Positions 1 to 64,000 of a stretch of DNA of 64,000 nucleotides are shown in pieces. The DNA is taken from the sequence record OQ703618.1. One strand, 5' to 3'. A program made the position numbers and the translations under genes. The notes below the pieces were generated by a model. It saw nothing but the letters and a program-made list of their open reading frames with translations. It ran no database searches and was not told the origin of the DNA. The DNA comes from Escherichia phage GADS24. How positions within the stretch are numbered: the stretch's first letter is position 1; each line of letters begins with the position of its first letter.

Positions 1-1237
1 TATTATTCCAACTCCACAGAATGCTGGTGAATCAGGTGGTATTTCTAATTTACGTCCGTTCTATATTGCATTAAGTGATGGTAAAGTCAGCATGGGTCAT
101 GATGTTGATATCGGCGGCGGTAGATTTAAAGTAGAAGCGGCTGGGACTACGGTTGGTCAACGCATAACAGTAAATATGGCATCAGATGCTATTAGAATAA
201 ATGCCCCAACACAAGAATCTTCTAACTTCATCCAAGGACGTAAAGCAGATGTTCCAAAATGGTATTTAGGTATTGGCGATGGCGGCAACGTCGTTCGTAT
301 GCACAGTTACACCTACTCCCATGGTATTGCATTAAACTCTGATACGGTTGATATAGCTAAACCTCTTAGAATAGGTTCAACCCAGATTGGTACTGATGGT
401 AATATTACTGGTGGTTCTGGTAATTTTGCTAACTTGAATACCACAATAAATAACCTTAAGACGGATATTGTGTCGAGTTATCCAATTGGTGCTCCGATTC
501 CTTGGCCAACGGATACTCCTCCTGAAGGTTATGCCATAATGGAAGGTCAAACATTTGATGTTGACTTGTATCCTAAATTAGCTGCGGTGTATCCTTCCGG
601 CGCACTGCCTGATATGCGTGGTCAAACTATCAAGGGTAAACCATCTGGGCGTGATGTATTGAGTACAGAAGCAGACGGTGTTAAGTCACATAGCCATAGT
701 GCAAGTGCATCAAGCACAGATTTGGGTACTAAAAATACGTCAAGTTTTGATTATGGTAATAAAACGACTTCAAGCTTTGATTATGGTACTAAGACCAGCA
801 ATACCACAGGTAACCATGCTCATACGGTAAGTGGTACTACGAGTGCAGCTGGTAACCACCAGCACTCACAGACAGGCCCAAGAGGACCTAGTAACCAACC
901 GACCGGGATATTTCCTAATGGGGCTACTCTAATTAGTGGGTCTCAGGTTGTTGGTTTTGGCCTAAGCAACGGTGTCGTGCCTGGTACAAGCCAATATATT
1001 GCAAAGTCGTCAACAGAAGGTAACCATACTCATAGTTGGTCTGGTACTACAAGCACTACAGGTAACCATGCTCATACGGTAGGTATTGGTGCTCATTCTC
1101 ATACTGTGGGTATTGGCGCTCATTCTCATACTGTTGCAATTGGTTCCCATGGACATACAATAACTGTAAATGCCACAGGAAATACAGAAAACACAGTTAA
1201 AAACGTTGCTTTTAACTATATCGTTCGTTTAGCATAA
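1..1237 (+). CDS. 37: Long tail fibre distal subunit gp37, C-terminal part (5' end lies outside the window)
   Basis: Reading frame is open from position 2 with no stop; Gly/Thr-rich with repeated GNHxH and HSHTVxIG motifs like the T4 gp37 tip; sits immediately upstream of gene 38 and t. Confidence 0.75.
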
Positions 1238-1240
1238 GGA

Positions 1241-1263
1241 GAAGGGACTTCTGTCCCTTTTTA
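1241..1263 (+). terminator. Hairpin plus T-run directly after the gene 37 stop (terminator or attenuator-like)
   Basis: GAAGGGAC-TTCT-GTCCCTT followed by TTTTTAT. Confidence 0.4.
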
Positions 1264-1267
1264 TAAT

Positions 1268-1819
1268 ATGAAACTCTATCACTATTATTTTGACACTAAA
1301 GAATTTTACAAAGAAGAAAATTATAAACCATTAAAAGGCGTAGGATTTCCGGCTCATTCAACACCAAAAAAACCTTTAGACCCTAAAGAAGGCTATGCTG
1401 TTATATTTGACGAACGCGAGCAAGAATGGGTATATGTTGAAGACCATCGTGGAAAAACAGTATGGACTTATGATAAGCAAAAAATTGTTATTGACACCCC
1501 AGGTGCTCTTCAAAATGTTACTACAGAAGAACCTGGTGAATTTGACATTTGGACTGGCGACGGGTGGAAGGAAGATGAAGCATATAAACGCGTAGTTCAA
1601 CGTGATAAGAAAATTCATGAACTCTATAAATTATTCAGTGTTTTAAGTTCTCTTATTGACGCAGAGGTTGCTAATAGAGAAGAAAAACGAAAATTTAAAG
1701 AGCTCAAAAAATTCTTTGCCCTTTTAGAAAAACACGAACATCTTGGCGGTGAATTCCCTAAATTCCCTGACCTTGAAAACAAATCTATTGTCAAAGCGAT
1801 TATAAATATCTTTAAGTAA
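1268..1819 (+). CDS. 38: Tail fibre assembly chaperone gp38 (T4 type, 183 aa)
   Basis: N-terminus MKLYHYYFDTKEFYKEENYKP and FALLEKHEHLGGEFP match recalled T4 gp38; same length; position between 37 and t. Confidence 0.85.
   Translation: MKLYHYYFDTKEFYKEENYKPLKGVGFPAHSTPKKPLDPKEGYAVIFDEREQEWVYVEDHRGKTVWTYDKQKIVIDTPGALQNVTTEEPGEFDIWTGDGWKEDEAYKRVVQRDKKIHELYKLFSVLSSLIDAEVANREEKRKFKELKKFFALLEKHEHLGGEFPKFPDLENKSIVKAIINIFK
1801..1808 (+). promoter_or_regulatory. T4-type late promoter (TATAAATA) upstream of holin t
   Basis: Exact TATAAATA about 20 nt upstream of the t start codon. Confidence 0.5.
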
Positions 1820-1828
1820 GGAGGTATT

Positions 1829-2488
1829 ATGGCAACACCAAAAGTATCATTTTCACTTAGTGATATTCTATTTGGGTTGCTAGATCGTATTTTCAAAGAT
1901 AACGCTACTGGAAAGGTTTTAATGTCCCGAGTAGCGGTAATTATTCTTTTGTTCCTAATGGCACTAATATGGTACAAAGGAAGTATTTTGCTGGATTATT
2001 ACGTAAGAGCTAAGTATGATACTTATACTGAAATAATCCAAAAAGAACGAGCTTTACGTTTTGAATCTGCGGCTCTAGAACAACTGCAAATAGTTCATAT
2101 CTCATCTGGTGCAGATTTTAGTGCTGTGTATTCTTTCAGACCTAAAAACTTAAATTATTTTGTCGACCTTATAGCTTATGAAGGCAAACTACCTAGCACA
2201 ATTTCTGAAAAGTCCCTTGGTGGATTCCCGGTGGATAAAACGGCCGATGAATATATAATTCATTTAAGCGGCCGTCATTTCTCATCTAAATCAGAATTTG
2301 CATTTTTGCCTACAAAATCTAAGACTGCCGAACTTTCTTATATGTATAGTTGTCCATACTTTAATTTGGATAACATCTATGCTGGAACTGTGACGATGTA
2401 TTGGTATAAGGGGAATAATATACTTGAGGAGGACCGCTTAGCGGCTATATGCAACCAAGCGGTCCGAATACTAGGAAGGGCTAAATAA
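1829..2488 (+). CDS. t: Holin T
   Basis: 219 aa; near-identical blocks to recalled T4 holin (SDILFG..DRxFKDNATGKVL, FSAVYSFRPKNLNYFVD, YMYSCPYFNLDNIYAGT); SD AAGGAGG upstream. Confidence 0.9.
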   Translation: MATPKVSFSLSDILFGLLDRIFKDNATGKVLMSRVAVIILLFLMALIWYKGSILLDYYVRAKYDTYTEIIQKERALRFESAALEQLQIVHISSGADFSAVYSFRPKNLNYFVDLIAYEGKLPSTISEKSLGGFPVDKTADEYIIHLSGRHFSSKSEFAFLPTKSKTAELSYMYSCPYFNLDNIYAGTVTMYWYKGNNILEEDRLAAICNQAVRILGRAK

Positions 2489-2761
2489 TTAGTTGTTAGA
2501 ATACATCGCTAAATGACGATAAATATTTTCAAAACCTTCATTGAATTCACTAATCAGTGTTTTCTTTTCTTCGGCAGTTAAATTTGTAATTAGTTTTCTG
2601 AACGAATTCTGATTTAACTGCCGACCATCTTTTTTAATTCCAATCTCATTCAAGAATCCGATGAAACTTGCTCGGTCTTCAACAATATCTTCCCTAGAGA
2701 ATTTAATCAAAATAGAAGCAATAGTAATAATTTCACGTACGATTTCAATGTCTTTATTCAT
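2489..2761 (-). CDS. asiA: Anti-sigma70 factor AsiA
   Basis: 90 aa; MNKDIEIVREIITIASILIKFSREDIVE matches recalled T4 AsiA. Confidence 0.9.
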   Translation of the reverse strand: MNKDIEIVREIITIASILIKFSREDIVEDRASFIGFLNEIGIKKDGRQLNQNSFRKLITNLTAEEKKTLISEFNEGFENIYRHLAMYSNN

Positions 2762-2807
2762 AACGTTTTATTCATTCCACTTAGTTGATATGGATATAGT
2801 ACCATTA

Positions 2808-3023
2808 TCAGTGTTGATTGTAAACGGCTTTTTCTACGCTTTTAACGTAATTGGTATAGTCTTCCTGTTCGTACGAGTGTAAGGCCAAGAACGGAACTAA
2901 TAGTTCATTATAGACTAAAGCCTCACGCTCACGTTCGGCCTCTACTACGTTCTGAAGATTATGACTCATATCGTTCCTTATAACTATCAATGTAGTCCTG
3001 TATGTCGAAGAACGACATTTCAT
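2808..3023 (-). CDS. Hypothetical small protein (arn region); likely starts at an internal Met
   Basis: ORF on the gene-dense minus strand between asiA and motA; overlaps the next ORF at its 5' end. Confidence 0.3.
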   Translation of the reverse strand: MKCRSSTYRTTLIVIRNDMSHNLQNVVEAEREREALVYNELLVPFLALHSYEQEDYTNYVKSVEKAVYNQH

Positions 3024-3345
3024 ATTCTAGGGCATTAAGAGCCCGTTCTTCAGTATAGTCAGAACCAAAGACGATAGTGATTTCACCAGGCTTCATGTGA
3101 TTGAAATCAACACTAAAAGGAATACGAGAACATACTTCGTCTGCCATATCTGCAACAACACTACGATACACTTCTCGGTTAACCTGATAAAGCTCTGCGA
3201 GTTCTTCAGAACGAATAACAAGTTCAGTGGCAGGATTTTCTTTGATTTTAGTAAGCATAGTCTTTACCCTTATGTTTTTGTTTACGTTTAGATTGAAGTT
3301 CTGATTTCTTCTTGTCCTTATGGACGGAAGCCTTATTGAAATCAT
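2959..3345 (-). CDS. Hypothetical protein in the asiA-motA interval (arn-like position)
   Basis: ORF on the coding strand; probable true start at internal MLTKIKENP; function not recognised. Confidence 0.45.
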   Translation of the reverse strand: MISIRLPSIRTRRNQNFNLNVNKNIRVKTMLTKIKENPATELVIRSEELAELYQVNREVYRSVVADMADEVCSRIPFSVDFNHMKPGEITIVFGSDYTEERALNALEYEMSFFDIQDYIDSYKERYES

Positions 3346-3557
3346 GTTTTGCTACAAGATTGTTCATAATGCTTTATAACCTCGTTTAAACATTTACTAG
3401 TGAAAGAAAACTTTTTAGCCACTGAACATTCGATAATGTGCTCTTTCAAATCTTTAGAGTCGGTATATCCCATCTCAGTAATAAAGTGGCGAATTAAAGC
3501 TTTATTCTTATCATTAACAGAATTAAAATAATCTGCTTTAGAATCAATTATTCTCAT
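3342..3557 (-). CDS. Hypothetical protein (71 aa)
   Basis: Tightly packed minus-strand ORF with ATGA overlap to neighbour. Confidence 0.5.
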   Translation of the reverse strand: MRIIDSKADYFNSVNDKNKALIRHFITEMGYTDSKDLKEHIIECSVAKKFSFTSKCLNEVIKHYEQSCSKT

Positions 3558-3825
3558 CGTCTAATTTCCTTAATTGATATTGCAACGAGCTAATAATTTC
3601 TTCGTTCATTTTAATATACATGTCACGCAAGAAAGATTTTAACCCGTCACGAATAATTGCTAACGTATCACCTTTACATAAATTAACCAAATAAGGATGG
3701 TCTAAAGCGTCCCAACCAGGCTGATTAGCATACATACCATAGTTTTCTTCCATCATATGATTAAGACGTTTGATATCTTGGATACGTGATTCAATAGCAT
3801 CTTTCTGGAGTTGTTTAATATTCAT
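3544..3825 (-). CDS. Hypothetical protein (93 aa)
   Basis: Minus-strand ORF in the early region, overlapping stop/start with neighbours. Confidence 0.5.
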   Translation of the reverse strand: MNIKQLQKDAIESRIQDIKRLNHMMEENYGMYANQPGWDALDHPYLVNLCKGDTLAIIRDGLKSFLRDMYIKMNEEIISSLQYQLRKLDDENN

Positions 3826-4286
3826 TAATAAAGGTCCTCTGAATAAAGTTCTTTCTCACTTCCGCCACGTTCAATACGTACCTGTCCAGCATACGTTGCA
3901 ATAATCATTGCTTCTTCACGAGTCCAGTAATTAGAGTATTGGTCGATAAAGCCTTGGTCATCACCACAAACTTGTTGCGAGACTAATTGAGGACCAACTA
4001 TATCAAGTACTTCAGCCATATCTTTAGAGTAATGACGAACTCCAGGAATAACCAGAGTTCCACCGCTCTTCAATTTAAATCTATTAGCTGCACATACTAT
4101 AACACGTTGAACTTTTTGGTCATTATTCCAATAACACGTTTGCCAACAGATTTCAGGAACTTCATTCATTACATCATCAGCAGAATAATTATAACCATAG
4201 GACTGAAATTTTTCTGCTAGACTTTCAGGAGTCTCACGAGACAAGGCCAAATCTAATAGCTCTAAACGTTCTTTAAATGATTTCAT
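3825..4286 (-). CDS. Hypothetical protein (153 aa)
   Basis: Minus-strand ORF with start/stop overlap to flanking ORFs. Confidence 0.55.
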
Positions 4287-4612
4287 TTAAACCATTCCTT
4301 AATACGTTGCCAAATAGATTTTTGTGCTTGTTTATTTACACCAATCGAACGAATAACTGGTTGTGACTGCTGATATTCTTTATAATCTTCTTTATAGATT
4401 TCGTAAGCTGCATCAACAAATGAACTGATCGCTGCCATAAAGTTTTTACGAAGGCCAAATGGTGCGTCATTATTTTCACGAATAACCATATATTGGCCTG
4501 CTTTAATCTTTACAATTGTCCCTAAATAAGCCCCGTGGTACCAAATATCCCATCCTTCCTGAGTAGGTTCTGCACATTTACGAAGTTCGTTAATAATATT
4601 CAGCTTATTCAT
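4283..4612 (-). CDS. Hypothetical protein (109 aa), motA.1-like position
   Basis: Minus-strand ORF directly downstream of motA. Confidence 0.55.
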
Positions 4613-4622
4613 TATGTATTCC

Positions 4623-5255
4623 TCACAGTACGTTAGTTACAAGGGTAATGATTTCTTTGGAAACATTAGGGAAGTCGATGTAGGTATATTTACCACCGAT
4701 CTTAATCTTAACATCATTTTCAAGAGAAGTAAACAGCTTTGATTCAGTTTCTGACATGTTGTATGCAAAGATTCTAAGAGAACCATTTCGACGAATTTCG
4801 ATCTGTCGAATACCTAGAACTCGTTTTGCAAATCGAACTTCCAAGTTACTACGGTTTTCACCGATTTCTTTAACTTCAACTTTATCTTTAATATTTTCAA
4901 AAACAAAGTTTGCTAATTCATGCATTTCAGGAGTAACTCCACGTGCTTTTCTGGTGTTACGTTTCTGAAGAAGTTCTGGAGCATTTTCTTGAGCAAATAG
5001 GTCTGCAGCTTTTTGGATAATATCCATTGCTTCACCTGTTGCTATAAGTCCATCACCAGATTTTTCGACTAAACCTTTCTTAATCAATACACCAATGTTA
5101 GAGTTAACAACCGATGCATTGTATTCCGCTTCCAGAGCTTCACGGACATTGGCAGCAGTGGTGAAGTTGTTCTTAATGATATAAACCATTATTGCAGCAG
5201 TTTTTTCATTCAGAGCGTTTTCAGAAGCTTTGATGATGTAAGTAACTTTAGACAT
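4623..5255 (-). CDS. motA: Middle-transcription activator MotA
   Basis: 210 aa; MSKVTYIIKAS..NSNIGVLIKKGLVEKSGDGLI..ENAPELL matches recalled T4 MotA; early promoter and terminator upstream. Confidence 0.9.
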   Translation of the reverse strand: MSKVTYIIKASENALNEKTAAIMVYIIKNNFTTAANVREALEAEYNASVVNSNIGVLIKKGLVEKSGDGLIATGEAMDIIQKAADLFAQENAPELLQKRNTRKARGVTPEMHELANFVFENIKDKVEVKEIGENRSNLEVRFAKRVLGIRQIEIRRNGSLRIFAYNMSETESKLFTSLENDVKIKIGGKYTYIDFPNVSKEIITLVTNVL

Positions 5256-5282
5256 TTTATTTCTCCAATTTGGTTGTTTTGT

Positions 5283-5323
5283 TTTGATAGGTCTATAATA
5301 TCATGTTTGAAGCATATGTAAAC
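5283..5323 (-). promoter_or_regulatory. Early promoter cassette for motA
   Basis: Minus strand GTTTAC-17 nt-TATTAT followed by AGACCTATCAAAAC. Confidence 0.55.
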
Positions 5324-5333
5324 TGTTTTGTGA

Positions 5334-5366
5334 GAAAAAAATGCACAAAAGGGAGCCGAAGCTCCC
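5334..5366 (-). terminator. Rho-independent terminator downstream of gene 52
   Basis: Minus strand GGGAGC-UUCG-GCUCCC followed by TTTTGTGCATTTTTTT. Confidence 0.6.
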
Positions 5367-5442
5367 TAATCATGTTTGTCCAACCAATACAGCCAAATCA
5401 CTAGTGCAGCTATTGCACCGAGAAATCCTAAGGCTAGGGCAC

Positions 5443-6768
5443 TCAAAGTGCCTCCAAGTCTTTAGTGTACTCTGTCACAACATCAGTAGACTTCCAATAC
5501 TCATTTTCTTCTTTCTTAGCTTTAGCTTCTTCTGCTAGTTTACGTGCTTCGTCGGAAGTGATATGGAAGATGTTAAGACCTACCAGTTTATCGACATGTT
5601 CTTTATACATTTCGATTTGTGCTAGCTCTTCAGTCAAAGCTTTACGAGTCTTGCCCTGAATCACAATTTCACCACTGATAACTTTTTTGATGAAGTGTGC
5701 CTTAGCAAAAGCAAGTTTAAATGCTTTTTCAGATTCAAGGATTTTGTTGTCAATACGTTTCTGAACGTAAGTCTTACGGACTTCAACAAAATCTTTGATT
5801 AAGTCCACTACGTTATCGTAGACAGCTAATTTACCCTTTTCATTAATCACTGTGATGTTTTGTGAACGACGTTCGATTAGACTAAAATCTTTCATGATTT
5901 TTTCATGACGTAGCTCTTCGTCATCAGGAAGCGAGTACTCTTTACGGAACTTCACCTTAAACCCAAAGCCGTGTTCACCGCAATCATCTTCCCATGAGAT
6001 TAGACCTTTGTCTTCCAACGGGTCGAGAACCTTACTCACATACGTTTCACGGTCGAATTTATATGGGATTTCAGTTATCTGCATTTGAGTGCGAGATGTG
6101 AACTTATATGTTCCGTGAATCTCATAACGCCCATCAACTTCATGTACTTCACCACGGAATTCCGGGAATTCAACTTTTGGCTTAGTGACATTTTTACCTT
6201 GAAGAGCTTGTAATACAGCCTTTTTGACTGATTTAAAACTATGAGGCAGAATATTTGTTGCGTAACCGGTTGCAATACCAGAGACGCCATTCAAAAGAAC
6301 TGTCGGAATAATAGGAAGATAGAATTTTGGTGGAATGTGTTCTTTATCTTCATGAGCTGGAGCATATTCAGTATCTTTATATACGTTATAGAAATTTTTA
6401 CTTACACGAGCAAAAATATAACGAGATGCTGCAGCTTTTTGGACTGTTCTAGAACCAAAGTTGCCTTGGCCATCTAACAGTGGATAGTTGTTGTTCCATG
6501 TGTTAGCCATCAATGCACCTGCATCTTGTGCAGAAGATTCACCATGGTGATAACCTAAATCTGCAACACCGCCTGCAATTGACGCAAGTTTATGAAATTT
6601 TTCTTTATTACCACGAGCCAAATCTAATGCACGATGAACCACAAAACGTTGAACCGGCTTAAATCCATCAATCATGTTTGGGATTGCACGGTTTTCAACG
6701 GTGTACATCGCATATGCTAAGGCTTCGTTATCAATAATACTTTTTAGATTACGAGAATTCAATTGCAT
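5443..6768 (-). CDS. 52: DNA topoisomerase II medium subunit gp52 (GyrA-like)
   Basis: 441 aa; GyrA-type motifs (RAIPNMIDGFKPVQR, active-site region HHGESSAQDA); T4 gene order. Confidence 0.9.
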   Translation of the reverse strand: MQLNSRNLKSIIDNEALAYAMYTVENRAIPNMIDGFKPVQRFVVHRALDLARGNKEKFHKLASIAGGVADLGYHHGESSAQDAGALMANTWNNNYPLLDGQGNFGSRTVQKAAASRYIFARVSKNFYNVYKDTEYAPAHEDKEHIPPKFYLPIIPTVLLNGVSGIATGYATNILPHSFKSVKKAVLQALQGKNVTKPKVEFPEFRGEVHEVDGRYEIHGTYKFTSRTQMQITEIPYKFDRETYVSKVLDPLEDKGLISWEDDCGEHGFGFKVKFRKEYSLPDDEELRHEKIMKDFSLIERRSQNITVINEKGKLAVYDNVVDLIKDFVEVRKTYVQKRIDNKILESEKAFKLAFAKAHFIKKVISGEIVIQGKTRKALTEELAQIEMYKEHVDKLVGLNIFHITSDEARKLAEEAKAKKEENEYWKSTDVVTEYTKDLEAL

Positions 6769-6772
6769 ATTT

Positions 6773-6913
6773 TCACCATATTAATGAACGAATAGCCATT
6801 ATAACATCTGAAATGAAAAGCACTACTTGGATTAGTCCAAACATCACACCATAGTACAGAACCGTAAGCAACAACAAGAGCCCGAAGGCTCCTGCTAAGA
6901 TTTTCTTAATCAT
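6773..6913 (-). CDS. Small hydrophobic peptide (46 aa), possible ac-like membrane peptide
   Basis: ATG with stop overlapping gene 52 start; translation MIKKILAGAFGLLLLLTVLYYGVMFGL is one transmembrane helix; below the ORF-track length cutoff. Confidence 0.35.
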   Translation of the reverse strand: MIKKILAGAFGLLLLLTVLYYGVMFGLIQVVLFISDVIMAIRSLIW

Positions 6914-7059
6914 TACTCGCCTTTTAATACGTTAAGAAGAGCTAAGACCGCTAAGGTACCTTGTGACACCGCCTGTTGAAATACTGTTGTTTCGCCTGTA
7001 ACTAAAGTGTTAACGAATAAAAACGACCAACACAGCAATGCAATAATCCATGCTACCAT
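6913..7059 (-). CDS. Small hydrophobic peptide (48 aa)
   Basis: ATG-initiated ORF MVAWIIALLCWSFLFVN..; stop overlaps the start of the downstream small ORF. Confidence 0.35.
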   Translation of the reverse strand: MVAWIIALLCWSFLFVNTLVTGETTVFQQAVSQGTLAVLALLNVLKGE

Positions 7060-7111
7060 TTTAATTACCTCAAAAATAAATTAAAGGCCCAACTTAATAG
7101 GCCCGTATAAA

Positions 7112-7558
7112 TTAGTAACTCTGCAGAATGAATTTGAAATTATCTGCCAGAAGACGGTTCATTTCAGTGAGTGTTTGATATTCTGATGTATGATTGCGAG
7201 TGAATGCCAGAGCCAATTGTCCTTTACCATAACCAGTGGTCAGAGGTTTCATGTTCTTAGCTGCAACAAAGATTACATCATATTCAATATTGTTAGTGCC
7301 CATGGTACGGGCTAGTTGCGAACGGCCTTGACGAATGTGAGAAAGAATTGCATCCAACCCTTGTTTAGAACGTTGACGTCCTACAAAGAATCGTGCTGCA
7401 ACTTGACGCCAATCAGATGAACCTTTAACAAAGAAGTAAAAACCTTCACGAGAACGAAACTCTTTAGAAACTTCAGAACCGTACTCGCCATTACGAACTA
7501 CTGCAACAACTTCACCGCCAACTGCCAGAAGGTCTTTACGAGTTAAATATTTGGACAT
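7112..7558 (-). CDS. ndd: Nucleoid disruption protein Ndd
   Basis: 148 aa; [65 protein letters not shown] matches recalled T4 Ndd. Confidence 0.8.
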
Positions 7559-7592
7559 GCTAATTTCCTCAATTGATTAATGTTTTTGTAAT

Positions 7593-7633
7593 CCATGAGA
7601 GCATTATACTCTGCTCTCAAGAGTTTGTACAAT
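7593..7633 (-). promoter_or_regulatory. Early promoter cassette for ndd (near-duplicate of cassette at 52499)
   Basis: Minus strand TTGTACA-AACTCTTGAGAGCAGAG-TATAAT-GCTCTCA. Confidence 0.55.
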
Positions 7634-7634
7634 T

Positions 7635-7835
7635 TTATTCGGCTATATCAGAACGTTCAAAAAGCTCTTCAACAGTTAAACATTCAGTGTCATCTTCAAT
7701 AAAGAATCGAGTCCAACACGTTGGGGCGATACAGTTATGAGTTTGTCCGGCTATAGAAGCTACACGAATAAGCTGTTGGCCATTATTCAGGACAAATTTT
7801 TCGCCAATTTCAACATCTTTAAAAAGCTTAGCCAT
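7635..7835 (-). CDS. Hypothetical protein (66 aa)
   Basis: Minus-strand ORF preceded by an early-promoter cassette. Confidence 0.5.
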   Translation of the reverse strand: MAKLFKDVEIGEKFVLNNGQQLIRVASIAGQTHNCIAPTCWTRFFIEDDTECLTVEELFERSDIAE

Positions 7836-7854
7836 TTTGTGTTCCTCGTGTTTT

Positions 7855-7903
7855 GATAGGACTACTATACCATAATCCTACCTTGATGTAAACAATTAAA
7901 TTA
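7855..7903 (-). promoter_or_regulatory. Early promoter/stem-loop cassette
   Basis: Minus strand GTTTAC-18 nt-TATAGT-AGTCCTATCAAAAC. Confidence 0.5.
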
Positions 7904-8085
7904 CATTAAAGTATGTTAAAGCCAACCATGTTCCAGTGAACGAACATGCGATGTAAAAACCCGTATCACAAATTGTTCTTAGTACAATAATAAGTGCATT
8001 TTTCATAAGTACCTCAACACAATTGAAAATATTATACAAATCATTGGGATACTAAGCAACCATATTCCGATCCACATTTTAGAGC

Positions 8086-8349
8086 TCATATCTCAACTTC
8101 CGCGAGTTCCATATATCCTTTGTTGATAACCTCTTTAAGGTCTTTAGAAAGAATAACACAAAAATGGTCGTTCATATGCCCATTAACCAGACGAGTTATT
8201 TCGGCTTCAGATGACATATAAGGCACGTCTGAGTCCCAATGAGATAGTCCCAAATGGGTATAAATCATCCCTTCGTCATCTGCAGTGTTGTACATTGAAA
8301 CAAATTCGCCTGTTACTTTATGTTTTGCGTAGAAAAATTTAAATTTCAT
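8086..8349 (-). CDS. Hypothetical protein (87 aa)
   Basis: Minus-strand ORF preceded by an early-promoter cassette. Confidence 0.5.
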   Translation of the reverse strand: MKFKFFYAKHKVTGEFVSMYNTADDEGMIYTHLGLSHWDSDVPYMSSEAEITRLVNGHMNDHFCVILSKDLKEVINKGYMELAEVEI

Positions 8350-8365
8350 GATGTTATCCTCTTTT

Positions 8366-8404
8366 AGATAGGACTACTATATCATAGTCCTACTTAGTTG
8401 TAAA
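8366..8404 (-). promoter_or_regulatory. Early promoter/stem-loop cassette
   Basis: Minus strand ATTTAC..GGACTATG-ATATAG-TAGTCCTATC (inverted repeat around -10). Confidence 0.45.
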
Positions 8405-8417
8405 TACTTTTATGAAA

Positions 8418-9038
8418 TTAAAGTTGAAGATACCACCCGTTGTAGTTGCTCTTGCGGACGATTTTCTTTAGGTCTTCATGGTCTCCCACAAACTTTATAG
8501 AATAAGAGAAGACGTCAGGTGAGGTTTCTTTGGCATCTAATATAATAATGCAATCTGCGACTCGATGGTTCAAGAAGGGGCCTATATTGATTCCATTACC
8601 ACCCGGATAATCACCACTGTATCCTGTGGTAACCGAAATCCATTTAGAATCTATCTGATGTGTCTTGACTTCTACACGAATTCCACAATACTTCGGATGG
8701 GCTAACACGTCCCATGCATACGTGTACGGGTCTTCTACGTCTTCAATACCTTTATTAACATATCCGTCTAGCCAATTTGCTACTACATACTCTGCAAAGA
8801 CCGCAACCTTACAACGTCGAACTACATCTTCTTTGTTTTGGTCAGGATTTTGGCTCAGGGAATACCGAGCAGTGTCAGCAATCTTCACCTTCATTTCACT
8901 AGTCAAAAACTCATTCGACAGGATAAATGTCGGAAGATTCTTCAGTCTCAACAGTCCCAAGTTCGTCTTTACCATAGATACCTCTGATGTGTAGTTCGCC
9001 AAAATAAATGCGGTCACCTTCTTCAAGATATTCTGCAT
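8418..9038 (-). CDS. Hypothetical protein (206 aa); occupies the position of denB (endonuclease IV) in T4
   Basis: Assignment by synteny only (between rIIB and ndd); sequence not recognised. Confidence 0.5.
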   Translation of the reverse strand: MQNILKKVTAFILANYTSEVSMVKTNLGLLRLKNLPTFILSNEFLTSEMKVKIADTARYSLSQNPDQNKEDVVRRCKVAVFAEYVVANWLDGYVNKGIEDVEDPYTYAWDVLAHPKYCGIRVEVKTHQIDSKWISVTTGYSGDYPGGNGINIGPFLNHRVADCIIILDAKETSPDVFSYSIKFVGDHEDLKKIVRKSNYNGWYLQL

Positions 9039-9198
9039 CTACAGGCGGAATTTCAATAACAACTTCGTCACATTCTAACCACCCGTAGTGTGCATCGCCA
9101 GGATGTTTTACCAATTTAGCACAATAAACTGATTTACATTTATGATGGCCACGAAGATTAGCGATTTTGGATTCTGATACGTCAAATGGATGAATCAT
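8911..9198 (-). CDS. Hypothetical protein (about 95 aa from internal Met)
   Basis: ORF downstream of rIIB; track start overlaps rIIB so trimmed to internal ATG (MIHPFDV). Confidence 0.4.
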   Translation of the reverse strand: MIHPFDVSESKIANLRGHHKCKSVYCAKLVKHPGDAHYGWLECDEVVIEIPPVDAEYLEEGDRIYFGELHIRGIYGKDELGTVETEESSDIYPVE

Positions 9199-9208
9199 AA
9201 TTACCCCT

Positions 9209-9233
9209 AAAGAAAAAGGGGACCGAAGTCCCC
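9209..9233 (-). terminator. Rho-independent terminator downstream of rIIB
   Basis: GGGGAC-UUCG-GUCCCC followed by TTTTTCTTT. Confidence 0.55.
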
Positions 9234-9238
9234 AATTA

Positions 9239-10174
9239 TTATTCTGCAAATAATTCAGTAACGTCTGAAATTACTTCATAACGACAAGTACGCATCTTAG
9301 CATCGCCGTAGTCAACTGGGATGGACACAACATCACGTGGATGAACTTTAACCTTAACAACTTTATCTGAGCTAGAACCAAAGTAACGAATATATGATTT
9401 AGCACAAACATGTAGACCACGGGAACAAGTTTGTGTATCATCATCGTTAACACGAGTACGAGGCATTGAAACAACTTTACCAGGTGAGTTATCAAATGTA
9501 CCACTATAGCAGTCTAAATAGTCCTTACGAACTACTTTCCACGCATAGAAATGCCCATCTTCAGTGATTTCAATATCGTTTGCAACCAAGAAGTCGAATA
9601 AACGTTGTACAGCTTTTTCGCTTGGGTTTTCTAACAGGTTTTCAAGGAATGGCAGATAGAATTTAAAGTCTTCGCCTTTTTCCATAGAATCAATAATACG
9701 ATTAACCAGCCCTGAACGAATCTCTATACCTTGATAAAATAAACTACCACCTTCAATAGTAACATTACCATCAACAAACTTAGTAATAGCTTTCTTGACG
9801 TTAATAAGTTCGACAGCTTTACTAAGGTTTCCTGCGACCAGATTAGCTTTAATTTCTTCAAAATTTGCATGACTTGATGGAGTCGCATTGTATGCTACGC
9901 GTCCTTCAATAATTGAAATAAATTTAGATGACGCGTTCCATACGATTTCAGGACGATGTCCGCCGATAATAGGTTCATCATTTTCTGGGACCTGTTCTTC
10001 GTCTTCAAATTCAGCTGCTTTCTCTTCAGCTTTAAAATTCTTAACAATCTTACGAAGAGTATCTGTTGAAATGTCGAAGTAATCGGCAATTTCTTTACGG
10101 GTCCATTTGCCTGATTCGACCAGGCCGTAAGCTTCTAACTGTTCTTCTTGGGGCAAGCATTTGATATTGTACAT
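9239..10174 (-). CDS. rIIB: rIIB protein (lysis inhibition / Rex exclusion)
   Basis: 311 aa (T4 rIIB 312 aa); immediately downstream of rIIA. Confidence 0.85.
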   Translation of the reverse strand: MYNIKCLPQEEQLEAYGLVESGKWTRKEIADYFDISTDTLRKIVKNFKAEEKAAEFEDEEQVPENDEPIIGGHRPEIVWNASSKFISIIEGRVAYNATPSSHANFEEIKANLVAGNLSKAVELINVKKAITKFVDGNVTIEGGSLFYQGIEIRSGLVNRIIDSMEKGEDFKFYLPFLENLLENPSEKAVQRLFDFLVANDIEITEDGHFYAWKVVRKDYLDCYSGTFDNSPGKVVSMPRTRVNDDDTQTCSRGLHVCAKSYIRYFGSSSDKVVKVKVHPRDVVSIPVDYGDAKMRTCRYEVISDVTELFAE

Positions 10175-10183
10175 AATGTTTCC

Positions 10184-12397
10184 TTATTTGGCCGCTTCCA
10201 CGGCCTTCATGAATTTAACGATTTGAGCGACCTGTTCTTTAGAAAGAGTACCACGTCGTCCCATGTATTCTGACACAATATGATAATTGGTTTCAAATTC
10301 AATAACCATTTTATCATCATTATCGTAAGCATTATCTTTAAGCTTATCGAAAATTTTAGCACACAGTTCTAACTTCCTGTTCAGGTCTCTGTTATTAGCA
10401 CCTGCGAATCGATTCCATCCCCAACGATTATTTACTGTTGAAAGTTTTGCAAAATCTTTACTGATTTCTTTGTTCTTAGAGCTAAAATACTTACTAAGGA
10501 AGTTAAGCTCTTCATTACGAGTAATATGGTTTAGATAGGGCTGTGCTCTACGACTTGGTGATACATACTCATCATAATCTACTTTATCGATTAGCGTAAT
10601 GTAGTCATTAATTGATTTTTCGAACAAGCATTCTACTTCACCAAGTTTACGAACTTTCTTAGCAATCTGTGGGCGGACCACAGTGAACTCTTTAATACCT
10701 GACAAATCGGCAATACGAGTCAAGAAACCAGAATCATAGTTCAACCAACCTTTATCTGCGTCAAGACATTCAGCATTAGAACGATTACGAACTATAGCAT
10801 AACCTTGGATTTCATCAGCTTCACTCGCCGGAATAAAGAGATCTTCTGATACCCAAACATCGTTTTCGTTCTTAAAGAACCGATGAGCACTTGGGGATTT
10901 AGGACGAGGCCCATTAGAACGAGTCTTGACTTCAATCCATGGCTTAACGATTTGTAAAAGCTCTGAAGTCTTGTACATGTTAATGTTGTCGCCATCAAAG
11001 ATAACTTTAAGGCGTTCCAGAAGTTTCATTGCATCTTCGTCTGTAGGGTCAACGAATAGTACGCTTTTACCAAAACCGCGTGGAACTTTACCGGTTAATT
11101 TAACCTCGTCTTTAGACATTTCAATTGAATTAAGAGCTCGCATTAATGGAACACGTCCCTTAACGTCGTCAATAACAATTTCAACGTTTTTAATGTTAAT
11201 GCCAATCAGACTGTTAATTGAAATAGTTGCAGATGAGCTACCACTTTCACGAATACGACGAAGACGAGGGTCTTCAATGATATCGTATACGACGCCGAGA
11301 TTACACCATTCGGGTCCCATTTTAAAACGTTTGTACAACTCAGAATAAGTTAGTTGTTCTTTAGAATATTTCAGAGATTCAATATTAGTCCCAGCCTTTT
11401 CCATGTATTTGCGAGCGGTATAGCCAAGAGAATCAATTTCACGGAACACATGACGCGGGTATTTACAATCAATCCATTTCTTAGAATCTTCAGCGAACAA
11501 TTTAGCATCGATTTCTGCAACGCGTTTATGGATATTTGCTACTGTACGTTTATCAAATGACAATGCTTCACGAGACGGGGCTACATCTAGTTCACCCATA
11601 GGGAATTTAATATAAGCTGTAGTGCATCGCGTCATCATCCATGTTTGTTCTTTAATAACACTTCCGATTGGATACACAATACCACCATAAACAGCCATGA
11701 TATTACCACGTTCACCCCATGGAGCTTCCTTGGCCAAATATACATCATCAAATTCAGGAAAGTATTTGATATCTTTAACACCACGAACTTCTGCAATATC
11801 ACCTAGAGGACGCATAACATAAGCAATTTCGGATGCGAACTTTTCAAAATCTTCTGGGTTAACAGGCACAACTACTTCAACGCCAGTCCGGTCATCAGGT
11901 CCCATCTTATCTACGAAGGTTGGCTTAATTTGTGGACCACTGTCATCTTGGTAGATTACGTAACCACGAACTTCACCATTGTGATAAGACGTAAGGTTAA
12001 ACGTATCGGTATATGCTAGTGGAGCTTTAGAGCCGAGTCCGAATCCACCAATGAAATCGTTACTCGATGTTTTAGTTGAAGCAAAATATGAGTTATAGAT
12101 TCCTGGCTCTTCGTCATTACCTCGAATGGTGAAATCACTCATACCAGGACCAAAGTCTCTAACTACAAAACGTGGGTCTAAACGACCTGGAGCCTGAACA
12201 ATAAACTTATCAGTGCAACCATTAAGAATTTGTCCATCGATACAGTTTGTGATTAATTCACGTACACAAGCCAATTCTTTGTTTGTATAAAGGTCATTAG
12301 ACAAAATCTTATAAACTTTGCTATTGCCTTGAATAGTAAATGCTGTGCTCTTACCGCCTGAGCCAATAATCGTTTCTTTAGCCGTTTCAATAATCAT
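10184..12397 (-). CDS. rIIA: rIIA protein
   Basis: 737 aa; N-terminus MIIETAKETIIGSGGKS..KVYKILSNDLYTNK resembles recalled T4 rIIA. Confidence 0.9.
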   Translation of the reverse strand: MIIETAKETIIGSGGKSTAFTIQGNSKVYKILSNDLYTNKELACVRELITNCIDGQILNGCTDKFIVQAPGRLDPRFVVRDFGPGMSDFTIRGNDEEPGIYNSYFASTKTSSNDFIGGFGLGSKAPLAYTDTFNLTSYHNGEVRGYVIYQDDSGPQIKPTFVDKMGPDDRTGVEVVVPVNPEDFEKFASEIAYVMRPLGDIAEVRGVKDIKYFPEFDDVYLAKEAPWGERGNIMAVYGGIVYPIGSVIKEQTWMMTRCTTAYIKFPMGELDVAPSREALSFDKRTVANIHKRVAEIDAKLFAEDSKKWIDCKYPRHVFREIDSLGYTARKYMEKAGTNIESLKYSKEQLTYSELYKRFKMGPEWCNLGVVYDIIEDPRLRRIRESGSSSATISINSLIGINIKNVEIVIDDVKGRVPLMRALNSIEMSKDEVKLTGKVPRGFGKSVLFVDPTDEDAMKLLERLKVIFDGDNINMYKTSELLQIVKPWIEVKTRSNGPRPKSPSAHRFFKNENDVWVSEDLFIPASEADEIQGYAIVRNRSNAECLDADKGWLNYDSGFLTRIADLSGIKEFTVVRPQIAKKVRKLGEVECLFEKSINDYITLIDKVDYDEYVSPSRRAQPYLNHITRNEELNFLSKYFSSKNKEISKDFAKLSTVNNRWGWNRFAGANNRDLNRKLELCAKIFDKLKDNAYDNDDKMVIEFETNYHIVSEYMGRRGTLSKEQVAQIVKFMKAVEAAK

Positions 12398-12409
12398 ATT
12401 TTTCTCTCA

Positions 12410-12610
12410 TCACAAGTTACGTTTAAAAATTTCTGCTACTTCAAGAAGTTCTTCTTTAGTAGCTGTATCGGTTTGTATTTTATATCGAATTTCTTTAAAG
12501 CGTTCTTTAAAGGACTCTGCTGACTCGATATCAAAAAATCTTTGGATAAGCCGGAATTCCCGGAGCACCGCTTTATCAAAAAGGTCCAAGTCCACGTTAT
12601 ATGTTCTCAT
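12410..12610 (-). CDS. Hypothetical protein (rIIA.1-like, 66 aa)
   Basis: Small ORF directly upstream of rIIA with SD GAAGAGAA. Confidence 0.5.
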   Translation of the reverse strand: MRTYNVDLDLFDKAVLREFRLIQRFFDIESAESFKERFKEIRYKIQTDTATKEELLEVAEIFKRNL

Positions 12611-12702
12611 AATATTCTCTTCAGTAGATTCCTAGGGCACTATTATTAAAGACCATATAATCTATCATCTTATGTGTAATAGTGCCTCAGGCGATTCAGG
12701 AT

Positions 12703-13803
12703 TTACGCTGTGAAGATTTTATCCCACATCGCAACAACTGCATCTCGGTTATACTTCTTCCATACTGCTTCAGCGCGTTTAACTCGAGCTTCGTATGTGT
12801 CAGTGAATTCTAATACAGCTTTTGTGTAAAGCGCAACTACTTCTTTCTTAGGAGTAGAGGAATCAATTTCTACACGCACAGTATCTGGGTCGTATTCGAA
12901 TGTCGCATGAGGATAATCCTTAAAAACTAACTGGATTACAGGGACACCTTTAGAGATGGCTTCAATAGAACTATTCTCTACTGTACCTGTGTCAGGACAC
13001 GTATTAATAAGTGCTTTAGCTGTTTTAAGACGTTCCATGATTTCACTGTGTGGAGCATCAATAATAACAGGATATTTAGCTGGTGGTGCCCATTTACTAG
13101 GACAGTATCCTACACCATTTTCGCCTAGTGCTTTAATCGCTTCAAGAGCAACATCAGTACGACGCATTTTAGTGTCATAACGTTGTGCACTAATAATCAA
13201 ATCAGTTGCCGGGAGAACTTCTGGTTTTTCAGTCAAACAAATAACCGGATAATCTTCGGCTTCAAACAACGGATTTGCTCGCCAATAATCATAATCAATT
13301 TTGTCAGTCAGACCTGAAGTCATATAACAATATTTGCGTTCAAATTCACGGAAGGCTTTAGTAGGAGCATAACTCTTACCACCATTCTTATGAATTTGAA
13401 TAGTCTGGTCCCAAATTTGAACAATGCCACGAGATACCGGTTCAAATGGTGTTGCCATAAAATTCTTATGAACTTTAGAGAGACCTGCGTCTTTAATTGC
13501 CTGAACGGTTAGTTTAGTCGGTTCCATAGTAACAACAAAATCGTATTCATGTATGCCGGCTAGTTCGACAATCTTACGAGCCATAGTATAACTCATACCT
13601 AGACTGAATTTAGTCAGATGTCCAACAGGGTGGTGTGTAACTTTCCAGTCACCAAACGTGTCATTATCAAAGCCGATATAATCAATATCAGCACCGATGG
13701 ACACAAGATATTTCAACACATTTAAATGTACTGCTTCAAGACCACCTTGTACACGGTCAGGATTAAATGGGACTGCACGAGATGGGATAAACATAACTTT
13801 CAT
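12703..13803 (-). CDS. GT-B fold glycosyltransferase; candidate hmC-DNA sugar transferase (arabinosyltransferase-like)
   Basis: 366 aa; C-terminal GT4-like E-x7-E motif (VENSSIEAISKGVPVI); lies between rIIA.1 and gene 39 where T4 has gene 60; no alpha/beta-gt elsewhere in the window. Confidence 0.75.
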   Translation of the reverse strand: MKVMFIPSRAVPFNPDRVQGGLEAVHLNVLKYLVSIGADIDYIGFDNDTFGDWKVTHHPVGHLTKFSLGMSYTMARKIVELAGIHEYDFVVTMEPTKLTVQAIKDAGLSKVHKNFMATPFEPVSRGIVQIWDQTIQIHKNGGKSYAPTKAFREFERKYCYMTSGLTDKIDYDYWRANPLFEAEDYPVICLTEKPEVLPATDLIISAQRYDTKMRRTDVALEAIKALGENGVGYCPSKWAPPAKYPVIIDAPHSEIMERLKTAKALINTCPDTGTVENSSIEAISKGVPVIQLVFKDYPHATFEYDPDTVRVEIDSSTPKKEVVALYTKAVLEFTDTYEARVKRAEAVWKKYNRDAVVAMWDKIFTA

Positions 13804-13814
13804 AATTAAGCCTT

Positions 13815-13847
13815 ATTAAAATTAAAATGAAGCTCCCGAAGGAGCTT
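13815..13847 (-). terminator. Hairpin at the 3' end of gene 39 (terminator/attenuator-like)
   Basis: AAGCUCC-UUCG-GGAGCUU followed by an A/T-rich run; overlaps the last codons of gene 39. Confidence 0.35.
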
Positions 13848-15663
13848 AGGACATCCATTCTTTACGAAGTTCTGAATCATCACCCAACAACATTTCAAAG
13901 AGTTCTTTCCAGTTTTCAGGAAGTTTAACTACGTCGTACACAGGGTTCTGAATCATTTCACGATATTCTGACTTTTCAAGGGAGCCTAATCCCTTGATGT
14001 ATCGAATACTATGCTTAGGCAGTGTATCTTTAACTTCTTCATACTCAGCTACAGTATAAAACCATTTTTGAGTTTTGCCAATTTGTGCAATAATTACAGG
14101 CGTTTTAACAAAGCGAATACGTCCTTGTTCAAACAATTCAGGCCAATTACTAAAGAAAGCAAGCAAAGCCGGATAAATACTTCCAAGGCCGTCATGATCG
14201 GCATCGGTCATAATTGCAATATTACGATAGTTCGTATTCTCTGCCTTTTCACCAAGAATAAGACCTGTGATAGCACAGATATCAAAGAGCTCTTTGTTCT
14301 TCATCATATCAGCATATGACATACCCCAGCTATTCATCACCTTACCACGTAATGGGAATCCACCGTGTAGTTCACGGTCACGAACATCAATGAGATAACC
14401 AATTGCCGAATCACCTTCTGTTAAGAACAATGTCGTATCTGCATCTTTACCACATTGGTTAGCTTTAATATGCTTATGAACCTTAGCTTTAGTTGCCTTT
14501 TTAGCTGCTTTAGTTTCTGCAGCCTTTTCTGCTGCCAATTTACGAGCTAATGCTGCTTCAACAATAGGCATAATCAAGGCTTCGTTTTTAAGAAGTGCCT
14601 GAGCAATTTTCTTAGCATCTAATTGGATATGATTACGAATATCACCATACGTTGACGTTAATCGTTCTTTAGTCTGAGAATCAAAACGCATGTTGCTCAT
14701 GTCTCTAATAAACATCAACATTGTGAGGCATTCTTTAACACGAGCTTTAGTGACTTCAATACCCTTATATTTCTTTTTAATACCAGGCAAAAGATGTTCG
14801 CAGATATCATCCATTACACATTCAACATGATGACCACCGTTTTTAGTATGGATGTTATTCACATAAGTTAAATGACGGAAGCCGTCTGGTGATGTTGTGA
14901 ATGCTATAGAGACTTTATCATTTTCTTGAATGATGTTATCTTCGCCAAATTGTTTAGCAAATCGTTTAAAATTACCATCAACCTTTTTACCATTAAATGT
15001 GAACTTGATATCAGGATAAACGACTGCCAATGTTTGAAGTCGGTCTAAAGTAATATCTAAATAAATTTGAGATAAATTATGCTCTTCAAACGAAGAGAAA
15101 TCAGGAGTGAAGATTACTTTAGTGCCTTTACCTTTAGATTTCTTAGAAGACCATGATTTGTTTTCCATTCCGTTTGAACAGTTAACAGTGATTTCATTTT
15201 CGCCATCCGACGTGATGCCTGTAAACAACGTGGAGAAGATATTAGTTAAACTACTCCCGACGCCGTTCATACCACCAGTCTTGCGTTCAGAGTCATCACC
15301 AAAGTTACCACCGGCCTTTGGAATAGTCCAGGCTGCTACAGGCCCAGGAATTTGTTCACCTGTTTGGTCGGTAACTAAACCTTGAGGAATACCACGTCCG
15401 TTATCTTCCACCGAAACTTGATTATTTTTAATTTGCACATCAATTTTATTTGCAAACTTAAATGATGTACGAATAGCTTCATCAACCGAGTTGTCAATAA
15501 TCTCATCGATTAATTTAACCAGACCAGGAACATATTCAACTTGTTGATATTTACCAAACAAAAAACGCTCATGGGCTTCTTTAGCAGAAGAACCAATATA
15601 CATACCACTACGTTTCTTAATATGTTCTACATCTGACAATACCTTAATTTCATTTTTAATCAT
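13846..15663 (-). CDS. 39: DNA topoisomerase II large subunit (single 39+60 polypeptide, GyrB-like ATPase)
   Basis: 605 aa; GHKL ATPase and TOPRIM motifs (GLVKLIDEIIDNSVDE, TEGDSA, DADHDG); T4 gene order. Confidence 0.9.
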   Translation of the reverse strand: MIKNEIKVLSDVEHIKKRSGMYIGSSAKEAHERFLFGKYQQVEYVPGLVKLIDEIIDNSVDEAIRTSFKFANKIDVQIKNNQVSVEDNGRGIPQGLVTDQTGEQIPGPVAAWTIPKAGGNFGDDSERKTGGMNGVGSSLTNIFSTLFTGITSDGENEITVNCSNGMENKSWSSKKSKGKGTKVIFTPDFSSFEEHNLSQIYLDITLDRLQTLAVVYPDIKFTFNGKKVDGNFKRFAKQFGEDNIIQENDKVSIAFTTSPDGFRHLTYVNNIHTKNGGHHVECVMDDICEHLLPGIKKKYKGIEVTKARVKECLTMLMFIRDMSNMRFDSQTKERLTSTYGDIRNHIQLDAKKIAQALLKNEALIMPIVEAALARKLAAEKAAETKAAKKATKAKVHKHIKANQCGKDADTTLFLTEGDSAIGYLIDVRDRELHGGFPLRGKVMNSWGMSYADMMKNKELFDICAITGLILGEKAENTNYRNIAIMTDADHDGLGSIYPALLAFFSNWPELFEQGRIRFVKTPVIIAQIGKTQKWFYTVAEYEEVKDTLPKHSIRYIKGLGSLEKSEYREMIQNPVYDVVKLPENWKELFEMLLGDDSELRKEWMS

Positions 15664-15704
15664 GTTGTCTCCTCGTTATGAAGGTATTCTATCATCCGAA
15701 ATCT

Positions 15705-15726
15705 AAAGCAAAAAGGGCCGAAGCCC
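15705..15726 (-). terminator. Rho-independent terminator upstream of gene 39
   Basis: GGGC-UUCG-GCCC followed by TTTTTGCTTT. Confidence 0.5.
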
Positions 15727-16086
15727 TTATTTAAATTTAATTTTCTGAAGTGCATCAATTGCAGCCAAACGCCCTTGTTCACTTTTAACTGTAATGACCA
15801 CATCGCCTGATACGATCACCGAACCATCAACAAATTCTATAGAGCCTTTTTTGAAATCGACCGCTGTATCTGGTTCCGGAACTTCTTCAAAGAATTTAAA
15901 TTCTGCACCATAAAGCAGAATATCACCTTGCATACTATGAATAGTTCGACCATAATCACCTACGGCTTCTACAGCAATAACAGAAACGCCGTAACCAATC
16001 ATCTCTTCCACAATAAAATCTTTGGACAATAAAGTAGTATGCAGATTAGTATTAAGACGTTTACCAGTCGTATTAAGAAGTCTCAA
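15727..16086 (-). CDS. Hypothetical protein (39.1-like); start uncertain (TTG in track)
   Basis: ORF upstream of gene 39 followed by a UUCG-loop terminator; a short ATG ORF in another frame lies just upstream. Confidence 0.45.
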   Translation of the reverse strand: MRLLNTTGKRLNTNLHTTLLSKDFIVEEMIGYGVSVIAVEAVGDYGRTIHSMQGDILLYGAEFKFFEEVPEPDTAVDFKKGSIEFVDGSVIVSGDVVITVKSEQGRLAAIDALQKIKFK

Positions 16087-16338
16087 GAAATTATCTTCTT
16101 GTCCTTTGATAATACGATATATTTCTTACCAATTTCAAAACCTTTAAAAGCCATAATTAACCCTTCTTAAGTAAGTCGTAAAAACCACCATTTACATGTT
16201 TAGGAGCAGAAACCCGACGAGTAGACAGACGATGACATTCAGGGCAAACATCGTTTTCTCGTTCAGAGATCCTTTTAATTTTTTCATATTCATGACCACA
16301 ATCTTCAGATTGACATTTATAGTCGTATAACGGCATTA

Positions 16339-16749
16339 TTATTCCTTAAAATGTGCTTTCAACATTTGATACAAAGACCATGCCTGGTCGGTATTTTCGA
16401 TAGTAATCGTCATCACCGGAAATTCAGACAATTCGTCAAGTTCACCAGAATCTTGCTCTTCAGACGCTTGATACGGATTTCCAACTTCGTCAAAGAACTC
16501 TGCTTCATTCGTAGAGAGCCAGATAAAGTTTTCATCAAGGATATCACCACCTGTTGCGTATCCAACCGCACCAGTAGATGTTAAAATTTTAGTAGGACGT
16601 CCGAGATGGTCAACATCTAAAATTTTAAAAGGTTCCATGCCAAGACGTCGTGCATAAATCCCATTATCAGTGTGGTCTTTAATAAACTCTTCTTGGGCCC
16701 GTTTATCTATAAATTGGTACCATGAGTTAACGCGGAATTTATTAGCCAT
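16339..16749 (-). CDS. Hypothetical acidic protein (about 136 aa)
   Basis: Trimmed to MANKFRVN with SD GGAAGGAAA; TAATG overlap with upstream ORF. Confidence 0.5.
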
Positions 16750-16976
16750 TAGTAAGTTTCCTTCCAATAAGTTGTACCATTTTCAGTGATTTCACGGAAG
16801 ATGCCATAGATAGGCATTTCGTCACCGAGTTTTTCGTAAACGTAAACCACTTCGGTGTAGCATAAAAATTCAGTCCAGCTTTTTTGTACAACAACTAAAT
16901 CAGGATTAAACAGAACATCTTCAAACTCATTGATGTTTGAATCAGTAGTTACGTTTTTAATGATTTGACGTTTCAT
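16749..16976 (-). CDS. Hypothetical protein (about 75 aa)
   Basis: Trimmed to MKRQIIKN with SD AAGAGGAGAA; early-promoter cassette immediately upstream. Confidence 0.45.
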
Positions 16977-16994
16977 AATATTCTCCTCTTGTTT

Positions 16995-17035
16995 TGATAG
17001 GTCTATAGTATCATAGACCATAGTTGTTGTACATC
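16995..17035 (-). promoter_or_regulatory. Early promoter/stem-loop cassette
   Basis: Minus strand TGTACA..GGTCTATG-ATACTA-TAGACCTATCAAAAC. Confidence 0.45.
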
Positions 17036-17558
17036 ATTTTAGCAAAATAAAATCAACTTGTTCTGCCAATGAACGTCTGAACATTAATTGACAACTTCCG
17101 AGGATGAAATCAGGTGCTTCATAGACCGCGATGTAGTATCCTTTAGCTTTCAAGAGTTCAACATCCACCTGGTCATCAAACCATGCATAAACCGCGTCAA
17201 CACTTTCAAATCCAAAATAGAACCCTTGAGCCCAATCTTCGCTCAATTCAAATGCGTGATCAATTCTATAGTATCTTAAGATATTTTGTTCAAGGAGTTT
17301 GTCTTCATTTACTGTAGGACGATTAGGGACATTATAGTTGTCGCCGTGATGGTAGAAGTTACCTGAGAGTATTCCATGCTTATCAAGGAACTCCCATGTT
17401 TCTTCAGAGTTGTCGGTGCCCGACCAACCGTATGGCGAGCGAGGTTCTTTATTCCAAGAGGTTTCCCAAATTCTGACGGCTTTACCGTCTTCGATAGCAA
17501 TTCCAGGTAATGATTCACGTTGAGTACAAAAACTACGTTCTACGCGGTAAACTAACAT
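17034..17558 (-). CDS. Hypothetical protein (174 aa)
   Basis: Minus-strand ORF preceded by an early-promoter cassette with SD. Confidence 0.55.
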   Translation of the reverse strand: MLVYRVERSFCTQRESLPGIAIEDGKAVRIWETSWNKEPRSPYGWSGTDNSEETWEFLDKHGILSGNFYHHGDNYNVPNRPTVNEDKLLEQNILRYYRIDHAFELSEDWAQGFYFGFESVDAVYAWFDDQVDVELLKAKGYYIAVYEAPDFILGSCQLMFRRSLAEQVDFILLK

Positions 17559-17571
17559 ATTATTCTCCTCT

Positions 17572-17612
17572 GGTTGATATGGTTATAATATCAAAACCAG
17601 AGGAGAAGTAAA
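17572..17612 (-). promoter_or_regulatory. Early promoter cassette
   Basis: Minus strand GTTTAC-17 nt-TATTAT upstream of SD AGAGGAGAA. Confidence 0.45.
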
Positions 17613-17617
17613 CAACT

Positions 17618-18037
17618 TTATGCAAAAGCAGCTGGGCTATATTTTTTAATTTGGAATTCAGGAACTACCATGAACTGTCCAGCGAAAACGATGTTATAAA
17701 GCTTGACACCATCTTCTACCCAACGGTCGCTAATAAATCCAGCGATTTGCTTAGTTTTCCACGGCGTTCCATCAGTTGCCGCAGCAATAGTGAATTCATG
17801 GTCTTTTTCAACAGAAACTGATCTGCATAGTCCCCATTTGAACGCTTTTTCTTCTGGTTCAATGAATTGGCTTTTAACGTAGCCAATATTACCATTAGCA
17901 TCACGAACTTTAACTTGGTTACGGCCAAAAACCGGATCACTCACAGAAAGAACTTCAACCAACTTCCCGGCAACTTTAGAGCGAGAAGCAACAGATACAT
18001 ATACGTAATCACCTGTAGAGAGATTTACAATATTCAT
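17618..18037 (-). CDS. Paralog family member A (139 aa), unknown function
   Basis: Shares N-terminal ASRSKxAGxLVEV and C-terminal FISDxWVEDGxKLYNIVFxGxFxVV motifs with the two adjacent ORFs. Confidence 0.55.
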   Translation of the reverse strand: MNIVNLSTGDYVYVSVASRSKVAGKLVEVLSVSDPVFGRNQVKVRDANGNIGYVKSQFIEPEEKAFKWGLCRSVSVEKDHEFTIAAATDGTPWKTKQIAGFISDRWVEDGVKLYNIVFAGQFMVVPEFQIKKYSPAAFA

Positions 18038-18046
18038 AATAATTCC

Positions 18047-18544
18047 TTAAGCTTTACGAGGAGACACATAGCGAGTGATTTCAGATTCTTTAACAACTCG
18101 GAAGTCACCTAAGAATACGATATTGTATAACTTTTCACCATCTTCAACCCATTGGTCACTAATGAAGCCACACATAATATCAGTTTTGCTTGGATATCCG
18201 TATTCGTCGATGTAATCAAATTCTTTATCGGTTATAAATTCAACGCCTTTGCAAAGGGCCCATTTAAACTGTGTAGTAGGCTCAACGATATCGTTTGAAG
18301 CAAAGTGTGCAGGTGCAACTTCTTCGCTTGAAGCAAATTGGACTCGTATATGTTTTTCCAGGAATTTAGGACTTACGTAAGCATACTGGGCATCTTGTCC
18401 GCCAAAACTAGGAATGATTCGAACTTTAACTTCTTTAATACGTCCCATGCCATTTGTGCGAAGTCCGACAACTTCAACCAGACGACCTGCGGCTTTAGAC
18501 CGGGATGCAGTTGATACACGTTTAATTTCACCAATAGTAATCAT
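18047..18544 (-). CDS. Paralog family member B (about 165 aa from internal ATG)
   Basis: Same motifs as 17618-18037; trimmed to MITIGEIKRV with SD; own promoter cassette upstream. Confidence 0.55.
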   Translation of the reverse strand: MITIGEIKRVSTASRSKAAGRLVEVVGLRTNGMGRIKEVKVRIIPSFGGQDAQYAYVSPKFLEKHIRVQFASSEEVAPAHFASNDIVEPTTQFKWALCKGVEFITDKEFDYIDEYGYPSKTDIMCGFISDQWVEDGEKLYNIVFLGDFRVVKESEITRYVSPRKA

Positions 18545-18561
18545 ATTTTTTCTCTCTTTGT

Positions 18562-18604
18562 TTAAGTTGAATTCATTATACTCCATCCATCCTTGGATGT
18601 ACAA
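18562..18604 (-). promoter_or_regulatory. Early promoter cassette (CCAAGGATGG spacer family)
   Basis: Minus strand TTGTAC-ATCCAAGGATGGATGGAG-TATAAT. Confidence 0.5.
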
Positions 18605-18606
18605 CA

Positions 18607-19101
18607 TTAATTTAGAATATTAACTACTGCACTACGTGGAACCACACTAAAGTCACCGGCATGAACAACGTTCAGAAGTTCAACCCCATCTTCAATCCAC
18701 TGGTCAGTTACCCAGCCACTTACCGGTCCAGCGAATGGTCGACGAATTGAAACTGCTTTACACAACAAGTCTGTAGGCTCAATAGGCTTAATCAGAGTAC
18801 CGTACATACAAGCGATATCCATATCAAAGTGGAGACCATCTTTAACAGGTGCTTCTTCAATCAACAGTTCAAAGTCAGTGCTTGGAATGGCGGTAGTAGA
18901 AATTGTACCGTGTGAATTTTTAATTTCTAAGAATAACCAAGGGCCTTCAGCTTGTTTGATGAAGTTAACAATAGTGAAACTATTACCTTGAGTGGCACCT
19001 AAAATTTCACAAAACTTTTCATAAGCTCGCACTGAAGCACCGTACCAGTTGATTTGTTTTTCGTCTTTCAGGATGTAAGTAGCCGTAGTATTGATATTCA
19101 T
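18607..19101 (-). CDS. Paralog family member C (164 aa)
   Basis: C-terminal WIEDGVELLNVVHAGDFSVVP motif shared with members A and B; own promoter cassette. Confidence 0.55.
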   Translation of the reverse strand: MNINTTATYILKDEKQINWYGASVRAYEKFCEILGATQGNSFTIVNFIKQAEGPWLFLEIKNSHGTISTTAIPSTDFELLIEEAPVKDGLHFDMDIACMYGTLIKPIEPTDLLCKAVSIRRPFAGPVSGWVTDQWIEDGVELLNVVHAGDFSVVPRSAVVNILN

Positions 19102-19119
19102 AATGTTTTTCCTGTTTGG

Positions 19120-19162
19120 TTAAGATAGAAAGATTATACTCCAACCATCCTTGGTTGTAAAC
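19120..19162 (-). promoter_or_regulatory. Early promoter cassette (CCAAGGATGG spacer family)
   Basis: Minus strand GTTTAC-AACCAAGGATGGTTGGAG-TATAAT-CTTTCTATC. Confidence 0.55.
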
Positions 19163-19167
19163 TGATT

Positions 19168-19845
19168 TTATCGCTGTTTTACACTTAACGGGTCAGGATT
19201 CTCAGGGACATCTTCAAGGCCAAGCGCATAACGCTGAGCATATTTTAACATCAAAATATCTTTAGCACAATCATGAATACTATCATGGGCAACGAATCCT
19301 TTTAGCGTACCCATCGGTAATGGACACATACTTAATCCTCGTGTCAACGAGTAAGCTTCGATTGCCGTACGAATATCGCGTTGAGCCCAGAATTTAACCG
19401 GTTCTAATTTATCGGTATCAATCTCTGGTTCAAGAACACCTTCATCACGATAGAGGTCACGAATCAAATCGACCAATATCGGGAAGTCAAAGCTCATACC
19501 ACGGCACCACATCTGTGATTTCCATTGGTCAACTTTATTAGCTCGGCAATAATCTAAAAAGATTTTAATGCCTTCAAGCGTAGTGACATCGTCTTCAGAC
19601 GGAGCTAGGTTTTTACGTGCTTCTGCTGATTGTTCTTTCCACCATTTCATAGTGGATTTAGCGAAAACTCGCTTCCCTTTCTGAGAAGCTAAATTAAATT
19701 TAATTCGCTTACCTCGTTGAACAAGTTCTTCAAATGATTCAACAACTTCAGGGTCGGAATTATATGCAATAACCGCAAGGTCAATAACAGCCGCTTTTGA
19801 TGTATTGCCGAATGTTTCAAAATCTATAATAACATCAGTGCTCAT
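19168..19845 (-). CDS. dexA: Exonuclease A (DexA), DnaQ-like 3'-5' exonuclease
   Basis: 225 aa (T4 DexA 227 aa); N-terminal IIDFETFG exonuclease motif; adjacent to dda. Confidence 0.8.
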   Translation of the reverse strand: MSTDVIIDFETFGNTSKAAVIDLAVIAYNSDPEVVESFEELVQRGKRIKFNLASQKGKRVFAKSTMKWWKEQSAEARKNLAPSEDDVTTLEGIKIFLDYCRANKVDQWKSQMWCRGMSFDFPILVDLIRDLYRDEGVLEPEIDTDKLEPVKFWAQRDIRTAIEAYSLTRGLSMCPLPMGTLKGFVAHDSIHDCAKDILMLKYAQRYALGLEDVPENPDPLSVKQR

Positions 19846-19854
19846 AATTTTCTC

Positions 19855-21168
19855 TCAAATAAAATGGACGTCAAACCGACCACGAGTTGTGCCAACATAC
19901 AATAACTGTTTAGCTAATTCTGAATCGGCATAATGGATACACGGTGTATAAACAAAGGCCGTGTCAACAGACATACCCTGGGCCTTATGGAAGGTTGATA
20001 CTGGTAGTGCCTTCACCTTAGTGAACATACGTTTAGCATCCCAGAATTCGCTCCATGGAGCTTTACCACCTTTATTCCAAAATTTGTATGTTTCTGCGGT
20101 TTTAGCCAAAAACAAATTGAATTTATAAAGCTCTTCTTCAGAAGAAATAACCTTTATATCTTCGCGGATGTATTCTTCATCATCCCCATATGTTTCTACT
20201 GTAAGATTCCAGTATCGTATCATATATTCGCCTGAAACACCCCGTGCTTTAACAAATGTAGACGTTTCTACAGCATCTCGAATACGAACGAATTGTCCGT
20301 TATTGAAAAGCATTTCAGTCATATTTTTGCCATCTAACTTATATGTCTTGGTAAACGGCTCTTGTAGAACAATGACTTCATCTTTAATAAATGGCTTTTC
20401 TGTTTCGAGAAGTTTTCGGCGAATAATTGAATTTAACTTGTCTACTGACTTATTTGTGAATGCCATCATTCGATTTTCGAAAAGGTCTTCAGGAGTTTTA
20501 ACGACGTTAAAATAATTCATCATATACGATTTAAGGTCTGTATATCCGTGAACACCGTGCCCATCAACTACTTTATCGTAAATCCATTTGCCATTACGAA
20601 TATCAGTCGCAACATCAATAATTGGTGCATTGCTACGTTTAACTTCTGTAAGGTTGCATTGCACGAAGTCTTTGTGTGTGAAGAAAGGACTTAGATACGC
20701 AGTTGATTCGCCTGGGTCTACCGGACGAATTTGGCATCGGTCGCCGATTCCAATTACTGTACACCATTTAGGGATACTAGCTAACATTATTTTAAACAGA
20801 GAACGGTCGCACATTGACGCTTCATCAAATAACAGCACACGGCACAAGGCTAAGTCTGGAACCTTTTTCTGTTCAAATAATACGTTTTCTTCGTATGTAG
20901 TTGGGTTGATTTTAAGAATGCTATGAATAGTCGATGCTTCTTGACCTGCGAGTTTGCTTAGAACCTTTTTAGCAGCATGTGTAGGGGCTGCTAAAATAAT
21001 ACCTGATTCTCCAGAAGAAATAAGGGCTTCAACGATGAATCTAGTAAGGGTTGTTTTACCTGTACCAGCAGGCCCATTAATAGTTACGTGATGTTTCTTT
21101 TCTTTAATAGCGTTCATAACAACGTTGAAGGCGTTTTTCTGGCCTTCAGTCAAATCATCAAATGTCAT
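19855..21168 (-). CDS. dda: Dda DNA helicase (SF1)
   Basis: 437 aa; Walker A GPAGTGKTT, helicase motifs, MTFDDLTEGQKNAFN matches recalled T4 Dda. Confidence 0.9.
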   Translation of the reverse strand: MTFDDLTEGQKNAFNVVMNAIKEKKHHVTINGPAGTGKTTLTRFIVEALISSGESGIILAAPTHAAKKVLSKLAGQEASTIHSILKINPTTYEENVLFEQKKVPDLALCRVLLFDEASMCDRSLFKIMLASIPKWCTVIGIGDRCQIRPVDPGESTAYLSPFFTHKDFVQCNLTEVKRSNAPIIDVATDIRNGKWIYDKVVDGHGVHGYTDLKSYMMNYFNVVKTPEDLFENRMMAFTNKSVDKLNSIIRRKLLETEKPFIKDEVIVLQEPFTKTYKLDGKNMTEMLFNNGQFVRIRDAVETSTFVKARGVSGEYMIRYWNLTVETYGDDEEYIREDIKVISSEEELYKFNLFLAKTAETYKFWNKGGKAPWSEFWDAKRMFTKVKALPVSTFHKAQGMSVDTAFVYTPCIHYADSELAKQLLYVGTTRGRFDVHFI

Positions 21169-21476
21169 CGTAAAGTCCCTGCAATCGGAATACTAACAAT
21201 ACGGCCTGTGTCCAGGATTCGTTGATACAATTTTTGCGTCTCCGCATCTAGTTTAATGTGTTTCATTTCAAGCTTATTAAACCAGAACTTACGCGGAGTT
21301 TCGACCATTCTTAGAACTCCCATTTTTAAATCTGTTTTATACTGTGTTTTCAAAGTATCGAAAACTTTATCTGCAATATCCTTTCTAAAAAATACTGCAG
21401 GACGATGCTCATCAAGTGGAACCGGGACAGTAAATCCTTCCATATCTCGATAAACTATTGCATATACATAAACCAT
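21165..21476 (-). CDS. Hypothetical protein (dda.1 position, 103 aa)
   Basis: ORF with ATGA overlap to dda. Confidence 0.5.
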   Translation of the reverse strand: MVYVYAIVYRDMEGFTVPVPLDEHRPAVFFRKDIADKVFDTLKTQYKTDLKMGVLRMVETPRKFWFNKLEMKHIKLDAETQKLYQRILDTGRIVSIPIAGTLR

Positions 21477-21478
21477 AA

Positions 21479-22225
21479 TTAACCTTTAATCAGTTGGAAT
21501 AATGATGCGCTAAGTGGTAGGCCACGTTTCAATTTTAATTTACCAATGAAACCGATCTTTTCAAAACGTTGCAGACCTTGGATAACTTTATCATATGTAT
21601 CGAAAAGCGATTCAGCGTCAGTTAATTTAGTTTTAGTTTTCCAGTCAGAGCCTTTAAGAAGAACATTGAGTTTAGTAAGTTCATGGCCTTCTGCTTGATG
21701 TGAGCCATTAATGCGTGCTTTCAAAGCAACAATTCTAAGTTTAGATTCGTTAGATAAAGGTTGATTTTTCATCATGTTCGCCATATGCTTAACACGATTT
21801 TCACGTTTTGCTCGGATTTTTAAAATAGTACCATAAACCTTTTTAATTTGGGCCCATTTCTTCTCGTCGAGATTAAGTTTCTCTACTTTACGGGCAGAAG
21901 GATTAGCAATACGTCTTGCAACAGCGTCACGTTTCTCAATAAGTTCTTCTAATGTTAAATCAGAACGAGCCGTGTTATATTTTTTCTTAACTGGGATAAC
22001 ATTACCTTTAATGTAGCCTATATCATTATTAAAACGTTCTAAGGATAATTTCTCACCTTCAACAGAGTTATTGAAAGATTCACCTGAGTAAGCGCAGACC
22101 TTTTGATCAAGAATGTTTTTAAGGTAATTAAAGTCTAAGTTAAAATCCTTAGAGCGTCTCTTCGCAGAAGCTCTAGTGTGGTCAAGACGACGATTGATTT
22201 TGTTAATTTTATTATTTGATAACAT
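21479..22225 (-). CDS. srd: Srd-like protein (putative sigma-factor mimic), 248 aa
   Basis: Size and position between dda and modA as in T4; basic, helical composition. Confidence 0.6.
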   Translation of the reverse strand: MLSNNKINKINRRLDHTRASAKRRSKDFNLDFNYLKNILDQKVCAYSGESFNNSVEGEKLSLERFNNDIGYIKGNVIPVKKKYNTARSDLTLEELIEKRDAVARRIANPSARKVEKLNLDEKKWAQIKKVYGTILKIRAKRENRVKHMANMMKNQPLSNESKLRIVALKARINGSHQAEGHELTKLNVLLKGSDWKTKTKLTDAESLFDTYDKVIQGLQRFEKIGFIGKLKLKRGLPLSASLFQLIKG

Positions 22226-22263
22226 AATATTTTCCTCTGTCTTACGGACGTTAGGTCATTTAG

Positions 22264-22302
22264 CTGATAGGTCTATAATATCACGCCCTCAGGTAGTGTA
22301 CA
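22264..22302 (-). promoter_or_regulatory. Early promoter cassette for srd
   Basis: Minus strand GTGTAC-17 nt-TATTAT-AGACCTATCAGC. Confidence 0.5.
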
Positions 22303-22377
22303 CTCTTTTTTCGTAAAATGCTTTAATTTTTTATGTGTTATAATGGTTCTGAGTTCCATCCGGTTATTCCAATCCAG

Positions 22378-22986
22378 TCAGTAACTGACAATAGACAGAT
22401 TCCAGATTGTATAACGTCCATCTTGAATAATAGAATCTACACGCAGTGTAGTCCCTATAGGGAGCATAAATTCACATTCGTCAGATATAAGTCTAGCATT
22501 AGACCGTCTTGTCGCTTCAGGGAAAGCTCCATTGAACTCGCAAGATGGTGCAGCCAGAATCATATTAAGCATATGTTCACGGAAGTTGAAAGCAAATGGT
22601 GCATCTTTGATGCAGAACATATTAAATGTTCCATAAAAATTATATGAAGCGAAGTTACGTGCTACACCAAACACCGGACTAAAGCTCATTACTCTATCAA
22701 ATTTAATAATACTACCAACGCCTTTATCGTCGAGTGTGGCCATAGTTTTCTTAGAGATTCCACGATACATTGTCTCAGGAACTGAAGAAGACCAATTTCT
22801 ACGAACGATTGAACTTAACTCCTGTTGAATACAGTCTGGCTTGTTTTCCATACACTGCCAAAGGATGCTTTGTTCATTATCGTTGAATTGACTATCAATT
22901 TCGTACTGCAATACATCTTGATATTCGGGGTTTTGAGCACGACGAACCATTTCTTCAATTTCACACTCGTTATACGGCATAAACAT
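22378..22986 (-). CDS. modA: ADP-ribosyltransferase ModA
   Basis: 202 aa; paralogous to the next ORF (shared QNILW, VPxxLYRG blocks); T4 order srd-modA-modB. Confidence 0.75.
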   Translation of the reverse strand: MFMPYNECEIEEMVRRAQNPEYQDVLQYEIDSQFNDNEQSILWQCMENKPDCIQQELSSIVRRNWSSSVPETMYRGISKKTMATLDDKGVGSIIKFDRVMSFSPVFGVARNFASYNFYGTFNMFCIKDAPFAFNFREHMLNMILAAPSCEFNGAFPEATRRSNARLISDECEFMLPIGTTLRVDSIIQDGRYTIWNLSIVSY

Positions 22987-23002
22987 TTTGGTTTCTCCTC
23001 TG

Positions 23003-23045
23003 GTTGATAGGACTATAGTATCATCGTCCTTGTTGTTTGTACACT
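23003..23045 (-). promoter_or_regulatory. Early promoter cassette for modA
   Basis: Minus strand GTGTAC..GGACGATG-ATACTA-TAGTCCTATCAACC. Confidence 0.5.
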
Positions 23046-23625
23046 AAAAATTCAACATTTTTAAATGAATGATTTTGTATAACCGAGATAAAGGGTCATA
23101 TTCTAAGTCTTCAATTTCCACAATCTCAAATCTAGAGATACCTGAGACCATGTACTCTTGTTCAGATTCAATCATATCTAGGACGTCAACACGTGTTTCT
23201 TCCATAACATGCTTAGGGTTCTTTCCGGCAAGTACAATGTTAACCATGTTTTGGTAGTAATCAAAAACGAATGGAGCATTCCTGAGACTAAGAATAGTGT
23301 ACGTCTGGTATTCCCAACTCCCGGAGAATTGACGAGCTGTACTGAAATCAGTTGTGAACGATGTTACTCGTCCAGGAGACCAATGGCATCCAACAGAAAG
23401 AAGTGAAAGACGTTCTACTTCTTCTGGAGTTACACCACGGTAGAGTTCTACTGGTACTGTAGAAGTCATATGCTTACGAACAAGATGGTCTAATTCATAG
23501 TGGAAATCCGGGTCTTCCTTAGAATCGGTGCAAGCCCAGAGAATGTTTTGTTCTTGGCGGGTGAATTTGCTATCAATCAGATTTGTTAGGTATTCACGTT
23601 CTTGAAGTTCAGATTGACATGTCAT
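23044..23625 (-). CDS. modB: ADP-ribosyltransferase ModB
   Basis: 193 aa; paralog of modA, same motif blocks. Confidence 0.75.
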   Translation of the reverse strand: MTCQSELQEREYLTNLIDSKFTRQEQNILWACTDSKEDPDFHYELDHLVRKHMTSTVPVELYRGVTPEEVERLSLLSVGCHWSPGRVTSFTTDFSTARQFSGSWEYQTYTILSLRNAPFVFDYYQNMVNIVLAGKNPKHVMEETRVDVLDMIESEQEYMVSGISRFEIVEIEDLEYDPLSRLYKIIHLKMLNF

Positions 23626-23647
23626 GATAGACCTCCATTTAAAGATA

Positions 23648-23690
23648 AGCCTATCATAACACGAGAGGAGGGAATGTAAACTACTTTTTA
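23648..23690 (-). promoter_or_regulatory. Early promoter for modB
   Basis: Minus strand GTTTAC-17 nt-TATGAT-AGGCTTATC. Confidence 0.45.
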
Positions 23691-23841
23691 AGCTTTCCTA
23701 CTAAAGGACCATCAGGGCCAGGTTGTTCTAACATGAATAAGGACGCTTTAAAAAGCAATGTCAACCCTTTCACCATTCGATACCATGTCTCAAAGTCTTT
23801 TTCCTTGATTTCTAGTAAGAATTTCTCTTTAAATTTCTCTT

Positions 23842-24033
23842 TCATTTCCATGGACTCCATGGTGGAGGGTCGTCATAATAAGAGGCAAGGTCTTTCAGGG
23901 CTTCAACAGGTAAACTAAAGCCGTGTCGTTGTATAATACTATCTAGTTCATCAACAAGTTCACTACGATGCACTTTAGGAGCCTCAACTTCAGGCTCGTC
24001 AAACATACTCATCAAGTCCATATTATTCACCAA
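23842..24033 (-). CDS. Hypothetical acidic protein (63 aa)
   Basis: Minus-strand ORF with ATGA overlap to upstream ORF. Confidence 0.4.
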   Translation of the reverse strand: MVNNMDLMSMFDEPEVEAPKVHRSELVDELDSIIQRHGFSLPVEALKDLASYYDDPPPWSPWK

Positions 24034-24487
24034 GATAAAAACTAGCAGGTTCAGAGAATGTTTCTAGTGCTACGCCTTTTGTCTTAAAAAATTTCCAAAT
24101 AGCTCGTTGCAAATGGGTTAAATCTGCTAATGATGTAATAAAGTATTTTTTGGCAAAATACTTATGGTCTCGCTTTTCAAATAAGTCTAAACGCTTTTCA
24201 GGATTCACATAAACTGCATTTTCCGTAGATTCATAACCTAAGTCCTTTATGCCTTCTTCAAGACTAAACGGAGAATTTTTAGAATGAGTAATAGCTCCAA
24301 CTCGCTCTACACGAATTTTGTAACCTTTAGGAATCTGCAATTTGCAGAATTCTTCTACGATATATTGCGGATTATTTAGACTTTTGTTAATGAGAATAGC
24401 TATTTCTAGTGGAGTCTTATCTTCTACTGGTATATGTTTAAACGACTTGGCTTCAAGCAAATACATTTTAAATAACATAGCATCCAT
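24023..24487 (-). CDS. Hypothetical protein (154 aa)
   Basis: Minus-strand ORF in the modB-soc hyperplastic region. Confidence 0.5.
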   Translation of the reverse strand: MDAMLFKMYLLEAKSFKHIPVEDKTPLEIAILINKSLNNPQYIVEEFCKLQIPKGYKIRVERVGAITHSKNSPFSLEEGIKDLGYESTENAVYVNPEKRLDLFEKRDHKYFAKKYFITSLADLTHLQRAIWKFFKTKGVALETFSEPASFYLGE

Positions 24488-24693
24488 TATAATTTCCTCG
24501 ATGGTTCACCCATATAAAGTTTTACAATACGTTCGCCTTCATCTTCGACGAGCTTCTCTTCGTGTTTCTGGAATTCTTTAGCCATATTCTCTTCAAGAAC
24601 ATCCAGCCAATCTTCTGGACCGACACCATCGTCCCAGCTTTTAAACCATTTAACTATCTTGTTCATTCGCAGCTCCCTGAGCTTGAACCACAA
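24487..24693 (-). CDS. Hypothetical protein (68 aa)
   Basis: Minus-strand ORF with overlapping stop/start. Confidence 0.45.
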   Translation of the reverse strand: MWFKLRELRMNKIVKWFKSWDDGVGPEDWLDVLEENMAKEFQKHEEKLVEDEGERIVKLYMGEPSRKL

Positions 24694-24911
24694 TCAGAAT
24701 AACTTGACCCGGAATCACCAGGCCAAGACGATACGTATGAATGATTATAACTTGAAGAGCTTGAAGCGTTAACCTGTTTTGTTTTTGGACGAATAACTTC
24801 TTCCATCATGCCGTCACCAATGTATTCCCAACTTTTTTCGTGTGTATCAGGAATAGGCATCATACCTTCGCCTGGTTTAACAGCAAACAACTTCTTCAGC
24901 ATCGTAAGCAT
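24663..24911 (-). CDS. Hypothetical Ser-rich protein (about 82 aa from internal ATG)
   Basis: Trimmed to MLTMLKK with SD GAGGAA. Confidence 0.4.
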   Translation of the reverse strand: MLTMLKKLFAVKPGEGMMPIPDTHEKSWEYIGDGMMEEVIRPKTKQVNASSSSSYNHSYVSSWPGDSGSSYSDCGSSSGSCE

Positions 24912-25104
24912 TAATTGTTCCTCGAACAAAACGAACACCACCATCGTCCCAACGAATTTCGGAATTAAATTTGACGTCTTCACCATCCATCATGAATGAG
25001 TGTACGACTACATCATCATAATATCCAAGACCATATTTCAACGAAACTTCTTGAGCAATCAAAGCACCTAATGTGTTATTAGGTTTAATCCAACGATTTA
25101 ACAT
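24877..25104 (-). CDS. Hypothetical protein (about 75 aa)
   Basis: Trimmed to MLNRWIKP with strong SD AAGAGGAGAA; promoter-like GTTTAC element upstream. Confidence 0.45.
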   Translation of the reverse strand: MLNRWIKPNNTLGALIAQEVSLKYGLGYYDDVVVHSFMMDGEDVKFNSEIRWDDGGVRFVRGTINAYDAEEVVCC

Positions 25105-25167
25105 ATTGTTCTCCTCTTGAGTAAGTAGGAATATCTTAACACAGTTTTTAGTGGTTGTAAACTGTAG

Positions 25168-25200
25168 AAACAAAAAAAAAGGAATCCCGAAGGATTCCTT
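25168..25200 (-). terminator. Rho-independent terminator downstream of soc
   Basis: AAGGAAUCC-UUCG-GGAUUCCUU followed by TTTTTTTTTG. Confidence 0.6.
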
Positions 25201-25207
25201 AAATTAT

Positions 25208-25444
25208 TTAACCACTTACTGGTGTAGGGGTAAACATTGCAGCGTTCTTAGTTTTCCAAGTTGCTGCATCAGAAACTACAGTAGAATATGCTGCCTTTTC
25301 TGACGGAAAGATTTGATAATGAGAATCCGCAATCCGATGTTCGTTTGAATAAATCTCAAACGGTACAGAAACTTCCATACCTTTAACTTCTTTACCTTCA
25401 CCAGCAGGATGCGTAAAGGTTTTGATGTTTACATAACCACCCAT
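25208..25444 (-). CDS. soc: Small outer capsid protein Soc
   Basis: 78 aa; GYVNIKTF..HYQIFPSEKAAYSTV matches recalled T4 Soc; TATAAATA late promoter upstream, terminator downstream. Confidence 0.85.
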   Translation of the reverse strand: MGGYVNIKTFTHPAGEGKEVKGMEVSVPFEIYSNEHRIADSHYQIFPSEKAAYSTVVSDAATWKTKNAAMFTPTPVSG

Positions 25445-25475
25445 AATTAACTCCTTTGTTGTTTAATTACAGGTG

Positions 25476-25483
25476 TATTTATA
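25476..25483 (-). promoter_or_regulatory. T4-type late promoter (TATAAATA) for soc
   Basis: Reverse complement of TATTTATA about 32 nt upstream of the soc start. Confidence 0.55.
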
Positions 25484-25489
25484 ACTTAA

Positions 25490-26011
25490 TCAGTAACCAT
25501 TATCCTGGCGTTCAAAGTTGTGTTGGTTTTTCAAGTAGTAAAGTTTAAAGATTTCTTCAGCGGAAAGACCCAGACCTTGGAACATATTCAGAACAAAGTG
25601 GAGAATATCAATCATCTCAAATTTAATTTCAAGCTGGTCTTCAGGAGACAGTTCATCGATACGACGATTTCGATATTCAGCATGTTGTGCTTTCCATGGC
25701 TTCCATACAGAGCTAGCGGCTTTTTCACCATTGCTCATACCACCGAGTGAAGTCAGCAGTTCACGGAATTCATCATCAATATAATCTTTCTGATTACGCA
25801 GCCAATCAACAACATCACCGGCAGTGGCCAATTCATCAGGATGTTTGTTATGTTCAGGCTTGTCATTTGCCAGACGAACCTGTAAAGATTTCTGCATATC
25901 AAGCATTACCTGAAGTGGGTCTTTATCTTCGTGAATCAGAGCATTAAAATAAGCTTCTTCTGCTTTATCAACACCAGAAATAAGTTGTGAACATTCATTA
26001 AAGTGCGCCAT
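25490..26011 (-). CDS. 56: dCTPase/dUTPase gp56 (MazG-like dCTP pyrophosphatase)
   Basis: About 173 aa from ATG at 26011 (track start is TTG); position between soc and 61; SD AAAGGAAA. Confidence 0.8.
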   Translation of the reverse strand: MAHFNECSQLISGVDKAEEAYFNALIHEDKDPLQVMLDMQKSLQVRLANDKPEHNKHPDELATAGDVVDWLRNQKDYIDDEFRELLTSLGGMSNGEKAASSVWKPWKAQHAEYRNRRIDELSPEDQLEIKFEMIDILHFVLNMFQGLGLSAEEIFKLYYLKNQHNFERQDNGY

Positions 26012-26099
26012 TATTTTTCCTTTCAATTCAGTATAAGAGAGTTAATTCTAACATTAATTTTATAAAGCGTAATAAATAATAGGTAACTAAGGAGATATT

Positions 26100-26297
26100 A
26101 TGTTTAAACTTCCGTCGTTAATCAACGCTATTAAAGGCAATAAAAAGAAAACTGCTATCGCTGCAATAGTTGTAGGTGGCATTATTTCATGGAACTTCGG
26201 GATTGCACCATTGTTAGTTGCTAATGGTATTATAGTTCCTTCTGTTCCATTGGATACTGTAGTTGATTTGGCCTTTGCTATTATAGGGCTTATTTAA
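26100..26297 (+). CDS. Small membrane protein (65 aa), only plus-strand ORF inside the early block
   Basis: Strong SD AAGGAGATATT-ATG; hydrophobic core AIAAIVVGGIISWNFGIAPLLVANGIIVP; fits exactly between gp56 start and gp61 stop. Confidence 0.45.
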   Translation: MFKLPSLINAIKGNKKKTAIAAIVVGGIISWNFGIAPLLVANGIIVPSVPLDTVVDLAFAIIGLI

Positions 26298-27316
26298 ATC
26301 TTTGAATAACGAGATAATCTCATTTTAGCATGCAACCCACTTGAAATATTCTGTTTCATATATTCTAAAATTTCTTGTGGTGTTGCATTTTCTTTCATTA
26401 CCATATCATTCACGTCCTTTGATCTCCACGGAGCTCGGTCCCAGAACATGACACGTTCGCCTGCATCAACTAATCGCTTCATGCGAGCTATAGTGTCCGG
26501 ATGCCTAGGTTCATTATCCATTACCCATACCCGACGTTCTTTAAATGGTACCACATCTAAATCTATTGAGCCGCCTGTAATAGCGATTGCATTGGGTATG
26601 AATAAACTATCAATAGGGCCTTCCATTACCCAGACGTCTCCTTCCTTAACACGTTCAACACCATAAATTTTTGTTGCAGACTCAAACGCTTTAATAGTGA
26701 TATATTTCTGAGGAGCATCTTTACGAAGTGCACGTCCTTGGAATGACTCAGCCTTCCCATCTTTATTAAAAATAGGAATCACTAAACGTGGCTCGGGAAT
26801 CTCTTTCTTATACGTACCAGGTTGAATCTTGTTGACCAATTTAGGCCATTCTAATGTGAACCATAATCTGTTCCATGATTCTTTAGGAATACACCGAGAC
26901 TTAACATATTTCACAATAGGATGCTCTTCAGGCAGCTTGTCCAGACGAGAACAAGACGGCAAAGAATTTATAGTCTTTTTCTCCGGTTCTGGTTTATGTT
27001 CAGGAACCTTTTCAATCTTTGGTTCCATTCTAGCTTTTTCTTTACGAACTTCCATTAGATATTCGCGATAAAGCTCTTCATCATACTCTTTTAAGTATCC
27101 GGAAATTGTATTATGGTATTGACAATTATAGCAATGTACATTACCAGGAGTACCGCCATAATACCATCCGCGAGCTTTCATTGCATCTGTCTGGGAGTCG
27201 CCACAAACTGGACATCGAAATGTTAATTTAAATGTGCTTGAATTATTGATTTGTCTAAAACGAGGTAGGTGAGAAAACGCACGATAAGCAAATTCATTAT
27301 CTATCCATTCAGCCAT
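26294..27316 (-). CDS. 61: DNA primase gp61
   Basis: 340 aa; zinc-ribbon CPVCGDS..CYNCQYH and primase core; T4 order 56-61. Confidence 0.9.
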   Translation of the reverse strand: MAEWIDNEFAYRAFSHLPRFRQINNSSTFKLTFRCPVCGDSQTDAMKARGWYYGGTPGNVHCYNCQYHNTISGYLKEYDEELYREYLMEVRKEKARMEPKIEKVPEHKPEPEKKTINSLPSCSRLDKLPEEHPIVKYVKSRCIPKESWNRLWFTLEWPKLVNKIQPGTYKKEIPEPRLVIPIFNKDGKAESFQGRALRKDAPQKYITIKAFESATKIYGVERVKEGDVWVMEGPIDSLFIPNAIAITGGSIDLDVVPFKERRVWVMDNEPRHPDTIARMKRLVDAGERVMFWDRAPWRSKDVNDMVMKENATPQEILEYMKQNISSGLHAKMRLSRYSKI

Positions 27317-27355
27317 AGTATTCTCCAGAGGCCTTAAATTAATAAGGCCATCATA

Positions 27356-27850
27356 TCACAACTTATTAATATTTACTTTAATTCGCTTTCTTTTCTTGGA
27401 AGGAATTTGTTCTGGACCTTTATTTACGACTGCACCTGTAGTTGTTCCTGATGCAATAGCTTGAGGACTACCGCCTGAATCACCAGCAACCATATCCTCA
27501 AATAAAGGGAGTTCTTTAAATATTTCTTTCTGTTGTTCTTCCGTAATGTTATAGCGTGAAGCTACAGCACTCCAGGCAGACATCATTGAGGCCATTCCAT
27601 TAAGACCTGGAACAGTGCTCATCATTCGCTTCATTGAACGAACTGAAGCATGAAAAGGTGTATACGCCGCTTTCTCTTCGGGAGTAGAAGGACGTTTAAG
27701 AACACTTCCACGTTCATCGATGATTTTGGCTTCGTATGCTTTCCATTCGGTAAAAGGTTTTTGCATTAGTCGAATAAACTTATATGCGTAAACAGAATCT
27801 ATTGCAGTGTTAATAATACCCATAGGTACCTCCTGAGTATATTTAATCAA
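27356..27850 (-). CDS. Hypothetical protein (61.1 position, 164 aa)
   Basis: Minus-strand ORF downstream of primase. Confidence 0.55.
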   Translation of the reverse strand: MIKYTQEVPMGIINTAIDSVYAYKFIRLMQKPFTEWKAYEAKIIDERGSVLKRPSTPEEKAAYTPFHASVRSMKRMMSTVPGLNGMASMMSAWSAVASRYNITEEQQKEIFKELPLFEDMVAGDSGGSPQAIASGTTTGAVVNKGPEQIPSKKRKRIKVNINKL

Positions 27851-28040
27851 TTACAAAGATTGCTTTGTCACCATTTATATCTGTGACTTCATATGTAGTG
27901 CCTTCATACTGTGGAATATTCCAAATTACACCATCATTAGCTTTTACGCTAATATGGCATTGGTGTTTTGAAACAACTTCATAATCTTCAAAACTTGTAA
28001 AAACACTAATTTTAGAACCAGTGCAAATTGCAGTAGTCAT
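27843..28040 (-). CDS. Hypothetical protein (65 aa)
   Basis: Small ORF with overlapping start/stop. Confidence 0.45.
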   Translation of the reverse strand: MTTAICTGSKISVFTSFEDYEVVSKHQCHISVKANDGVIWNIPQYEGTTYEVTDINGDKAIFVID

Positions 28041-28041
28041 T

Positions 28042-28701
28042 TTAACCTCGATTCATAAATGCATTAAATATTTGGTCATCAACAGAAATTTCTAATTCGA
28101 CTTCAATTGTTTCAGCCTTTTCTTCAGGTGGTAATTCGTATCCACACACTACAATTTTTTCATCGATACCAAAATATACAGAAGCAATACGATTAATGTT
28201 ACTTTCAGTTAAGTCTAAATCAACATCAACATCTTTTTGACATACACTTAAAGGATAACTAATACGGGTTATTTTATTATCTTTAACAAAGAGTCCGCCA
28301 ACATACTCTGTACTACGTTTGAAGTTTACACGTTTCCGAATTGAAAGATATGATACATCTTTACCGTGAGCTCGGCTCATAGGACATAATGAATAGCTAG
28401 AATAAGAGATGTCAAATCCTACACCTTCAATATGAGCCAACGCGTCATGATTAAACCAATTATAATCATATGCCAAATCCATTATATTGTAATATGTGAA
28501 AGGCATCGGATTAACATCATACGTTGTACCTTTAAAATCTGCCCAGGCGACGATTTCGTTATCTTTAACAATTACAAAAATTACACCAATATGATATCCG
28601 TTATTATTTTCGTTAGGCGTTATATTATAACATTGTGCATTAGGAAATTTACCATATTTAAATGGCGCATTTTTGTGCATATAATAAATCATATTATTCA
28701 C
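28042..28701 (-). CDS. Hypothetical protein (219 aa)
   Basis: Minus-strand ORF with ATGA overlap to sp. Confidence 0.55.
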   Translation of the reverse strand: MNNMIYYMHKNAPFKYGKFPNAQCYNITPNENNNGYHIGVIFVIVKDNEIVAWADFKGTTYDVNPMPFTYYNIMDLAYDYNWFNHDALAHIEGVGFDISYSSYSLCPMSRAHGKDVSYLSIRKRVNFKRSTEYVGGLFVKDNKITRISYPLSVCQKDVDVDLDLTESNINRIASVYFGIDEKIVVCGYELPPEEKAETIEVELEISVDDQIFNAFMNRG

Positions 28702-28987
28702 CTGTGATTTCGGTTACGATATCTTTGTTATCGAAATTAGGGTCACAATACAAAACATAATTGTACTGCATGATACCGCCAGACTTAAGTTGTTCAACAA
28801 CTTTATTAACCATATTAGGACGGTCTCTTTTAGTGATGTTCATGATATCAGAGAAGATTTGTTGTTCAACATCTTCTTGATTTGCAGTCATTGACCACTC
28901 ACAGAGGTCTTTATCATAACCTGCCGTAACTGGAGCTGGTGCACATGATACTGCAAGTAAGATTGCTGCCAATGATAACTTTTTCAT
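28694..28987 (-). CDS. sp: Spackle-like periplasmic protein (superinfection exclusion / lysozyme inhibitor)
   Basis: 97 aa with N-terminal signal peptide MKKLSLAAILLAVSCAPAPVTA; same length and position as T4 Sp; own promoter. Confidence 0.65.
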   Translation of the reverse strand: MKKLSLAAILLAVSCAPAPVTAGYDKDLCEWSMTANQEDVEQQIFSDIMNITKRDRPNMVNKVVEQLKSGGIMQYNYVLYCDPNFDNKDIVTEITGE

Positions 28988-29002
28988 TTTAACTCCTTAG
29001 TT

Positions 29003-29046
29003 GATTTGATAGGACTACTATACTATAGTCCATCTATAATGTAAAC
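29003..29046 (-). promoter_or_regulatory. Early promoter/stem-loop cassette for sp
   Basis: Minus strand GTTTAC..GGACTATAG-TATAGT-AGTCCTATCAAATC. Confidence 0.5.
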
Positions 29047-29050
29047 AAGT

Positions 29051-29299
29051 TTATTCTTTTTCGCGAATAATAATTACTTGTTGAGGCTGCTGAGCAGATT
29101 TCTTTTCGGCAACGATAGACCAAATTAAAGTTCCAATCCAACCAACCATCGTCCAGTTAAAGAGTAAAGATACAAAGAAGATTGCTGTTGTGCTTTTTGT
29201 GCCACGAATAAGTGCGATTACCCAAGGCAACATGTAAATGATGATTGAACCAATACCTGCGATTAAAACCGCTACTGAACTAGCTACGAATAATTCCAT
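29051..29299 (-). CDS. Small integral membrane protein (82 aa, 2-3 TM helices)
   Basis: Hydrophobic segments VASSVAVLIAGIGSIIIYMLPWVIALI and AIFFVSLLFNWTMVGWIGTLIWSIV. Confidence 0.5.
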   Translation of the reverse strand: MELFVASSVAVLIAGIGSIIIYMLPWVIALIRGTKSTTAIFFVSLLFNWTMVGWIGTLIWSIVAEKKSAQQPQQVIIIREKE

Positions 29300-29360
29300 G
29301 TTAATTTCCTCTTGATTTGTTATGTTTATAATATCTTATTTTAACTTTGGTGTAAACCAA

Positions 29361-29729
29361 TTAGTTAAATTTGTTTAAACGTTCAATACACTGGACGTAG
29401 TTATTTGCGATTTGTTTCTGGGTAGGCTCTTTACCAGTTGTTTCAACATAGCGAATGAATGCGATTTCAGTAGCCTGTAGACAATGTTCTTTAACGCGTT
29501 GTTCTTTTGACATAGCTACAGTATCAGAATCACGATAACGTTGAGCATGTGCATCAGCTTGAATCATTCGATTACCTACAGTAACCGGGTCTTCCACTTC
29601 AACTTTAGGTTGGTCATACTGTTTAACATTTGGATTGTAAATCAGTTGGCCAACGTTATTAGGGATAAAGCCATGGGCACCACATCCGGTTAATCCAAAT
29701 ACCATTGCTAAAGCGATTAATTTTTTCAT
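29361..29729 (-). CDS. Putative lipoprotein (122 aa)
   Basis: Signal peptide with lipobox MKKLIALAMVFGLTGC; early promoter upstream. Confidence 0.55.
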   Translation of the reverse strand: MKKLIALAMVFGLTGCGAHGFIPNNVGQLIYNPNVKQYDQPKVEVEDPVTVGNRMIQADAHAQRYRDSDTVAMSKEQRVKEHCLQATEIAFIRYVETTGKEPTQKQIANNYVQCIERLNKFN

Positions 29730-29745
29730 TTCAATTTCCTCTGTG

Positions 29746-29787
29746 GTTGATAGAAAGATAGTAACACAGTATGCGATGCTTGTAAAC
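29746..29787 (-). promoter_or_regulatory. Early promoter for the lipoprotein gene
   Basis: Minus strand GTTTAC-17 nt-TGTTAC-TATCTTTCTATC. Confidence 0.4.
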
Positions 29788-29789
29788 AG

Positions 29790-30002
29790 CTATTTTAAAC
29801 TTTTGCGAAATTTGCGTTTTTCTTGACGAATCTGTCGTTTAGTCGGACGTACAGCAAATTTAACGAAGTCCACTTTGCCATGTGGAAACTTTTCAGATGC
29901 TTCACAGTCCATCATTAGTTCCCATCCTTCCAGAATAAGAGCTTTCCATTGTGTAGTTGATGCAAATTCGTATGTTGATGGTTTAAACACAGTTGAATAC
30001 AT
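29790..30002 (-). CDS. Small basic protein, member of the RPTK(R/K)Q C-terminal motif family
   Basis: Trimmed to MYSTVFKP with SD GAGGA; C-terminal FAVRPTKRQIRQEKRKFRK shared with ORFs at 57505 and 58109. Confidence 0.45.
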   Translation of the reverse strand: MYSTVFKPSTYEFASTTQWKALILEGWELMMDCEASEKFPHGKVDFVKFAVRPTKRQIRQEKRKFRKSLK

Positions 30003-30003
30003 A

Positions 30004-30195
30004 TTATCCTCTGAAATCAGCTTCAAAAACTTTCTCGTCATTAACAAATGCTTTAACTAATGCTTTGTTCACTTCAGCAAGTTGTACCGTAACCCACTCG
30101 ATTTCTTCGCGATCACCTGATAACATGATATCTTTAGTGAACATCTCACCACTTTTAAACCAACCAATAAAAGTAACTTTAGTTAATTTGCTCAT
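30004..30195 (-). CDS. dmd: Dmd (inhibitor of RnlA/LsoA toxin RNases)
   Basis: 63 aa from ATG; FIGWFKSGEMFTKDIM..AEVNKALVKAFVNDEKVFEADFRG matches recalled T4 Dmd. Confidence 0.8.
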   Translation of the reverse strand: MSKLTKVTFIGWFKSGEMFTKDIMLSGDREEIEWVTVQLAEVNKALVKAFVNDEKVFEADFRG

Positions 30196-30509
30196 ATTTC
30201 CTCGCAAAATGCCCATTCAGCGTGATAAACTGTAGCACCTTTAGTATTATTCATTTGAACTACGTCTACCGGAGAAATTACTCGATAGAGACGTGGTTCA
30301 CCTCCATAAGAGCGTGCTGCTCGTCCTGCATAAATCTTTGCTAAACCAATATCTTCAGTAAAGAATACACGATCCAGGTTTTTCTTACGTCCAGTTTCAG
30401 ACAGAACTCCTGTTTCCTCAGGAGGACAAAGCATGTTTTCGATGTTAGCTGAACTACTTGAACCGTGATAAAAAATCTTAAATTCTGCTTTACAATCGAT
30501 GGTTTTCAT
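30192..30509 (-). CDS. Hypothetical protein (105 aa)
   Basis: Minus-strand ORF with ATGA overlap to dmd; promoter cassette upstream. Confidence 0.5.
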   Translation of the reverse strand: MKTIDCKAEFKIFYHGSSSSANIENMLCPPEETGVLSETGRKKNLDRVFFTEDIGLAKIYAGRAARSYGGEPRLYRVISPVDVVQMNNTKGATVYHAEWAFCEEI

Positions 30510-30523
30510 TTTGTTCTCCAGTA

Positions 30524-30564
30524 GTTGATAAGTCTATAATAACACAACTACTGGAGAAGTAAAC
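30524..30564 (-). promoter_or_regulatory. Early promoter cassette
   Basis: Minus strand GTTTAC-17 nt-TATTAT-AGACTTATCAAC. Confidence 0.45.
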
Positions 30565-30939
30565 TTAAAAACGTAATTTAGATACATCTACGTTGATTTC
30601 GCTTTGGTTTGCGTCGTATGCAATTAAACGAACCGCTTTAGATGGGTCATTCAATGCATAGAAATGATGGAACATTGCTCGAACGATATCACCATTTACG
30701 AGTTCTACCTGGATAGGAGAACCTTTTTCGAGTTGGAAATGTTCATAAGCTTTGATGGTTCGCAGATAATCAAGTTTTTGATTTCCGGCTCCAACAATTT
30801 GTACGATACGTTTGCCCATGTTTTCCATACGAGATACAATAGTTTTAGGAGCAAGAATAACGTAGGTTGCCAGTGGAGAAACTACTTCAACAGTTGTGTT
30901 TTCGGTGATTGCAGTAAAAATTGCTTGAGACATATTCAT
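30565..30939 (-). CDS. Hypothetical protein (124 aa)
   Basis: Minus-strand ORF with SD AAGAGGAAAAC. Confidence 0.5.
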   Translation of the reverse strand: MNMSQAIFTAITENTTVEVVSPLATYVILAPKTIVSRMENMGKRIVQIVGAGNQKLDYLRTIKAYEHFQLEKGSPIQVELVNGDIVRAMFHHFYALNDPSKAVRLIAYDANQSEINVDVSKLRF

Positions 30940-30964
30940 AATGTTTTCCTCTTGGTTGGTGTAA

Positions 30965-30998
30965 GTACATCATATCATGCCTAGAGGAAGATGTAAAC
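30965..30998 (-). promoter_or_regulatory. Early promoter-like element
   Basis: Minus strand GTTTAC-17 nt-TATGAT upstream of SD AAGAGGAAAAC. Confidence 0.4.
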
Positions 30999-31001
30999 CC
31001 C

Positions 31002-31028
31002 GAAAGGAGACCGAAGTCTCCTTTTTAT
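31002..31028 (-). terminator. Hairpin terminator downstream of gene 41
   Basis: GGAGAC-UUCG-GUCUCC followed by TTTCGGGGTTT (and TTTTT on the opposite strand). Confidence 0.4.
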
Positions 31029-32470
31029 TAAAATTTTAACTCATTGGCTAAGCTATCTAGGTCAGCACGTGTTGTTTTGGCTTTACCTACGCGTTCCGTA
31101 CGATTCACCTCTGCCTGACGCATCTGAGCACCTGCGTTTTCATTTACTGTGTTAGGTGTGTTCATGCCTTCTTGCTCAATCTCAATCCATTTCTGGTTGC
31201 CTTTACGTACACCCATCAGGAATTTATTCCACTTATTCTTATCACCGTATCGTGATTTGATTTGTTTGATAAGTTGTTGTTCAGCTTGTGCAAGTTCTTC
31301 TGTTTCAATTACGGCCAACATGAAATCTGCCGTTGCTGGTAAACCTGCTGATTCTGCAATATCACTCATGTTCATATCCGAAGCATCCCATGCTGCACGT
31401 CCTACTTGAGCTGCAGTCCATAGAACTGTTTCAGATTCTACTGCTAATGCACGAAGTTCTTCTGCGATAGCTTTAACTAATGTGTAGCTATTTTCAGTGT
31501 AAACTCTGATACGACAAGACCCACAAATACCTAAGTAATCAACCATGATTACAGATGGCACAAAGTTCTTCTTGAGTTTCAATTCATTAAGCAATGCACG
31601 GAATGTATTAGCATTAGCTCCACCAGTAGGATACTGTTTAACTACTAAACGTCCTAATGTTGTTTTTGAACGCCATTTTTCCATCTTAGCTTTATATTCA
31701 GCATAAGATACGTTACCATCATCGATATCATCGAGTGATACGTCAAGCATGTTTGCATCTATACGCTTAGCGCAAACTTCTTCGGCCATTTCCATGGAAA
31801 TATAAAGAACATTATGACCTGTTTGAAGATAATCTGCAGCAAGTGAACAAAGGCCTAAAGATTTACCGACGTTAACACCAGCCATTAAAACGTTTAGTGT
31901 ACCTGTTTCTGCACCGCCTTTGGTGATTTTATTCAAAATGTTTAATTTGAACGGGACCTTACGTGCTTTATTTAGATAAGAAAGCCAGCGTGCTTCGTAG
32001 TCTTCCATCCAATCATGTCCAACATAACTATCGAACGAAATTGAAAGTGCTTGACGCATAATATCAGGAATAGCTCCTACGTCAGGCATTTTCTTGTTAC
32101 GTTGTTCTGGAGGTAGTTCAGCATTAGACTGAATCTCAATGATTTTGGACGTAGCATTATACATCGCTTTTTGCTGGACGTATTTCTCAGTTTCTTTAAC
32201 CAGCCATTCGTGGTCTTCAGGAGTATCAGCCAATTTTTCAATTAGGTCTGAAGTTCCTTTATATTCTGCTTCAGTTAAAGAACTGTTATCTAAAGCCACC
32301 TTTAACGCATTGATAGATGGCATTGCATTATATTCGTTAACGTGGCTCTTTATAATTTTAAAGACGTTTTTTGCCGGTCCACGCTCAAAGTAATCAGAAT
32401 CCATATAAGGCCAGACCTTAGAAAAATAAGCCTGGTCATATACTAGATGAGACAAAATAATTTCTACCAC
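31028..32470 (-). CDS. 41: Replicative DNA helicase gp41 (DnaB-like)
   Basis: 480 aa; Walker A GVNVGKS, DnaB-family motifs; T4 order 61..41-40-uvsX. Confidence 0.9.
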   Translation of the reverse strand: MVEIILSHLVYDQAYFSKVWPYMDSDYFERGPAKNVFKIIKSHVNEYNAMPSINALKVALDNSSLTEAEYKGTSDLIEKLADTPEDHEWLVKETEKYVQQKAMYNATSKIIEIQSNAELPPEQRNKKMPDVGAIPDIMRQALSISFDSYVGHDWMEDYEARWLSYLNKARKVPFKLNILNKITKGGAETGTLNVLMAGVNVGKSLGLCSLAADYLQTGHNVLYISMEMAEEVCAKRIDANMLDVSLDDIDDGNVSYAEYKAKMEKWRSKTTLGRLVVKQYPTGGANANTFRALLNELKLKKNFVPSVIMVDYLGICGSCRIRVYTENSYTLVKAIAEELRALAVESETVLWTAAQVGRAAWDASDMNMSDIAESAGLPATADFMLAVIETEELAQAEQQLIKQIKSRYGDKNKWNKFLMGVRKGNQKWIEIEQEGMNTPNTVNENAGAQMRQAEVNRTERVGKAKTTRADLDSLANELKF

Positions 32471-32479
32471 GATAACTCC

Positions 32480-32842
32480 TTAAAAGAATTTAAATTTTTT
32501 CTTGGTCCGTTCATTAAAAGCTTGTTGTACTTGCATTGTAACACATTTTTCAACATGTGGTGCAAGTTCTGCTTTTCTGTCCTGGTCAAGAACTGCAAAG
32601 TCCATTACGATTTTACCATCAACCCAGTCTAGTTTTGTAATATAGACTATATGATGAGAACCATCTTCAAGCGTAATCAGAATCTCTTGAATGACATTTT
32701 CCATTGCTGAACGGACGATTTTAAGAGATTCATTAAACACTCGTTCTTTGCGAATGTCTTCCCCTTCCGAAGAAGGGGATTCATCAACGATTTCTAGATT
32801 TAAATCATCGAGATTATTCATCGAAATCTTCCATTTCGTCAA
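32480..32842 (-). CDS. 40: gp40-like protein (head vertex assembly chaperone position)
   Basis: 120 aa; assignment by synteny between uvsX and 41. Confidence 0.5.
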   Translation of the reverse strand: MTKWKISMNNLDDLNLEIVDESPSSEGEDIRKERVFNESLKIVRSAMENVIQEILITLEDGSHHIVYITKLDWVDGKIVMDFAVLDQDRKAELAPHVEKCVTMQVQQAFNERTKKKFKFF

Positions 32843-33986
32843 GGTCGTTTTCTATATCTGCTGCAGAAGGAGCATCAGAAGTTTTAACCGGAACTTTAGT
32901 TGTTGCTTTGCAATTAATAAGGTCATTAACAGCGTCATCAACTTCTTTAATAGAAGAGATAGCACCTAGTTTATATTTAGTTTCAATTGCATCTCGGAAA
33001 GGTTTGTGTTTAAACAATGGTCCCCAGAATTCTACACAATCAGTAGCTTTAGCACGCCATGATTTTTCTTCACGAATCATTTCACCTGTTTCTTCGTCAA
33101 GGAATTCACGAGCATACCAACCAGCTTTAGGCTTAACCACAAAACCGATTTCAGTTGCCATTTCTAACAAGCCGCTGAATGGGTCAATACCGCCATCAAA
33201 ATTAACCGTGATTGGGAAAGTAGATTTCTCTTTAACTGTACGAGATTTTTCTGCTTTCAACGTGAAGTCATAACCGGTCAATTCTGTACCTTCTTTAACC
33301 TGACGTTTAGAGATAAAGAATACAGTGTTAGCAGAGTAAAGAATACCTGTACCACCACCCATAATCTCTTTAGGATATAGACCGCCGATTTCCATTGCTG
33401 TATGGTTGATTGCAACACACGGAATATCTTTAATAGTCAGATAAGGAGTCACAATGCGGAACAGAGATTTAAGTGCCTTAGCACGAGACATATCACCTAC
33501 AACTTTCTCGTTCAACGCATCTTCGGTTTCTTTCTTAGATGCAGTATTACCGATTGAATCGATAAAGATAATAACTTTATCGCCGCGTTCAATCGCGTCA
33601 AGCTGATTAGTCATATCAACTTTAAGTTGTTCTACAGATTGAATCGGAGTATGAACTACACGGTCCAAATCAACACCCATTGAACGGAAGTAAGATTCTG
33701 AAGCACCGAATTCTGAGTCATAAAACAAACAGATTGCATCTTTATATTTCTTCATATATGCTGCAACCATGGTCAGTCCAAACAACGTTTTAAAGTGTTT
33801 AGAAGGAGCAGCAAAAATAGTTAAGCCTGATTGCAACCCAGCATTCAGTGCACCACCTAATGCAATATTCAACATCGGAATACGAGTAGGGACTTCATCA
33901 CGATTATTAAACAGCTTAGACTTAGTCAAGTCTGCAGTCATTTTAGAAGTAGAAGCTTTAATCAGACGAGATTTTAAATCAGACAT
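32814..33986 (-). CDS. uvsX: UvsX recombinase (RecA-like)
   Basis: 390 aa; RecA core; N-terminus MSDLKSRLIKASTSKMTA resembles recalled T4 UvsX. Confidence 0.9.
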   Translation of the reverse strand: MSDLKSRLIKASTSKMTADLTKSKLFNNRDEVPTRIPMLNIALGGALNAGLQSGLTIFAAPSKHFKTLFGLTMVAAYMKKYKDAICLFYDSEFGASESYFRSMGVDLDRVVHTPIQSVEQLKVDMTNQLDAIERGDKVIIFIDSIGNTASKKETEDALNEKVVGDMSRAKALKSLFRIVTPYLTIKDIPCVAINHTAMEIGGLYPKEIMGGGTGILYSANTVFFISKRQVKEGTELTGYDFTLKAEKSRTVKEKSTFPITVNFDGGIDPFSGLLEMATEIGFVVKPKAGWYAREFLDEETGEMIREEKSWRAKATDCVEFWGPLFKHKPFRDAIETKYKLGAISSIKEVDDAVNDLINCKATTKVPVKTSDAPSAADIENDLDEMEDFDE

Positions 33987-34085
33987 TGTATTTTTCCATA
34001 GGCATCATTATATTTTACTCATGTTTAAAAGATAAGACGATTATATACTAAGGGTTATACAGCGTTTAAAACTTTAAACAGGCTC

Positions 34086-34634
34086 TTAACGAGCCCATTT
34101 GATAATTTCTGTAATCAAATTATTACGTTCGCTTGCATTAAATCCTATAACTTTGTTAGCACCATCATGATTAAGTAATTGATATGTTTGGATTTTGTTA
34201 TGAATTGCAAACTCTTCAAAATGTGAAATGACTGTATTAAAACCGAATGAAGACAAAGTAATAAGGTCGTCTTCAAAACTTTCAGTCATTTCGTTACGTG
34301 TTAAAATAATTGTGAACACATCATGGTTTTGGCAAAGACGAACATAATCCTGTTCATAAACATCAAGAACCGAGTCCGCATCTTGTCGAATACGTCCATA
34401 AACCCAGTTACTAATATATCCACGGTCTAACAGATAAATCTTAGTAGGGTCTAAATAATTCAACATCGTTTCGAAACAGCCAACTTCATTTCGAGACTTA
34501 ACATCAAAACGTCCATCAACTGTTCGTTTAGGGAAATCAATTTTTACATATCTTTCACTAATTTCCATTATGTCATTAATGAAAGTTGTTTTACCAGCAT
34601 TATCCGGGCCATCTACTAAAATAATTTTAGCCAT
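34086..34634 (-). CDS. P-loop nucleotide/nucleoside kinase-like protein
   Basis: 182 aa; Walker A VDGPDNAGKTT and LLDRGYIS (DR motif) as in dNMP/thymidylate-type kinases; first gene of the modification cluster. Confidence 0.6.
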   Translation of the reverse strand: MAKIILVDGPDNAGKTTFINDIMEISERYVKIDFPKRTVDGRFDVKSRNEVGCFETMLNYLDPTKIYLLDRGYISNWVYGRIRQDADSVLDVYEQDYVRLCQNHDVFTIILTRNEMTESFEDDLITLSSFGFNTVISHFEEFAIHNKIQTYQLLNHDGANKVIGFNASERNNLITEIIKWAR

Positions 34635-34635
34635 T

Positions 34636-35535
34636 TTATTCCTCGATTACGACATCTTCGTATTTAGGTATATTATACGGTGAAGAAATTAAAGCATTAA
34701 AGTAGATGAACTCGCCAAGACCTGGATGGAATACTTCTTCAGGATTTTCGAAATATTGAATCTTCGGCCGTCCTTTAAGAATTTGATAGTACTCAGTTTT
34801 AGTTGGTTTAAAAATTCGAATCAGCGCTTCTTCAGGATACTTATTTCTATCGAAGCTATTATTTGGATCGGTTACATAAAGCGGTTGACCTAATTGAATT
34901 GCACATTCAACCACTTGTTCAAAACGATAGCACGGGTCACTAATTCGAAATGGATGAAAAATACCATCTAGATGAATAGGAGCCAAATCACCTACAAAAC
35001 GCTGCATGATGGAAGGACGTATAACTTTCTGGGTTACGATAATCTTATTACCATCTGCACCAGCGTTAACCAGCACTTCCTTTTGACGTTCATTCAACAC
35101 AGTAGTTTGAAGTGAACGATTAACCGACAACATGTCGGTTTTTAAGAATTCGTCAATATAAAAACGTGGTTTATTAGGGTCTGCAGTGATATTGAAATTG
35201 AATTCTACATCAAAAGCTCCGTCATATCCAGTGATATCTGTTATTAGAAAATCACAATCATAATAAGCAATTAATGAATCAACCACAAATTCATTTTCAG
35301 ACCAGAAATATTTACGAGTGTTATACGCGTTATCTTTATACCATAACGGAACAAACTTAAATTCTGGGAAAAGACGTTCACATTCTTTAATATCAGATGC
35401 ATTACGTGGATATGTAATAACATCACCCGGATTAGCACGGTGCAAATGAAGTTGGAAGTTGCCATCCTTAAGGATAGCATACTCTCCAGTTTCATAAGAC
35501 CGCATACTCAAGATAGGTACGCGGAAAATAGCCAT
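34636..35535 (-). CDS. Hypothetical protein (299 aa) in the modification cluster; possible transferase
   Basis: Immediately downstream of gene 42 with ATGA overlap; Asp-rich YYDCDF segment; no family recognised. Confidence 0.55.
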   Translation of the reverse strand: MAIFRVPILSMRSYETGEYAILKDGNFQLHLHRANPGDVITYPRNASDIKECERLFPEFKFVPLWYKDNAYNTRKYFWSENEFVVDSLIAYYDCDFLITDITGYDGAFDVEFNFNITADPNKPRFYIDEFLKTDMLSVNRSLQTTVLNERQKEVLVNAGADGNKIIVTQKVIRPSIMQRFVGDLAPIHLDGIFHPFRISDPCYRFEQVVECAIQLGQPLYVTDPNNSFDRNKYPEEALIRIFKPTKTEYYQILKGRPKIQYFENPEEVFHPGLGEFIYFNALISSPYNIPKYEDVVIEE

Positions 35536-36251
35536 TAGTCAAGGAATCCTTTAACATAATCAAAATCACGTTCAAACACATGGGCACTTACCATGGTATG
35601 AGTATAATCACCAACTTCTACACCACATTCGTTAGCGATATAATGAAGTAATTTTCCTTGGAGATAAAAATCCAACTGCATAACAACAGCACAGTTCTGA
35701 GAACGCATATGGCAGTGGGTATAAAGCTTACCATCACGAATATAATAAGTCACTGAGTCAGTACATGGATATTCAAGCGTTTCGTCCGAATCAAGCAAAG
35801 CCTGATCAGAACTTTCTAGAATTTGGAACACAACTCTTCGAGAGTTAGGTTTCTCTTTAAGTTCTTTGAGAAGAGCTGGTAACTGGGCCGCAATTCGTGG
35901 ACCATAGAAAGTGTTGAAGTTTGCAGGCAAAGCATCTGATTTCGGTTTAGAAATAAATTTAGCAACGTTAGGATATGCCTTAAATGCTTCTTCTGCATCA
36001 GTTCCGCCAGAAATCATAAATTTCCAGAAATCTTCGGCATATTCATAAGAGATGCGGTTAATACGTGGGTCGGTCATTTTGAATGATGATGGAGTGTCAA
36101 CAACTACTGTCATAGACCCAATTTCATTACAACGTCCAATACGAGAATCAGTTACGAATTCCGGGTTTTCTAAAATCTCACGATTGACTGCTTTAAATGC
36201 GGATTGAAAATCTGCGGCTTTAATATATTTCATTGTGTTATGTTTTCCCAT
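35535..36251 (-). CDS. 42: dCMP hydroxymethylase (thymidylate synthase family), gene 42
   Basis: 238 aa; TS-family core with nucleophile Cys in YPCTDS, RS dyad 20-21 residues later and Asp at the position of TS Asn177 (cytosine specificity). Confidence 0.75.
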   Translation of the reverse strand: MGKHNTMKYIKAADFQSAFKAVNREILENPEFVTDSRIGRCNEIGSMTVVVDTPSSFKMTDPRINRISYEYAEDFWKFMISGGTDAEEAFKAYPNVAKFISKPKSDALPANFNTFYGPRIAAQLPALLKELKEKPNSRRVVFQILESSDQALLDSDETLEYPCTDSVTYYIRDGKLYTHCHMRSQNCAVVMQLDFYLQGKLLHYIANECGVEVGDYTHTMVSAHVFERDFDYVKGFLD

Positions 36252-36292
36252 GTTTACCTCAATACAGTTATTATATACTCAATTCATAAAGC

Positions 36293-36532
36293 TTATTTGA
36301 ATTTCTTAGCGATGTTGATATAACGTAGAGCTTCGGCATCGATACTTCTAAGGACACTATGAAGGAATGCGTCGGCATAGTATTCTAGTTGAACAGGTTC
36401 TTTAATCGCTTTAGCCGCTTTAGTTTCAAACAGGCCCATAAGGGCCTTTTTAAGAATTTGTTCGTTGCTGGTAATTTTAATAGTCAAAATCTCTTCATTA
36501 AGTTGGTGGTTAAAAGTTTTTCTAGAAATCAT
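36293..36532 (-). CDS. Hypothetical protein (79 aa)
   Basis: Small ORF between the U32-like gene and gene 42. Confidence 0.45.
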   Translation of the reverse strand: MISRKTFNHQLNEEILTIKITSNEQILKKALMGLFETKAAKAIKEPVQLEYYADAFLHSVLRSIDAEALRYINIAKKFK

Positions 36533-37689
36533 TCCGGGTACCTCAAAGCGTCGTCAGAGTTAGTTATATCAATAATAGATATAGAATTTTCTGATAACCC
36601 ATTTTTAGATAACTGACGTTTATAATATCTTTCACAATATGTACACGTCGTCCCGCAGATTTCATTAGCACAATCGAAATCTGGATGTCTGAACCACCTT
36701 TTTTCTAAAAAGCCGTCTAACAAAGAGGTTTCAATATTTACCGTATGTGAAAACTCGGTCTCATTTTCAAGAGTGAAAATGGTCTCTAAAGGCTTCCACA
36801 GTTCTAACAAATTACCTTCAAACTTTTCAGAAGCGTATGCTTCAAGAACTTTCAAAATGTAGTCTGTGCTACCTGTACGTCCTGAAACTTTGAATTGAGT
36901 GATACCAATATCATTATAAAGTTTCAAATCTTGTGGACGAACAAAACGAGTTCTCAACCAGTTAAATGGGTCTGTATCACGAGCTTTAATACAGTGCTGC
37001 ATAGGATATCCATTTAAGGATTTAGCATCATCAGCTGTAACATCAGTACTATGGAAAATATAGCAAGAGTCACGATAGCTACAATGTGTTGTATACCCTT
37101 TACCAGCATTAGAACAGAACTCATTTACAAGAACTTCAAATATTATATTGTTCTTATTGCAAAACTCTGCTGCACGCTTCAGGAAAGAAACTGAACGGTT
37201 CTTATGAATTCCACAGCAGACCTTTTTGATATTATACTGGTCATGTAAGTATTTGATTTGAGTTACAGCATCGACATGTAAAATTGTTGAAACTTCAATC
37301 TCAATGTCTTTATTGACTTCACGAACAATTTCCATAACAACAGGGTTAGCGATAGTAATACGCCATACGCCTATTGACCAAAGATACTGAACATAATCCT
37401 GAATAGCTTTCTTCTTCCACTCAACTAGTTCTCTTTTTGAACCGGGATTTATCGTGTTGAGTGTATAGTTAAAGCAAATACCTAATTCGTTACAACGTTT
37501 AACGTAATCTTCTAACATCTTTTTGTCAACGTCAGGAAGCCTAAAATCAGGTCTGGCTGCTACAAAAGCCATTTCTCTTGTAGAGCCGTATACTTCGTTT
37601 ATCAAGCTATTAGGATAAGTTTTATTGAGCTCTACGATTTTATCAAGAAGAGCTAAATCAAAATTCGTTCCGATTTTAAAAGTATTCAT
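36529..37689 (-). CDS. Cys-rich TIM-barrel-like enzyme, peptidase-U32-like (putative Fe-S protein), about 386 aa
   Basis: N-terminal pattern resembling U32 proteins (..EVYGS..ARPDF..ICFNYTLNT), central EVLVNEFCSNAGKGYTTHCSY, C-terminal CGTTCTYC (CxxxCxxC); trimmed to first ATG. Confidence 0.55.
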   Translation of the reverse strand: MNTFKIGTNFDLALLDKIVELNKTYPNSLINEVYGSTREMAFVAARPDFRLPDVDKKMLEDYVKRCNELGICFNYTLNTINPGSKRELVEWKKKAIQDYVQYLWSIGVWRITIANPVVMEIVREVNKDIEIEVSTILHVDAVTQIKYLHDQYNIKKVCCGIHKNRSVSFLKRAAEFCNKNNIIFEVLVNEFCSNAGKGYTTHCSYRDSCYIFHSTDVTADDAKSLNGYPMQHCIKARDTDPFNWLRTRFVRPQDLKLYNDIGITQFKVSGRTGSTDYILKVLEAYASEKFEGNLLELWKPLETIFTLENETEFSHTVNIETSLLDGFLEKRWFRHPDFDCANEICGTTCTYCERYYKRQLSKNGLSENSISIIDITNSDDALRYPE

Positions 37690-37748
37690 TTTTTTTTTGC
37701 ATCTCACGTTAATTGACGCGATGGTTTTTGCAGGTCTTACTTAAATTA

Positions 37749-38150
37749 TTATAGATTCGGTTTATATGATTTAAATGTTTCGAATTCGCCTTTATTCATA
37801 AGAGCTTTGAATTCGTCGGGACGCATAGCTTTGTCGTCGATAATCCAATCATATACTGGTTTATGTGTTAGCAAATTATGGTACTTCAAGCCAATGTTTG
37901 CCAAGTTCTGAATAAGACTTGGGAGAATGTCAATTGCTATACGACCAGGACCTACTGACTTCATACCGCGAGCAGTGTAAAGCGTTATGGTATGCCCTGC
38001 ATCATACAGGGCATTAATGGCAGACACCATTTCGACGTCTGGTTTGAAGTTCACGTAATCACGATTGTTATTCCACTCTGTTATACAATCATCGACATCA
38101 AAACAAAGATTAAGCATGTTTTCTACACGGTGCATTAGATTCGTTCCCAT
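37749..38150 (-). CDS. HAD-superfamily phosphatase (KdsC-like sugar-phosphate phosphatase)
   Basis: 133 aa; motif I FDVDDCIT (DxDx[T/V]) near the N-terminus; overlaps the upstream gene. Confidence 0.65.
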   Translation of the reverse strand: MGTNLMHRVENMLNLCFDVDDCITEWNNNRDYVNFKPDVEMVSAINALYDAGHTITLYTARGMKSVGPGRIAIDILPSLIQNLANIGLKYHNLLTHKPVYDWIIDDKAMRPDEFKALMNKGEFETFKSYKPNL

Positions 38151-39820
38151 TGATGAGTGATATCGCCACCGATTGGACGATAGGAAACACCAGTTTCTTT
38201 ATCAGTTAGTACCCATTTACCAGGATTTTTTGTAATCAGAGTAGCCGTTACAGGTTCTGCCATGTCATAACTAATAGAGCCGTCCTGAAGTACACGGCCC
38301 ATGTTACGTAATTGCTTAGTCAGAAGTTCCATACCTTTATAATATGCGGCTACCGCTTTAAGTGGATTATTCTTGAAATAACCACCTAATGCAATCCAGA
38401 TAATTGCTACAGCCAAATGATGATACTCGTTAAATGAACTCATCTTTCCATATTTGTAAACTAATGGATTGATGTTAATAGTCACATTACAAGTTGTTTC
38501 ATCAATAGTAAACTGTCCCCAGGTCGGATTAGCGTTGAATTCATCATAACCTGAAACAGCATAAAGCACTTTAGCTTCATCGTACAATTTTGGCCCGTAA
38601 ATCTTGGTTTCGCCAAAATATCCACGAGGGTCGATAAACTTGACTTCGCCGTTATCAGTAATCATAGTATTACTGAAGTTCGGGTCACCGTGAATAACAG
38701 AGTACTGTCCCTGAGAACGGTTATGATAACGAATAAGGTGTTCTAAAGCTTGTTTCAGCATTGGCTTCAGACGCCCAATCTTAGTGTAGTTCACATGTGT
38801 GATTTTACCAAATGAATCAATCAATGGTTGAATACTTTCACAACGATCAATAACTTTCGTATAGAATTCTTTAGTGAAATCACGACGAACAGTTTCAGGA
38901 CTTACAAAATAAGTGTCTGTGCTGAATTTCAGTGCATCTAAAATTGCATCAACAATTTGTGGACGAGCAAGACTCGATTTAGATTTAATATATTCAAATG
39001 CCGGCTTACCTTTAATGCGTTCCATTTCAAAGTTATTTTCATTAACAGAAACTAACTGAGGAACTGAATCTGATTTCACTTTAAGATACCATGAAATCTC
39101 ATCTTTCTGAAGAGCTCGTCCCTGTTCGGTTAATGCGAATTTAGTTACAGTTTCTTCACCAATTTCAACTGCATTAAAACTACGATTAAGTTCACGAACT
39201 TCATGAGCTTTTTCAAGTTTAGGCATATCACCTAAATCAATTAGATTCATAAGCTCTGATTTATTGAATGCGCCGCTGTAAAGGAATTCTACGAAATCAC
39301 GTCCTTTGCAGTATTCATGAATTTCCTCATCAGTAGAACCCATATAGAATTCCCAGTCTTTGAATTGATAAATTCCTACAACATTACCACCTGTTGAACC
39401 TACGTTAGTGATATTTTCACCGTCGAAATTATATCGACATTCGTCACCCTTAACATAGATTGCGTTAACATTCCAAGACCATGAACCAAAATCAGGAATA
39501 ATATCACACCAGTTAACAATTACATTATGGCCGTCTAAATCTTTGTGTAATTTAGCAAGAGCATAAGCGGAACCATATGCTTCATCAACTGTACGAATAG
39601 TCACATTGAACCCTTCTTGCTCACAATAAGCTCGAACAGTTTCAGCAAATTTTGAATGAACTACTACAATAATTTCATCTGCGCCAAGGTCAGAATAAAT
39701 TGTATACAAATTGCTCAGAATAGTGTCTTGTTTATAGTTAACAAGCACCTTAGGAATATGATGCGTTATTGGATACAAACGAGTTGCCAGTCCAGCACCA
39801 AGAATAACAGCTTTTTTCAT
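38135..39820 (-). CDS. Bifunctional sugar-1-phosphate nucleotidyltransferase (N-terminal) / sugar kinase (C-terminal)
   Basis: 561 aa; N-terminal ILGAGLATRLYPIT..PKVLV (RmlA/GlmU-type G-x-G-x-R); C-terminal HGDPNFSNTMI..FIDPRGYFG resembling APH/choline-kinase catalytic loop. Confidence 0.7.
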   Translation of the reverse strand: MKKAVILGAGLATRLYPITHHIPKVLVNYKQDTILSNLYTIYSDLGADEIIVVVHSKFAETVRAYCEQEGFNVTIRTVDEAYGSAYALAKLHKDLDGHNVIVNWCDIIPDFGSWSWNVNAIYVKGDECRYNFDGENITNVGSTGGNVVGIYQFKDWEFYMGSTDEEIHEYCKGRDFVEFLYSGAFNKSELMNLIDLGDMPKLEKAHEVRELNRSFNAVEIGEETVTKFALTEQGRALQKDEISWYLKVKSDSVPQLVSVNENNFEMERIKGKPAFEYIKSKSSLARPQIVDAILDALKFSTDTYFVSPETVRRDFTKEFYTKVIDRCESIQPLIDSFGKITHVNYTKIGRLKPMLKQALEHLIRYHNRSQGQYSVIHGDPNFSNTMITDNGEVKFIDPRGYFGETKIYGPKLYDEAKVLYAVSGYDEFNANPTWGQFTIDETTCNVTININPLVYKYGKMSSFNEYHHLAVAIIWIALGGYFKNNPLKAVAAYYKGMELLTKQLRNMGRVLQDGSISYDMAEPVTATLITKNPGKWVLTDKETGVSYRPIGGDITHQWERI

Positions 39821-39861
39821 GTTGTGGTCCTCATTGGTAAGTAGGAGTATTGTACACTATT

Positions 39862-40005
39862 CTAGTTAAAGCATTCATACTTTGCTTGTAGTCCAATCAT
39901 AATCCATCCAATTACAAGTGTTGGAATCATTACTGGAGCCGTTAAGCTCCAGTAGATAGTCATGACAAGCATCAATAGTAAAAGTCCTATTGTTATTGCT
40001 TTCAT
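39862..40005 (-). CDS. Small hydrophobic peptide (47 aa)
   Basis: ATG overlaps the stop of the isomerase gene (ATGA); translation MKAITIGLLLLMLVMTIYWSLTAPVMIPTLVIGWIMIGL; below ORF-track cutoff. Confidence 0.3.
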   Translation of the reverse strand: MKAITIGLLLLMLVMTIYWSLTAPVMIPTLVIGWIMIGLQAKYECFN

Positions 40006-40637
40006 TGTTCGCCTCGTAACATGGCACCTAGTGCACCACCAGGGTGGAACTTAAGGAAGTCATTAGAGGTAAATCCACGTTCAGACGAAAGGTTGATAGC
40101 GAACGTATCGATAAGCGCTAACAACAATGTAGTAGACATTGTCGGAGCTAAAGAGTTCTCGTCAACTTCTACCGCGATGCCTGTACAGAAAGAGTAATCA
40201 AAAAGGGCTTCATTTTCTTGCGGAATGTCAGGGTTACAATGTAACAGAATCTGTTTAACCTGAGGACGAATCATACGAAGATGTTTAGCAACACCTATCA
40301 TTTCTTCGGTTTTACCAGAACGACTAATATGAATCAACACATCATTAGGCGCAATGAATCCTGCATCACCGTGAGAATAATGCCCAGTGTTCAAGTACAT
40401 ACTCGGGATACCGAGTGAAGCAAATGTCTCAGAAGCTTTAGTTGCAATATTAGCATTCTTACCAACACCTGTAATAATTACTCGGCTTTCATAATTACTA
40501 AGTCCTGGGCGTCGAAGAGTTTCTAGAATAGCATTATAACGAGCAGGGTTTTGACTAATTACTTTGGCCATAGTAGCCAAAGAAGAAGCTTGTTTTACGA
40601 TTGCGTCAATAGCGATAGTAATAGGAGTAGTTTTCAT
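40002..40637 (-). CDS. SIS-domain sugar-phosphate isomerase (KdsD/GutQ-like arabinose-5-phosphate isomerase)
   Basis: 211 aa; SIS motifs ITGVGKNANIA and SRSGKTEE, C-terminal FHPGGALG as in API enzymes. Confidence 0.75.
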   Translation of the reverse strand: MKTTPITIAIDAIVKQASSLATMAKVISQNPARYNAILETLRRPGLSNYESRVIITGVGKNANIATKASETFASLGIPSMYLNTGHYSHGDAGFIAPNDVLIHISRSGKTEEMIGVAKHLRMIRPQVKQILLHCNPDIPQENEALFDYSFCTGIAVEVDENSLAPTMSTTLLLALIDTFAINLSSERGFTSNDFLKFHPGGALGAMLRGEQ

Positions 40638-40677
40638 ATTTCTCTCATTTAATTAGTTTACCGTCCATGGTATTATA

Positions 40678-43389
40678 TCAAAAATCGAACATATCGAACA
40701 GAGATGCTTTCTTCTCGTAATCGAGTTTCGCCGCTGATGTGAATCCTTCAAGTGGTTTAATAAATGTCTTCTCAAGGAGAACAGTGTAGTCCATCCAATG
40801 AAGTACGTCGTCTTTAATTAAATCTGTGATTTCAGTACCAGAAGGCCATGCGATACATTTATCACCGAATGGGTTTCCTTCACGTAAAGGCAGAACATAT
40901 ACTTTTTCACCTTCTACAACTTGCGGTGCATCGATATTACCTTTGATAGCTCTGTTATATGTCAGAATTCCACGAATATGGAACGGACATTTAGGACCAG
41001 GGAATCCACCAACGTCATATTTAGCAATGTTATTCGCAGAAGATACCGACGCGATGCTAATATAATTCAATTGACGGAATTCTTTTTCAAACTCTTTAAA
41101 ATATTCTTGTAATGATTCTTCACCTTCTTGAAGCATACGGCGAATACATTCTTTAAGAGCTTTCTGTACTGCTTTAGGGGTCGAAGATTTCTGAGTCTCT
41201 AGACCCATGATTTTGAGTTTAGGCTCAGCGTAACGAGTACCTTCCATATCCCACACGTTTAATGCATAACGTTTCTTACCAGTCCAGAATCCACCAATAC
41301 CTTTAGAACCGAGTGGAGGACCAGCGATAGCTTCTCGGTCCATGAACATTAAGTGTTGTTTATTGTTCATGTATTCACACATTTCACGGAAACCTCTATC
41401 AATAGCTGGTTCCATACGTTCACGTGCAAACTTATCTAAGAAGTCTACCCAATGGTTGGTATCACGGAATTTAGATTCACCAACCTTATCAATAATTTTA
41501 TCAGCAGATACGTAAATAGAGTCTGTATCACCATAAAGAACGAAAGCTTCACCTTCTGTGCCACAAACTTCATTCAGATATTCATTAACTTTACGTTCAA
41601 TCCACTGTAAAGCCATTTGCCCGAATGTTGTGATTGCAGTAGCATTACGCAAATCATAATAACGGAACCAAACGTTGCCAAGTGCACCATAAAGTGAGTT
41701 GATAAGCAATTTACGGTTAATTTGGGCAGTCATACCTGCAACTTCAGTACGTTGAGCTCTAAACAACATTTCATTAAGAGATTTAGCAGACAACTTTTTA
41801 ATCTTTTCTTTAATCTCATCACTGAAGTCGAAACGATAATCAACATCTAACGGTTCGTCAACAGAAAGATTAGGATTATGCAATGCCTCTTTAATTATTT
41901 CACCGTTACGTTGAGCCGCAAGCATATAACCTTTATGTTCTTTACGTTGATTAAAGACTTTAGTGATTTCAGTTGGAACAACACCGTCACGGTCTTTATA
42001 ATACATCATGCCGTTAGGAGAACAACTGTACACATCAGAAGGTCGTTCAGCAACAGCGTTAATATAATCATGCAATGGAGCTACTTTAAACGTTCCTGCT
42101 ATTGTTTCTGGGCTAATATTCACTTGGCGAATAATACTTGGATACAGAGATGTGAGGTCGAAGCTCATCACATATTTGTATCGATTTGGAATAGGTTCCT
42201 TAACAAAAGCGCCAGGATAAGGTTGAACCGGATGAGAACGACCTTGTGGAATCACCTTGTTCTGCTCTTTAAGGCTATTAAAAATAATAGCATCCCATGT
42301 TTTAATAGGGCTAAACACAGATTGAATCTGTATCTTAGCATAATAACCCATGTCCAAGCTCAAGTTAATGAACTGACGTTTACCATCAATTTGCAATACA
42401 CGATACACGTCGATAATGTTATAAGAAATATATCGTTGGTGATTGCTTTCACGAAGCTTAGAAATAGGGCCGTCATATTTCAGTTTACCAACGTTCAATT
42501 CAAATTCTGAAATGTAATCCAGAGAATACGACGGTTGATTAGTAAAAGAGAATTTTTTGTAAAGGTCAATGTAATCAAGAACAGAGATACCGAACAATGT
42601 AATGATTTCACGAGAACCATACATGTTTTCGATAACTTTAACACGTGTTTTACGATGCGGTGATAAACGTTTCGCAGTAGATTCGCCAAAAATATTCTTG
42701 ATTCGGTTATACACATATGGAATATCAAATGACTCAACGTTCCATCCAGTCAAAATGACAGGAGTTTTCTGTTGCCAGAAGTTGAGATATTCCATCAACA
42801 ATTCTTTTTCATTATCGAACGGCATATAAACGATTTTGTCGATAATTTCGGATGGAACTTCATCACCACCTTGTTCTTGAAGCTTAGCAGCAATTTCGAT
42901 AGACCATTCTTCCACATTACCATATGGAGAATTCAAAAGGTCAAATACGTAGAACCTGTCGTCAATTGAGTCATAATGGGTGATAGCATCAATTGGATGT
43001 TTTGCTTGTGACGGCTCAGGGAACCCGTCTGGAGATGTTACTTCGATGTCGAAGTTAGCCACACGAATTTTTGTATGGTCGTATTTGATTTCATAGTTAT
43101 AAGTGTCAGACAAATACGCCAATTTGAAATCGTCCATGCCAAGTGCTTCAAGTCCGATATCTTCCATGCGTTTAATCCATTGGGAGGCATCACGCATATT
43201 GGCGAACAACTTACGAGTACACGGCTTACCGTAGATATCGAAATATTTCGTAGCCTGACTTTCCGGACAATGAGCAAACAGTGATGGTTTATATTCTACT
43301 TCACGAGTACGTTCACGGCCATTAGAATCGATGTAACGTTCAAAAATTGAATCACCAATCTGTTCAACCGTTAAGTAAAATTCTTTCAT
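40678..43389 (-). CDS. 43: DNA polymerase gp43 (family B)
   Basis: 903 aa; exo motifs FDIEV, pol motifs DTDS and KxxxNSxYG; N-terminus MKEFYLTVEQIGDSIFERYIDSNGRERTREVEYKPSLFAHCPE matches recalled RB69 polymerase. Confidence 0.95.
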   Translation of the reverse strand: MKEFYLTVEQIGDSIFERYIDSNGRERTREVEYKPSLFAHCPESQATKYFDIYGKPCTRKLFANMRDASQWIKRMEDIGLEALGMDDFKLAYLSDTYNYEIKYDHTKIRVANFDIEVTSPDGFPEPSQAKHPIDAITHYDSIDDRFYVFDLLNSPYGNVEEWSIEIAAKLQEQGGDEVPSEIIDKIVYMPFDNEKELLMEYLNFWQQKTPVILTGWNVESFDIPYVYNRIKNIFGESTAKRLSPHRKTRVKVIENMYGSREIITLFGISVLDYIDLYKKFSFTNQPSYSLDYISEFELNVGKLKYDGPISKLRESNHQRYISYNIIDVYRVLQIDGKRQFINLSLDMGYYAKIQIQSVFSPIKTWDAIIFNSLKEQNKVIPQGRSHPVQPYPGAFVKEPIPNRYKYVMSFDLTSLYPSIIRQVNISPETIAGTFKVAPLHDYINAVAERPSDVYSCSPNGMMYYKDRDGVVPTEITKVFNQRKEHKGYMLAAQRNGEIIKEALHNPNLSVDEPLDVDYRFDFSDEIKEKIKKLSAKSLNEMLFRAQRTEVAGMTAQINRKLLINSLYGALGNVWFRYYDLRNATAITTFGQMALQWIERKVNEYLNEVCGTEGEAFVLYGDTDSIYVSADKIIDKVGESKFRDTNHWVDFLDKFARERMEPAIDRGFREMCEYMNNKQHLMFMDREAIAGPPLGSKGIGGFWTGKKRYALNVWDMEGTRYAEPKLKIMGLETQKSSTPKAVQKALKECIRRMLQEGEESLQEYFKEFEKEFRQLNYISIASVSSANNIAKYDVGGFPGPKCPFHIRGILTYNRAIKGNIDAPQVVEGEKVYVLPLREGNPFGDKCIAWPSGTEITDLIKDDVLHWMDYTVLLEKTFIKPLEGFTSAAKLDYEKKASLFDMFDF

Positions 43390-43449
43390 TTAATTTCCTT
43401 TAGACGAGTTATTGTCTTTTGTTTGTTGATGAACTTATTATACTCCAAA

Positions 43450-43465
43450 TGGGACCGAAGTCCCA
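43450..43465 (-). terminator. UUCG-loop hairpin between regA and gene 43 (weak terminator or RNA element)
   Basis: UGGGAC-UUCG-GUCCCA followed only by TTTGG. Confidence 0.3.
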
Positions 43466-43470
43466 TTGCT

Positions 43471-43848
43471 TTAATTACCAATTGTATATTTTGCTTTCAA
43501 AGTCCAGTCATCTTTCTGTTTAAAAGAGATAACACGGAAGTTATTAGTCAGGCCAAACAGATCTTCACGAGCAGAGTCTTCAATAACAATCAATCCCCAG
43601 TCTTCAAGCAACTGAGCAATCGAATCACGTCGCTGATAGTCTTCACCATCAATATCAACCTGACGTCCGTCCATACGCAGCATTTCTTTAAAGTGGACGA
43701 TATAGTACTTACCTTGCTTTTGGAGGATATGACAAGACTGGTAAAGGACTTTATCCTTGTTATTAGCGATGCCCATACGGGTCAAAGTCTCTTTGACTTT
43801 CAGAAAATCTTCAGGGTTCTTCAATTTAATTTCAATCATTTTTACCAT
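43471..43848 (-). CDS. regA: Translational repressor RegA
   Basis: 125 aa; [43 protein letters not shown] matches recalled T4 RegA. Confidence 0.85.
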
Positions 43849-44405
43849 TCCAATGCTAATTTTTTAAATTGTTTTTGTTCTTTCACATTTTTTGTAACTT
43901 CTTTGAGAAACTCATCAGTGACCATGGCCTTCAGTTCTTTAAGGACTATTGGCAACTTGTTATTTTTTTCAAGGAGCCGCTTATACTCAGTAGCATCATT
44001 CATGTTGATTGTGTAACGTTTCATCAACAGTTTGATAACTAGTAACTCTGAAGTGTCTTCGACTAGTTTAGCCCATTTAGAGAATCGACGACCATGCGGA
44101 ATTGCCGCCATCATATAGTTGAAGTGCGCTTCATCACTTAATTCAGAACCGACTAAGTTCATCATGTAAACAGCTGGCATACATTCTGGGAACTGGGATA
44201 ATGAGTTCTCAACCATAAATTTTGAGTAGTCGACCTGAGCAATTGACATAGGTTTCTTTTCATTAATAGCATTAATGATTTTAAAGAATTCATTCTCAGG
44301 TTTTTCTTTAAACATATCAGCACATTTTTGAATCGCATCAGCGTCATTAGACTTCCATGCAATTTGGTGCTCGTTAAGCCGGACGTCATCATCGAATAAG
44401 TTCAT
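43842..44405 (-). CDS. 62: Clamp loader small subunit gp62
   Basis: 187 aa, as T4 gp62; between regA and 44. Confidence 0.8.
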
Positions 44406-44406
44406 A

Positions 44407-45369
44407 TTATTTCCAAGTCAGTTCGCAGGTCAGTTGAAGAAGCATATACATAACATGTAATTCAATATTACTTGCTAATCCATGAAACTTATTGTTTTCG
44501 CCTGCAATTTCATAAAGCGAAATAATACTTTTACCAGGTGCAACTTGGTCATAACATTCTGAAACTAATTTATCGATGAACCACGAATAATCTGCGGCAT
44601 ATTTTGGAGCTAATGCACGAAGCTGTTTGATATCTTTGTTCTTCATTGCTTCGATAACATCAGAGACTGTGCCACGGTCATTAGTTACGATAGACAAAAT
44701 ACCCGCATCAAGAACACCTTTAGACGAGTACTGGTCTAATTGACCAATTGTGCGACGAAAGTCTGGGAAGTTCTTTTTAACCAGAGCTGCAACAACTTTC
44801 ATATCAGCGATTTCGATATTTTCATTCTTACAGATTTCAACCATACGATGAATCATTTTCTTCATCATCGAGATTTTATCTTCTTCGGTTGGACGTCCGA
44901 ATTCGATAACTCGACAACGACTACGTAACGGTTCAATAATTCCATCGATGTTGTTAGCAGTAATAACAATAGAGCAGTTACTAGAGAATTCTTCCATAAA
45001 CGTACGAAGGTGACGTTGTGATTCGGCGAGGCCACTACGGTCAAATTCATCAATAACAATAACTTTAGGCTTACCTTCCATTGAGACTGAACGAGCGAAT
45101 GCGGTTAACGGACCCCGCACAAAATCAATCTTACAATCAGAACCGTTGACGAACATCATTTCGGCGTTGATATCATTACATAATGCTTTTGCTACGGTTG
45201 TTTTACCTGTACCAGGAGAAGGAGAGTGCAAAATAATATGAGGAAGTTTTCCTTTAGATACTAAAGACTTGAATGTTTCATGGTCATACGCAGGCAGAAT
45301 ACATTCGTCAATGGAAGAAGGACGATATTTCTGTTCTAGAATGTGTTCTTTGGAATTGATAGTAATCAT
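44407..45369 (-). CDS. 44: Clamp loader large subunit gp44 (AAA+ ATPase)
   Basis: 320 aa; Walker [11 protein letters not shown], DExD box VIVIDEFD. Confidence 0.9.
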
Positions 45370-45444
45370 GTAATTTTCCTCATTATCATTAAACTGGAGG
45401 ATTTCTCCTCCATAATCGTATCACAATAAACGTAAAGCTTTGAC

Positions 45445-46131
45445 TTAGAAGTCGTGAGTAGAATCGGCTTCCATCGCAATAACATAACTTACTTGAGAGC
45501 TTTCAAACTTGGCTGCAACTTTATCACCAGCTCCCCACAACATTACTTTATAGTTACCTGGCTGGATTTTCATATTAGCCATATTGATTACGAAGTTAAA
45601 GTTGTTAGAACCATCATAATCGGTAAGAGTCAAAGAATACTTAGGACGAGTTAGTCCAGAATCTTCAACTTTATTATAGCCATTGATAACAATTTTACCA
45701 TCTTTATTTGTAATAGCAATTGTATCAATCTGAAGACCACGTGAAACTCGAAGCAATTGTTGAAGGTCTTCAGCTTTAATTTCAGTAATCACAGAAGCCA
45801 CTGGGAATTGAATTGGCTTATTAGGAAAAACAATGGTGCTCTTGTCAGCGGCAGGCCAATAAACTGTGGAACGTGTATCTGCAATTTTAATATTGCCATC
45901 AGTGTGCATTGAAATTTCAGCATCATCAGACACTAGACTCAAAATGCTTAAGAAGCTATTCAAATCATAAAGTGCTACGTCAAAATCAATTTCATCAGAG
46001 ATATTTGCTTCCGCATAAGTGGTGCCATTAACTGCACGAGTCATAATAAATTTACCTTGACTCAGCAGAATGCCAGAGTTAATAGAGGCAAAGTTTTTCA
46101 GAATAGCGATAGTATCTTTAGACAGTTTCAT
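45445..46131 (-). CDS. 45: Sliding clamp gp45
   Basis: 228 aa from ATG (track start is TTG); MKLSKDTIAILKNFASINSGI and C-terminal VIAMEADSTHDF match recalled T4 gp45. Confidence 0.9.
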   Translation of the reverse strand: MKLSKDTIAILKNFASINSGILLSQGKFIMTRAVNGTTYAEANISDEIDFDVALYDLNSFLSILSLVSDDAEISMHTDGNIKIADTRSTVYWPAADKSTIVFPNKPIQFPVASVITEIKAEDLQQLLRVSRGLQIDTIAITNKDGKIVINGYNKVEDSGLTRPKYSLTLTDYDGSNNFNFVINMANMKIQPGNYKVMLWGAGDKVAAKFESSQVSYVIAMEADSTHDF

Positions 46132-46173
46132 TTTATTTCCTTTCAAGACAATTCAAAGTTTATAACAAATTTA

Positions 46174-46590
46174 TTATGCAGCAACCATCTGCTTTTTAAT
46201 AGCTTCAGGCAGTGATTCAATATATTCTGGAATTTTAGAAGCAACAATTTCGCCAGCTGCAATTAGTTGTTCGTCGGCATCAACACAGTAGAGATCTTCC
46301 AGACGCTCAGAACCATCTTTATCAAGAACGATTTTTCCGCCGGCTTCAATAGAATCTTTATAGTGCTTACGCATCAGATGAATCCACATATCAGATACAT
46401 CGTTATCAATAAAACCATAAATCATAAAACGAGTTTCTTGTGGCAAAGATTGGAGTTTTTTAGCACTTGCGTCATCACAATGCAGGACCCATGCTTTACG
46501 AACACGATTATGGTTATGTGGGTTAGCGTCAGTACGGATAGAAGTAACTTTCAGATCAGCAGCAGTGAAACCTTTAGCAGTAGTAAACAT
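46174..46590 (-). CDS. rpbA: RNA polymerase binding protein RpbA-like
   Basis: 138 aa; assignment mainly by synteny (between 45 and 46). Confidence 0.55.
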   Translation of the reverse strand: MFTTAKGFTAADLKVTSIRTDANPHNHNRVRKAWVLHCDDASAKKLQSLPQETRFMIYGFIDNDVSDMWIHLMRKHYKDSIEAGGKIVLDKDGSERLEDLYCVDADEQLIAAGEIVASKIPEYIESLPEAIKKQMVAA

Positions 46591-46602
46591 ATTATTTCTC
46601 TC

Positions 46603-46803
46603 TTATTCGTAGAAGTCGGTAACTGTCCATGCGGAATTGCGATTAGACATTATTTTATTATACTCATCTTTAAAAGCAGATTTGAGCATTTGTTCAGTAA
46701 CAATATGTTCTTCACCTGAAAACGTATTGGTCAAAACATATTTTTTAATTTCAGGGACAACGAGAAGATGTTGACCGGTTGAATACTCCATGTTGTTCTC
46801 CAT
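46603..46803 (-). CDS. Hypothetical protein (66 aa, 45.2 position)
   Basis: Small ORF between rpbA and 46. Confidence 0.45.
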   Translation of the reverse strand: MENNMEYSTGQHLLVVPEIKKYVLTNTFSGEEHIVTEQMLKSAFKDEYNKIMSNRNSAWTVTDFYE

Positions 46804-46845
46804 TTAATTTGATGTGGTCATTATAACCACATCGTGTTAAAGCGT

Positions 46846-48534
46846 TTATGAAACAGTCATTACCGTAAATCGTCCAACTTTGCTCATCTGAAGATGTTGT
46901 CCATAACGTTGAGGGTCATGGTCTCGATGAGAGATAATGAACACGTTAGTATTTTGTAAACTTCCAAGAATGGTATCTATAGCCTTAACAGCCTCAGAAT
47001 CAACAGCACCATCAAAAACCTCATCAAGAATCAGAGTGTTGATTTTAACACCAGAGACCTTTTCAGCAATATCTCGCCATGTAAACAACAACGCGATATC
47101 GATACGTGCTTTTTCACCTTGACTAAATGAAGCATAACTAAAATCTTCACGACCACGTGATTTTATAGATTCATTGAATTCTTCGTCAATAGAAAACACG
47201 TAATCAGCTTCCATAATTTTAAGATAATGATTAATCTGTTTGTTGAACAGAGGCACATATTTTTTAATGATAGCACCTTTAATACCAGAATCTTTTAACA
47301 TATCTGTGATAATACCACGATGGTATTTTTCAAGAACGATATCTGATTTTGTTTTAATGATTTTATCAAGTTCTTTTTGAAGCAAAGCTATCTCATCGGC
47401 ATGGTCGATAAATTCAGCCGAGGCTTGTTCTATTGCAGCTTTAACTTTCTTAGCTTTATCAATAGTGGCAATCATTGCTTGTTTCTTGGTACGAATATCA
47501 GATGCAAGGTCCTGTTTAGTCTTAACATTAGCTCTATATTCGTCCACTAGGACACTCAGATTATCTCTGTGACATGTAAGTTGCTCGAATGAGTGATTAC
47601 ATTCGTGAAGCTTATCGGTAATCTTAGAGACAATAGGATCACCCTGGTGCAACTGTGATGCACAAGTAGGACATGTGCCACCATCATGATACATCTTAAT
47701 AACTTTGTTATATGAGTCGATTTTAGATTTAATCAAGAATGCTTCTTGTCCGATCTTGTTGAATGCCTCAGTAGGGTCTTCGTCAAGAACGATATTAAGT
47801 AGACGCTCGTTAGCTTCTTCAATTTCTGCTTTTAATGAACGAGCTTCTTTGGCTAGGTCGTCATACATATTCTGTAGACGCGCTACATTATCACCAGATA
47901 ATTTCTTTTGACGTTCGATATTCTCGTTATAAATCTTAATTTGTTGGATAACACCATCTTTCTTGGCATCGAGAACTTGTCCCTGGGAATTAAGTTCTCG
48001 AACTTGAGACTTATTGATTTTATCCATTTCAGCGAGTGTGCCGACTTCTAAAAGGTCTTCGACAAGTTTTCTACGAGCAGGGGTGCTAAGAGCCATGAAA
48101 GGGGTATACCCTGCCGTCCCAAGCACAACGATTTGTTTAAAAGACGCGTATGACATTCCGATGCTACGTTCAAATTCTTCTTGGAAGTCACGACTGCTGG
48201 CAGATTCATCAAGACGAACACCGTCAACGGAGATTTCGAAAATATTGGGTTTTTGGCCGCGTTTAATGAAGTATTTTTTATCATCGAATTCCATCCAAAG
48301 CTCAACTAAGAGCTCTTTCTTGTTCGTGCTATTAATGATTTGCCCTTTCTTAACATCACGAAATGGTTTACCGAAAAGTCCGAAAGTAATGGCTTCTAAC
48401 ATCGTAGATTTACCACCGCCATTTTTACCAGTGATTAATGTCTTTTGGACTTTATCTAATTGGATATCAATAGGATTCCCGCCTACCGACATGATATTTT
48501 GATAACGAACACGATTTAATTTAAATGATTTCAT
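46846..48534 (-). CDS. 46: Recombination endonuclease subunit gp46 (SbcC/Rad50-like ATPase)
   Basis: 562 aa; Walker A GKNGGGKST, coiled-coil middle with CPTC zinc hook, Walker B LILDE. Confidence 0.9.
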   Translation of the reverse strand: MKSFKLNRVRYQNIMSVGGNPIDIQLDKVQKTLITGKNGGGKSTMLEAITFGLFGKPFRDVKKGQIINSTNKKELLVELWMEFDDKKYFIKRGQKPNIFEISVDGVRLDESASSRDFQEEFERSIGMSYASFKQIVVLGTAGYTPFMALSTPARRKLVEDLLEVGTLAEMDKINKSQVRELNSQGQVLDAKKDGVIQQIKIYNENIERQKKLSGDNVARLQNMYDDLAKEARSLKAEIEEANERLLNIVLDEDPTEAFNKIGQEAFLIKSKIDSYNKVIKMYHDGGTCPTCASQLHQGDPIVSKITDKLHECNHSFEQLTCHRDNLSVLVDEYRANVKTKQDLASDIRTKKQAMIATIDKAKKVKAAIEQASAEFIDHADEIALLQKELDKIIKTKSDIVLEKYHRGIITDMLKDSGIKGAIIKKYVPLFNKQINHYLKIMEADYVFSIDEEFNESIKSRGREDFSYASFSQGEKARIDIALLFTWRDIAEKVSGVKINTLILDEVFDGAVDSEAVKAIDTILGSLQNTNVFIISHRDHDPQRYGQHLQMSKVGRFTVMTVS

Positions 48535-48785
48535 ATGTATTCTCTTCGAATGAAGTCCTCTACATATTTTAACATGTCATCTCTATCAGCAAAATATTCA
48601 TCTAGTTCTGCGTACATAACAACACCCGGTGCGTACTCACAGGTAACATACATTGTTCCAAAGAAACGAGGAGTTGATTCCTCGTAATTCTCAGTCCATT
48701 CAACAATACCAATATAACCGTCGCCAATACTAAATTCATGGCGATGGATTTCATAGTTAGTCTTCGTCATTATACGCATCCTCAA
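48531..48785 (-). CDS. Hypothetical protein (84 aa, 46.1 position)
   Basis: ORF with ATGA overlap to gp46. Confidence 0.5.
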   Translation of the reverse strand: MRMRIMTKTNYEIHRHEFSIGDGYIGIVEWTENYEESTPRFFGTMYVTCEYAPGVVMYAELDEYFADRDDMLKYVEDFIRREYI

Positions 48786-49014
48786 TACACGCTTCAGCCA
48801 TTTTAAGAATAGAGCCAGGAGTATCGTTGTCCATTATATTAAAGCTAAATTCAATAGCCCAGTCAGTGCAGACATGAACTGCTTTAACTTCATTGCCTTC
48901 AACGCGTAATGGCTCAATCCAATACTTGATAGTGTTCTCGAATCCATCATCATCTTTAACGTCCATTTCAACTTCAAGCCTGAGTCCAGCATTGTTAAAT
49001 TCATCTAAAGTCAT
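48757..49014 (-). CDS. Hypothetical protein (85 aa)
   Basis: ORF with ATGA overlap to gp47. Confidence 0.5.
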   Translation of the reverse strand: MTLDEFNNAGLRLEVEMDVKDDDGFENTIKYWIEPLRVEGNEVKAVHVCTDWAIEFSFNIMDNDTPGSILKMAEACIEDAYNDED

Positions 49015-50030
49015 TGTGTTGCCTCAACATAAAGTTCGTTGGAATATTTGACCAGCGCTTCTCTGTCTTCATCTGAGATATCTGGAATCGCGTCAATATA
49101 TTCTTTAATGATATCTTGAAGTGATTTAATCTCGATTTCCTGGTCGTCATCAGATTCAACACTGTTATCAACTTTAGAAACCATACGAAGAGAGTGAACT
49201 ACTTTTTCAAGTTCAGATTCAAACTTAGTCAACTCTGAATCAATTTCTGATACTATAACACGTACGGCTAGATTAGTATAATCAGAATAATTGATTTTGC
49301 CTTTAAACGGATAAGTGATTCGTCGGTGCCATGTTGTTTCATTAGGAATAAATTCCATACGTTCAACATCAGTGTCAAATACCCAGAATCCTCGAGGGTC
49401 GTTCTCATCACCTGCAGTAAGGGTCCATGGTGTCCCAATATATTTGACGTTAGCAGCTTCAGAGATTGTGTGGAAGTGGCCAGAACAGACTTGTTTATAG
49501 GTCTTTAAGAAATCAGGTTCAAGCCCATGAGACTTCATTCCTTTATAGAAATAAAAGCCATTCAGTTCCCAGTGCCCAACACAATACTCTGCGGAAGAAG
49601 TCTTGATGTGCTCTAAGATTTCACCTGTATTTTCTTCACACATCCATGGAACGATATCAATCAGACATCCATCAAAATCTACAGTAGTTGGATGCTCATA
49701 AATAGTAAAGTTTTCAAATTGAGTTAACAATTCAGAAACAGTGTTAGGTGTTATTGTATTCTTAAACGCCATGTCATGGTTTCCTACCGTGACATGAACG
49801 TGAATGCCTGCTTTAGAAATCATATCAACGATTTCACGATTGAATTCCATCGTACGATGTGTTATTGCTTTACGGACGTCAAACCAATCACCGCACTGAA
49901 TCCAAGTTTTAATCCCATGTTTCTTAGAGTATTCAATTGCTTGACGAATACCATCACGTTGAATGTCTTGAACCCATGGGTCGTCTTGTTTGACTCCGAT
50001 ATGGAAGTCGCCTAAGTACAAAATTTTCAT
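49011..50030 (-). CDS. 47: Recombination nuclease gp47 (SbcD/Mre11-like phosphoesterase)
   Basis: 339 aa; calcineurin-like motifs DFH, GDWFD, GNHD. Confidence 0.9.
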   Translation of the reverse strand: MKILYLGDFHIGVKQDDPWVQDIQRDGIRQAIEYSKKHGIKTWIQCGDWFDVRKAITHRTMEFNREIVDMISKAGIHVHVTVGNHDMAFKNTITPNTVSELLTQFENFTIYEHPTTVDFDGCLIDIVPWMCEENTGEILEHIKTSSAEYCVGHWELNGFYFYKGMKSHGLEPDFLKTYKQVCSGHFHTISEAANVKYIGTPWTLTAGDENDPRGFWVFDTDVERMEFIPNETTWHRRITYPFKGKINYSDYTNLAVRVIVSEIDSELTKFESELEKVVHSLRMVSKVDNSVESDDDQEIEIKSLQDIIKEYIDAIPDISDEDREALVKYSNELYVEATQ

Positions 50031-50070
50031 ATTATTTCCTCATTAGTTAATTCATTCTATCATCCGTTTA

Positions 50071-50101
50071 TAAAGCAAAAAAGGAACTCCGAAGAGTTCC
50101 T
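50071..50101 (-). terminator. Rho-independent terminator upstream of gene 47
   Basis: GGAACUC-UUCG-GAGUUCC followed by TTTTTTGCTTT. Confidence 0.5.
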
Positions 50102-50271
50102 ATCCACATAGTACACCGTACAGAGGCTCATTTGAACTTTTAAATCGAATGGGCTTGTATGTAATAGTTCCTTCGGCTTTAGCTTTATCATAAGACTCTT
50201 TAAAACGTCTCATTCTTTCTGCTTTGCCTTTACGGATTTTATCGAAATTTTCAGAAGTCGGGATGTTCGTC
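50098..50271 (-). CDS. Small basic protein (57 aa)
   Basis: ATG-initiated ORF MTNIPTSENFDKIRKGKAERMRRFKESYDKAKAEG, flanked by a terminator; below ORF-track cutoff. Confidence 0.3.
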
Positions 50272-50312
50272 ATGCATAAGCACCTCTCAGAAAATACCTA
50301 AATCGATTTCTC

Positions 50313-50534
50313 TCATCGTTTCCACCATTTCTTAACTTGAAATGAATCAACCCACACGAGTTGTTTTGGGTCTGCCTTTACAATAGGCGGACAAATTTCT
50401 GTAATAGAACCGTCGTGATATTCCTTTTCAGAGATTTTAACACAAAGAGGACCTCCCAATTTAAGGGTGAACCCTGCATTCAGCTTCAGACGTTTAAACT
50501 TTGTTTGAACTAGCGCCATTAATGATGTCCTCAA
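50313..50534 (-). CDS. Hypothetical protein (73 aa or shorter)
   Basis: Minus-strand ORF in the 47-55 interval. Confidence 0.4.
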   Translation of the reverse strand: MRTSLMALVQTKFKRLKLNAGFTLKLGGPLCVKISEKEYHDGSITEICPPIVKADPKQLVWVDSFQVKKWWKR

Positions 50535-50817
50535 TAGCCTGACGAGTAGTAATCCACTGGATTTTAATTAACTTGTCATTGTATGGTTGTCGTAGAATAT
50601 CCCGAGATTTCTTAATAGCATATTCGTAAGCTTCGAAGTTATTTTGAATTGCTGCTTCTTGAGCATGAGCATAAAGACGGTTTAGTTCAAAACGATTCTT
50701 TTTAAGAATCTTTTCGGATTTTTTACGTGCTTCAGCTTCATTTTTCTTTTGGATTTCTTGTAGCATTTTAGCTACTGCATCTTCTGCTTCTTTATTTTCA
50801 ATAATCTCGGTAGTCAT
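50494..50817 (-). CDS. Hypothetical protein (107 aa)
   Basis: Minus-strand ORF in the 47-55 interval. Confidence 0.5.
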   Translation of the reverse strand: MTTEIIENKEAEDAVAKMLQEIQKKNEAEARKKSEKILKKNRFELNRLYAHAQEAAIQNNFEAYEYAIKKSRDILRQPYNDKLIKIQWITTRQAIEDIINGASSNKV

Positions 50818-50818
50818 A

Positions 50819-51031
50819 TTATCTCATTAAATTAAAATAAAAACGTCCATCCTCTTCAATACAGAACTCGTACTCAACCGGAGTCCCATTTATTGAAAAT
50901 GACACGTCATGTGGGTTCAAAGGGTCGATGTCAAAATTAATTTTAAATTCACGACCCAACAGTTTTACCAAATAAGGGATTGCTTCGTCAAAAGGTTCTT
51001 CTAAGTAGTTAGAGATGTCAATTGTCATCCT
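50819..51031 (-). CDS. Hypothetical protein (about 70 aa from internal Met)
   Basis: Track ORF overlaps gene 55 in another frame; trimmed to MRMTIDIS. Confidence 0.4.
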
Positions 51032-51575
51032 CATATAAAAAATCCAAACTAGGCGAATCGCTAACAACTTCCTTCTTTTCAGCCCCAGGAGCTTTATAAG
51101 CGGATTCTTCATAATGCGTCATTTTATCGTAGATGTCTTGAATAAACGTTTCATCTACCAACGCTACCATATCATCGTCATGACTGTCGTAGACATTATG
51201 AACGAAGTAACTATATTTCTTTGCAACTTCCTTACGTTCTTTTTTGATACGTTGGACAAAAGCATTAAAACAAGCTCGAGTTATGTATGCATGTGGGTTA
51301 TTGTACTTAGTTTCGTCGAAATTATGAAGTCCCTTAATAGAGGCTTCAATCCCATCTGCAATCATCTCTTGCTTCCAAGACTGGGTATATCCTGAAAAGT
51401 TGAAACGTTTGGACAGGCCTTCGGCGATAAGCATAATTGCTAAACCGATGGTATCATTCTGACGAATAATTTTGTTTGGGTCTTTATTATTTAAGAGCTC
51501 CTTTTTCCACTCGATTATAGCGGCGAGAAGCTCTTTATTATTCACATAGTTATTTTTAGGTTTTTGTTCAGTCAT
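51018..51575 (-). CDS. 55: Late-transcription sigma factor gp55
   Basis: 185 aa; [63 protein letters not shown] near-identical to recalled T4 gp55. Confidence 0.9.
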
Positions 51576-51595
51576 AAGTACCTCTTAGCTCAATT

Positions 51596-51640
51596 CATAG
51601 GTCTATTATATCATAATATTTAGAGACCTATCTTAAAGCA
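51596..51640 (-). promoter_or_regulatory. Promoter-like palindromic cassette upstream of gene 55
   Basis: Minus strand GATAGGTCTCT..TATGATATAAT-AGACCTATG; lacks a GTTTAC -35. Confidence 0.4.
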
Positions 51641-51647
51641 CGAGATA

Positions 51648-51917
51648 TTATCGGAGCAAACAATAAGCCTGAAATACTTTTTCCATTAAACGTTTGAACT
51701 CATGGATATCGATATAAAGCTCAGTAAGTCCGGCATTATAAAGAAAATCTAAAAAGTTCTCATGTGTTTCGTTATAGTCGCCTTCGTTTAATTTAGATAC
51801 ATGAGTTTCCCAAAAACCAACACCTTTAACGAATGGAAAATACGTGACTTTCATGTATTCGTCAACATAAAATTCGCCCAGCTTTTCTTCAGTTATACTG
51901 ATTCGAGTTAATTTCAT
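51648..51917 (-). CDS. Hypothetical protein (89 aa)
   Basis: Minus-strand ORF with ATGA overlap. Confidence 0.5.
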   Translation of the reverse strand: MKLTRISITEEKLGEFYVDEYMKVTYFPFVKGVGFWETHVSKLNEGDYNETHENFLDFLYNAGLTELYIDIHEFKRLMEKVFQAYCLLR

Positions 51918-52141
51918 TCTAGTTCCTTTGCTGCTTCAAGAGCAGCATCCAGCGAATCAAATTGGTCAACGAAATCAATATTCAATGCATCGTCAACCGT
52001 AGCATATAACCACCATTGTTTGAATTCATATTCTAGGATAAATCCAGGCCCTTCAATCTGAGGAAGACCTAGACTATTTGTACCAACTTCGTAACCAGCT
52101 AGACGCAAGTCATTAATCAAAGTTTCTGTTAATACGCTCAT
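51914..52141 (-). CDS. Hypothetical acidic protein (75 aa)
   Basis: Minus-strand ORF with ATGA overlap. Confidence 0.5.
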   Translation of the reverse strand: MSVLTETLINDLRLAGYEVGTNSLGLPQIEGPGFILEYEFKQWWLYATVDDALNIDFVDQFDSLDAALEAAKELE

Positions 52142-52469
52142 TTTACCGCCTTAACAATTTTCAGATCAACGAATTTTTTCTTACGTTGATTTTTCATACG
52201 ACGGATAGTCTTTTCAGAGATTTCATGTTTCTGATAAGCTTTAGATTCAACACCAAATGCAGCAACGTCAAATTCAGAAAGAATATATTGTACTAGAATT
52301 TCACGAATAGAATTACGTCCAATTTTCTGGTCGTGTTTTTGCATGATTTCATAAAGACGGAATTCCCACGCATCAAGAACTTGAGGAGTAACAATATTGC
52401 CGGATTCCAGAAGAGCAACAACTTTATCGAAAGCGAAAGAATTAACTACGTTTTTGATTTTAGTAGACA
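52138..52469 (-). CDS. Hypothetical protein (about 110 aa)
   Basis: Trimmed to MSTKIKN with SD GAGGAAAATAAT; promoter cassette upstream. Confidence 0.5.
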
Positions 52470-52498
52470 TATTATTTTCCTCGGTTATTTTATTATCC

Positions 52499-52538
52499 AA
52501 TGAGAGCATTATACTCCGCTCTCAAGAGTTTGTACACT
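52499..52538 (-). promoter_or_regulatory. Early promoter cassette (near-duplicate of cassette at 7593)
   Basis: Minus strand TGTACA-AACTCTTGAGAGCGGAG-TATAAT-GCTCTCA. Confidence 0.5.
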
Positions 52539-52776
52539 ATTTTTTAAGCATGAAAAGTAAGTAATTTGTATCACGTGGAGTAATATCAACACCCATATCA
52601 AAGATGCCTTTATAGATTGGGTATTTGTTTTCGGTTGTATCGAAGCTGAAACTATTTCCATCACAACTAACAGTAATAGCATCTGTTAAAATGTCATACT
52701 CAATCCTAACAATTGAATCCCCAATTTTAACGTCGAGGTGTTTTTTGAATTTGATAAAATCTAACTCTTGGGCCAT
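52537..52776 (-). CDS. Hypothetical protein (79 aa)
   Basis: Minus-strand ORF. Confidence 0.5.
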   Translation of the reverse strand: MAQELDFIKFKKHLDVKIGDSIVRIEYDILTDAITVSCDGNSFSFDTTENKYPIYKGIFDMGVDITPRDTNYLLFMLKK

Positions 52777-52839
52777 GATATTTTCCTCATTTTAAGACGA
52801 TAGGAAGATAATAACATGTCTTCCTATCGTTGTACATTA

Positions 52840-53052
52840 TTAACCGAACTTTTTAGCGCCTTTCCAGCCTTCATACATAGCTGCACAAGTCAGTAGTACA
52901 GCGTGCTGACATTCTTTGTATTTGTAAATCCAGAACCAGCGTAAGAAGTCTTCGTCCTCAACGCCGTTGAGTTTCATATTGGCAAAGAATTCGGCACGTT
53001 CTTCACGAAGTTGCCATGACACAATATTTTCAGGATTCATTTTGTGTTCCAC
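52840..53052 (-). CDS. Hypothetical protein (70 aa)
   Basis: Minus-strand ORF. Confidence 0.45.
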   Translation of the reverse strand: MEHKMNPENIVSWQLREERAEFFANMKLNGVEDEDFLRWFWIYKYKECQHAVLLTCAAMYEGWKGAKKFG

Positions 53053-53171
53053 GCCCCATTTTCATCGATGAACTTAATCCAGTCATTTACAGACCATTTA
53101 GTTGTATCACCCTTTGGATTAACATTTAAAGTATATAATCCCTGCTTAAAAAGCATTCGTTTGATATTCAT
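53037..53171 (-). CDS. Small hypothetical protein (about 44 aa)
   Basis: Trimmed to MNIKRMLF with SD GAGGAAATT; track version overlaps the upstream ORF. Confidence 0.3.
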   Translation of the reverse strand: MNIKRMLFKQGLYTLNVNPKGDTTKWSVNDWIKFIDENGAWNTK

Positions 53172-53178
53172 AATTTCC

Positions 53179-53499
53179 TCAACTGTAACGATAACATTCG
53201 TTAGCTTTACGTTTGGCTTCAGTATGAGAAGTATTATAATCATAATCTTCTTTACTGTAAACATCTTTTTTCAACTTACGAACTTCTTTGCGAAGTTGTC
53301 GATTCATTTCGTTCTTAACTTCAGAGTCAACGCCTTTCATACGTTTCCATTTATCTGAGCGGAAAATGTTTTCAACCATGTCTTTGTGGCTAACACCGTC
53401 AGGAGCTTTACGTTTACCAAAATAGTCGTAATCACGAACTTTCAAATCTTTACGACGATACGTTTTACCCATAAGTACCTCAGAGGTTGATTGATACAA
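53179..53499 (-). CDS. Hypothetical basic protein (106 aa)
   Basis: Minus-strand ORF. Confidence 0.5.
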   Translation of the reverse strand: MYQSTSEVLMGKTYRRKDLKVRDYDYFGKRKAPDGVSHKDMVENIFRSDKWKRMKGVDSEVKNEMNRQLRKEVRKLKKDVYSKEDYDYNTSHTEAKRKANECYRYS

Positions 53500-53728
53500 T
53501 GCGTTTGATAAAATTCACTTCACTTACTGAAAGGTCTTTAAGACCGATTGATTCTAAACGCTGAGTAAGAGTCAACATTGGGATATAGTCCCATTGTGTT
53601 TTAGACGTTTGATAAGTACGGACGCCATTAGCAATTTCAACGTTCAAATCGGAAATGGTAATGAATATCGTACGTTCGTTGTTTACATTAAGAGTTAAAA
53701 CAACTTTCTTTGAATCTAAACTAATCAT
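53480..53728 (-). CDS. Hypothetical protein (82 aa)
   Basis: Minus-strand ORF. Confidence 0.45.
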   Translation of the reverse strand: MISLDSKKVVLTLNVNNERTIFITISDLNVEIANGVRTYQTSKTQWDYIPMLTLTQRLESIGLKDLSVSEVNFIKRIVSINL

Positions 53729-53907
53729 GGCTTAATTTCCTTCGCAATTGAACAGAAGATACCACGGTCACAAAGCATTTCACCAATTTCTGGATATTTG
53801 ATCGAACGGTACCAAACATCCAGGCTTGAAACTCTGGTTATCTGTACTGCATTACCGTTGACAGAATAGTACTGGTCGACCTTAATTTCTTTATCTTCAA
53901 TTGTCAT
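53725..53907 (-). CDS. Hypothetical protein (about 61 aa)
   Basis: Trimmed to MTIEDKEIK with SD GAGGAAAATAAA. Confidence 0.4.
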   Translation of the reverse strand: MTIEDKEIKVDQYYSVNGNAVQITRVSSLDVWYRSIKYPEIGEMLCDRGIFCSIAKEIKP

Positions 53908-54072
53908 TTTATTTTCCTCTATAGTAGATGGTTTAATCTTAACACATCTATTGAGGATGTAAACTGTTTTATGAAAATATTTTCGATTTGAGAGGGGCAC
54001 AAGGAGATAGTGAAGTGAAGATTCCAATGGATTATATTAGAAATGAGATAAAGAAGACCAGGCGGCACCTGG

Positions 54073-54381
54073 TCAATCTTCTATGATATCAGAGTCATAT
54101 CCTAATGAAATCAAGGACTTTTTAAACTCTGCAATATTCTTTTGTTTCTTATCATTTAAAAATATGACAGGATAACGAATATTAAGTGAAGTGAATCCTG
54201 CACGTTTAGCAAGAGATACGATTAAAGGACGGTCGTATTCAATCTTACCATTATTAGTGAGGACTTTATAAAATGTATAAGGAGCATTGAGCTCCTTTAA
54301 AAGTTTTGTAACAGTATAACATCCCGGACAACGTCCTACTTCTTCAGGGATGCCATAGATTTCAATCTTGTTGTGTTCCAC
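54073..54381 (-). CDS. nrdH: NrdH-like glutaredoxin
   Basis: 102 aa; CPGC redox motif near N-terminus; adjacent to nrdG/nrdD. Confidence 0.65.
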   Translation of the reverse strand: MEHNKIEIYGIPEEVGRCPGCYTVTKLLKELNAPYTFYKVLTNNGKIEYDRPLIVSLAKRAGFTSLNIRYPVIFLNDKKQKNIAEFKKSLISLGYDSDIIED

Positions 54382-54383
54382 AA

Positions 54384-54620
54384 TTATTCCTTGCCAAGAA
54401 CAGAATTCAGTTTATTAGTAATTTTGTCCAAACGTTCATTGAATTCGTTGGAGGATAAACCCTTTTCCGGAGAAATTAAACTAATCACGAAAAATACAAC
54501 AGTAAAAGGAATAAGAAAAATAGCTCCAACTGCCATAAACAAAAAGAACGTTACAGTTGTAAAAAAATCAGCTAAACCTTTACGAAATTTATACATATTT
54601 ACCCTTAATTGATTAACCAA
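54384..54620 (-). CDS. Small membrane protein (78 aa)
   Basis: Hydrophobic segment FFTTVTFFLFMAVGAIFLIPFTVVFFVISLI. Confidence 0.45.
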   Translation of the reverse strand: MVNQLRVNMYKFRKGLADFFTTVTFFLFMAVGAIFLIPFTVVFFVISLISPEKGLSSNEFNERLDKITNKLNSVLGKE

Positions 54621-54710
54621 GCATTGATAAACACTAAACTATATTGTGAATAAAATTCTGGACCAAAATGAAAAATCATATCATTTATAGTATCTATAAT
54701 GTAATTCAAT

Positions 54711-55181
54711 TTAATCATGTTTCCACACCCCATCGGTATTTGACCAAAGTCGCTGATTATCTGATCCTCGCCACAGTTTTTTGGTCGGAAGATTTTTCTC
54801 ATACTTCCCATCAATAATAACATCAACATATTTAAGCATTTCTAGTTGTTTAATATCTTCAAATTTATATCCTGTCCACAACCAAATGCTTTTATTGGGA
54901 TAAAGATTTTTTACTGTTTGAACAATGCAATGAATAACATCTCGGTTATCAGGATAGAGAGGGTCTCCTCCAGTTATAGTCAATCCTTCTATATAATCAT
55001 TATTCAAACATTCAATTAATTGTTCCAGTGTTTCACCAGTGAATGGAACGCCATTTCTAGCGTTCCATGTTGATTTATTATAACACCCTTCGCATTTATG
55101 CAAACAACCTGTAACGAAAAGAACGACCCTGCATCCAGGGCCATTCACAAAATCGCAAGGATAAAATCTATCATAATTCAT
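54711..55181 (-). CDS. nrdG: Anaerobic ribonucleotide reductase activating protein NrdG (radical SAM)
   Basis: 156 aa; radical-SAM CxxxCxxC (CLHKCEGCYN); immediately downstream of nrdD. Confidence 0.9.
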   Translation of the reverse strand: MNYDRFYPCDFVNGPGCRVVLFVTGCLHKCEGCYNKSTWNARNGVPFTGETLEQLIECLNNDYIEGLTITGGDPLYPDNRDVIHCIVQTVKNLYPNKSIWLWTGYKFEDIKQLEMLKYVDVIIDGKYEKNLPTKKLWRGSDNQRLWSNTDGVWKHD

Positions 55182-56995
55182 TGGTGTTTAACCCTATGCA
55201 TGATTTCTTTATTTTTGCCTAGATTAAATCCGCGTTCGTTCGGATTTCCCAAATAACCACAAGTTCTTCTTATTGTGTTCATCTTTTTAGGATCAGTTTC
55301 TCCACAAATAGAACAAACAAATCCATTTTCGGTAGGAGTCATTTCATGGGTACTTCCACACGTAAAACATTTATCTACTGGCATATTAACACCAAAATAA
55401 TCTAAATGTTGCGCAGCATAATCCCAGACAGCCTCAAGACCTTTTAAGTTATTTTTCATATCAGGAAGTTCAACATAAGAAATGTGACCGCCTGTCGCAA
55501 TGAAATGATATGGTGCTTCGCGAGAAATCTTTTCAAACGGAGTGATATTTTCTTCTACTGAAACATGGAAACTATTAGTGTACCAGCCTTTATCAGTAAC
55601 ATCTTTTACACTTCCATATTTTTTGGTATCAAGTTTACAGAAGCGATAACAAAGGTTTTCAGCAGGAGTAGAATACAAGCTAAAAGCAAAACCGGTTCTT
55701 TCGGTCCACTGCTTAAGACGAGCATTCATTTTAGTTAAAATTTCTTGCCCAATATCACGTCCGACAAGAATATTCAATTCGTGAATTCCAATGTATCCCA
55801 AAGACACTGAACTTCTGCCGTTTTTAAATAACTCAATTATATCGTCATCAGGTTTAAGACGAACCCCGAATGCACCTTCTTGGTAAAGAATAGGAGCAAC
55901 AGTTGCTTTAACACCCTTTAAAGAACTAATTCTACACATCAAGGCTTCAAAACATAAATCCATTCGTTCATTAAATAGCTCAACAAATTTCTGTTCATTG
56001 AACTGTGTTCCAATATAAGAATCTAGTGCAATACGAGGAAGATTCAGTGTTACAACACCAAGATTATTACGTCCATCAAGAATTTCATTACCAGTCGAAT
56101 CTTTCCATACGCCCAAGAAACTACGGCAACCCATTGGAGAAACAGGAATAGATGAACCAGTGATAGCTTTATTGTTCTTAGCTGAAATAATATCAGGATA
56201 CATTCTTTTGCTTGCACACTCTAGAGCAAGCTGCTTAATATCATAGTTCGGGTCGTCTTTATAAAGATTGACACCTTCTTCAACGAACATAACAAGTTTA
56301 GGGAAAATAGGAGTTATTCCATCACGACCAAGGCCTTTAATGCGGTTTTTAAGAATTGCCTTCTGAATAATTCGTTCAGTCCAGTCAGTTCCAGTACCAA
56401 ATGTAATTGTTACAAAAGGCGTTTGTCCGTTTGAACTAAAGAGAGTATTTACTTCATATTCATAAGCTTGGAATGCATCGTATACGTCTTTTTCTGTTTT
56501 AGATTGGGCATAATTCAACGCATCAGCGATTTGCCATTTTTCTGCATCCTCAATATGTTTTGCATAGGTGCGTTTAACATAAGGAGAAAGTACTTTATCT
56601 ACATTAGCAAAAGTCGTTCCGCCGTACTGATGTGAAGCAACCTGTGCGGTAATTTGTGCCATAATTGCAGTAGCAACACCAATCGATTTAGGCGTTTCAA
56701 TTTGAGCATTGCCGAGCTTAAATCCGTTTTCAAGCATCCCCTTTAAATCGACTAAACAACAATTAGTAAACGGAAGAGCAGGGGAATAATCAATATCATG
56801 GAAATGAATAATTCCGCTTTCATGCGCTTTCATAATAAAAGACGGGACCATATTTTTGGCAATGTGCTTAGACACAATACCAGCCATAAGGTCCCGTTGA
56901 GTTGGAAAAACACGAGAATCTTTATTAGCATTCTCGTTCAAAAGATCTTTATTAGTTTTATGAATTAATCCTTCAATTTCTTTTTCAATTTTCAT
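55178..56995 (-). CDS. nrdD: Anaerobic ribonucleoside-triphosphate reductase NrdD
   Basis: 605 aa; C-terminal glycyl-radical motif RTCGYLG and Zn-ribbon CFTCG..CSICG. Confidence 0.9.
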   Translation of the reverse strand: MKIEKEIEGLIHKTNKDLLNENANKDSRVFPTQRDLMAGIVSKHIAKNMVPSFIMKAHESGIIHFHDIDYSPALPFTNCCLVDLKGMLENGFKLGNAQIETPKSIGVATAIMAQITAQVASHQYGGTTFANVDKVLSPYVKRTYAKHIEDAEKWQIADALNYAQSKTEKDVYDAFQAYEYEVNTLFSSNGQTPFVTITFGTGTDWTERIIQKAILKNRIKGLGRDGITPIFPKLVMFVEEGVNLYKDDPNYDIKQLALECASKRMYPDIISAKNNKAITGSSIPVSPMGCRSFLGVWKDSTGNEILDGRNNLGVVTLNLPRIALDSYIGTQFNEQKFVELFNERMDLCFEALMCRISSLKGVKATVAPILYQEGAFGVRLKPDDDIIELFKNGRSSVSLGYIGIHELNILVGRDIGQEILTKMNARLKQWTERTGFAFSLYSTPAENLCYRFCKLDTKKYGSVKDVTDKGWYTNSFHVSVEENITPFEKISREAPYHFIATGGHISYVELPDMKNNLKGLEAVWDYAAQHLDYFGVNMPVDKCFTCGSTHEMTPTENGFVCSICGETDPKKMNTIRRTCGYLGNPNERGFNLGKNKEIMHRVKHQ

Positions 56996-57465
56996 TTTAA
57001 ACTCTTTCTAAGCTGCTTTTTGAATGAAGCTATTAATTGTGTTTTGGTATCAGATTCATTATATTCAAATCCTCTTTGAAGCATCTCAGCCACCATTTCC
57101 TCTTTACCTAGTCTTGAGAACTCTTTAGTTTTGTCTGGAACAAAATTAGGATGGATATTATTATCAGAATAATCTTGTTTCAAATAAGCGAGAAGAGCTT
57201 CAAGCCATTCGAGGTAGTCGACATCACGGCCTTTAAGACCAGAACGGTTGAACTTATGCTTCATTTGGCCTTCTGCTGCGTTGCACAGATTACAGAGTAA
57301 CCCACGAACTCTACCTGCTTTTGGCCCGTTTAATTCGTGGTCGTGGTCAAGATGGTTACCTTGAACATCAGGGTCTAATTCACGGTGGCAAATAGGACAC
57401 TTACCATTCTGTGCATCATAAAATTTTTGTTTTTCTTCTTTATATTTTGCGCCTGATAATAACAT
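56992..57465 (-). CDS. 49: Endonuclease VII (Holliday junction resolvase) gp49
   Basis: 157 aa; near-identical to recalled T4 EndoVII (MLLxGxKYKEEKQKFYDAQNGKC..HLDHDHELNGPKAG..LCNLCNAAEGQMKHKFNRSGLKG). Confidence 0.9.
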   Translation of the reverse strand: MLLSGAKYKEEKQKFYDAQNGKCPICHRELDPDVQGNHLDHDHELNGPKAGRVRGLLCNLCNAAEGQMKHKFNRSGLKGRDVDYLEWLEALLAYLKQDYSDNNIHPNFVPDKTKEFSRLGKEEMVAEMLQRGFEYNESDTKTQLIASFKKQLRKSLK

Positions 57466-57494
57466 GTTAAACCCTTACCTTAAATAGATAAGGG

Positions 57495-57502
57495 TATTTA
57501 TA
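57495..57502 (-). promoter_or_regulatory. T4-type late promoter (TATAAATA) upstream of gene 49
   Basis: Reverse complement of TATTTATA about 30 nt upstream of the gp49 start. Confidence 0.5.
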
Positions 57503-57504
57503 AT

Positions 57505-57684
57505 TTAGTAAACGTTATAAAAGTCTCGATGAAAACGTTTATATTGACGAATCATTTTCTTAGTAGGACGTGTTACTGAAATAATTGAAGTAGTCATAGT
57601 CGGATTGTTTGGAGCGCCAGTCATAACAAATTTCCAGGATTTTTGTCCATTTTTTCTTTCACCATAAAATAATTCAGTTTTCAT
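57505..57684 (-). CDS. Small basic protein (59 aa), RPTK(R/K) motif family
   Basis: ATG ORF MKTELFYGERKNGQKSW..VTRPTKKMIRQYKRFHRDFYNVY; below track cutoff; paralogous to 58109-58279 and 29790-30002. Confidence 0.4.
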   Translation of the reverse strand: MKTELFYGERKNGQKSWKFVMTGAPNNPTMTTSIISVTRPTKKMIRQYKRFHRDFYNVY

Positions 57685-57693
57685 AATAAACCT

Positions 57694-58107
57694 TTAACTT
57701 AAACGTCTTTCTAAATATTCAATGTATTCCGCTGCGGCTTGCATCAGATTACCTTCATAACCATCATTATTTTCTTGGGCGGCTAATTTAGCTAAAGCAT
57801 AAGAAATACGTTCACCTTCGAATTCGCCAAGTCCACCATCACAAACTACTTGGTCAATTTCTTCGAGTTCATCTATTGAATGGGATTCCCAGAAGCACCA
57901 AAGAGAAGTATCACGGTCATAGATGCAAAGTTTCTCACCTGTGTTCAACATCACTTCGATAATGCCATGGTCACCATAACCATCTTCGGTAGTAGTACCA
58001 ATTACCTTGATGATCGTATCTTTCTTTAATTCAGGAAACTTGTCTTGTAGTTCTTCGTCTTCTTTAACAATCTTGAACCATTTACCGCGAGTTTCAGAAA
58101 TATTCAT
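57694..58107 (-). CDS. Hypothetical acidic protein (about 137 aa from internal ATG)
   Basis: Trimmed to MNISETRGKWF; track version overlaps the adjacent small ORF in another frame. Confidence 0.5.
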   Translation of the reverse strand: MNISETRGKWFKIVKEDEELQDKFPELKKDTIIKVIGTTTEDGYGDHGIIEVMLNTGEKLCIYDRDTSLWCFWESHSIDELEEIDQVVCDGGLGEFEGERISYALAKLAAQENNDGYEGNLMQAAAEYIEYLERRLS

Positions 58108-58108
58108 A

Positions 58109-58279
58109 TCAATATCCTCTATAAAAGTTACGATGAGAACGTTTAGCTTTGCGAAGCTGACGTTTAGTAGGACGAACTGTAAATGGTTGTCCAGAGAAAA
58201 AATTCGGATCGGTTTTAATAAGCAAATACCAATCATGCTCGCCATTTTTTAATAAACGGTACAATAATTTAACTTGCAT
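58109..58279 (-). CDS. Small basic protein (about 56 aa), RPTKRQ motif family
   Basis: Trimmed to MQVKLLYRLLKNGEHDW..FTVRPTKRQLRKAKRSHRNFYRGY; track start is TTG. Confidence 0.4.
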   Translation of the reverse strand: MQVKLLYRLLKNGEHDWYLLIKTDPNFFSGQPFTVRPTKRQLRKAKRSHRNFYRGY

Positions 58280-58407
58280 AATAATCTCTTCCCATTTCCA
58301 TATCAATTAATTCATTTATTGAAGGTTCATCATAACATGGTTCTTCGTCGTTGTAAACCGTTTCGACGTCTGGCTCGACAGTCTCCCATCGAGCAGAATA
58401 CCACGGT

Positions 58408-58764
58408 TTAACCCCGGAGTTTATTGAGCTCTTCATAATCAATCCAGGATTCTAGCCCTGATGGCAGGTCACATTCAATGTTCCACAGAAGCTCTTCAAT
58501 GGCTTGCAGGCGATTATATTCTTCAATGGTAATGGTAACCATTGGTGCAACCGGTTCTGCCTTTTTAACCATCATATCGTTCATCAGGACGTAAAGGTCA
58601 TCACGAACGACAGTGTCGTTCCAACCCCATGATTTGGCTTCGTAAGCTAATGATGAAGGGAGCACATTTAAAACTTCAATAATAGTTGGAGCATCAGGAC
58701 CAAGTTCATTGGCACAAACTTCGTATACATCTTGGAAATCTTTAAGATTTAATGAATATGTCAT
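58408..58764 (-). CDS. Hypothetical protein (118 aa)
   Basis: ORF with ATGA overlap to nrdC. Confidence 0.5.
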   Translation of the reverse strand: MTYSLNLKDFQDVYEVCANELGPDAPTIIEVLNVLPSSLAYEAKSWGWNDTVVRDDLYVLMNDMMVKKAEPVAPMVTITIEEYNRLQAIEELLWNIECDLPSGLESWIDYEELNKLRG

Positions 58765-59024
58765 TTAAAATATTCTCGTAGTTGGTCAAATCCACCAATG
58801 TGACTTCCATCAGGAGCAAACACTTGAGGCATAGTCAATCCGACTTGTGATTCACGTCCAAGCTTAGCCAGAAGCTCAGCAATTTTTTCTTCATCGAATA
58901 TACCTTTTTCTGGCATAACATTAATGAATTCGAATGGCTGTTTCTTAACAGTCAGCAATCGTTTCGCATTATCGCAATAAATGCATTTATGAATAGTAGA
59001 GTCATACCCGTACACTTTAAACAT
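58761..59024 (-). CDS. nrdC: NrdC thioredoxin/glutaredoxin
   Basis: 87 aa from ATG; MFKVYGYDSTIHKCIYCDNAKRLLTVKKQPFEF..MPQVFAPDGSHIGGFDQLREYFK matches recalled T4 NrdC. Confidence 0.8.
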   Translation of the reverse strand: MFKVYGYDSTIHKCIYCDNAKRLLTVKKQPFEFINVMPEKGIFDEEKIAELLAKLGRESQVGLTMPQVFAPDGSHIGGFDQLREYFK

Positions 59025-59430
59025 TATTTTTCCTTTCATCAATTAAATATGCAACGCCAAATACAATACATGTAATAAAACCTGTGATACAGATAGAAAC
59101 CAATAACACTGTACCAAAGAACCAAATCAGGTTATCTTTAGTAGTTTGTTTGATATCCATCTCACGAATTTCTATAGCTATCGTATCACCTTTATTCAGA
59201 AGCGTATAAAACGACGGTGATACACGCCTGTCAAAAACTCGTCCTTGCTCATCTTTATAGACGGCAATAAATTCTAATTTAGAATATTTTCCTGTAGATT
59301 GACCTGAAATTAATTCCACTACCTCCACAGGAATTACTTTAGTTTCCATGTAAGTATTCTGGCTGTTCCAAATGAACGGAACGATGGCAAAAACTAAAGC
59401 TGCGATAAAACAACGAAGGCTATATCTCAT
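59017..59430 (-). CDS. Membrane protein (137 aa, TM helices at both ends)
   Basis: N-terminal FIAALVFAIVPFIW and C-terminal FFGTVLLVSICITGFITCIVFGVAYLI hydrophobic segments. Confidence 0.5.
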   Translation of the reverse strand: MRYSLRCFIAALVFAIVPFIWNSQNTYMETKVIPVEVVELISGQSTGKYSKLEFIAVYKDEQGRVFDRRVSPSFYTLLNKGDTIAIEIREMDIKQTTKDNLIWFFGTVLLVSICITGFITCIVFGVAYLIDERKNNV

Positions 59431-59735
59431 TATAATGTTCTCTCAAATTTGTGGAAGCATTTACGGCATTTCAATTTCAAGTTATCAGTAGTCCAGTTAA
59501 CAAGTTGGACTTGGATAGTTCCACATTCTGGGCATGGATGTTTTGCTGCCGATTTGGCAGCATTTTCACGCCGTTCAACCATTTTCATGATTTCGTTCCA
59601 TGCCGGAGGAACGAACTCTTCTTCACCGTGGATTTTATCTCGCTGAACAAATTCAATCTTTGAACTATCGTCAATAAACTTAACCAAGCTATGATTAGTG
59701 CTCATATCAATATCCTCTAAAAGACGTAGTTTCAT
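59430..59735 (-). CDS. Small zinc-ribbon protein (101 aa)
   Basis: CPEC..(18)..CRKC four-cysteine arrangement. Confidence 0.5.
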   Translation of the reverse strand: MKLRLLEDIDMSTNHSLVKFIDDSSKIEFVQRDKIHGEEEFVPPAWNEIMKMVERRENAAKSAAKHPCPECGTIQVQLVNWTTDNLKLKCRKCFHKFERTL

Positions 59736-60685
59736 TATAAAACCTCAATGGCATTTCGTAAACCGTCCGCTTTCGCATTCAGAGCTTTTAACGATTTAGT
59801 TTGTTCTGCAATCTGGGCTTCGACTTCTTTCAGACGAGATTTGAGGTATTCGCGTTCTTCTCTTAAATTATCAACTTTTTCTGCTTTAGGTTCTTTAATA
59901 GACTTAGGTTTATACGTATTAGGGTTCTTCAGCTTAATTTGAATACGAGAACTGAATAACATTGAACCGTTATCTTCGGTTTCGCTGAACATTTCAACAA
60001 CATCCATAGTCTGTAGTATCATACGAAGTTTATAAGACAATGAACGAACGGTTTTGTTATGCTTATTAATTTCTTCAGCTTTCATGGTACCGAGATTACG
60101 TGAGTAGTAATAAGGAACCTGGATATCAATTGATAATGATGCGTTACCATTACCGGTTGGTTTGAATACTGCAGTAACCCAATCTTTAACATGAACTTTA
60201 TTTGTACGACCATCACCGCCCGTGAATAATTTACGAGAATGTTTAAAAAGCATATTCACTTGGTTATTGAATTCACAAGCAAATTTATCAGCAAATTTAG
60301 TTTCAGGAATGGTAGATAACCAATCAGCCAAATGAGTCTTTTTAACATCATTAACAATAGTGAATTCAACCAAATCAGTTTTAGATGTCACAGATTTAAT
60401 AAAGCTTGGCTTCATAAAGTTTTTAATGTTATCACGAGCCACAGTAGAAGATAATAAACGAGAACGTTTGAACCATTGAAGCAGTGTCCCTAATGAATGA
60501 GAATACGCATTCTGAGTATCTTTACAGATATGATTTTCTTGACCTGTGTATGTACCAAAATCTCGAAGAATACCACTTACTACATCTCGGTGTGGAACAT
60601 CAAATCCTAATGAACCGGAAGCACGTTGGGCATGAACGTTAGCGATAAGACCTGCAAAATAATCAATGTAATGTGAACGTGTCAT
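59735..60685 (-). CDS. Hypothetical protein (316 aa) with C-terminal coiled coil
   Basis: Long ORF with own promoter cassette; C-terminal heptad-like region EEREYLKSRLKEVEAQIAEQTKSLKALNAK. Confidence 0.6.
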   Translation of the reverse strand: MTRSHYIDYFAGLIANVHAQRASGSLGFDVPHRDVVSGILRDFGTYTGQENHICKDTQNAYSHSLGTLLQWFKRSRLLSSTVARDNIKNFMKPSFIKSVTSKTDLVEFTIVNDVKKTHLADWLSTIPETKFADKFACEFNNQVNMLFKHSRKLFTGGDGRTNKVHVKDWVTAVFKPTGNGNASLSIDIQVPYYYSRNLGTMKAEEINKHNKTVRSLSYKLRMILQTMDVVEMFSETEDNGSMLFSSRIQIKLKNPNTYKPKSIKEPKAEKVDNLREEREYLKSRLKEVEAQIAEQTKSLKALNAKADGLRNAIEVL

Positions 60686-60699
60686 AATATTTTCCTCTC

Positions 60700-60743
60700 G
60701 TTAAGATAGAAAGATTATACTCCAACCGTCCTTGGTTGTAAAC
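60700..60743 (-). promoter_or_regulatory. Early promoter cassette (CCAAGGACGG spacer family)
   Basis: Minus strand GTTTAC-AACCAAGGACGGTTGGAG-TATAAT-CTTTCTATC. Confidence 0.5.
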
Positions 60744-60747
60744 TGAT

Positions 60748-61683
60748 TTATGGTTTTAATGCATTCATTGCGTTAAAAAGTTTAGAGTACTGCAACTGGA
60801 GCTTGGTAACTACTTGTTGAGCATCACGAAGCTTAGCTTGTGCTTTATCAAGTTCAACAGACAGTTGGTCCATAGTGCCCTTGATTTGATTATAATAGTA
60901 ATCTTCGGCAGGAAGAAGACCATTAGATATTTCCAGTTTAGTCGACGGTGAAGTGTATATAGATGGAGCAGTAGAATATGCACCTAGAACTTCAGCATTG
61001 CCAATTGGGGTTGCAGTAATTGACGCTTCGAACGTCGCATTTTCCTTTTTAAGATTTTGATAGTATTCAGAGTCTTTGTGCCACCATGGCGCAGGAACCT
61101 TTTTACCAATAGATACACGAGCCTGGATAGCGATATGGCCCTTATTCTTGATAGGGTTGATAATATTAAGCTCGCGAGAATAAATTGCTTTAATCTGGTG
61201 GATATTATCACCTAACACTTCCAACGCTTGGTGGAATACACGAGCAACGTTATCATTCTTAGGTTTATACGTAAGAGTGAATTCGTTCTCACTGATAACC
61301 ATAATTTCCAACTTATCGTAAGTATATTTCAAATGTTTCATGTTAATTGCTTGAGGACGAATACGAGAAGCAATGGCCATCAGATTGTTAAGGTTATTCC
61401 GGAACTGCTTAGCGAAATATTGTCCTTCACCACCAATACAAAAATTACGAAGTTTCTGTTTAGCTAATAAACGGCTGAACTCACCATTTTTAATGAACTC
61501 TTTAACGGGTGTGTTAGTAACGCATTCAAATTGAGTAAACTTACGAGAAGTAATCCCATAATATGAACAGACTTCCTCAATCTCTTCAGGAGTCTTTACA
61601 GGCATACGGATAGGATTAGGTCCTGGAGTATATGCGTTCGAGGTAAATTCTTTGATAAGTTCTCTACGTGTAATAAAAGCCAT
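60748..61683 (-). CDS. Hypothetical protein (311 aa) with C-terminal coiled coil
   Basis: Long ORF with own promoter cassette; C-terminal LDKAQAKLRDAQQVVTKLQLQYSKL. Confidence 0.6.
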   Translation of the reverse strand: MAFITRRELIKEFTSNAYTPGPNPIRMPVKTPEEIEEVCSYYGITSRKFTQFECVTNTPVKEFIKNGEFSRLLAKQKLRNFCIGGEGQYFAKQFRNNLNNLMAIASRIRPQAINMKHLKYTYDKLEIMVISENEFTLTYKPKNDNVARVFHQALEVLGDNIHQIKAIYSRELNIINPIKNKGHIAIQARVSIGKKVPAPWWHKDSEYYQNLKKENATFEASITATPIGNAEVLGAYSTAPSIYTSPSTKLEISNGLLPAEDYYYNQIKGTMDQLSVELDKAQAKLRDAQQVVTKLQLQYSKLFNAMNALKP

Positions 61684-61697
61684 TTTATATTCCTCGT

Positions 61698-61738
61698 GTT
61701 GAAAAATTTATTATACTCCAACCGTCCTTGGTTGTACA
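61698..61738 (-). promoter_or_regulatory. Early promoter cassette (CCAAGGACGG spacer family)
   Basis: Minus strand TGTACA-ACCAAGGACGGTTGGAG-TATAAT. Confidence 0.5.
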
Positions 61739-62734
61739 TCATTCCTTAAGAAGTTTTACTACTTGAATAAGATTAGCTCGTTCTGTTTTATTTTTACCGT
61801 TTAAGCCTGCTAATCGTGAGATTTCATCGTCAGTCTGTTGAATAGTTACATTAAGTTCGTTAATCAAAGCTTCAAAGTATTTGATTTGCTCAGCATGTTT
61901 TGATTCAAATTTCTGAACCGGAATAACGTCTTGGTTCAGTTCATCAATAAGGTCTTTAAGAGCATCTTCTTGGTTGATATCATATTCAACTTCTTTTATT
62001 TCTTCAACGAGCTCGTCTTTATATCTAACGTCTTTTAGTCCTGGAGCTGGTCCTGAAATCTCTTCTTTAAGAGTACAAACATATACATTACGGTATCTAA
62101 TGCCGTCTCGCTTGATATCAACTTCGTCAATAAATCCACAATGTTTAAGTCCAGAGCCGATTATGTCAAAATATCCTTGACGTTGTCCTTCAAACGTTAC
62201 ACGAACTACTAAGACAGTTTTGCCACCAACCTTTTGAAGCTCACATTTATAAAAGTCTGTTGAACCTGAATAACGCGGATGAGTTTTAAAGTTCATCTGA
62301 CGATCTAGGCCCATTTGTAAGCGTGCTGATACGGCCATAAAACGTGTTTGGTTCTCGTTAAGATGAGCAACAATCCGTTTCAAAGGCATTTTACCCTGTT
62401 CACGACCGAACAAATCAGTACGTCCTAGATTACGCAGAATGTTGTTAGAGTTAATCATCGACAGAACGTTAAGTTTATTCAGCGCGCTGAAGATTCCATC
62501 GGCCATTGATTTTCCGTAACCTTTACACGCTTTAATAAGCGCTCGCGGGAGATTAGTATAGATTTCAGACGGCATATGAAAATCAAATTTACTAGTCAGT
62601 AATTGATGAACTTGGATAGCAATTTGCTCATAATTAAGTGCTCTGCGATCGTTATGGTCTTTAAACCACACTTTAATCTGTGAAGCACATAAACCGTTAA
62701 TTTCATGTTTTACCGCATCAGATGTAATGCTCAT
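61739..62734 (-). CDS. Hypothetical protein (331 aa) with C-terminal coiled coil
   Basis: Long ORF with own promoter-like element; acidic/coiled C-terminus. Confidence 0.6.
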   Translation of the reverse strand: MSITSDAVKHEINGLCASQIKVWFKDHNDRRALNYEQIAIQVHQLLTSKFDFHMPSEIYTNLPRALIKACKGYGKSMADGIFSALNKLNVLSMINSNNILRNLGRTDLFGREQGKMPLKRIVAHLNENQTRFMAVSARLQMGLDRQMNFKTHPRYSGSTDFYKCELQKVGGKTVLVVRVTFEGQRQGYFDIIGSGLKHCGFIDEVDIKRDGIRYRNVYVCTLKEEISGPAPGLKDVRYKDELVEEIKEVEYDINQEDALKDLIDELNQDVIPVQKFESKHAEQIKYFEALINELNVTIQQTDDEISRLAGLNGKNKTERANLIQVVKLLKE

Positions 62735-62757
62735 AACTATTTCCTCAGATTGAATTG

Positions 62758-62792
62758 GAACTCAGAACCATTATAACCCGTCCTTGGGTAAA
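62758..62792 (-). promoter_or_regulatory. Degenerate promoter cassette of the same family
   Basis: Minus strand CTTTACCCAAGGACGGG-TTATAAT; -35 and spacer diverged. Confidence 0.35.
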
Positions 62793-62796
62793 GCGT

Positions 62797-63324
62797 TTAT
62801 GCGTGAACCGTCTTTAAACGTTCTTCAAATTTCCGAAGAGTACTAATACGTTCTGCTTTCTGTTTTGTATAGTTTGCAATACGTTCTGAAGTGAGAGCGT
62901 ATCGTTCGTTTACTGTTTCTTTCATGAAGTCAGGGATTTCACGAGAAGCTTTAATTTCATCAAACTTATCGAGTACTGCCTGGTCTTCAGCGATTAAATT
63001 TTCGTACATCTCGATATCTTTCTTGATAAACTCGATATCTTCCTGGGTTACTTTGGATAAACGAGATGCTTTATCCTTTTTGTACTGCTCGTTAGTTTCA
63101 CGAGACCAGAATAATGTACGTTTTTTGTTAGTATTTTTGTAGACTTCCACAATTCCAACTGAATCGATGATAGCAATCCAATTCCAGCGAGATTTGAAAA
63201 TCTGACCTCCGTCCACGGTAATCTCATTACCATAAGCAACGTCATTAAAGAACTTGCTTTGTGCTTCAGATTTAAATTTACCGTCGTTATAATTTACCAG
63301 GTTGAAAATATCTTTAGCGTTCAT
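62797..63324 (-). CDS. Hypothetical protein (175 aa)
   Basis: Minus-strand ORF with promoter cassette upstream. Confidence 0.55.
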   Translation of the reverse strand: MNAKDIFNLVNYNDGKFKSEAQSKFFNDVAYGNEITVDGGQIFKSRWNWIAIIDSVGIVEVYKNTNKKRTLFWSRETNEQYKKDKASRLSKVTQEDIEFIKKDIEMYENLIAEDQAVLDKFDEIKASREIPDFMKETVNERYALTSERIANYTKQKAERISTLRKFEERLKTVHA

Positions 63325-63340
63325 GTTTTACCTCCAGTAG

Positions 63341-63380
63341 TTGATAGGTCTATAATAACATAACCATAGACCTTGTAAAC
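63341..63380 (-). promoter_or_regulatory. Early promoter/stem-loop cassette
   Basis: Minus strand GTTTAC-AAGGTCTATGGTTATGT-TATTAT-AGACCTATCAA. Confidence 0.5.
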
Positions 63381-63382
63381 AA

Positions 63383-63670
63383 CTAAAAGAAACTTTTTTC
63401 GGTATTTTTTCCACTGAACCAAACCGACTTCGGGACTTTCTGTAATTTTTCGGATTTAAGTTTCTCTTCCTGTTCTTTCTTATATGCATCCTTGTCGTAC
63501 TGGAACAACTCTAGGGCATTCTTTTGTAGACGGTCTAAGGTAATTAAGGCTTTAGTTTTTCCTTTCAAGGAAGAGTCCTGGCGAACCTCCTCGCTATATT
63601 GCATTGTAGAACTAACCATACGATGAGCATACAGTTCGACTGCGGCTTTAATTTTTTGCATAAAATCCAT
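63383..63670 (-). CDS. Hypothetical protein (95 aa)
   Basis: Minus-strand ORF. Confidence 0.45.
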   Translation of the reverse strand: MDFMQKIKAAVELYAHRMVSSTMQYSEEVRQDSSLKGKTKALITLDRLQKNALELFQYDKDAYKKEQEEKLKSEKLQKVPKSVWFSGKNTEKSFF

Positions 63671-63808
63671 AACATATCCTCTTTGATTTGTACATCATTA
63701 TTTTTAAATATTTCTATGCCCTCAGTAGGTTCCTGGTGTCCTTCTTTGAGGTAAGCCATATGATTATTCATCTTTATGGCTTTTGTTACCTCAGAACTTC
63801 CTATAAGC

Positions 63809-64000
63809 TTATTTCAGTAAAGTTACTTCAGAGATTTCCTCCCAACCATCTTTATCAGTTGAAATAAAATCTGCTACATAAAGAGCCGTACGTAATGATA
63901 CGTTGCGAAGACGAGATACGTTAGCCTTCATCCAGGACAATGCTTTATACGTTTCTGCATCTGTCAGACCACGTTTCTGCATCATGTCAGTAGATAATAT
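63809..64000 (-). CDS. Hypothetical protein, 3' end; frame is open to the window edge (an in-frame ATG-ATG at about 63955 could also start a 48 aa product)
   Basis: Minus-strand frame ending TAA at 63809-63811, no stop up to the window end. Confidence 0.3.
   Translation of the reverse strand: MLSTDMMQKRGLTDAETYKALSWMKANVSRLRNVSLRTALYVADFISTDKDGWEEISEVTLLK

Follow-up and report, generated by a model that had tools for sequence, protein, structure and literature searches.

The five open reading frames between positions 28694 and 30195 of the window (the whole 64,000-nt stretch of phage DNA analysed here) are almost certainly the genes sp, imm, imm.1, tifA and dmd, and the locus very likely represents, in RB69-type (Mosigvirus) form, an early-gene region already known from T-even phages. 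It corresponds to the published anti-toxin island (adfA ... tifA-dmd), with a two-gene imm.1-imm cassette placed beside sp. Functions have been published for four of the five genes, and only that of the lipoprotein Imm.1 is unexplained. As a whole, the feature is real and essentially already known. It adds little, because it re-identifies textbook T-even genes and an island already in print. What is new here is the presence of imm-adjacent lipoproteins in nine T-even lineages, the movement of imm.1-imm as a unit, the restriction of the Imm.1 family to Tevenvirinae, the purifying selection on it, and its independence of receptor usage. The remaining value lies in a conserved lipoprotein gene that accompanies imm across the Tevenvirinae genera examined, a lead that is cheaply testable.

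An RB69-type version of a T-even early region

An earlier note on this DNA described a cluster of five genes near sp and dmd, and all five are found, each on the minus strand (Table 1). The five proteins score above curated cut-offs in Pfam and PHROG. Judged from sequence comparison, these ORFs are genuine genes, because they match curated and phage families, are conserved in more than 130 Mosigvirus genomes, and are under purifying selection in within-genus comparisons. The conservation among relatives on which the note had made its case depend is strong, with the block kept at 98% DNA identity across those Mosigvirus genomes. RB69 itself (NC_004928, RB69p035-p039) has the same gene set, order, strand and spacing, is 98.0% identical in DNA across 3 kb, and carries the annotations sp, imm, imm.1, 61.4, dmd. 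The two differ by no more than a few point changes, which at the amino-acid level amount to none in Imm or TifA, one in Sp, and two each in Imm.1 and Dmd; the window represents another Mosigvirus isolate. Its closest DNA matches are phages Ec3-ASingh and Ec2-ASingh (99.0%). The T4 orthologues of the encoded proteins are 57-67% identical, with the exception of Imm.1 (34.5%). No extra copy of imm or imm.1 was found within the window.

Table 1. Genes and early-type promoter sites at the locus
Feature	Position	Strand	Description	Family match or remark
adfA (gene 61.2)	28042..28680	-	anti-DarT factor A, downstream flank	Pfam AdfA E 1.4e-117
sp (gene 61.3)	28694..28987	-	Spackle, 97 aa	Pfam T4_Spackle (PF25676) E 1.1e-42; phrog_1586 E 2.9e-42
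sp promoter	29017..29045	-	early-type, TTTACA-17-TATAGT	overlaps short stem-loop GGACTA..TAGTCC
imm	29051..29299	-	superinfection immunity protein, 82 aa	PF14373 E 1.8e-15; phrog_1039 E 1.2e-30
imm promoter	29328..29356	-	early-type, TTTACA-17-TATTAT	specific to RB69-type arrangement
imm.1	29361..29729	-	lipoprotein, 122 aa	Pfam DUF5481 (PF17578) E 3.6e-9; phrog_1754 E 8.8e-29, full length
imm.1 promoter	29758..29786	-	early-type, TTTACA-17-TACTAT	
tifA (gene 61.4)	29790..30002	-	70 aa, RB69-type allele	Pfam DUF7279 E 3.5e-20; phrog_2375
dmd (gene 61.5)	30004..30195	-	antitoxin, 63 aa	Pfam Dmd (PF17587) E 6.2e-22; phrog_2102 E 5.9e-34
ORF040c	30192..30509	-	105 aa, candidate minimal ADP-ribosyltransferase fold	
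ORF040c-dmd-tifA promoter	30536..30563	-	early-type, TTTACT-16-TATTAT	-10 inside 14-bp stem-loop
upstream site	30969..30997	-	further early-type site	

The T4 anti-TA island (adfA/61.2, sp/61.3, tifA/61.4, dmd/61.5) is flanked as in the window, by gene 41 upstream and gene 61 downstream. Both loci have the order adfA-sp...tifA-dmd, a dmd and tifA that are co-operonic, and early promoters. In T4, 61.4 lies directly beside sp, whereas in the window the imm.1-imm cassette is inserted between them; the T4 cassette sits elsewhere in the genome, between genes 43 and 42. Each cassette contains both genes, in identical order. The space from gene 41 to dmd is empty in T4, while in the window it holds ORF041c and ORF040c, the latter as the first gene of the operon.

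T-even phages have two classical exclusion proteins, Sp and Imm. Sp aligns with its Pfam profile over residues 1-96 (positions 1-96; 145 bits, cut-off 27) and is 66% identical to T4 Sp, bearing out the note's Spackle-like protein with a signal peptide. That signal peptide comprises 22 residues (MKKLSLAAILLAVSCAPAPVTA) and is followed by GYDK, the same as in T4, and both Cys29 and Cys81 are present, matching the two cysteines that form a disulfide in the mature helical bundle. T4 Sp acts in the periplasm, where it inhibits the gp5 tail lysozyme of superinfecting phage, and its disulfide has been described (PMC7677548). By analogy with T4, Sp would be exported via its signal peptide and would bind and inhibit the gp5 tail lysozyme of later phages in the periplasm. 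The 82-residue transmembrane protein had been taken as uncharacterised; this does not hold, as the protein is Imm. Its residues 21-62 align with PF14373 positions 1-42 (56.9 bits, cut-off 27.9), two long hydrophobic stretches span approximately residues 3-31 and 40-59, and the sequence shares 64.6% identity with T4 Imm. R32 and W49 correspond to R33 and W50 of the T4 protein, residues needed for T4 exclusion. T4 Imm binds the tape-measure protein gp29, R33/W50 mutants have been described, and plasmid-expressed Imm alone suffices to exclude T4 (bioRxiv 10.64898/2026.03.06.709160). On the T4 model, Imm here may insert in the inner membrane and bind the tape-measure protein of the incoming phage, such that DNA translocation is blocked.

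Three further proteins, Dmd, TifA and the flank-encoded AdfA, belong to the antitoxin-like counter-defences. The note's assignment of Dmd as an antitoxin against RnlA/LsoA agrees with a full-length match to PF17587 (78.2 bits, cut-off 27) and 56.7% identity to T4 Dmd. T4 Dmd neutralises RnlA/LsoA, as cited in PMC9391042, and the protein encoded here probably does the same, if T4 is a guide. The small basic protein is likewise present (pI 9.87, 15 K+R, with the basic stretch RPTKRQIRQEKRKFRK), and it is a known one: TifA/gp61.4, matching DUF7279 with 72.1 bits (cut-off 24.5). It is 57% identical to T4 gp61.4, the C-terminal extension of which is absent from the RB69-type allele. Its basic cluster and its place immediately downstream of dmd are described in PMC9391042, where RB69 TifA was shown by experiment to inhibit ToxN of toxIN. 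Given that the RB69 protein is identical to that in the window, TifA here would bind and neutralise the ToxN endoribonuclease. AdfA, encoded directly downstream of sp, is 66.8% identical to T4 gp61.2 and is the putative anti-DarT factor. It carries Arg164, the RB69-type allele, which is reported not to neutralise DarT1 (PMC11257639).

The earlier note saw in this cluster a superinfection-exclusion and anti-defence islet. The mixture of functions is there (Sp and Imm; Dmd, TifA and the flanking AdfA). As a new insight the islet does not stand, given the RB69 annotation and the 2022 naming of the dmd-tifA-adfA region as the 'anti-TA island' (Srikant et al., PMC9391042). A novel module with both its transmembrane and its lipoprotein members unknown is highly improbable. 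Every feature described for it is present and Imm.1 is truly uncharacterised, but the transmembrane protein is Imm, the small basic one is TifA, RB69 has carried this annotation since its genome record was deposited, and the island concept is already in print (PMC9391042). Family assignments and the literature rule out such a module for four of the five genes.

Early promoters and the ORF040c operon

Three intergenic gaps inside the interval contain one TTTACA-17-TAnnAT site apiece, on the coding strand and ending 29-30 nt ahead of the start codon. The claim that several of these genes have their own early promoters is correct for three of the five (sp, imm and imm.1). Across the scanned region, 23 promoter-type sites were observed, compared to 13.9 +/- 3.6 in shuffles. 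The imm.1 promoter of the window and that of T4 have the blocks CTGTTTACAAG, TACTAT and CTATCAAC in common. From the promoter sequences and by analogy with T4, we infer that the host sigma-70 RNA polymerase would start at T4-type early promoters and read all genes of the locus during the opening minutes of infection.

Neither tifA nor dmd has a promoter of its own, and both are transcribed from the 30563-30536 promoter via ORF040c. The ORF040c stop codon overlaps the dmd start (ATGA), and the tifA start lies 1 nt past the dmd stop. ORF040c is the first gene of an ORF040c-dmd-tifA operon, forming one transcription unit with dmd and tifA while lying beyond the interval of the earlier note. It is plausibly a new counter-defence enzyme with a candidate ADP-ribosyltransferase fold. 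The minimal ADP-ribosyltransferases Arr, KptA/Tpt1 and AcrF11 are all longer than ORF040c. Sequence-level searches of Pfam, NCBIfam and the PDB gave no match to it, and our literature search returned nothing functional.

The stem-loop at the ORF040c promoter is strong (fold dG -21.1 kcal/mol, z -5.25), that at the sp promoter is weak (z -1.76), and the fold test of promoters detected none at imm or imm.1. With a strong stem-loop only at the ORF040c promoter, we rejected PeSL-type promoter stem-loops as the vehicle of imm.1-imm relocation. Alignments of the intergenic regions are suggestive with regard to this relocation, but too short to decide.

The imm.1 gene and its neighbour

As the earlier note had it, the lipoprotein carries an LTGC lipobox and is uncharacterised; we found no functional paper on imm.1 or DUF5481. 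The protein scores 37.4 bits against DUF5481 (cut-off 27). Its N-terminus (MKKLIALAMVFGLTGC) contains the lipobox at residues 13-16, with Gly at +2, and is followed by a linker of about 30 residues, predicted to be disordered, with the motif YNPxVKxY. At the C-terminus is a helical hairpin with conserved Cys83 and Cys114, which form invariant columns in the alignment. Among the nine family members, a lipobox with a residue other than Asp at +2 is seen in eight and the C-terminal Cys pair in all; in two, an ordinary signal peptide replaces the lipobox. Imm.1 would be a lipid-anchored periplasmic protein and, as the +2 residue is not Asp, is predicted to locate to the outer membrane. The layout suggests a flexible tether joined to a disulfide-stapled helical domain. 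An AF2 model built from seven sequences (mean pLDDT 64.7) is confident for residues 75-120 only. Imm.1 is a lipoprotein in both phages, with the lipobox LAGC in T4. The N-terminal segment VVNQSDVGK and the additional Cys pair of the T4 protein are missing from the version in the window.

Database searches offered few leads. A Foldseek search of the PDB with the model gave nothing informative (best E 3.3), phmmer against the PDB gave no match, and comparison to NCBIfam produced sub-threshold noise only. HMMER, run exhaustively over 1.84 billion representatives, returned 9 matches, and word-indexed searches of 5.8 billion clusters returned 3 and 8. The family is tiny, and its deep homologues yield no functional clue.

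A phrog_1754 lipoprotein gene directly adjoins imm in all nine T-even lineages examined. It is upstream of imm in seven (T4-type, RB69-type, three metagenomic types, S16 and Klebsiella Lion_ER11) and downstream in two (dhabil and UPEC07). These nine lipoproteins all match phrog_1754 over their full length (E 1e-15 to 1e-52), and it is this match that connects DUF5481 members to the lipoproteins encoded beside imm in other genera. In hhalign comparisons, DUF5481 members aligned with S16 gp27 over the signal peptide alone (probability 14%), the window Imm.1 as master gave no match to the imm-adjacent lipoproteins of other genera, and P0005 as master gave only a 16-column N-terminal motif (probability 74%). 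Imm.1 is present in 656 phage records, compared to 655 records with a T4/RB69-type Imm at an identity of at least 60%, and the family is restricted to Tevenvirinae.

In all lineages other than the RB69-type, imm.1 is sited in the interval from the DNA polymerase gene to gene 42. The imm.1-imm pair moved into the RB69-type island as one unit. The gap between the two genes is 11 nt in T4, with a Shine-Dalgarno sequence and no promoter, and imm.1 is there co-transcribed with imm. In the window, by contrast, the gap is 61 nt and includes a separate imm promoter. The RB69-type imm has gained its own promoter, and its transcriptional coupling to imm.1 has been loosened.

Within Mosigvirus, imm.1 shows 7-12 synonymous versus 2-4 non-synonymous differences (pN/pS 0.04-0.15). 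Across lineages, divergence is far more rapid in Imm.1 than in Imm (31% versus 52% mean pairwise identity), and the divergences of the two proteins are weakly correlated (r = 0.21). This pattern is not what one would expect from tight physical co-evolution.

Possible roles of Imm.1

An accessory, phage-lineage-specific part in superinfection immunity is the most likely role for Imm.1, because its gene is adjacent to imm in every T-even lineage examined and is co-transcribed with it in T4; even so, we put this forward tentatively, as somewhat short of probable. Imm.1 would then act in the periplasm, between the step blocked by Sp and that blocked by Imm. T-even superinfection exclusion has been viewed for 50 years as a two-gene matter (imm and sp). 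It is possible, although we would not call it probable, that Imm.1 is a third component, tethered to the outer membrane. It would then target the tail tip or the tape-measure protein of incoming phage, either together with Imm or in series with it, and its rapid divergence would set which related phages are excluded. If so, the RB69-type genome has all three exclusion genes (sp, imm and imm.1) gathered in one block. Since Imm alone excludes T4, Imm.1 cannot be required for Imm function. The faster divergence of Imm.1, its weak correlation with that of Imm, the replaced lipobox in two family members and the separate imm promoter of the RB69-type also weigh against a role in immunity, as does a model confident over the C-terminal part alone and with no informative fold match. 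If Imm.1 does contribute to exclusion or set its specificity, this would be relevant to competition between phages and to how phage cocktails are designed.

Alternatively, Imm.1 could be an envelope-directed host-takeover or counter-defence factor unrelated to Imm, such as an inhibitor of some host enzyme or sensor in the periplasm or outer membrane, with adjacency reflecting a common early timing and envelope destination. The RB69-type imm.1 does lie inside the anti-TA island, near tifA and dmd, and Srikant et al. consider further genes there to be possible anti-toxins (PMC9391042). The fast evolution of Imm.1, largely independent of Imm, resembles an arms race, and Imm functions without it. 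Elsewhere, however, imm.1 resides outside the island, at the gene 42 site described above, and known anti-TA factors are cytoplasmic while Imm.1 is predicted to be exported. Moreover, imm.1 has stayed next to imm although the pair has been relocated and its order has changed, at least once each, and this is hard to account for if the two are functionally unconnected. On balance we consider such a takeover factor rather unlikely.

Phage receptors provide another point of comparison. T2 uses OmpF/FadL, T4 uses OmpC/LPS and T6 uses Tsx, and OmpC is used by both T4 and RB69. If Imm.1 were a receptor-masking lipoprotein like T5 Llp or the Cor proteins, occupying the phage's outer-membrane receptor on its periplasmic face and thereby preventing adsorption by later phages or by released progeny, its sequence would be expected to follow these receptors. 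Yet the Imm.1 proteins of T2, T4 and T6 are 97.6-98.4% identical despite different receptors, while those of T4 and the RB69-type are only 34.5% identical despite a common one, and two family members lack the lipid anchor. Imm.1 is small, early, disulfide-containing by its Cys pair and predicted to be an outer-membrane lipoprotein, all general features of T5 Llp (PMC9586334), and its gene adjoins exclusion genes. T5 Llp and Cor-type lipoproteins are small, phage-encoded and early and protect the infected cell; the likeness of Imm.1 to them is in general design only, and neither phmmer against the PDB nor Foldseek found similarity in sequence or fold to Llp. Receptor masking is disfavoured because Imm.1 sequence is independent of receptor usage. 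We dropped it as a candidate, since the sequence fails to track receptor specificity, and regard it as improbable.

Still less probable is an envelope-spanning pair for lysis or lysis inhibition, in which Imm at the inner membrane and Imm.1 as an outer-membrane lipoprotein would act in the manner of spanins. A gene for an inner-membrane protein next to one for a lipoprotein predicted to reach the outer membrane does resemble the layout of two-component spanins. T4, however, is already equipped with dedicated spanins, pseT.2/pseT.3. The promoters of imm and imm.1 are early rather than late, the periplasmic loops of Imm are very short, and the function of Imm in exclusion has been demonstrated (bioRxiv 10.64898/2026.03.06.709160).

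Identity of the five-gene block

Five tightly packed minus-strand ORFs occupy positions 28694-30195, and the limits assigned to this cluster in the earlier note coincide exactly with the sp stop codon and the dmd start codon. All five proteins match Pfam families beyond the curated cut-offs, with concordant PHROG assignments. Together with the lipobox, the basic pI and the hydrophobic stretches, these matches bear out the cluster as first described, including its Spackle-like protein and Dmd.

Features of the locus and of other ORFs in the window
Feature	Coordinates	Strand	Length	Remarks
ORF033c	27843-28040	-	65 aa	phrog_3249
61.2 (AdfA)	28042-28680	-		Pfam E 1.4e-117
sp	28694-28987	-	97 aa	Pfam T4_Spackle, end-to-end match, E 1.1e-42
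imm	29051-29299	-	82 aa	Pfam Imm_superinfect, E 1.8e-15; two long hydrophobic stretches
imm.1	29361-29729	-	122 aa	Pfam DUF5481, E 3.6e-9; lipobox LTGC, residues 13-16
tifA (61.4)	29790-30002	-	70 aa	Pfam DUF7279, E 3.5e-20; pI 9.87
dmd	30004-30195	-	63 aa	Pfam Dmd, E 6.2e-22
ORF040c	30192-30509	-	105 aa	first gene of dmd-tifA operon
ORF040c promoter	30563-30536			predicted promoter of the operon
Stem-loop	30510-30564	-		perfect 14-bp stem; dG -21.1 kcal/mol, z -5.25
ORF041c	30565-30939	-	124 aa	phrog_10668
Gap after gene 41	30940-31027			terminator-like hairpin, then promoter
Endonuclease VII-like gene	56992-57465			
TifA-motif ORF	57505-57684	-		
TifA-motif ORF	58109-58306	-		

A 3-kb query around the block matched 393 phage records. 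Two Escherichia phage records without annotation are 99.0% identical to it, and RB69 is 98.0% identical over the full query length. The RB69 annotation names these ORFs sp, imm, imm.1, 61.4 and dmd; on their downstream side lies 61.2, and upstream are ORF040c, ORF041c and gene 41. The window can therefore be assigned to an RB69-like Mosigvirus.

The locus is thus already annotated, and for four of the five genes the mechanism has been published. Spackle inhibits the gp5 tail lysozyme of superinfecting T4 (PMC7677548), and the Cys29-Cys81 pair described there is retained in the window protein. The 82-aa transmembrane protein is Imm (64.6% identity to T4 Imm). A binding partner of T4 Imm is the tape-measure protein gp29, and exclusion is weakened by R33A and W50A (2026 preprint, bioRxiv 10.64898/2026.03.06.709160); the window protein retains the equivalents of both residues. 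The basic protein of 70 aa is gp61.4, now called TifA, an inhibitor that binds the ToxN toxin of the toxIN system (PMC9391042). RB69 TifA, 56% identical to that of T4 and without its C-terminal extension, was the more potent inhibitor when assayed (PMC9391042), and the window protein has no non-synonymous differences from it. Dmd is the antitoxin against RnlA/LsoA (as cited in PMC9391042). Directly downstream of sp, gene 61.2 encodes AdfA, an anti-DarT factor (PMC11257639). The window AdfA carries Arg164, the RB69-type allele, which is reported not to neutralise DarT1, whereas an R164H change restores neutralisation (PMC11257639). Sensitivity to DarTG1, as in RB69, is therefore predicted for this phage unless its gene 30.3 (adfN) is intact.

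Reading the block as a superinfection-exclusion and anti-defence islet was correct in general terms and already published, an 'anti-TA island' having been proposed for the region by Srikant et al. (PMC9391042). The notion that it holds uncharacterised members does not apply to the transmembrane protein (Imm) or the basic protein (TifA), but stands for the lipoprotein, Imm.1. What remains of interest is Imm.1 as a candidate partner of Imm, along with the neighbouring putative ART-fold gene ORF040c.

Promoters and gene order

Within 28694-30195, all three intergenic gaps contain one coding-strand TTTACA-17-TAnnAT site each, ending 29-30 nt short of the start codon, and two further sites lie ahead of ORF040c and ORF041c. 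In every gap the GTTTAC element starts at most four bases from the upstream stop codon, as in T4 early promoters. The earlier note had credited several genes with their own early promoters, and this holds for sp, imm and imm.1; no promoter of their own was found for dmd or 61.4. The ORF040c stop and dmd start codons overlap (ATGA), and 1 nt separates the dmd stop from the 61.4 start. From this spacing and the absence of separate promoters, we infer that ORF040c, dmd and 61.4 form a single operon. The stem-loop surrounding the -10 element of the ORF040c early promoter resembles the PeSL cassettes proposed for gene shuffling in T4-type phages.

The T4 order is 41-dmd-61.4-sp-61.2, without ORF040c; its imm.1-imm pair is found 6 kb from there, flanked by genes 43 and 42. 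In the RB69 type, by contrast, this pair separates 61.4 from sp, and gene 41 and dmd have ORF041c and ORF040c between them; no further copy of either imm or imm.1 was found in the rest of the window. Blocks shared between the imm.1 promoter and its T4 counterpart suggest that this promoter moved together with the gene. The imm.1-to-imm gap is 11 nt in T4, whereas the window imm has its own promoter. Promoter-stem-loop cassettes (PeSLs; PMC2839356, PMC4122927) were considered as the means by which the pair moved, but a pronounced stem-loop (z -5.25) was seen at the ORF040c promoter only, and none at those of imm and imm.1.

Imm.1 and its association with Imm

We found no paper on Imm.1 function; one comparative study merely lists it as a T4-group marker. 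The family is very small: searches of 1.84 billion representative proteins and 5.8 billion clusters gave 9 and 8 matches, respectively. It occurs in 656 phage records, all from enterobacterial phages with names mostly of Escherichia, Shigella and Yersinia, matching the 655 records with T4/RB69-type Imm. T4 Imm.1 is likewise a lipoprotein (lipobox LAGC), 34.5% identical to the window protein; for neighbouring genes, T4-window identity is 57-67%. Within Mosigvirus, imm.1 is under purifying selection (pN/pS 0.04-0.15).

In an AF2 model, the first 45 residues are disordered and a C-terminal helical hairpin, which contains the invariant pair Cys83/Cys114, is confident (pLDDT about 91); fold comparison with this model gave no informative match. 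All nine lineages compared have the C-terminal Cys pair, and eight have a lipobox whose +2 residue is not Asp. Under the E. coli +2 rule, such a residue leads to outer-membrane sorting, which is therefore predicted for these eight Imm.1 proteins. In two Tequatrovirus-context variants (positions 4001-4372 of comparison locus L006, and protein P0002), the lipobox Cys is replaced by an ordinary signal peptide (…AHA), while the remaining protein and its place beside imm are retained; lipid anchoring would therefore be dispensable in some lineages.

The most informative observation concerns synteny: adjacency to imm extends well beyond RB69. In T4, ime09, T2, T6 and three divergent metagenomic lineages, imm.1 directly precedes imm. 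A lipoprotein gene is found at the same spot in Salmonella phage S16 and Klebsiella phage Lion_ER11, and just downstream of imm in Dhakavirus dhabil and Gaprivervirus UPEC07. These last four proteins are weakly linked to DUF5481 by pairwise and profile-profile comparison, but all imm-adjacent lipoproteins match phrog_1754 over their full length (E 1e-15 to 1e-52). In two non-T4-like phages with an Imm homologue, no such gene is annotated next to it. In phage T2, an additional ORF of 83 aa separates gene 43 from imm.1 (2668-2919 of its locus, L017); it is recorded as 'tail tape measure protein' but is unrelated to Imm (21% identity).

Because adjacency has been kept through relocation and a change of order, a functional link between imm.1 and imm is the simplest explanation. 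It is limited by the lipobox loss in two members, by the faster divergence of Imm.1 (mean identity across the nine lineages 31%, versus 52% for Imm), by the weak correlation between the two divergences (r = 0.21) and by the sufficiency of Imm, which excludes T4 by itself when plasmid-borne (2026 preprint, bioRxiv 10.64898/2026.03.06.709160). Our tentative reading is that Imm.1 may be an accessory component of superinfection immunity, periplasmic and specific to the phage lineage. The leading alternative, an envelope-directed host-takeover or counter-defence function unrelated to Imm, appears somewhat unlikely. Masking of the receptor, as by T5 Llp, is disfavoured: the Imm.1 proteins of T2, T4 and T6 are 97.6-98.4% identical although these phages use different receptors, whereas T4 and RB69 share OmpC but differ strongly in Imm.1.

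ORF040c and other small genes

No sequence match to ORF040c was found in Pfam, NCBIfam or PDB, and no paper on it in the literature. Over a hundred protein clusters contain it at ≥60% identity; those that carry a phage name come from T4-like phages of many hosts. His15, Gly16 and Glu103 are invariant, and a few database records label it 'ADP-ribosyl transferase'. ORF041c and ORF033c, RB69-type additions to the anti-TA island, are without family annotation; pN/pS of ORF041c is relatively high (0.15-0.88), from very few substitutions.

Elsewhere in the window, two small ORFs adjoining an endonuclease VII-like gene share the C-terminal basic motif of TifA, RPTK[RK]xxRQxKR (one with a tblastn E of 8e-4). 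They suggest a paralogous group of small, basic early proteins that may include further toxin inhibitors.

Follow-up and report, generated by a model that had tools for sequence, protein, structure and literature searches.

The recurrent intergenic motif in this 64,000-nucleotide stretch of phage DNA (the window) is probably part of a sigma-70-dependent immediate-early promoter cassette, in which the repeated box joins the 3' arm of a hairpin to the transcription start region and the hairpin would form only in RNA that reads through from further upstream; we give this reading a probability of about 60%. It draws on motif enrichment, promoter anatomy, complementarity specific to each promoter, covariation among orthologues, and a folding contrast between read-through and own-promoter RNA. 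A sequence-only reading of the same DNA had likened the sites to the early-promoter/stem-loop cassettes (PeSLs) of T4-type phages, and this is largely right, since the anatomy agrees with the published PeSL description (PMC2839356). The covariation evidence, together with a class of early promoters whose hairpins sequester the SD, is modestly new.

The window is the early/middle region of a T4-type phage of the Mosigvirus (RB69) group and is 98-99% identical to the Mosigvirus Escherichia phages JN02, HX01, ST0, and mar005P1. Its genes, named here from the annotation of relatives, run from asiA, motA, ndd, rIIB, and rIIA through 39, motB, dda, modA/B, and 61, and then from sp, imm, 41, uvsX, 43, and 45-47 to 55, nrdD, and the nrdC genes; the minus strand is the coding strand for nearly all of them. 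A scan of the window against Rfam gave no families at the gathering score, and we found no usable genome-wide map of transcription start sites for T4 or RB69 in the literature.

With at most one mismatch allowed, AGWCCTATCAA occurs 14 times in the window (2.31 +/- 1.48 expected; 0 of 100 shuffles reach 14), 13 times on the minus strand, which is the gene strand, and once on the plus strand. Ten matches, all on the gene strand, fall in short intergenic regions directly after a -10-like hexamer, and nine of these have GTTTAC, TGTACA, or GTGTAC 16-18 bp further upstream of the -10; the tenth, which precedes gene 55 (51594-51604), combines the box with the inverted repeat, but a MotA-box-like TGCTTTA replaces the -35. 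The other four matches (33609 on the plus strand, 34783, 40943, and 49494) are inside coding sequence and show no promoter features. The sequence-only reading had held that a motif equally common in coding sequence would speak against promoters; four coding matches are the number expected by chance, so the box is not equally frequent there. The whole RB69 genome holds 25 matches, 23 on the early-gene strand and about 20 behind a -35/-10 pair. All nine sites listed in that reading are where it placed them (box ends at 5284, 7853, 8365, 16994, 22264, 23004, 29006, 30525, and 63341), each with a -10-like hexamer and then one of the same three -35 sequences 16-18 bp upstream. Its count of at least 12 sites stands if degenerate boxes are included (CTTTCTATCAA at 29757, AACCATATCAA at 17584, ATCCATATCAA at 2795, and CTTCCTATCGT at 52807) but not for AGWCCTATCAA with at most one mismatch, which gives the 10 intergenic sites. 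Nor do the sites mostly precede small hypothetical ORFs, as had been thought: 6 of the 10 box cassettes stand before named early genes (motA, cef, srd, modA, sp, and 55), and the other 4 precede conserved hypotheticals.

A promoter scan that ignored everything downstream of the -10 found about 25 sigma-70-type cassettes in the window (Table 1). They share a nearly fixed layout that spans about 60 nt: a UP-like tract rich in A/T (55-90% A+T upstream of these cassettes), a -35 (GTTTAC, the palindromic TGTACA, or GTGTAC), a spacer of 16-18 bp ending in TGn, a -10 of the form TAnnnT, a 6-nt discriminator, the start, a leader, the SD, and ATG. The leader is about 20 nt long and unstructured, and the spacing from -10 to ATG is 26-31 nt at most cassettes. 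In RB69, a scan equally blind to the downstream region found 38 strict cassettes on the minus (early) strand versus 2 weak ones on the plus strand. Using the usual 7-nt distance from the -10, the predicted +1 falls on the A of ATCAA and places AGWCCT at -6 to -1; this predicted position fits the C preferred at -3 to -1 in an earlier prediction of RB69 early promoters (PMC1524935). A candidate promoter at 59733 was dropped because the sequence upstream of it is GC-rich and it falls where nrdC.3 and nrdC.2 overlap. The cassettes' sequence from -3 to +4 does not seem to fit the published NAD-capping consensus.

Table 1. Promoter cassettes of the window, all on the minus strand, in order of position; arms are given 5'/3', and start sites are predicted.
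Downstream gene	Extent	-35	-10	Box or sequence at its place	Stem arms	ATG	Remarks
asiA	2761..2825	2825-2820	TACTAT 2801-2796	ATCCATATCAA 2795-2785		2761	
motA	5255..5323	5323-5318	5300-5295	AGACCTATCAA 5294-5284	no bracket stem	5255	
ndd	7558..7631	TGTACA 7631-7626	7608-7603		TGAGAGCA 7619-7612 / TGCTCTCA 7603-7596	7558	paralogue of 55.2 cassette
ndd.1	7835..7893	7893-7888	7869-7864	AGTCCTATCAA 7863-7853	TAGGATTA 7880-7873 / TAGTCCTA 7864-7857	7835	one G.U pair
ORF270c	8349..8404	8404-8399	8381-8376	AGTCCTATCTA 8375-8365 (start A 8369)	TAGGACTA 8392-8385 / TAGTCCTA 8376-8369	8349	
cef	16976..17033	TGTACA 17033-17028	17010-17005	AGACCTATCAA 17004-16994	GGTCTAT 17019-17013 / ATAGACC 17006-17000	16976	
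motB.2	17558..17613	17613-17608	17590-17585	AACCATATCAA, degenerate	TTCTCCTCTGGTT 17607-17595 / AACCAGAGGAGAA 17575-17563 (13 bp)	17558	SD-sequestering; start A 17578
motB	within 18544..19162	18603-18598				18544	CCAAGGAYGGWTGGAG-TATAAT spacer family
motB.1	within 18544..19162	19162-19157				19101	CCAAGGAYGGWTGGAG-TATAAT spacer family
srd	22225..22302	22302-22297	22280-22275	AGACCTATCAG 22274-22264	bracket stem not convincing	22225	long leader
modA	22986..23043	TGTACA 23043-23038	23020-23015	AGTCCTATCAA 23014-23004	AGGAC / GTCCT (weak, 5 bp)	22986	
modB	within 23625..25162	23681-23676	23658-23653	AGGCTTATCTT		23625	
mrh.2	within 23625..25162	25162-25157				25104	T-run terminator ahead of it
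sp (spackle)	28985..29046	GTTTAC 29046-29041	TATAGT 29022-29017	AGTCCTATCAA 29016-29006	GGACTA 29031-29026 / TAGTCC 29017-29012	28987	flagged cassette; 18-bp spacer; +1 A 29010; SD AAGGAG 28998-28993
imm	within 29299..29787	29357-29352	29333-29328		stem not significant	29299	
imm.1	within 29299..29787	29787-29782	29763-29758	CTTTCTATCAA	stem not significant	29729	
ORF040c	30509..30564	30564-30559	30541-30536	AGACTTATCAA 30535-30525	TTCTCCAGTAGTTG 30558-30545 / CAACTACTGGAGAA 30527-30514 (14 bp)	30509	SD-sequestering; start A 30529
ORF041c	30939..31025	30998-30993	30974-30969		TTCCTCT 30989-30983 / AGAGGAA 30952-30946 (spacer/SD)	30939	canonical terminator GGAGAC-TTCG-GTCTCC then TTT, upstream of -35
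55	51575..51640	TGCTTTA 51640-51634 (in place of -35)	51610-51605 (-10-like)	AGACCTATGAA 51604-51594	ATAGGTCT 51631-51624 / AGACCTAT 51604-51597	51575	middle-promoter-like
55.2	52470..52536	52536-52531	TATAAT 52513-52508		TGAGAGC 52524-52518 / GCTCTCA 52507-52501	52470	covariation-test site
ORF075c	52776..52836	TGTACA 52836-52831	TATTAT 52813-52808	CTTCCTATCGT	ACGATAGGAAGA 52830-52819 / TCTTCCTATCGT 52808-52797 (12 bp)	52776	
55.6	53907..53964	53964-53959	TAAGAT 53941-53936		CCTCaATAG (spacer) / CTATaGAGG (at SD)	53907	
nrdC.3	60685-60743						CCAAGGAYGGWTGGAG-TATAAT spacer family
nrdC.5	61683-61738						CCAAGGAYGGWTGGAG-TATAAT spacer family
nrdC.8	63324..63380	63380-63375	63357-63352	63351-63341	AGGTCTAT 63373-63366 / ATAGACCT 63353-63346	63324	

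The AGWCC(T) portion of the box serves as the 3' arm of a hairpin, with the 5' arm (GGWCT...) placed in the -35/-10 spacer, and the extended -10 therefore sits in the hairpin loop. Seven of the 10 box sites have the complement of AGWCC(TAT) in the spacer, with AGACC accompanied by GGTCT and AGTCC by GGACT or GGATT. The inverted repeat GGWCTAT..ATAGWCC that the sequence-only reading had described, or a shifted form of it, is accordingly found at seven box sites (63351, 51604, 29016, 23014, where it is weak, 17004, 8375, and 7863) but is absent from the motA (5294) and srd (22274) boxes, and at ORF040c (30535) a 14-bp spacer/SD stem replaces it. AG(A/T)CCTATCAA, put forward as one conserved element, is instead a composite: AGWCC, the hairpin arm, covaries with the spacer, and ATCAA is the start region. 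Variant boxes in RB69 have matching 5' arms (AGCCC-GGGCT and CCTGTACC-GGTACAGG; AGCCCTATCAA is paired by GATAGGGCTA, and AGACCTGTACC by GGTACAGG), and cassettes lacking the box also have stems that bracket the -10: GAGAGC/GCTCTC at ndd and 55.2, and a 12-bp stem at ORF075c. A stem of at least 6 bp brackets the -10 in 13 of 26 window cassettes, and a significant stem is missing at about half of the cassettes (motA, srd, imm, imm.1, mrh.2, motB, and nrdC.3).

The complementarity between spacer and downstream sequence is specific to each promoter. No permutation reached the observed value for the 23 window promoters tested (0 of 2000) or for 38 promoters of RB69 (0 of 5000, z about -8), and 106 of 5000 did so for the 8 promoters in the first 50 kb of T4. 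Over all loci compared, 49 of the 146 unique cassettes have a bracket stem of at least 7 bp, whereas mismatched pairings give 20.5 +/- 3.7. The end of the 3' arm is bimodal in position, coinciding with the start site in some cassettes and lying over the SD in others. Paralogous cassettes do not count as independent, and in a set of 88 non-redundant cassettes from 54 loci the start-site class reaches z -10.6 (0 of 5000) and the SD class z -2.9 (10 of 5000).

Complementarity also covaries among orthologues from five Tevenvirinae genera, whose upstream regions were gathered via the downstream proteins. Upstream of sp the stem is GGACTA/TAGTCC in Mosigvirus, GGGATAAT/ATTATCCC in Gaprivervirus (the VR25 group), and AAGGCCAT/ATGGCCTT in a third lineage, and T4-like phages have no stem upstream of this gene. 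The T4 orthologue of the motB.2 cassette has the arms TCCTCGGT/ACTGAGGA; the RB69 modA site has the box ACCTTTATCAA and no stem; and in the Dhakavirus orthologue of the nrdC.8 cassette the spacer pairs with the SD instead. The region upstream of 55.2 shows about ten different stems across about 30 genomes. Among 12 of these sequences with early-type or extended -10 elements, five of nine pairs vary on both sides, one pair takes the forms GC, CG, AU, and UA, and 83% of alignment cells are paired compared with at most 53% when the partner columns are slid (0 of 500 shuffles match the score). Eight orthologues of the MotA-box type, from Kagamiyamavirus and others, have 93.5% of cells paired and two compensatory pairs. 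Every change on one side only in the 55.2 alignments gives G.U, the cells of these alignments not being independent. At the same position T4-like genomes have no promoter and carry a terminator hairpin, GGGC-TTCG-GCCC followed by T5, and then the same leader; because that hairpin occupies the same place, a hairpin is kept at the 55.2 junction regardless of promoter class.

To compare the two kinds of RNA, we folded the sequence from the -35 to the ATG as read-through RNA and the sequence from the predicted +1 as the cassette's own transcript, with shuffles as reference. Read-through RNA has z at or below -2.5 at 11 cassettes, whereas the own transcripts of those 11 fold with 0 to -2.6 kcal/mol. 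Examples are motB.2 (-23.9 kcal/mol, z -7.4, own transcript 0) and ORF040c (-21.1 kcal/mol, z -5.4, own transcript 0 kcal/mol), and read-through values are -18.6 kcal/mol (z -4.9) at ORF075c and -13.2 kcal/mol (z -2.9) at ORF270c. The flagged sp hairpin is modest when taken alone (-11.5 kcal/mol, z -1.92), so its significance rests on the ensemble and on the orthologues. The SD class has stems of 7-14 bp (14 bp at ORF040c, 13 bp at motB.2, 7 bp at ORF041c, and also 55.6) and includes regB and another gene in RB69. In the window, the SD is paired in the predicted read-through fold at all four (30535, 17584, 30968, and 53935), while their own transcripts are unstructured.

If a cassette's own transcript begins no earlier than the 3' arm, as the predicted +1 implies, the hairpin would exist only in RNA that was started at an upstream promoter and runs through the cassette. 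We infer from these patterns that the hairpins act in RNA, and the functional consequences that follow are of the same inferred kind. In the start-site class, where the hairpin ends at the predicted start, its role is less clear; the likely candidates are pausing or attenuation of read-through transcription, or protection of the upstream message at its 3' end. For the SD class, the stem between spacer and SD would block translation of read-through RNA, and because such RNA would be untranslatable, the gene would be expressed only while its own early promoter fires. A broader proposal, to which we give only a modest chance of being right, is that the cassettes form a cis-encoded transcript-origin filter general to Tevenvirinae early genes: translation or correct handling would occur only on RNA from the gene's own promoter, and the read-through hairpin would mask the SD or mark the junction.

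Several other explanations bear on the same evidence. The box could be purely a promoter-strength element (a discriminator, core-recognition, or initial-transcribed sequence for host RNA polymerase, possibly Alt-modified), with the inverted repeat incidental. The box is indeed spaced at a constant distance from the -10, motA and srd have it fully conserved despite lacking the 5' arm, and its (T)ATCAA part is common to genera with different stems; C at -3 to -1 has been described among the promoter features of three T4-like phages (PMC1524935), and T4 reviews report unexplained extra consensus in early promoters. However, the W of AGWCC always agrees with the spacer arm, each variant box is accompanied by a compensating change in the spacer, orthologous promoters keep the stem while changing its sequence, and the complementarity is particular to each promoter; we consider a pure promoter-strength element unlikely. 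The hairpins might rather be intrinsic terminators of the upstream gene, in composite promoter-terminators as first proposed for PeSLs. Like such terminators they are stem-loops of intergenic RNA, the stem-loop of one RB49 PeSL matched rrnB T1 as a terminator in a reporter (PMC2839356), and a real, canonical terminator occupies the exact 55.2 hairpin position in T4-like genomes. Against this, T-runs are lacking after every bracket stem of the window, where the 8 nt that follow contain 0-4 T; the stems are weaker, A/U-rich and of 6-8 bp, and they overlap the -10 instead of lying upstream of the promoter, where the genuine terminators of the window are found (upstream of the -35 at the ORF041c, 30968, and mrh.2, 25132, cassettes). 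Because no T-run follows any of them, we reject the canonical terminator, and we consider intrinsic termination quite unlikely as their role.

The inverted repeats could also matter only as DNA, either as quasi-palindromes maintained by template switching or as recombination hot spots for cassette shuffling. In an unbiased tally of mismatches, used as a test for selection on sense RNA, G.T outnumbers A.C by 9 to 4 (p = 0.27), and because this asymmetry is not significant the stems could act at the DNA level. Apparent compensation in quasi-palindromes can come from templated mutation and not from selection, and such events do occur here, since the ORF075c hairpin loop (52807), which includes the -10, is inverted in two relatives (L016 and L018) that are at least 97% identical. 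Two cassettes flank the ORF075c module, and the crossovers of published PeSL mini-circles map between the -10 and the SD/ATG, the segment that contains this box. Yet the 3' arm ends at a functional landmark, the start site or the SD, the leaders of own transcripts are kept free of structure, one-sided changes at 55.2 all preserve pairing as G.U, and most indels relative to close relatives lie away from cassettes; we regard an exclusively DNA-level explanation as improbable. Finally, the palindromes overlap the -10 and the shut-off of T4 early promoters is described as incompletely understood (PMC3014915), which would suit an operator at which a dimeric DNA-binding protein of phage or host silences early promoters. 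Arm sequences vary between promoters of one genome, however, loop lengths range from 6 to 23 nt, and half of the promoters have no palindrome, so no single sequence-specific binder fits; we reject a single-repressor operator and find the operator reading very improbable.

Read as promoter cassettes with hairpins confined to read-through RNA, the sites have clear relatives among known systems. PeSLs (promoter-early stem-loops) were described in RB49/phi1, PST/T4, and nt-1/KVP40 (Arbiol et al., 2010, PMC2839356; Comeau et al., 2014, PMC4122927) as an AT-rich tract, a sigma-70-like -35/-10, a stem-loop, SD, and ATG, with five positional subclasses that include overlap with the -10 (PMC2839356). 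The cassettes here likewise combine an AT-rich tract, a strong sigma-70-like promoter, and a stem-loop overlapping the -10 with an SD and ATG; they are repeated many times, the same cassette stands before unrelated genes, and some differences in gene content are cassette-flanked, while the gene 55 cassette resembles the PmSL, the middle-promoter version. Unlike the G-run/C-run stems of RB49, the stems here are A/U-rich, 6-14 bp long, and without a T-run, and in T4/PST the published stem-loops lie upstream of the promoter. Whereas PeSLs are described mainly from hyperplastic regions, ahead of ORFans and beside indels, many cassettes here precede conserved early genes with names (motA, asiA, modA, modB, srd, cef, sp, imm, and ndd), and neither an SD-pairing class nor covariation evidence is mentioned in the descriptions of the PeSL papers. 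In RB69, 57 early promoters have been predicted (Nolan et al., 2006, PMC1524935; for T4-type early promoters, Hinton, 2010, PMC2988021), and the cassettes share the UP-like A tract, GTTTAC -35, TGn, -10, C-rich -3 to -1, and position ahead of same-strand early genes of T4-type early promoters; those papers report neither the inverted repeat nor the extended AGWCCTATCAA box. The T4 genes e, soc, 49, and I-TevI have a hairpin that sequesters the ribosome-binding site and an internal promoter (PMC3014915). As in those genes, the SD would be paired in long read-through RNA and a promoter inside the hairpin would yield a shorter translatable RNA, as predicted here from the folds; there the internal promoter is late or middle/late and delays expression, but here it is early and would confine expression to the very first minutes.

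Near-identical cassettes precede unrelated genes that differ between phages. For example, AAACTCTTGGGACCAGAGTATAATGGTCC precedes motB in T4 and 55.2 in Dhakavirus, with a close variant before ndd and 55.2 in the window, and the CTCCAGTAG...AGACYTATCAACTACTGGAG cassette precedes ORF040c here and nrdC.8 in Dhakavirus VR5. Because such near-identical repeats stand ahead of unrelated genes, the cassettes could be substrates for homologous recombination, as proposed for PeSLs. Some gene-content events agree with the modular shuffling that the sequence-only reading had suggested: ORF075c is missing from a T4-like locus, where the segment that has been replaced extends between two successive cassettes; the imm.1-imm module, with a cassette ahead of each of its genes, adjoins sp here and lies between 43 and 42 in T4; and a 61.4 deletion ends at a cassette. 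These examples are few and have no statistical support, and in a comparison of breakpoints with ten close relatives, itself few and mixed, at least 4 of about 10 indels are not at cassettes. Because other indels fall away from cassettes, the association with shuffling is anecdotal.

The conspicuous RB69-like motif is explained, on the reading preferred here, as the start region of a promoter joined to a hairpin arm. With this, the PeSL concept also covers Mosigvirus and at least four further genera of Tevenvirinae, and the covariation is evidence that promoter-overlapping hairpins are maintained, a point that the PeSL papers cited here do not discuss. The cassette model (-35, spacer arm, -10, arm, ATCAA, SD, and ATG) allows precise annotation of promoters and start codons in phages that are therapeutic candidates, and it supports the shorter, 60-aa form of 55.6. 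The SD-pairing class suggests that motB.2, the RB69 regB, and several hypothetical ORFs may be translated only from their own early transcripts, a possibility relevant to how early gene expression is shut off, which is incompletely understood. If the transcript-origin filter is true, it would hard-wire a rapid shut-off of immediate-early protein synthesis once the early promoters are silenced, and it would insulate each gene module, which could then move with its regulation intact.

Upstream of 55.2, T4 (L003) and the T4-like loci L017 and L019-L023 have no promoter at the site homologous to window 52501-52536; they carry a canonical terminator there, GGGC-TTCG-GCCC followed by T5, in the exact position that the hairpin-wrapped promoter occupies in other genera, and the leader downstream of this site, GGATAATAAAAT, is kept in all these genomes. 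Gaprivervirus has, ahead of its 55.6 orthologue, a GGGG...CCCC hairpin with a T-run after it, and this hairpin encloses the palindromic -35 variant TGTACA; the same bases are predicted to serve both terminator and promoter. For RB69 55.6, RefSeq places the start codon (the 73 aa form; RB69 43873-43912, L002) upstream of where transcription from the promoter is predicted to begin, and both the cassette model and T4 support the 60-aa form.

In the ORF075c cassette of the window, the hairpin loop holds the -10, TATTAT. This loop is inverted relative to the window in two related loci (L016 and L018) whose encoded proteins are at least 97% identical, and with the loop turned round the ORF075c promoter is presumably weakened or inactive; in L016, moreover, the start codon is GTG in place of ATG. 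Four window cassettes have in common the spacer CCAAGGAYGGWTGGAG ahead of TATAAT, and at the T4 site orthologous to window 60713 the same frame reads GCCAAGGATGGCTCGGAGTATAAATC, in which a late-promoter-like TATAAAT replaces the -10. At the regB early promoter of RB69, the spacer is paired with the SD; RegB cuts GGAG in SD sequences, its own included.

Positions of cassettes and hairpins in the window and related phages
Feature	Location	Sequence or detail
ORF075c hairpin	window 52797-52830	ACATGTTATTAT
ORF075c hairpin	L018	ATAATAACATGA
Cassettes with common spacer	window 60714-60743, 61710-61738, 19133-19162, 18575-18603	CCAAGGAYGGWTGGAG
TGTACA in hairpin (Gaprivervirus)	L006 about 4770-4800; L029, L031, L033	upstream of 55.6 orthologue
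regB early promoter	RB69 61305-61365 (L052)	11-14 bp spacer-SD stem, TTCTCCTCTAG/CTAGAGGAGAA

The imm.1-imm pair (window 29051-29729), each gene of which has its own early-promoter cassette in this phage, lies between 61.4 and sp here, as in RB69, and in T4 it lies between genes 43 and 42 (T4 26373-27013). The modB gene of IMG/VR genome 2974739009 (L005, L050) lacks 439 bp, corresponding to window 23168-23607, and one end of this deletion falls 18 nt into the gene, adjoining the modB promoter cassette. The soc-56 intergenic region (window 25484-25527) has no promoter cassette and is a variable junction: relative to the window, RB69 has 192 bp more and L004, another phage locus, about 410 bp more, and in T4 the junction holds segF, which encodes a homing endonuclease. 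Between uvsX and gene 43 (window about 34086-40637), an RB69-type cluster replaces the b-gt/42 region of T4; by the RB69 annotation, it encodes thymidylate-kinase-like and dCMP-hydroxymethylase-like proteins, a peptidase, a phosphoheptose isomerase, a sugar nucleotidyltransferase-like protein, and an arabinose-5-phosphate isomerase, and it presumably constitutes a DNA sugar-modification pathway.

Follow-up and report, generated by a model that had tools for sequence, protein, structure and literature searches.

Arabinosyl-5-hydroxycytosine gene cluster of a Mosigvirus and a proposed role for its U32-family protein

The window, that is the whole 64,000-nucleotide stretch of Escherichia phage GADS24 DNA that was analysed, carries between uvsX and gene 43 eight co-oriented, closely spaced genes on the minus strand, spanning 34086-40637 (see table). 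Adjoining genes overlap or are 1 nt apart at 34634/34636, 35535/35535, 36529-36532 and 38135-38150. GC content is 0.33-0.40 in the cluster, and the flanks are not distinguishable by GC. A sequence-only reading made beforehand had placed seven packed ORFs here, in the slot of T4 beta-gt/42/imm. The position was confirmed and all seven ORFs were found on the minus strand with the limits and sizes it gave, but the eighth, a 79-aa ORF, had been overlooked. Its family calls were mostly supported by Pfam, NCBIfam and PHROG matches. For the U32 gene, the ATG start was preferred over an upstream GTG at 37707, because homologs begin at MNTFK. The block is kept in 151 phage records with 95-99% DNA identity and the arrangement is therefore not due to chance.

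Table. Features of the cluster, its flanks and related genes elsewhere in the window
Feature	Coordinates	Strand	Remarks
Second arabinosyltransferase (proposed), RB69 ORF003c/gp3 ortholog	12706-13803	-	tblastn 98.9% identity over 366 aa
dCTPase (predicted), gp56 ortholog	25493-26011	-	tblastn 97.1% identity to RB69 gp56
uvsX	32814-33986		flank
P-loop protein, thymidylate-kinase-like	34086-34634	-	182 aa
Candidate arabinosyltransferase 1	34636-35535	-	299 aa
Thymidylate-synthase superfamily enzyme	35535-36251	-	238 aa
79-aa helical protein	36293-36532	-	start overlaps U32 stop
U32-family protein	36529-37689	-	386 aa from ATG
HAD phosphatase	37749-38150	-	133 aa
Bifunctional nucleotidyltransferase/kinase	38135-39820	-	561 aa
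SIS isomerase	40002-40637	-	211 aa
Gene 43	40678-43389		flank
Anaerobic ribonucleotide reductase NrdD/NrdG	54714-56995		

The phage is a Mosigvirus. Compared to RB69 (23962-30661), the cluster shows 97.5% DNA identity and the same gene order, and its proteins are 94-100% identical to their counterparts. It is the published system by which RB69-type phages swap DNA cytosine for arabinose-decorated 5-hydroxycytosine (ara-5hoC), and the interval is very probably the Mosigvirus ara-5hoC hypermodification cluster, gene-for-gene orthologous to RB69 gp45-gp55. The RB69/HY126/DLP3 system is reportedly the subject of Thomas 2018, Mahler 2025, He 2026 and Lee 2026. Having been published in 2018 and 2025-2026, the system is already known: a first description of the RB69-group genes appeared in 2018, and their characterisation followed in 2025-2026. 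The outline given earlier, a non-glucose cytosine hypermodification combining a thymidylate-synthase (TS) homolog as base modifier with a module from ribulose-5-P to NDP-arabinose, was nevertheless correct. The chemistry of RB69 DNA has been reported together with 18O2 labelling, FMN binding and assignments of the pathway steps (PMC13326640), and the 5-hydroxycytosine chemistry was independently confirmed for Mosigvirus NP (PMC13390438).

The TS homolog (Pfam thymidylate-synthase superfamily, 56.9 bits) is the ortholog of RB69 gp48 and is identical at 236 of 238 residues (99%) to the protein of PDB entries 9IQC/9IR2/9IQU. Cys146 and Arg166 are as far apart as their counterparts in E. coli ThyA; read without gaps, the alignment places E143, N169 and D177. 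The N169 signature and the near identity to a solved enzyme argue for a flavin- and O2-dependent 5-hydroxy-dCMP synthase, not a dCMP hydroxymethylase. RB69 gp48 binds FMN and produces 5hodC whose oxygen comes from 18O2; together with a kinase it suffices for aerobic 5hodC synthesis (PMC13326640). The dCTPase, counted among the pathway members in Table 1 of PMC13326640, is predicted from its orthology to supply dCMP and to exclude unmodified dCTP from the nucleotide pool.

On the sugar side, the single-domain SIS protein, 98% identical to RB69 gp55, is probably an arabinose-5-phosphate isomerase acting on ribulose-5-P. It matches Pfam SIS (40.7 bits, cutoff 25) and phrog_5670; the NCBIfam scores for KpsF/GutQ (111.7 bits) and KdsD (106.9 bits) both stay under cutoffs set for full-length proteins, as this one lacks the CBS domains. 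A role in arabinose-5-P supply has been proposed (PMC13326640). The bifunctional protein, ortholog of RB69 gp52:53, is predicted to be of AfhE type, with an N-terminal UDP-arabinose pyrophosphorylase and a C-terminal Ara5P 1-kinase: residues 3-99 match NTP_transferase (39.1 bits, cutoff 21.2), residues 308-409 give weak kinase-fold matches (APH/choline-kinase-like) and PDB 1JYK is matched with an E of 2e-5. AfhE-type activity has been demonstrated with the homolog from HY126 (summary in PMC13326640). The HAD-family phosphatase, RB69 gp51, carries motif I (DVDDC) at residue 18 and belongs to phrog_1238; TIGR01689, a capsule-biosynthesis phosphatase subfamily, is matched with 49 bits, under cutoff. 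It would be an AfhF-type enzyme converting Ara-1,5-bisphosphate to Ara-1-phosphate, a role resting on the HY126 AfhF enzymology. In the summary of that route (PMC13326640), the kinase converts Ara5P to Ara-1,5-P2, the HAD enzyme yields Ara1P, and UDP-Araf follows without free pentose. The module from ribulose-5-P to NDP-arabinose stands in outline, whereas its free pentose, obtained by placing the phosphatase before the kinase, does not agree with the kinase-first HY126 enzymology.

The 299-aa protein, previously listed as unknown, is the ortholog (98% identity; phrog_3891) of RB69 gp46:47, the published candidate DNA arabinosyltransferase 1, proposed to add the first arabinose onto the 5-OH; its fold is assigned as GT-B in Table 1 of PMC13326640. 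A PDB sequence search, also with the family profile, gave no detectable relative. The gp3 ortholog, for which the role of second arabinosyltransferase has been proposed (PMC6024577; PMC13326640), is encoded away from the cluster, with rIIA on one side and the topoisomerase gene on the other. The P-loop protein, RB69 gp45, is likely a thymidylate-kinase-like NMP kinase acting on the modified dNMP. It matches phrog_761 thymidylate kinase (E 2e-45), its family profile matches 1TMK (E 2e-7), 2V54 and YorR, and P-loop residues G9/G14/K15 and the pair D70-R71 are invariant in the family. The roles of this kinase and of the U32-like protein had been left open in the sequence-only reading, rightly in our judgement.

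Two other readings of the locus were considered. The former assumes hmC, produced by a dCMP hydroxymethylase, and arrives at arabosyl-hmC through free pentose, with isomerase, HAD phosphatase, kinase and nucleotidyltransferase acting in this order; it now appears highly improbable. The RB69 base was indeed named ara-hmC by mass spectrometry in 2018 (PMC6024577), free-arabinose wording persists in Table 1 of PMC13326640, and the TS homolog has the dCMP-specifying Asp177 and an acidic residue 143, as in T4-type hydroxymethylases. However, NMR and MS of RB69 DNA show arabinose joined by an ether directly to C5, hence to 5-hydroxycytosine and not hmC (PMC13326640; PMC13390438), and the 2018 assignment has been termed erroneous (PMC13390438); with the 18O2 labelling, ara-hmC was already refuted for RB69. 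The FMN binding of gp48 and the HY126 order of kinase and phosphatase speak against it as well. In the window itself, E143/N169/D177 and the 236 shared residues rule out the hydroxymethylase proposed earlier, and with N169 its hmC gives way to 5-hydroxycytosine. Even less credible is that the sugar genes, as auxiliary metabolic genes, serve host surface polysaccharide (Kdo, LPS, capsule) rather than DNA, as the KdsD/KpsF-like isomerase, the capsule-biosynthesis family best matched by the HAD protein and the depositor labels 'capsular polysaccharide biosynthesis protein' and 'GlmU' might suggest. The earlier reading had named LPS/Kdo synthesis with a KdsA present as refuting its pathway; neither a KdsA nor a KdsB homolog was found among the eight cluster proteins (Pfam, NCBIfam). 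Moreover, the genes lie within the replication block and form, together with base hydroxylase and candidate DNA glycosyltransferase, a single operon-like array; arabinose is present on RB69 virion DNA, and inactivation of the AfhE homolog abolished propagation of phage Thanatos.

The 79-aa ORF is RB69 gp49 (phrog_8601). It is conserved in Mosigviruses and translationally coupled to the U32 gene, and its product has no Pfam or NCBIfam match. The AF2 model (pLDDT 69) has three helices and Foldseek returned nothing significant for it. In other genera its slot is occupied by a chorismate mutase (CM), the enzyme that forms prephenate. The 79-aa protein was rejected as a CM (phage-CM HMM E about 0.9, hhalign probability 0.3%), and phiR1-RT carries a homolog of it (44% identity) plus a separate CM.

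The U32 protein, ortholog of RB69 gp50, matches Pfam Peptidase_U32 (42.2 bits, cutoff 22.4); its AF2 model (pLDDT 84.8) has as best PDB match 5D88, a U32 family structure. E185/C203/C209 align with RlhA E161/C169/C176. In the phage family the Glu and two Cys essential in RlhA/TrhP are invariant, and ten Cys are invariant in all, including a C-terminal CX4CX3CX2C. Across genera the protein is 79-86% identical, in several comparisons more than polymerase or UvsX are. This conservation may owe something to gene conversion, driven by the homing endonucleases nearby, and not to selection alone. No published function for a gp50-type protein was found in the literature consulted on RB69-type clusters, where it is labelled 'sugar or heterocycle reductase' (Table 1 of PMC13326640). 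The U32 proteins with a defined cellular role are all tied to O2-independent, prephenate-dependent hydroxylation: in E. coli these are UbiU/UbiV for anaerobic ubiquinone, RlhA for ho5C2501 in 23S rRNA and TrhP for ho5U34 in tRNA. The last two modify C5 of a pyrimidine, which in one case is cytosine. In vitro reconstitution has been reported for no U32 hydroxylase.

Among 46 TS-type loci, 13 have U32 and CM, 2 U32 only, none CM only and 31 neither (Fisher p 1e-9, uncorrected for phylogeny). In six phages of different genera, the ORF after U32 passes Pfam CM_2 (32.8-44.6 bits, cutoff 27) with catalytic residues kept; no CM was found in the window. We also examined 33 distant viral U32 loci (37-56% identity, 10 kb each side) from unrelated metagenomic phages. 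The glycosyltransferase family of the cluster occurs in 21 of them, directly upstream in 8, and an AfhE-type enzyme in 12. The thymidylate-kinase-like protein accompanies the glycosyltransferase in 19 of these 33 loci and in 41 of the 46 TS-type loci. Beside U32 lie a DAHP-synthase/CM fusion (4 loci), a lone DAHP synthase (1) or a lone CM (1). A TS homolog, which keeps D169, was seen within 10 kb in only one of the 33, and since only 10 kb on either side were covered, the contigs could encode a TS-type hydroxylase farther away.

From this comparative genomics we propose, giving it about an even chance, that the U32 protein is a prephenate-dependent, O2-independent pyrimidine C5 hydroxylase, which is the new part with respect to the literature. 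That it is instead a sugar or heterocycle reductase, a peptidase or an RNA hydroxylase, with CM serving for example aromatic rerouting, is a serious contender whose probability we put a little short of even. The substrates of RlhA and TrhP are RNA polymers and not nucleotides, some U32 proteins are reported as collagenases, the published label is that of a reductase, and aerobic 5hodC synthesis in E. coli needs no U32 (PMC13326640). U32 is also missing from the 31 TS-type loci noted above and apparently from all 57 Acinetobacter phage records with an AfhE-type enzyme; E. coli Dhakaviruses (Bp7) and Serratia phage 4S, whose hosts are facultative anaerobes, have neither U32 nor CM. On the other hand, in unrelated phages U32 adjoins or overlaps a DNA glycosyltransferase and an NMP kinase with no TS-type hydroxylase nearby, and in one locus (L009) it adjoins a TAGT-family glycosyltransferase (33.9 bits, cutoff 27.5). 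In the 46 TS-type loci CM is never seen without U32. A reductase role leaves the link to shikimate/prephenate genes unexplained, and RB69 arabinose is plain, so that sugar reduction is not needed.

In the proposed pathway, dCTPase would provide dCMP, which the TS homolog would hydroxylate at C5 with flavin and O2. The dNMP kinase, for which we infer phosphorylation of the modified dNMP, and host NDP kinase would then give 5ho-dCTP, substituting for dCTP in replication. In parallel, the isomerase would form arabinose-5-P, the bifunctional enzyme phosphorylate C1, the HAD enzyme remove the 5-phosphate and the nucleotidyltransferase domain yield UDP-arabinofuranose. As put forward in the literature, the 299-aa glycosyltransferase would attach a first arabinose to the 5-OH and the gp3 ortholog would add a second. 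The dCTPase, hydroxylation, kinase and sugar-activation steps are reported for near-identical proteins, with individual roles partly proposed (PMC13326640). The U32 Fe-S protein would be a second C5 hydroxylase with prephenate as its oxygen donor, a mechanism also proposed for RlhA, TrhP and UbiU/V. If so, it would keep 5hoC synthesis running in an anaerobic host; this Mosigvirus, having lost the phage CM, would rely on host PheA/TyrA for prephenate. As gp48 and a kinase suffice aerobically, U32 would be dispensable in laboratory conditions. The TS-type enzyme requires O2, yet the phage encodes the anaerobic NrdD/NrdG, an observation that we count for the U32 proposal.

Compared to the RB69/HY126/DLP3 system (5hodCMP synthase, AfhE, AfhF, arabinosyltransferases), genes and order are the same, with the second transferase and dCTPase likewise encoded elsewhere. 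Genes 46/47 and 52/53 are split in the RB69 reference because of single-base insertions (an extra T at gene position 544 and an extra C at gene position 654, respectively), whereas both are single intact ORFs here; otherwise there is essentially no difference. The T4 glucosyl-hmC system (gp42 dCMP hydroxymethylase, gp1 kinase, alpha- and beta-glucosyltransferases with host UDP-glucose) shares the slot, the purpose of restriction evasion and the succession of dCTPase, TS-superfamily enzyme acting on dCMP, kinase and glycosyl transfer. In contrast to the folate-derived CH2OH of T4, oxygen would here be placed directly on C5 by flavin/O2 chemistry (N169), the sugar is arabinofuranose, whose UDP donor the phage has to make with its own enzymes, none being available from the host, and alpha-gt/beta-gt homologs are absent. 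The phage U32 protein resembles RlhA, TrhP and UbiU/UbiV in its U32 domain, Cys richness and presumed Fe-S binding, and 5-hydroxycytosine, the product of RlhA, is that of the surrounding pathway. The relationship is remote (family profile E 8e-6 for TrhP, 2e-4 for RlhA and 3e-3 for UbiU, in a four-sequence search). Unlike the E. coli factors it has a 10-residue insertion and an extra Cys in the motif, it is without the DUF3656 and C-terminal domains of RlhA/TrhP, its fourth Fe-S ligand is family-specific and not aligned with that of UbiU/RlhA, with its own C-terminal CX4CX3CX2C, and its substrate would presumably be a deoxynucleotide or DNA. As in TrhO/TrhP, UbiIHF/UbiUV and phage NrdAB/NrdDG, an O2-dependent enzyme would stand beside a candidate O2-independent one with the same presumed product; unlike in TrhO/TrhP-type pairs, the redundancy is here deduced, and many ara-5hoC phages have only the O2-dependent enzyme.

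The minus strand between 34086 and 40637 carries eight tightly packed genes, bounded by uvsX on one side and by DNA polymerase gene 43 on the other. Megablast places the window in Mosigvirus, with identities over the block of 98.4% for phage JN02 and 97.5% for RB69 23962-30661; 151 phage records cover 80% or more of the query, and 154 records show 95-99% identity. It corresponds gene for gene to RB69 gp45-gp55, and its base composition is not distinct from that of the flanks. The sequence-only reading had listed seven of these genes, all present and correctly placed, and had overlooked the 79-aa ORF that overlaps the U32 gene. Profile scans agreed with its family calls: a SIS/KpsF-type isomerase, a HAD phosphatase, a Peptidase_U32 protein, a member of the thymidylate-synthase (TS) superfamily and a thymidylate-kinase-like P-loop protein. 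In the 561-aa bifunctional protein they likewise found an NTP-transferase domain at the N-terminus and, weakly, a kinase fold towards the C-terminus.

Features of the window and of compared phage loci (L coordinates count within each extracted locus)
Feature	Sequence	Coordinates	Strand	Remarks
Second transferase, near rIIA	window	12706-13803		RB69 gp3 ortholog, 98.9% identity
dCTPase gene	window	25493-26011
uvsX	window	32814-33986
TMK-like P-loop kinase	window	34086-34634	-	RB69 gp45
299-aa glycosyltransferase	window	34636-35535	-	adjoins TS homolog; 98% to RB69
TS homolog	window	35535-36251	-	RB69 gp48
79-aa ORF	window	36293-36532	-	start overlaps U32 gene stop
U32 protein	window	36529-37689	-	RB69 gp50
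HAD phosphatase, AfhF-type	window	37749-38150	-	motif I DVDDC
Bifunctional kinase/nucleotidyltransferase, AfhE-type	window	38135-39820	-	561 aa
Short ORF only	window	39820-40002		RB69p054 equivalent, annotated as similar to T4 42-imm intercistronic region
SIS isomerase	window	40002-40637	-
DNA polymerase gene 43	window	40678-43389
nrdG and nrdD	window	54714-56995	-	99% and 98% to RB69; anaerobic ribonucleotide reductase
47-aa predicted transmembrane ORF between isomerase and bifunctional enzyme	L002, another genus	3708-3851
47-aa predicted transmembrane ORF between isomerase and bifunctional enzyme	L003, Serratia phage LC53	6819-6962
segB/segC-like homing endonuclease, directly beside U32	L003, Serratia phage LC53	9041-9679
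segB/segC-like homing endonuclease, directly beside U32	L014, Edwardsiella phage PEi26	3195-3833
segB/segC-like homing endonuclease, beside U32	L016, Yersinia phage phiR1-RT	2927-3565
segB/segC-like homing endonuclease, beside U32	L021, Proteus phage PM2	10027-10710
79-aa family member	L016, Yersinia phage phiR1-RT	4769-4966		between U32 and chorismate mutase
TH2_066, homolog of 299-aa glycosyltransferase	L017, phage Thanatos-2	4534-5436
dCMP deaminase directly followed by U32	L006, uncultured phage	7447-9086		megaphage-like contig
dCMP deaminase directly followed by U32	L008, uncultured phage	7504-9083		megaphage-like contig
U32 and sugar-transfer cluster	L009, uncultured phage	6495-14179
DAHP-synthase/CM fusion or lone DAHP synthase beside U32	L047, uncultured phage	8411-9433
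DAHP-synthase/CM fusion or lone DAHP synthase beside U32	L048, uncultured phage	9-971
DAHP-synthase/CM fusion or lone DAHP synthase beside U32	L050, uncultured phage	7302-8357
DAHP-synthase/CM fusion or lone DAHP synthase beside U32	L051, uncultured phage	8332-9387
DAHP-synthase/CM fusion or lone DAHP synthase beside U32	L007, uncultured phage	9145-9891

The glycosyltransferase and the 561-aa enzyme are both intact ORFs in the window. In RB69 NC_004928, an extra T at gene position 544 splits the former into ORFs 46/47 and an extra C at gene position 654 splits the latter into ORFs 52/53; both genes are unbroken in most relatives as well, which fits the published view that the RB69 splits are sequencing errors. 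A promoter and terminator scan of 33900-40800 gave counts at or below shuffle expectation (22 vs 24.7; 3 vs 3.7), with no minus-strand terminator found, and therefore carries no information on transcription units.

The cluster is real but already known: it is an ara-5hoC system of the RB69/HY126 type, and the earlier interpretation of it, right in part, has been overtaken by publications. Arabinose on RB69 DNA, with the same genes named as UDP-arabinose candidates, was reported by Thomas et al. 2018 (PMC6024577). NMR and MS of RB69 DNA then showed the arabinose to be ether-linked straight to C5 (Lee et al. 2026, PMC13326640), so that the base is 5-hydroxycytosine. Mono- or di-arabosyl-5-hydroxycytosine replaces cytosine in virion DNA of RB69 (PMC13326640) and of Mosigvirus NP (PMC13390438), and is predicted to do so in this isolate; the NP paper, also of 2026, calls the ara-hmC assignment erroneous. 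The hydroxymethylcytosine proposed from the sequence was accordingly not borne out, either by the RB69 base (PMC13326640) or by the N169 of the window TS homolog. RB69 gp48 binds FMN and makes 5-hydroxy-dCMP with oxygen from 18O2 (PMC13326640); a crystal structure with flavin is attributed to He et al. 2026, as cited in PMC13326640.

The window TS homolog is identical at 236/238 positions to PDB 9IQC/9IR2/9IQU. Its signature was read by an ungapped, spacing-based register against authentic E. coli ThyA, a MAFFT alignment having introduced a spurious 2-residue gap. The register LEYPC ... RSQNCAVVMQLD places E143, Cys146, N169 and D177, with a Cys146-to-Arg166 spacing equal to that of ThyA. N169 is the published diagnostic of 5hodCMP synthases, and D177 goes with dCMP specificity; with catalytic Cys146, acidic 143, Asn169 and Asp177 together, the protein carries the signature of an ara-5hoC enzyme.

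On the sugar side, the isomerase, the bifunctional enzyme and the HAD phosphatase are 98-99% identical to RB69 gp55, gp52:53 and gp51, and together make up a predicted phage-encoded route to UDP-arabinose. In HY126, AfhE acts twice: it turns Ara5P into Ara-1,5-bisphosphate and, once AfhF has stripped off the 5-phosphate, produces UDP-arabinofuranose (He et al. 2026, as relayed in PMC13326640). Vibrio phage D490 and similar AfhE matches, at 26-28% identity, were set aside as not belonging to this cluster. The 299-aa glycosyltransferase, given a GT-B fold in Table 1 of PMC13326640, had no PDB matches as a single sequence or as a family profile; arabinosyl transfer is its candidate activity. In vitro, its Thanatos homolog reportedly makes UDP-xylose out of xylose-1-phosphate and UTP (PMC12838424), an odd reaction for a glycosyltransferase and one that conflicts with the role given to the family in RB69.

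The P-loop protein is a divergent member of the thymidylate kinase family (phrog_761). Its family profile matches 1TMK (E 2e-7) and 2V54, with G9/G14/K15 of the P-loop GxxxxGK and D70-R71 of the DR(Y/H) motif invariant, and its single-sequence score of 16.7 lies far under the NCBIfam equivalog cutoff of 83. A kinase of this type accompanies the glycosyltransferase in TS-type and U32-type loci alike. This association suggests that it phosphorylates the modified dNMP, and hence that the hydroxyl is added to the nucleotide. Since a gp1-type kinase of RB69 already phosphorylates 5hodCMP (PMC13326640), the role we infer for the P-loop kinase may be redundant.

What the published system leaves over is the U32 gene. 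RB69 gp50 is listed as a "sugar or heterocycle reductase" in a table of PMC13326640 and never discussed in its text, and the Thanatos paper says that it has no hypothesis as to where the hydroxyl comes from. In the literature searched, outside which He et al. 2026 and Mahler et al. 2025 fell, no report ties phage U32 genes or chorismate mutase (CM) to DNA modification. The window protein scores 42.2 bits against Pfam Peptidase_U32 (cutoff 22.4). Searched against the PDB by sequence, singly or as a family profile, it gave no matches; its AF2 model is a beta/alpha barrel (pLDDT 84.8), for which the best solved Foldseek match is the U32 structure 5D88 (E 4.5e-7). When aligned with E. coli RlhA, TrhP, UbiU and UbiV, its E185, C203 and C209 fall on RlhA E161/C169/C176 and TrhP E162/C170/C177, the Glu and two Cys that are essential in vivo in both E. 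coli proteins, and do not vary across 18 diverse members of the family. The spacing is CX5C in the phage protein and CX6C in RlhA/TrhP. A third Cys, C233, aligns with UbiU C193; a fourth ligand for a [4Fe-4S] cluster would need to come from C192, which is specific to the family, or from the C-terminal set C340/C345/C349/C352. An extra Cys lies within a 10-residue insertion, the C-terminal CX4CX3CX2C is invariant, and ten Cys in all are invariant over the 18 members. Where the cellular role of a U32 protein has been defined, it is tied to hydroxylation that depends on prephenate and needs no O2; pyrimidine C5 is the target of two such proteins.

In other phages, the neighbourhood of the gene points to prephenate as well. 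In Klebsiella phage KLB31, an ORF overlapping the U32 stop is annotated as CM, and the equivalent ORF exceeds the Pfam CM_2 cutoff of 27 in KLB31, LC53, PEi26, F48, phiR1-RT and Thanatos-2 (32.8-44.6 bits), with EcCM catalytic residues retained; in Thanatos-2 the cluster is rearranged and the two genes still stand together. An N169-type TS homolog is present in 46 viral-contig loci, of which 13 have U32 and CM, 2 U32 alone, none CM alone and 31 neither (Fisher p 1e-9, relatedness not corrected for).

We therefore propose that the U32 protein belongs to a phage-borne Fe-S subfamily that needs no O2 to hydroxylate a pyrimidine deoxynucleotide (or DNA) at C5 and takes the oxygen from prephenate. 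As 10 kb per side of the metagenomic genes was covered, we hold the chances for and against this proposal to be about equal. Prephenate dependence and O2 independence are candidate properties, based on the CM and DAHP synthase genes beside U32 in related phages. In T4-like enterobacterial phages, U32 would serve in anaerobic infection as a back-up to the flavin 5hodCMP synthase, which depends on O2, with prephenate coming from the phage's own CM in most genera and from the host in this Mosigvirus. The TS-type synthase needs O2 (PMC13326640). The nrdG and nrdD genes show, as judged from sequence, a phage equipped for O2-free replication, a condition that would disable its 5hodCMP synthase. In E. 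coli, too, O2-dependent and U32-dependent routes occur side by side, both for ho5U and for ubiquinone.

Evidence from unrelated phages bears on the same proposal. The U32 family has 305 members, including, outside Straboviridae, a clade (37-58% identity) whose low-GC viral contigs, one of them 466 kb long, carry genes for PolIII-alpha replicases. Within 10 kb either side of U32 in 33 distant loci, a same-strand homolog of the 299-aa glycosyltransferase was found in 21 (in 8 directly upstream of U32, some overlapping), a TMK-like kinase in 19, an AfhE-type enzyme in 12, an arabinose-5-P isomerase in 10 and CM in 5. Any TS homolog was present in one, with Asp169 kept, against 15/15 of the Straboviridae U32 loci. 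The distant U32 contigs and the listed TS-type contigs do not overlap. One glycosyltransferase and kinase pair is thus seen alongside U32, alongside a TS-type hydroxylase or alongside both, as would be expected if the two enzymes were analogous. In this uncultured clade U32 would be the sole hydroxylase feeding the pair, having replaced the thymidylate-synthase-type enzyme by non-orthologous displacement. Four of the distant CM matches are DAHP-synthase/CM fusions (CM C-terminal) just upstream of U32 and one locus has a lone CM; in another, U32 precedes a solitary DAHP synthase (237 bits as DAHP synthase vs 63 as Kdo8P synthase). These uncultured phages thus carry their own shikimate-pathway entry and prephenate-forming enzymes next to U32.

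Two further settings were observed. L009, an uncultured-phage contig, has U32 in a cluster with a TMK-like kinase and a 299-aa-family glycosyltransferase; after U32 come a TAGT-family glycosyltransferase, a dUTPase/dCTP-deaminase-like gene and UDP-galactopyranose mutase. The cluster resembles the galactofuranosyl-5hoC logic of Rhizobium phage RL38J1, but U32 stands where the TS homolog would. In L006 and L008 (one of them the 466 kb contig), thymidylate-kinase-like, UDG-family and PolIII-alpha genes lie near U32 and a 299-aa-family glycosyltransferase is not recognisable; the modification there may be of a 5-hydroxyuracil rather than a cytosine type. Sample accessions that would indicate the habitat of the metagenomic U32 contigs were not found in the literature searched.

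Several other explanations were weighed. No other protein of the cluster is as well conserved between genera as U32 (79-86%), a level that may reflect selection or gene conversion by flanking homing endonucleases; segB/segC-like genes lie beside U32 in four phages (see table), and homing-driven conversion could contribute to this unusually high identity. Host range was also considered. Among 221 records, all at least 80% identical, U32 is limited to phages of facultative anaerobes (Enterobacterales, Shewanella), and it is apparently absent from 57 Acinetobacter phage records with the arabinose enzyme and from one Pseudomonas phage. It is also missing from E. coli Dhakaviruses and Serratia phage 4S, so that a strict aerobe-versus-anaerobe host rule holds just partly and the correlation is one-sided.

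The 79-aa ORF, by its position a possible diverged CM, was assessed with the CM_2 profile and the catalytic residues Arg11/Arg28/Lys39/Glu52/Ser84/Gln88 (AroQ type II). It gave no Pfam match at E up to 10, E ~0.9 with a phage-CM HMM, an hhalign probability of 0.3%, and a low-confidence helical model without a Foldseek match; moreover, phiR1-RT has a homolog of this ORF and a true CM as separate, adjacent genes. Neither a CM nor a CM remnant in another frame was found anywhere in the window (best tblastn E 0.06). The phiR1-RT arrangement indicates that Mosigviruses lost CM and would rely on host PheA/TyrA. The 79-aa family (phrog_8601) is all-helical, lacks Cys and has no detectable homology; it is translationally coupled to U32 in Mosigviruses and also lies between U32 and CM in Yersinia, Pectobacterium and related phages (5/15 Straboviridae U32 loci). 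It may be a U32 accessory factor.

That ara-5hoC guards phage DNA against restriction enzymes and CRISPR nucleases while laying it open to other defences, and hence matters for picking Mosigviruses for phage therapy, is published knowledge. The worthwhile remainder is a specific, testable hypothesis on the U32 gene and its CM partner. If true, it would offer an explanation of how gut phages, living without oxygen, can produce a base modification that requires it, and would add DNA precursors to RNA and quinones as targets of prephenate-dependent hydroxylation. The U32 field, in which none of the hydroxylases has so far been reconstituted in vitro, would gain a small soluble enzyme, possibly with a small-molecule substrate, and many uncultured phages missed by TS-signature searches would be flagged as carriers of glycosylated hydroxypyrimidine DNA.

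Finally, the cluster was compared with Kdo/LPS synthesis and with the T4 pathway. The first had been named as one case that would undo the sugar-nucleotide reading, through a KdsA partner for the isomerase; profile scans of the eight cluster proteins found neither KdsA (DAHP_synth_1) nor a KdsB-type cytidylyltransferase. As for T4-type glucosylation, no alpha- or beta-glucosyltransferase is annotated in the RB69 regions corresponding to the window, and none is reported in Thomas 2018 (PMC6024577). The dCMP hydroxymethylase of the T4 glucosyl-hmC system is folate-dependent and keeps Asp169, whereas the window TS homolog has Asn169; the T4-type enzyme leads to 5hmdC, and the ortholog of the window enzyme to 5hodC instead.
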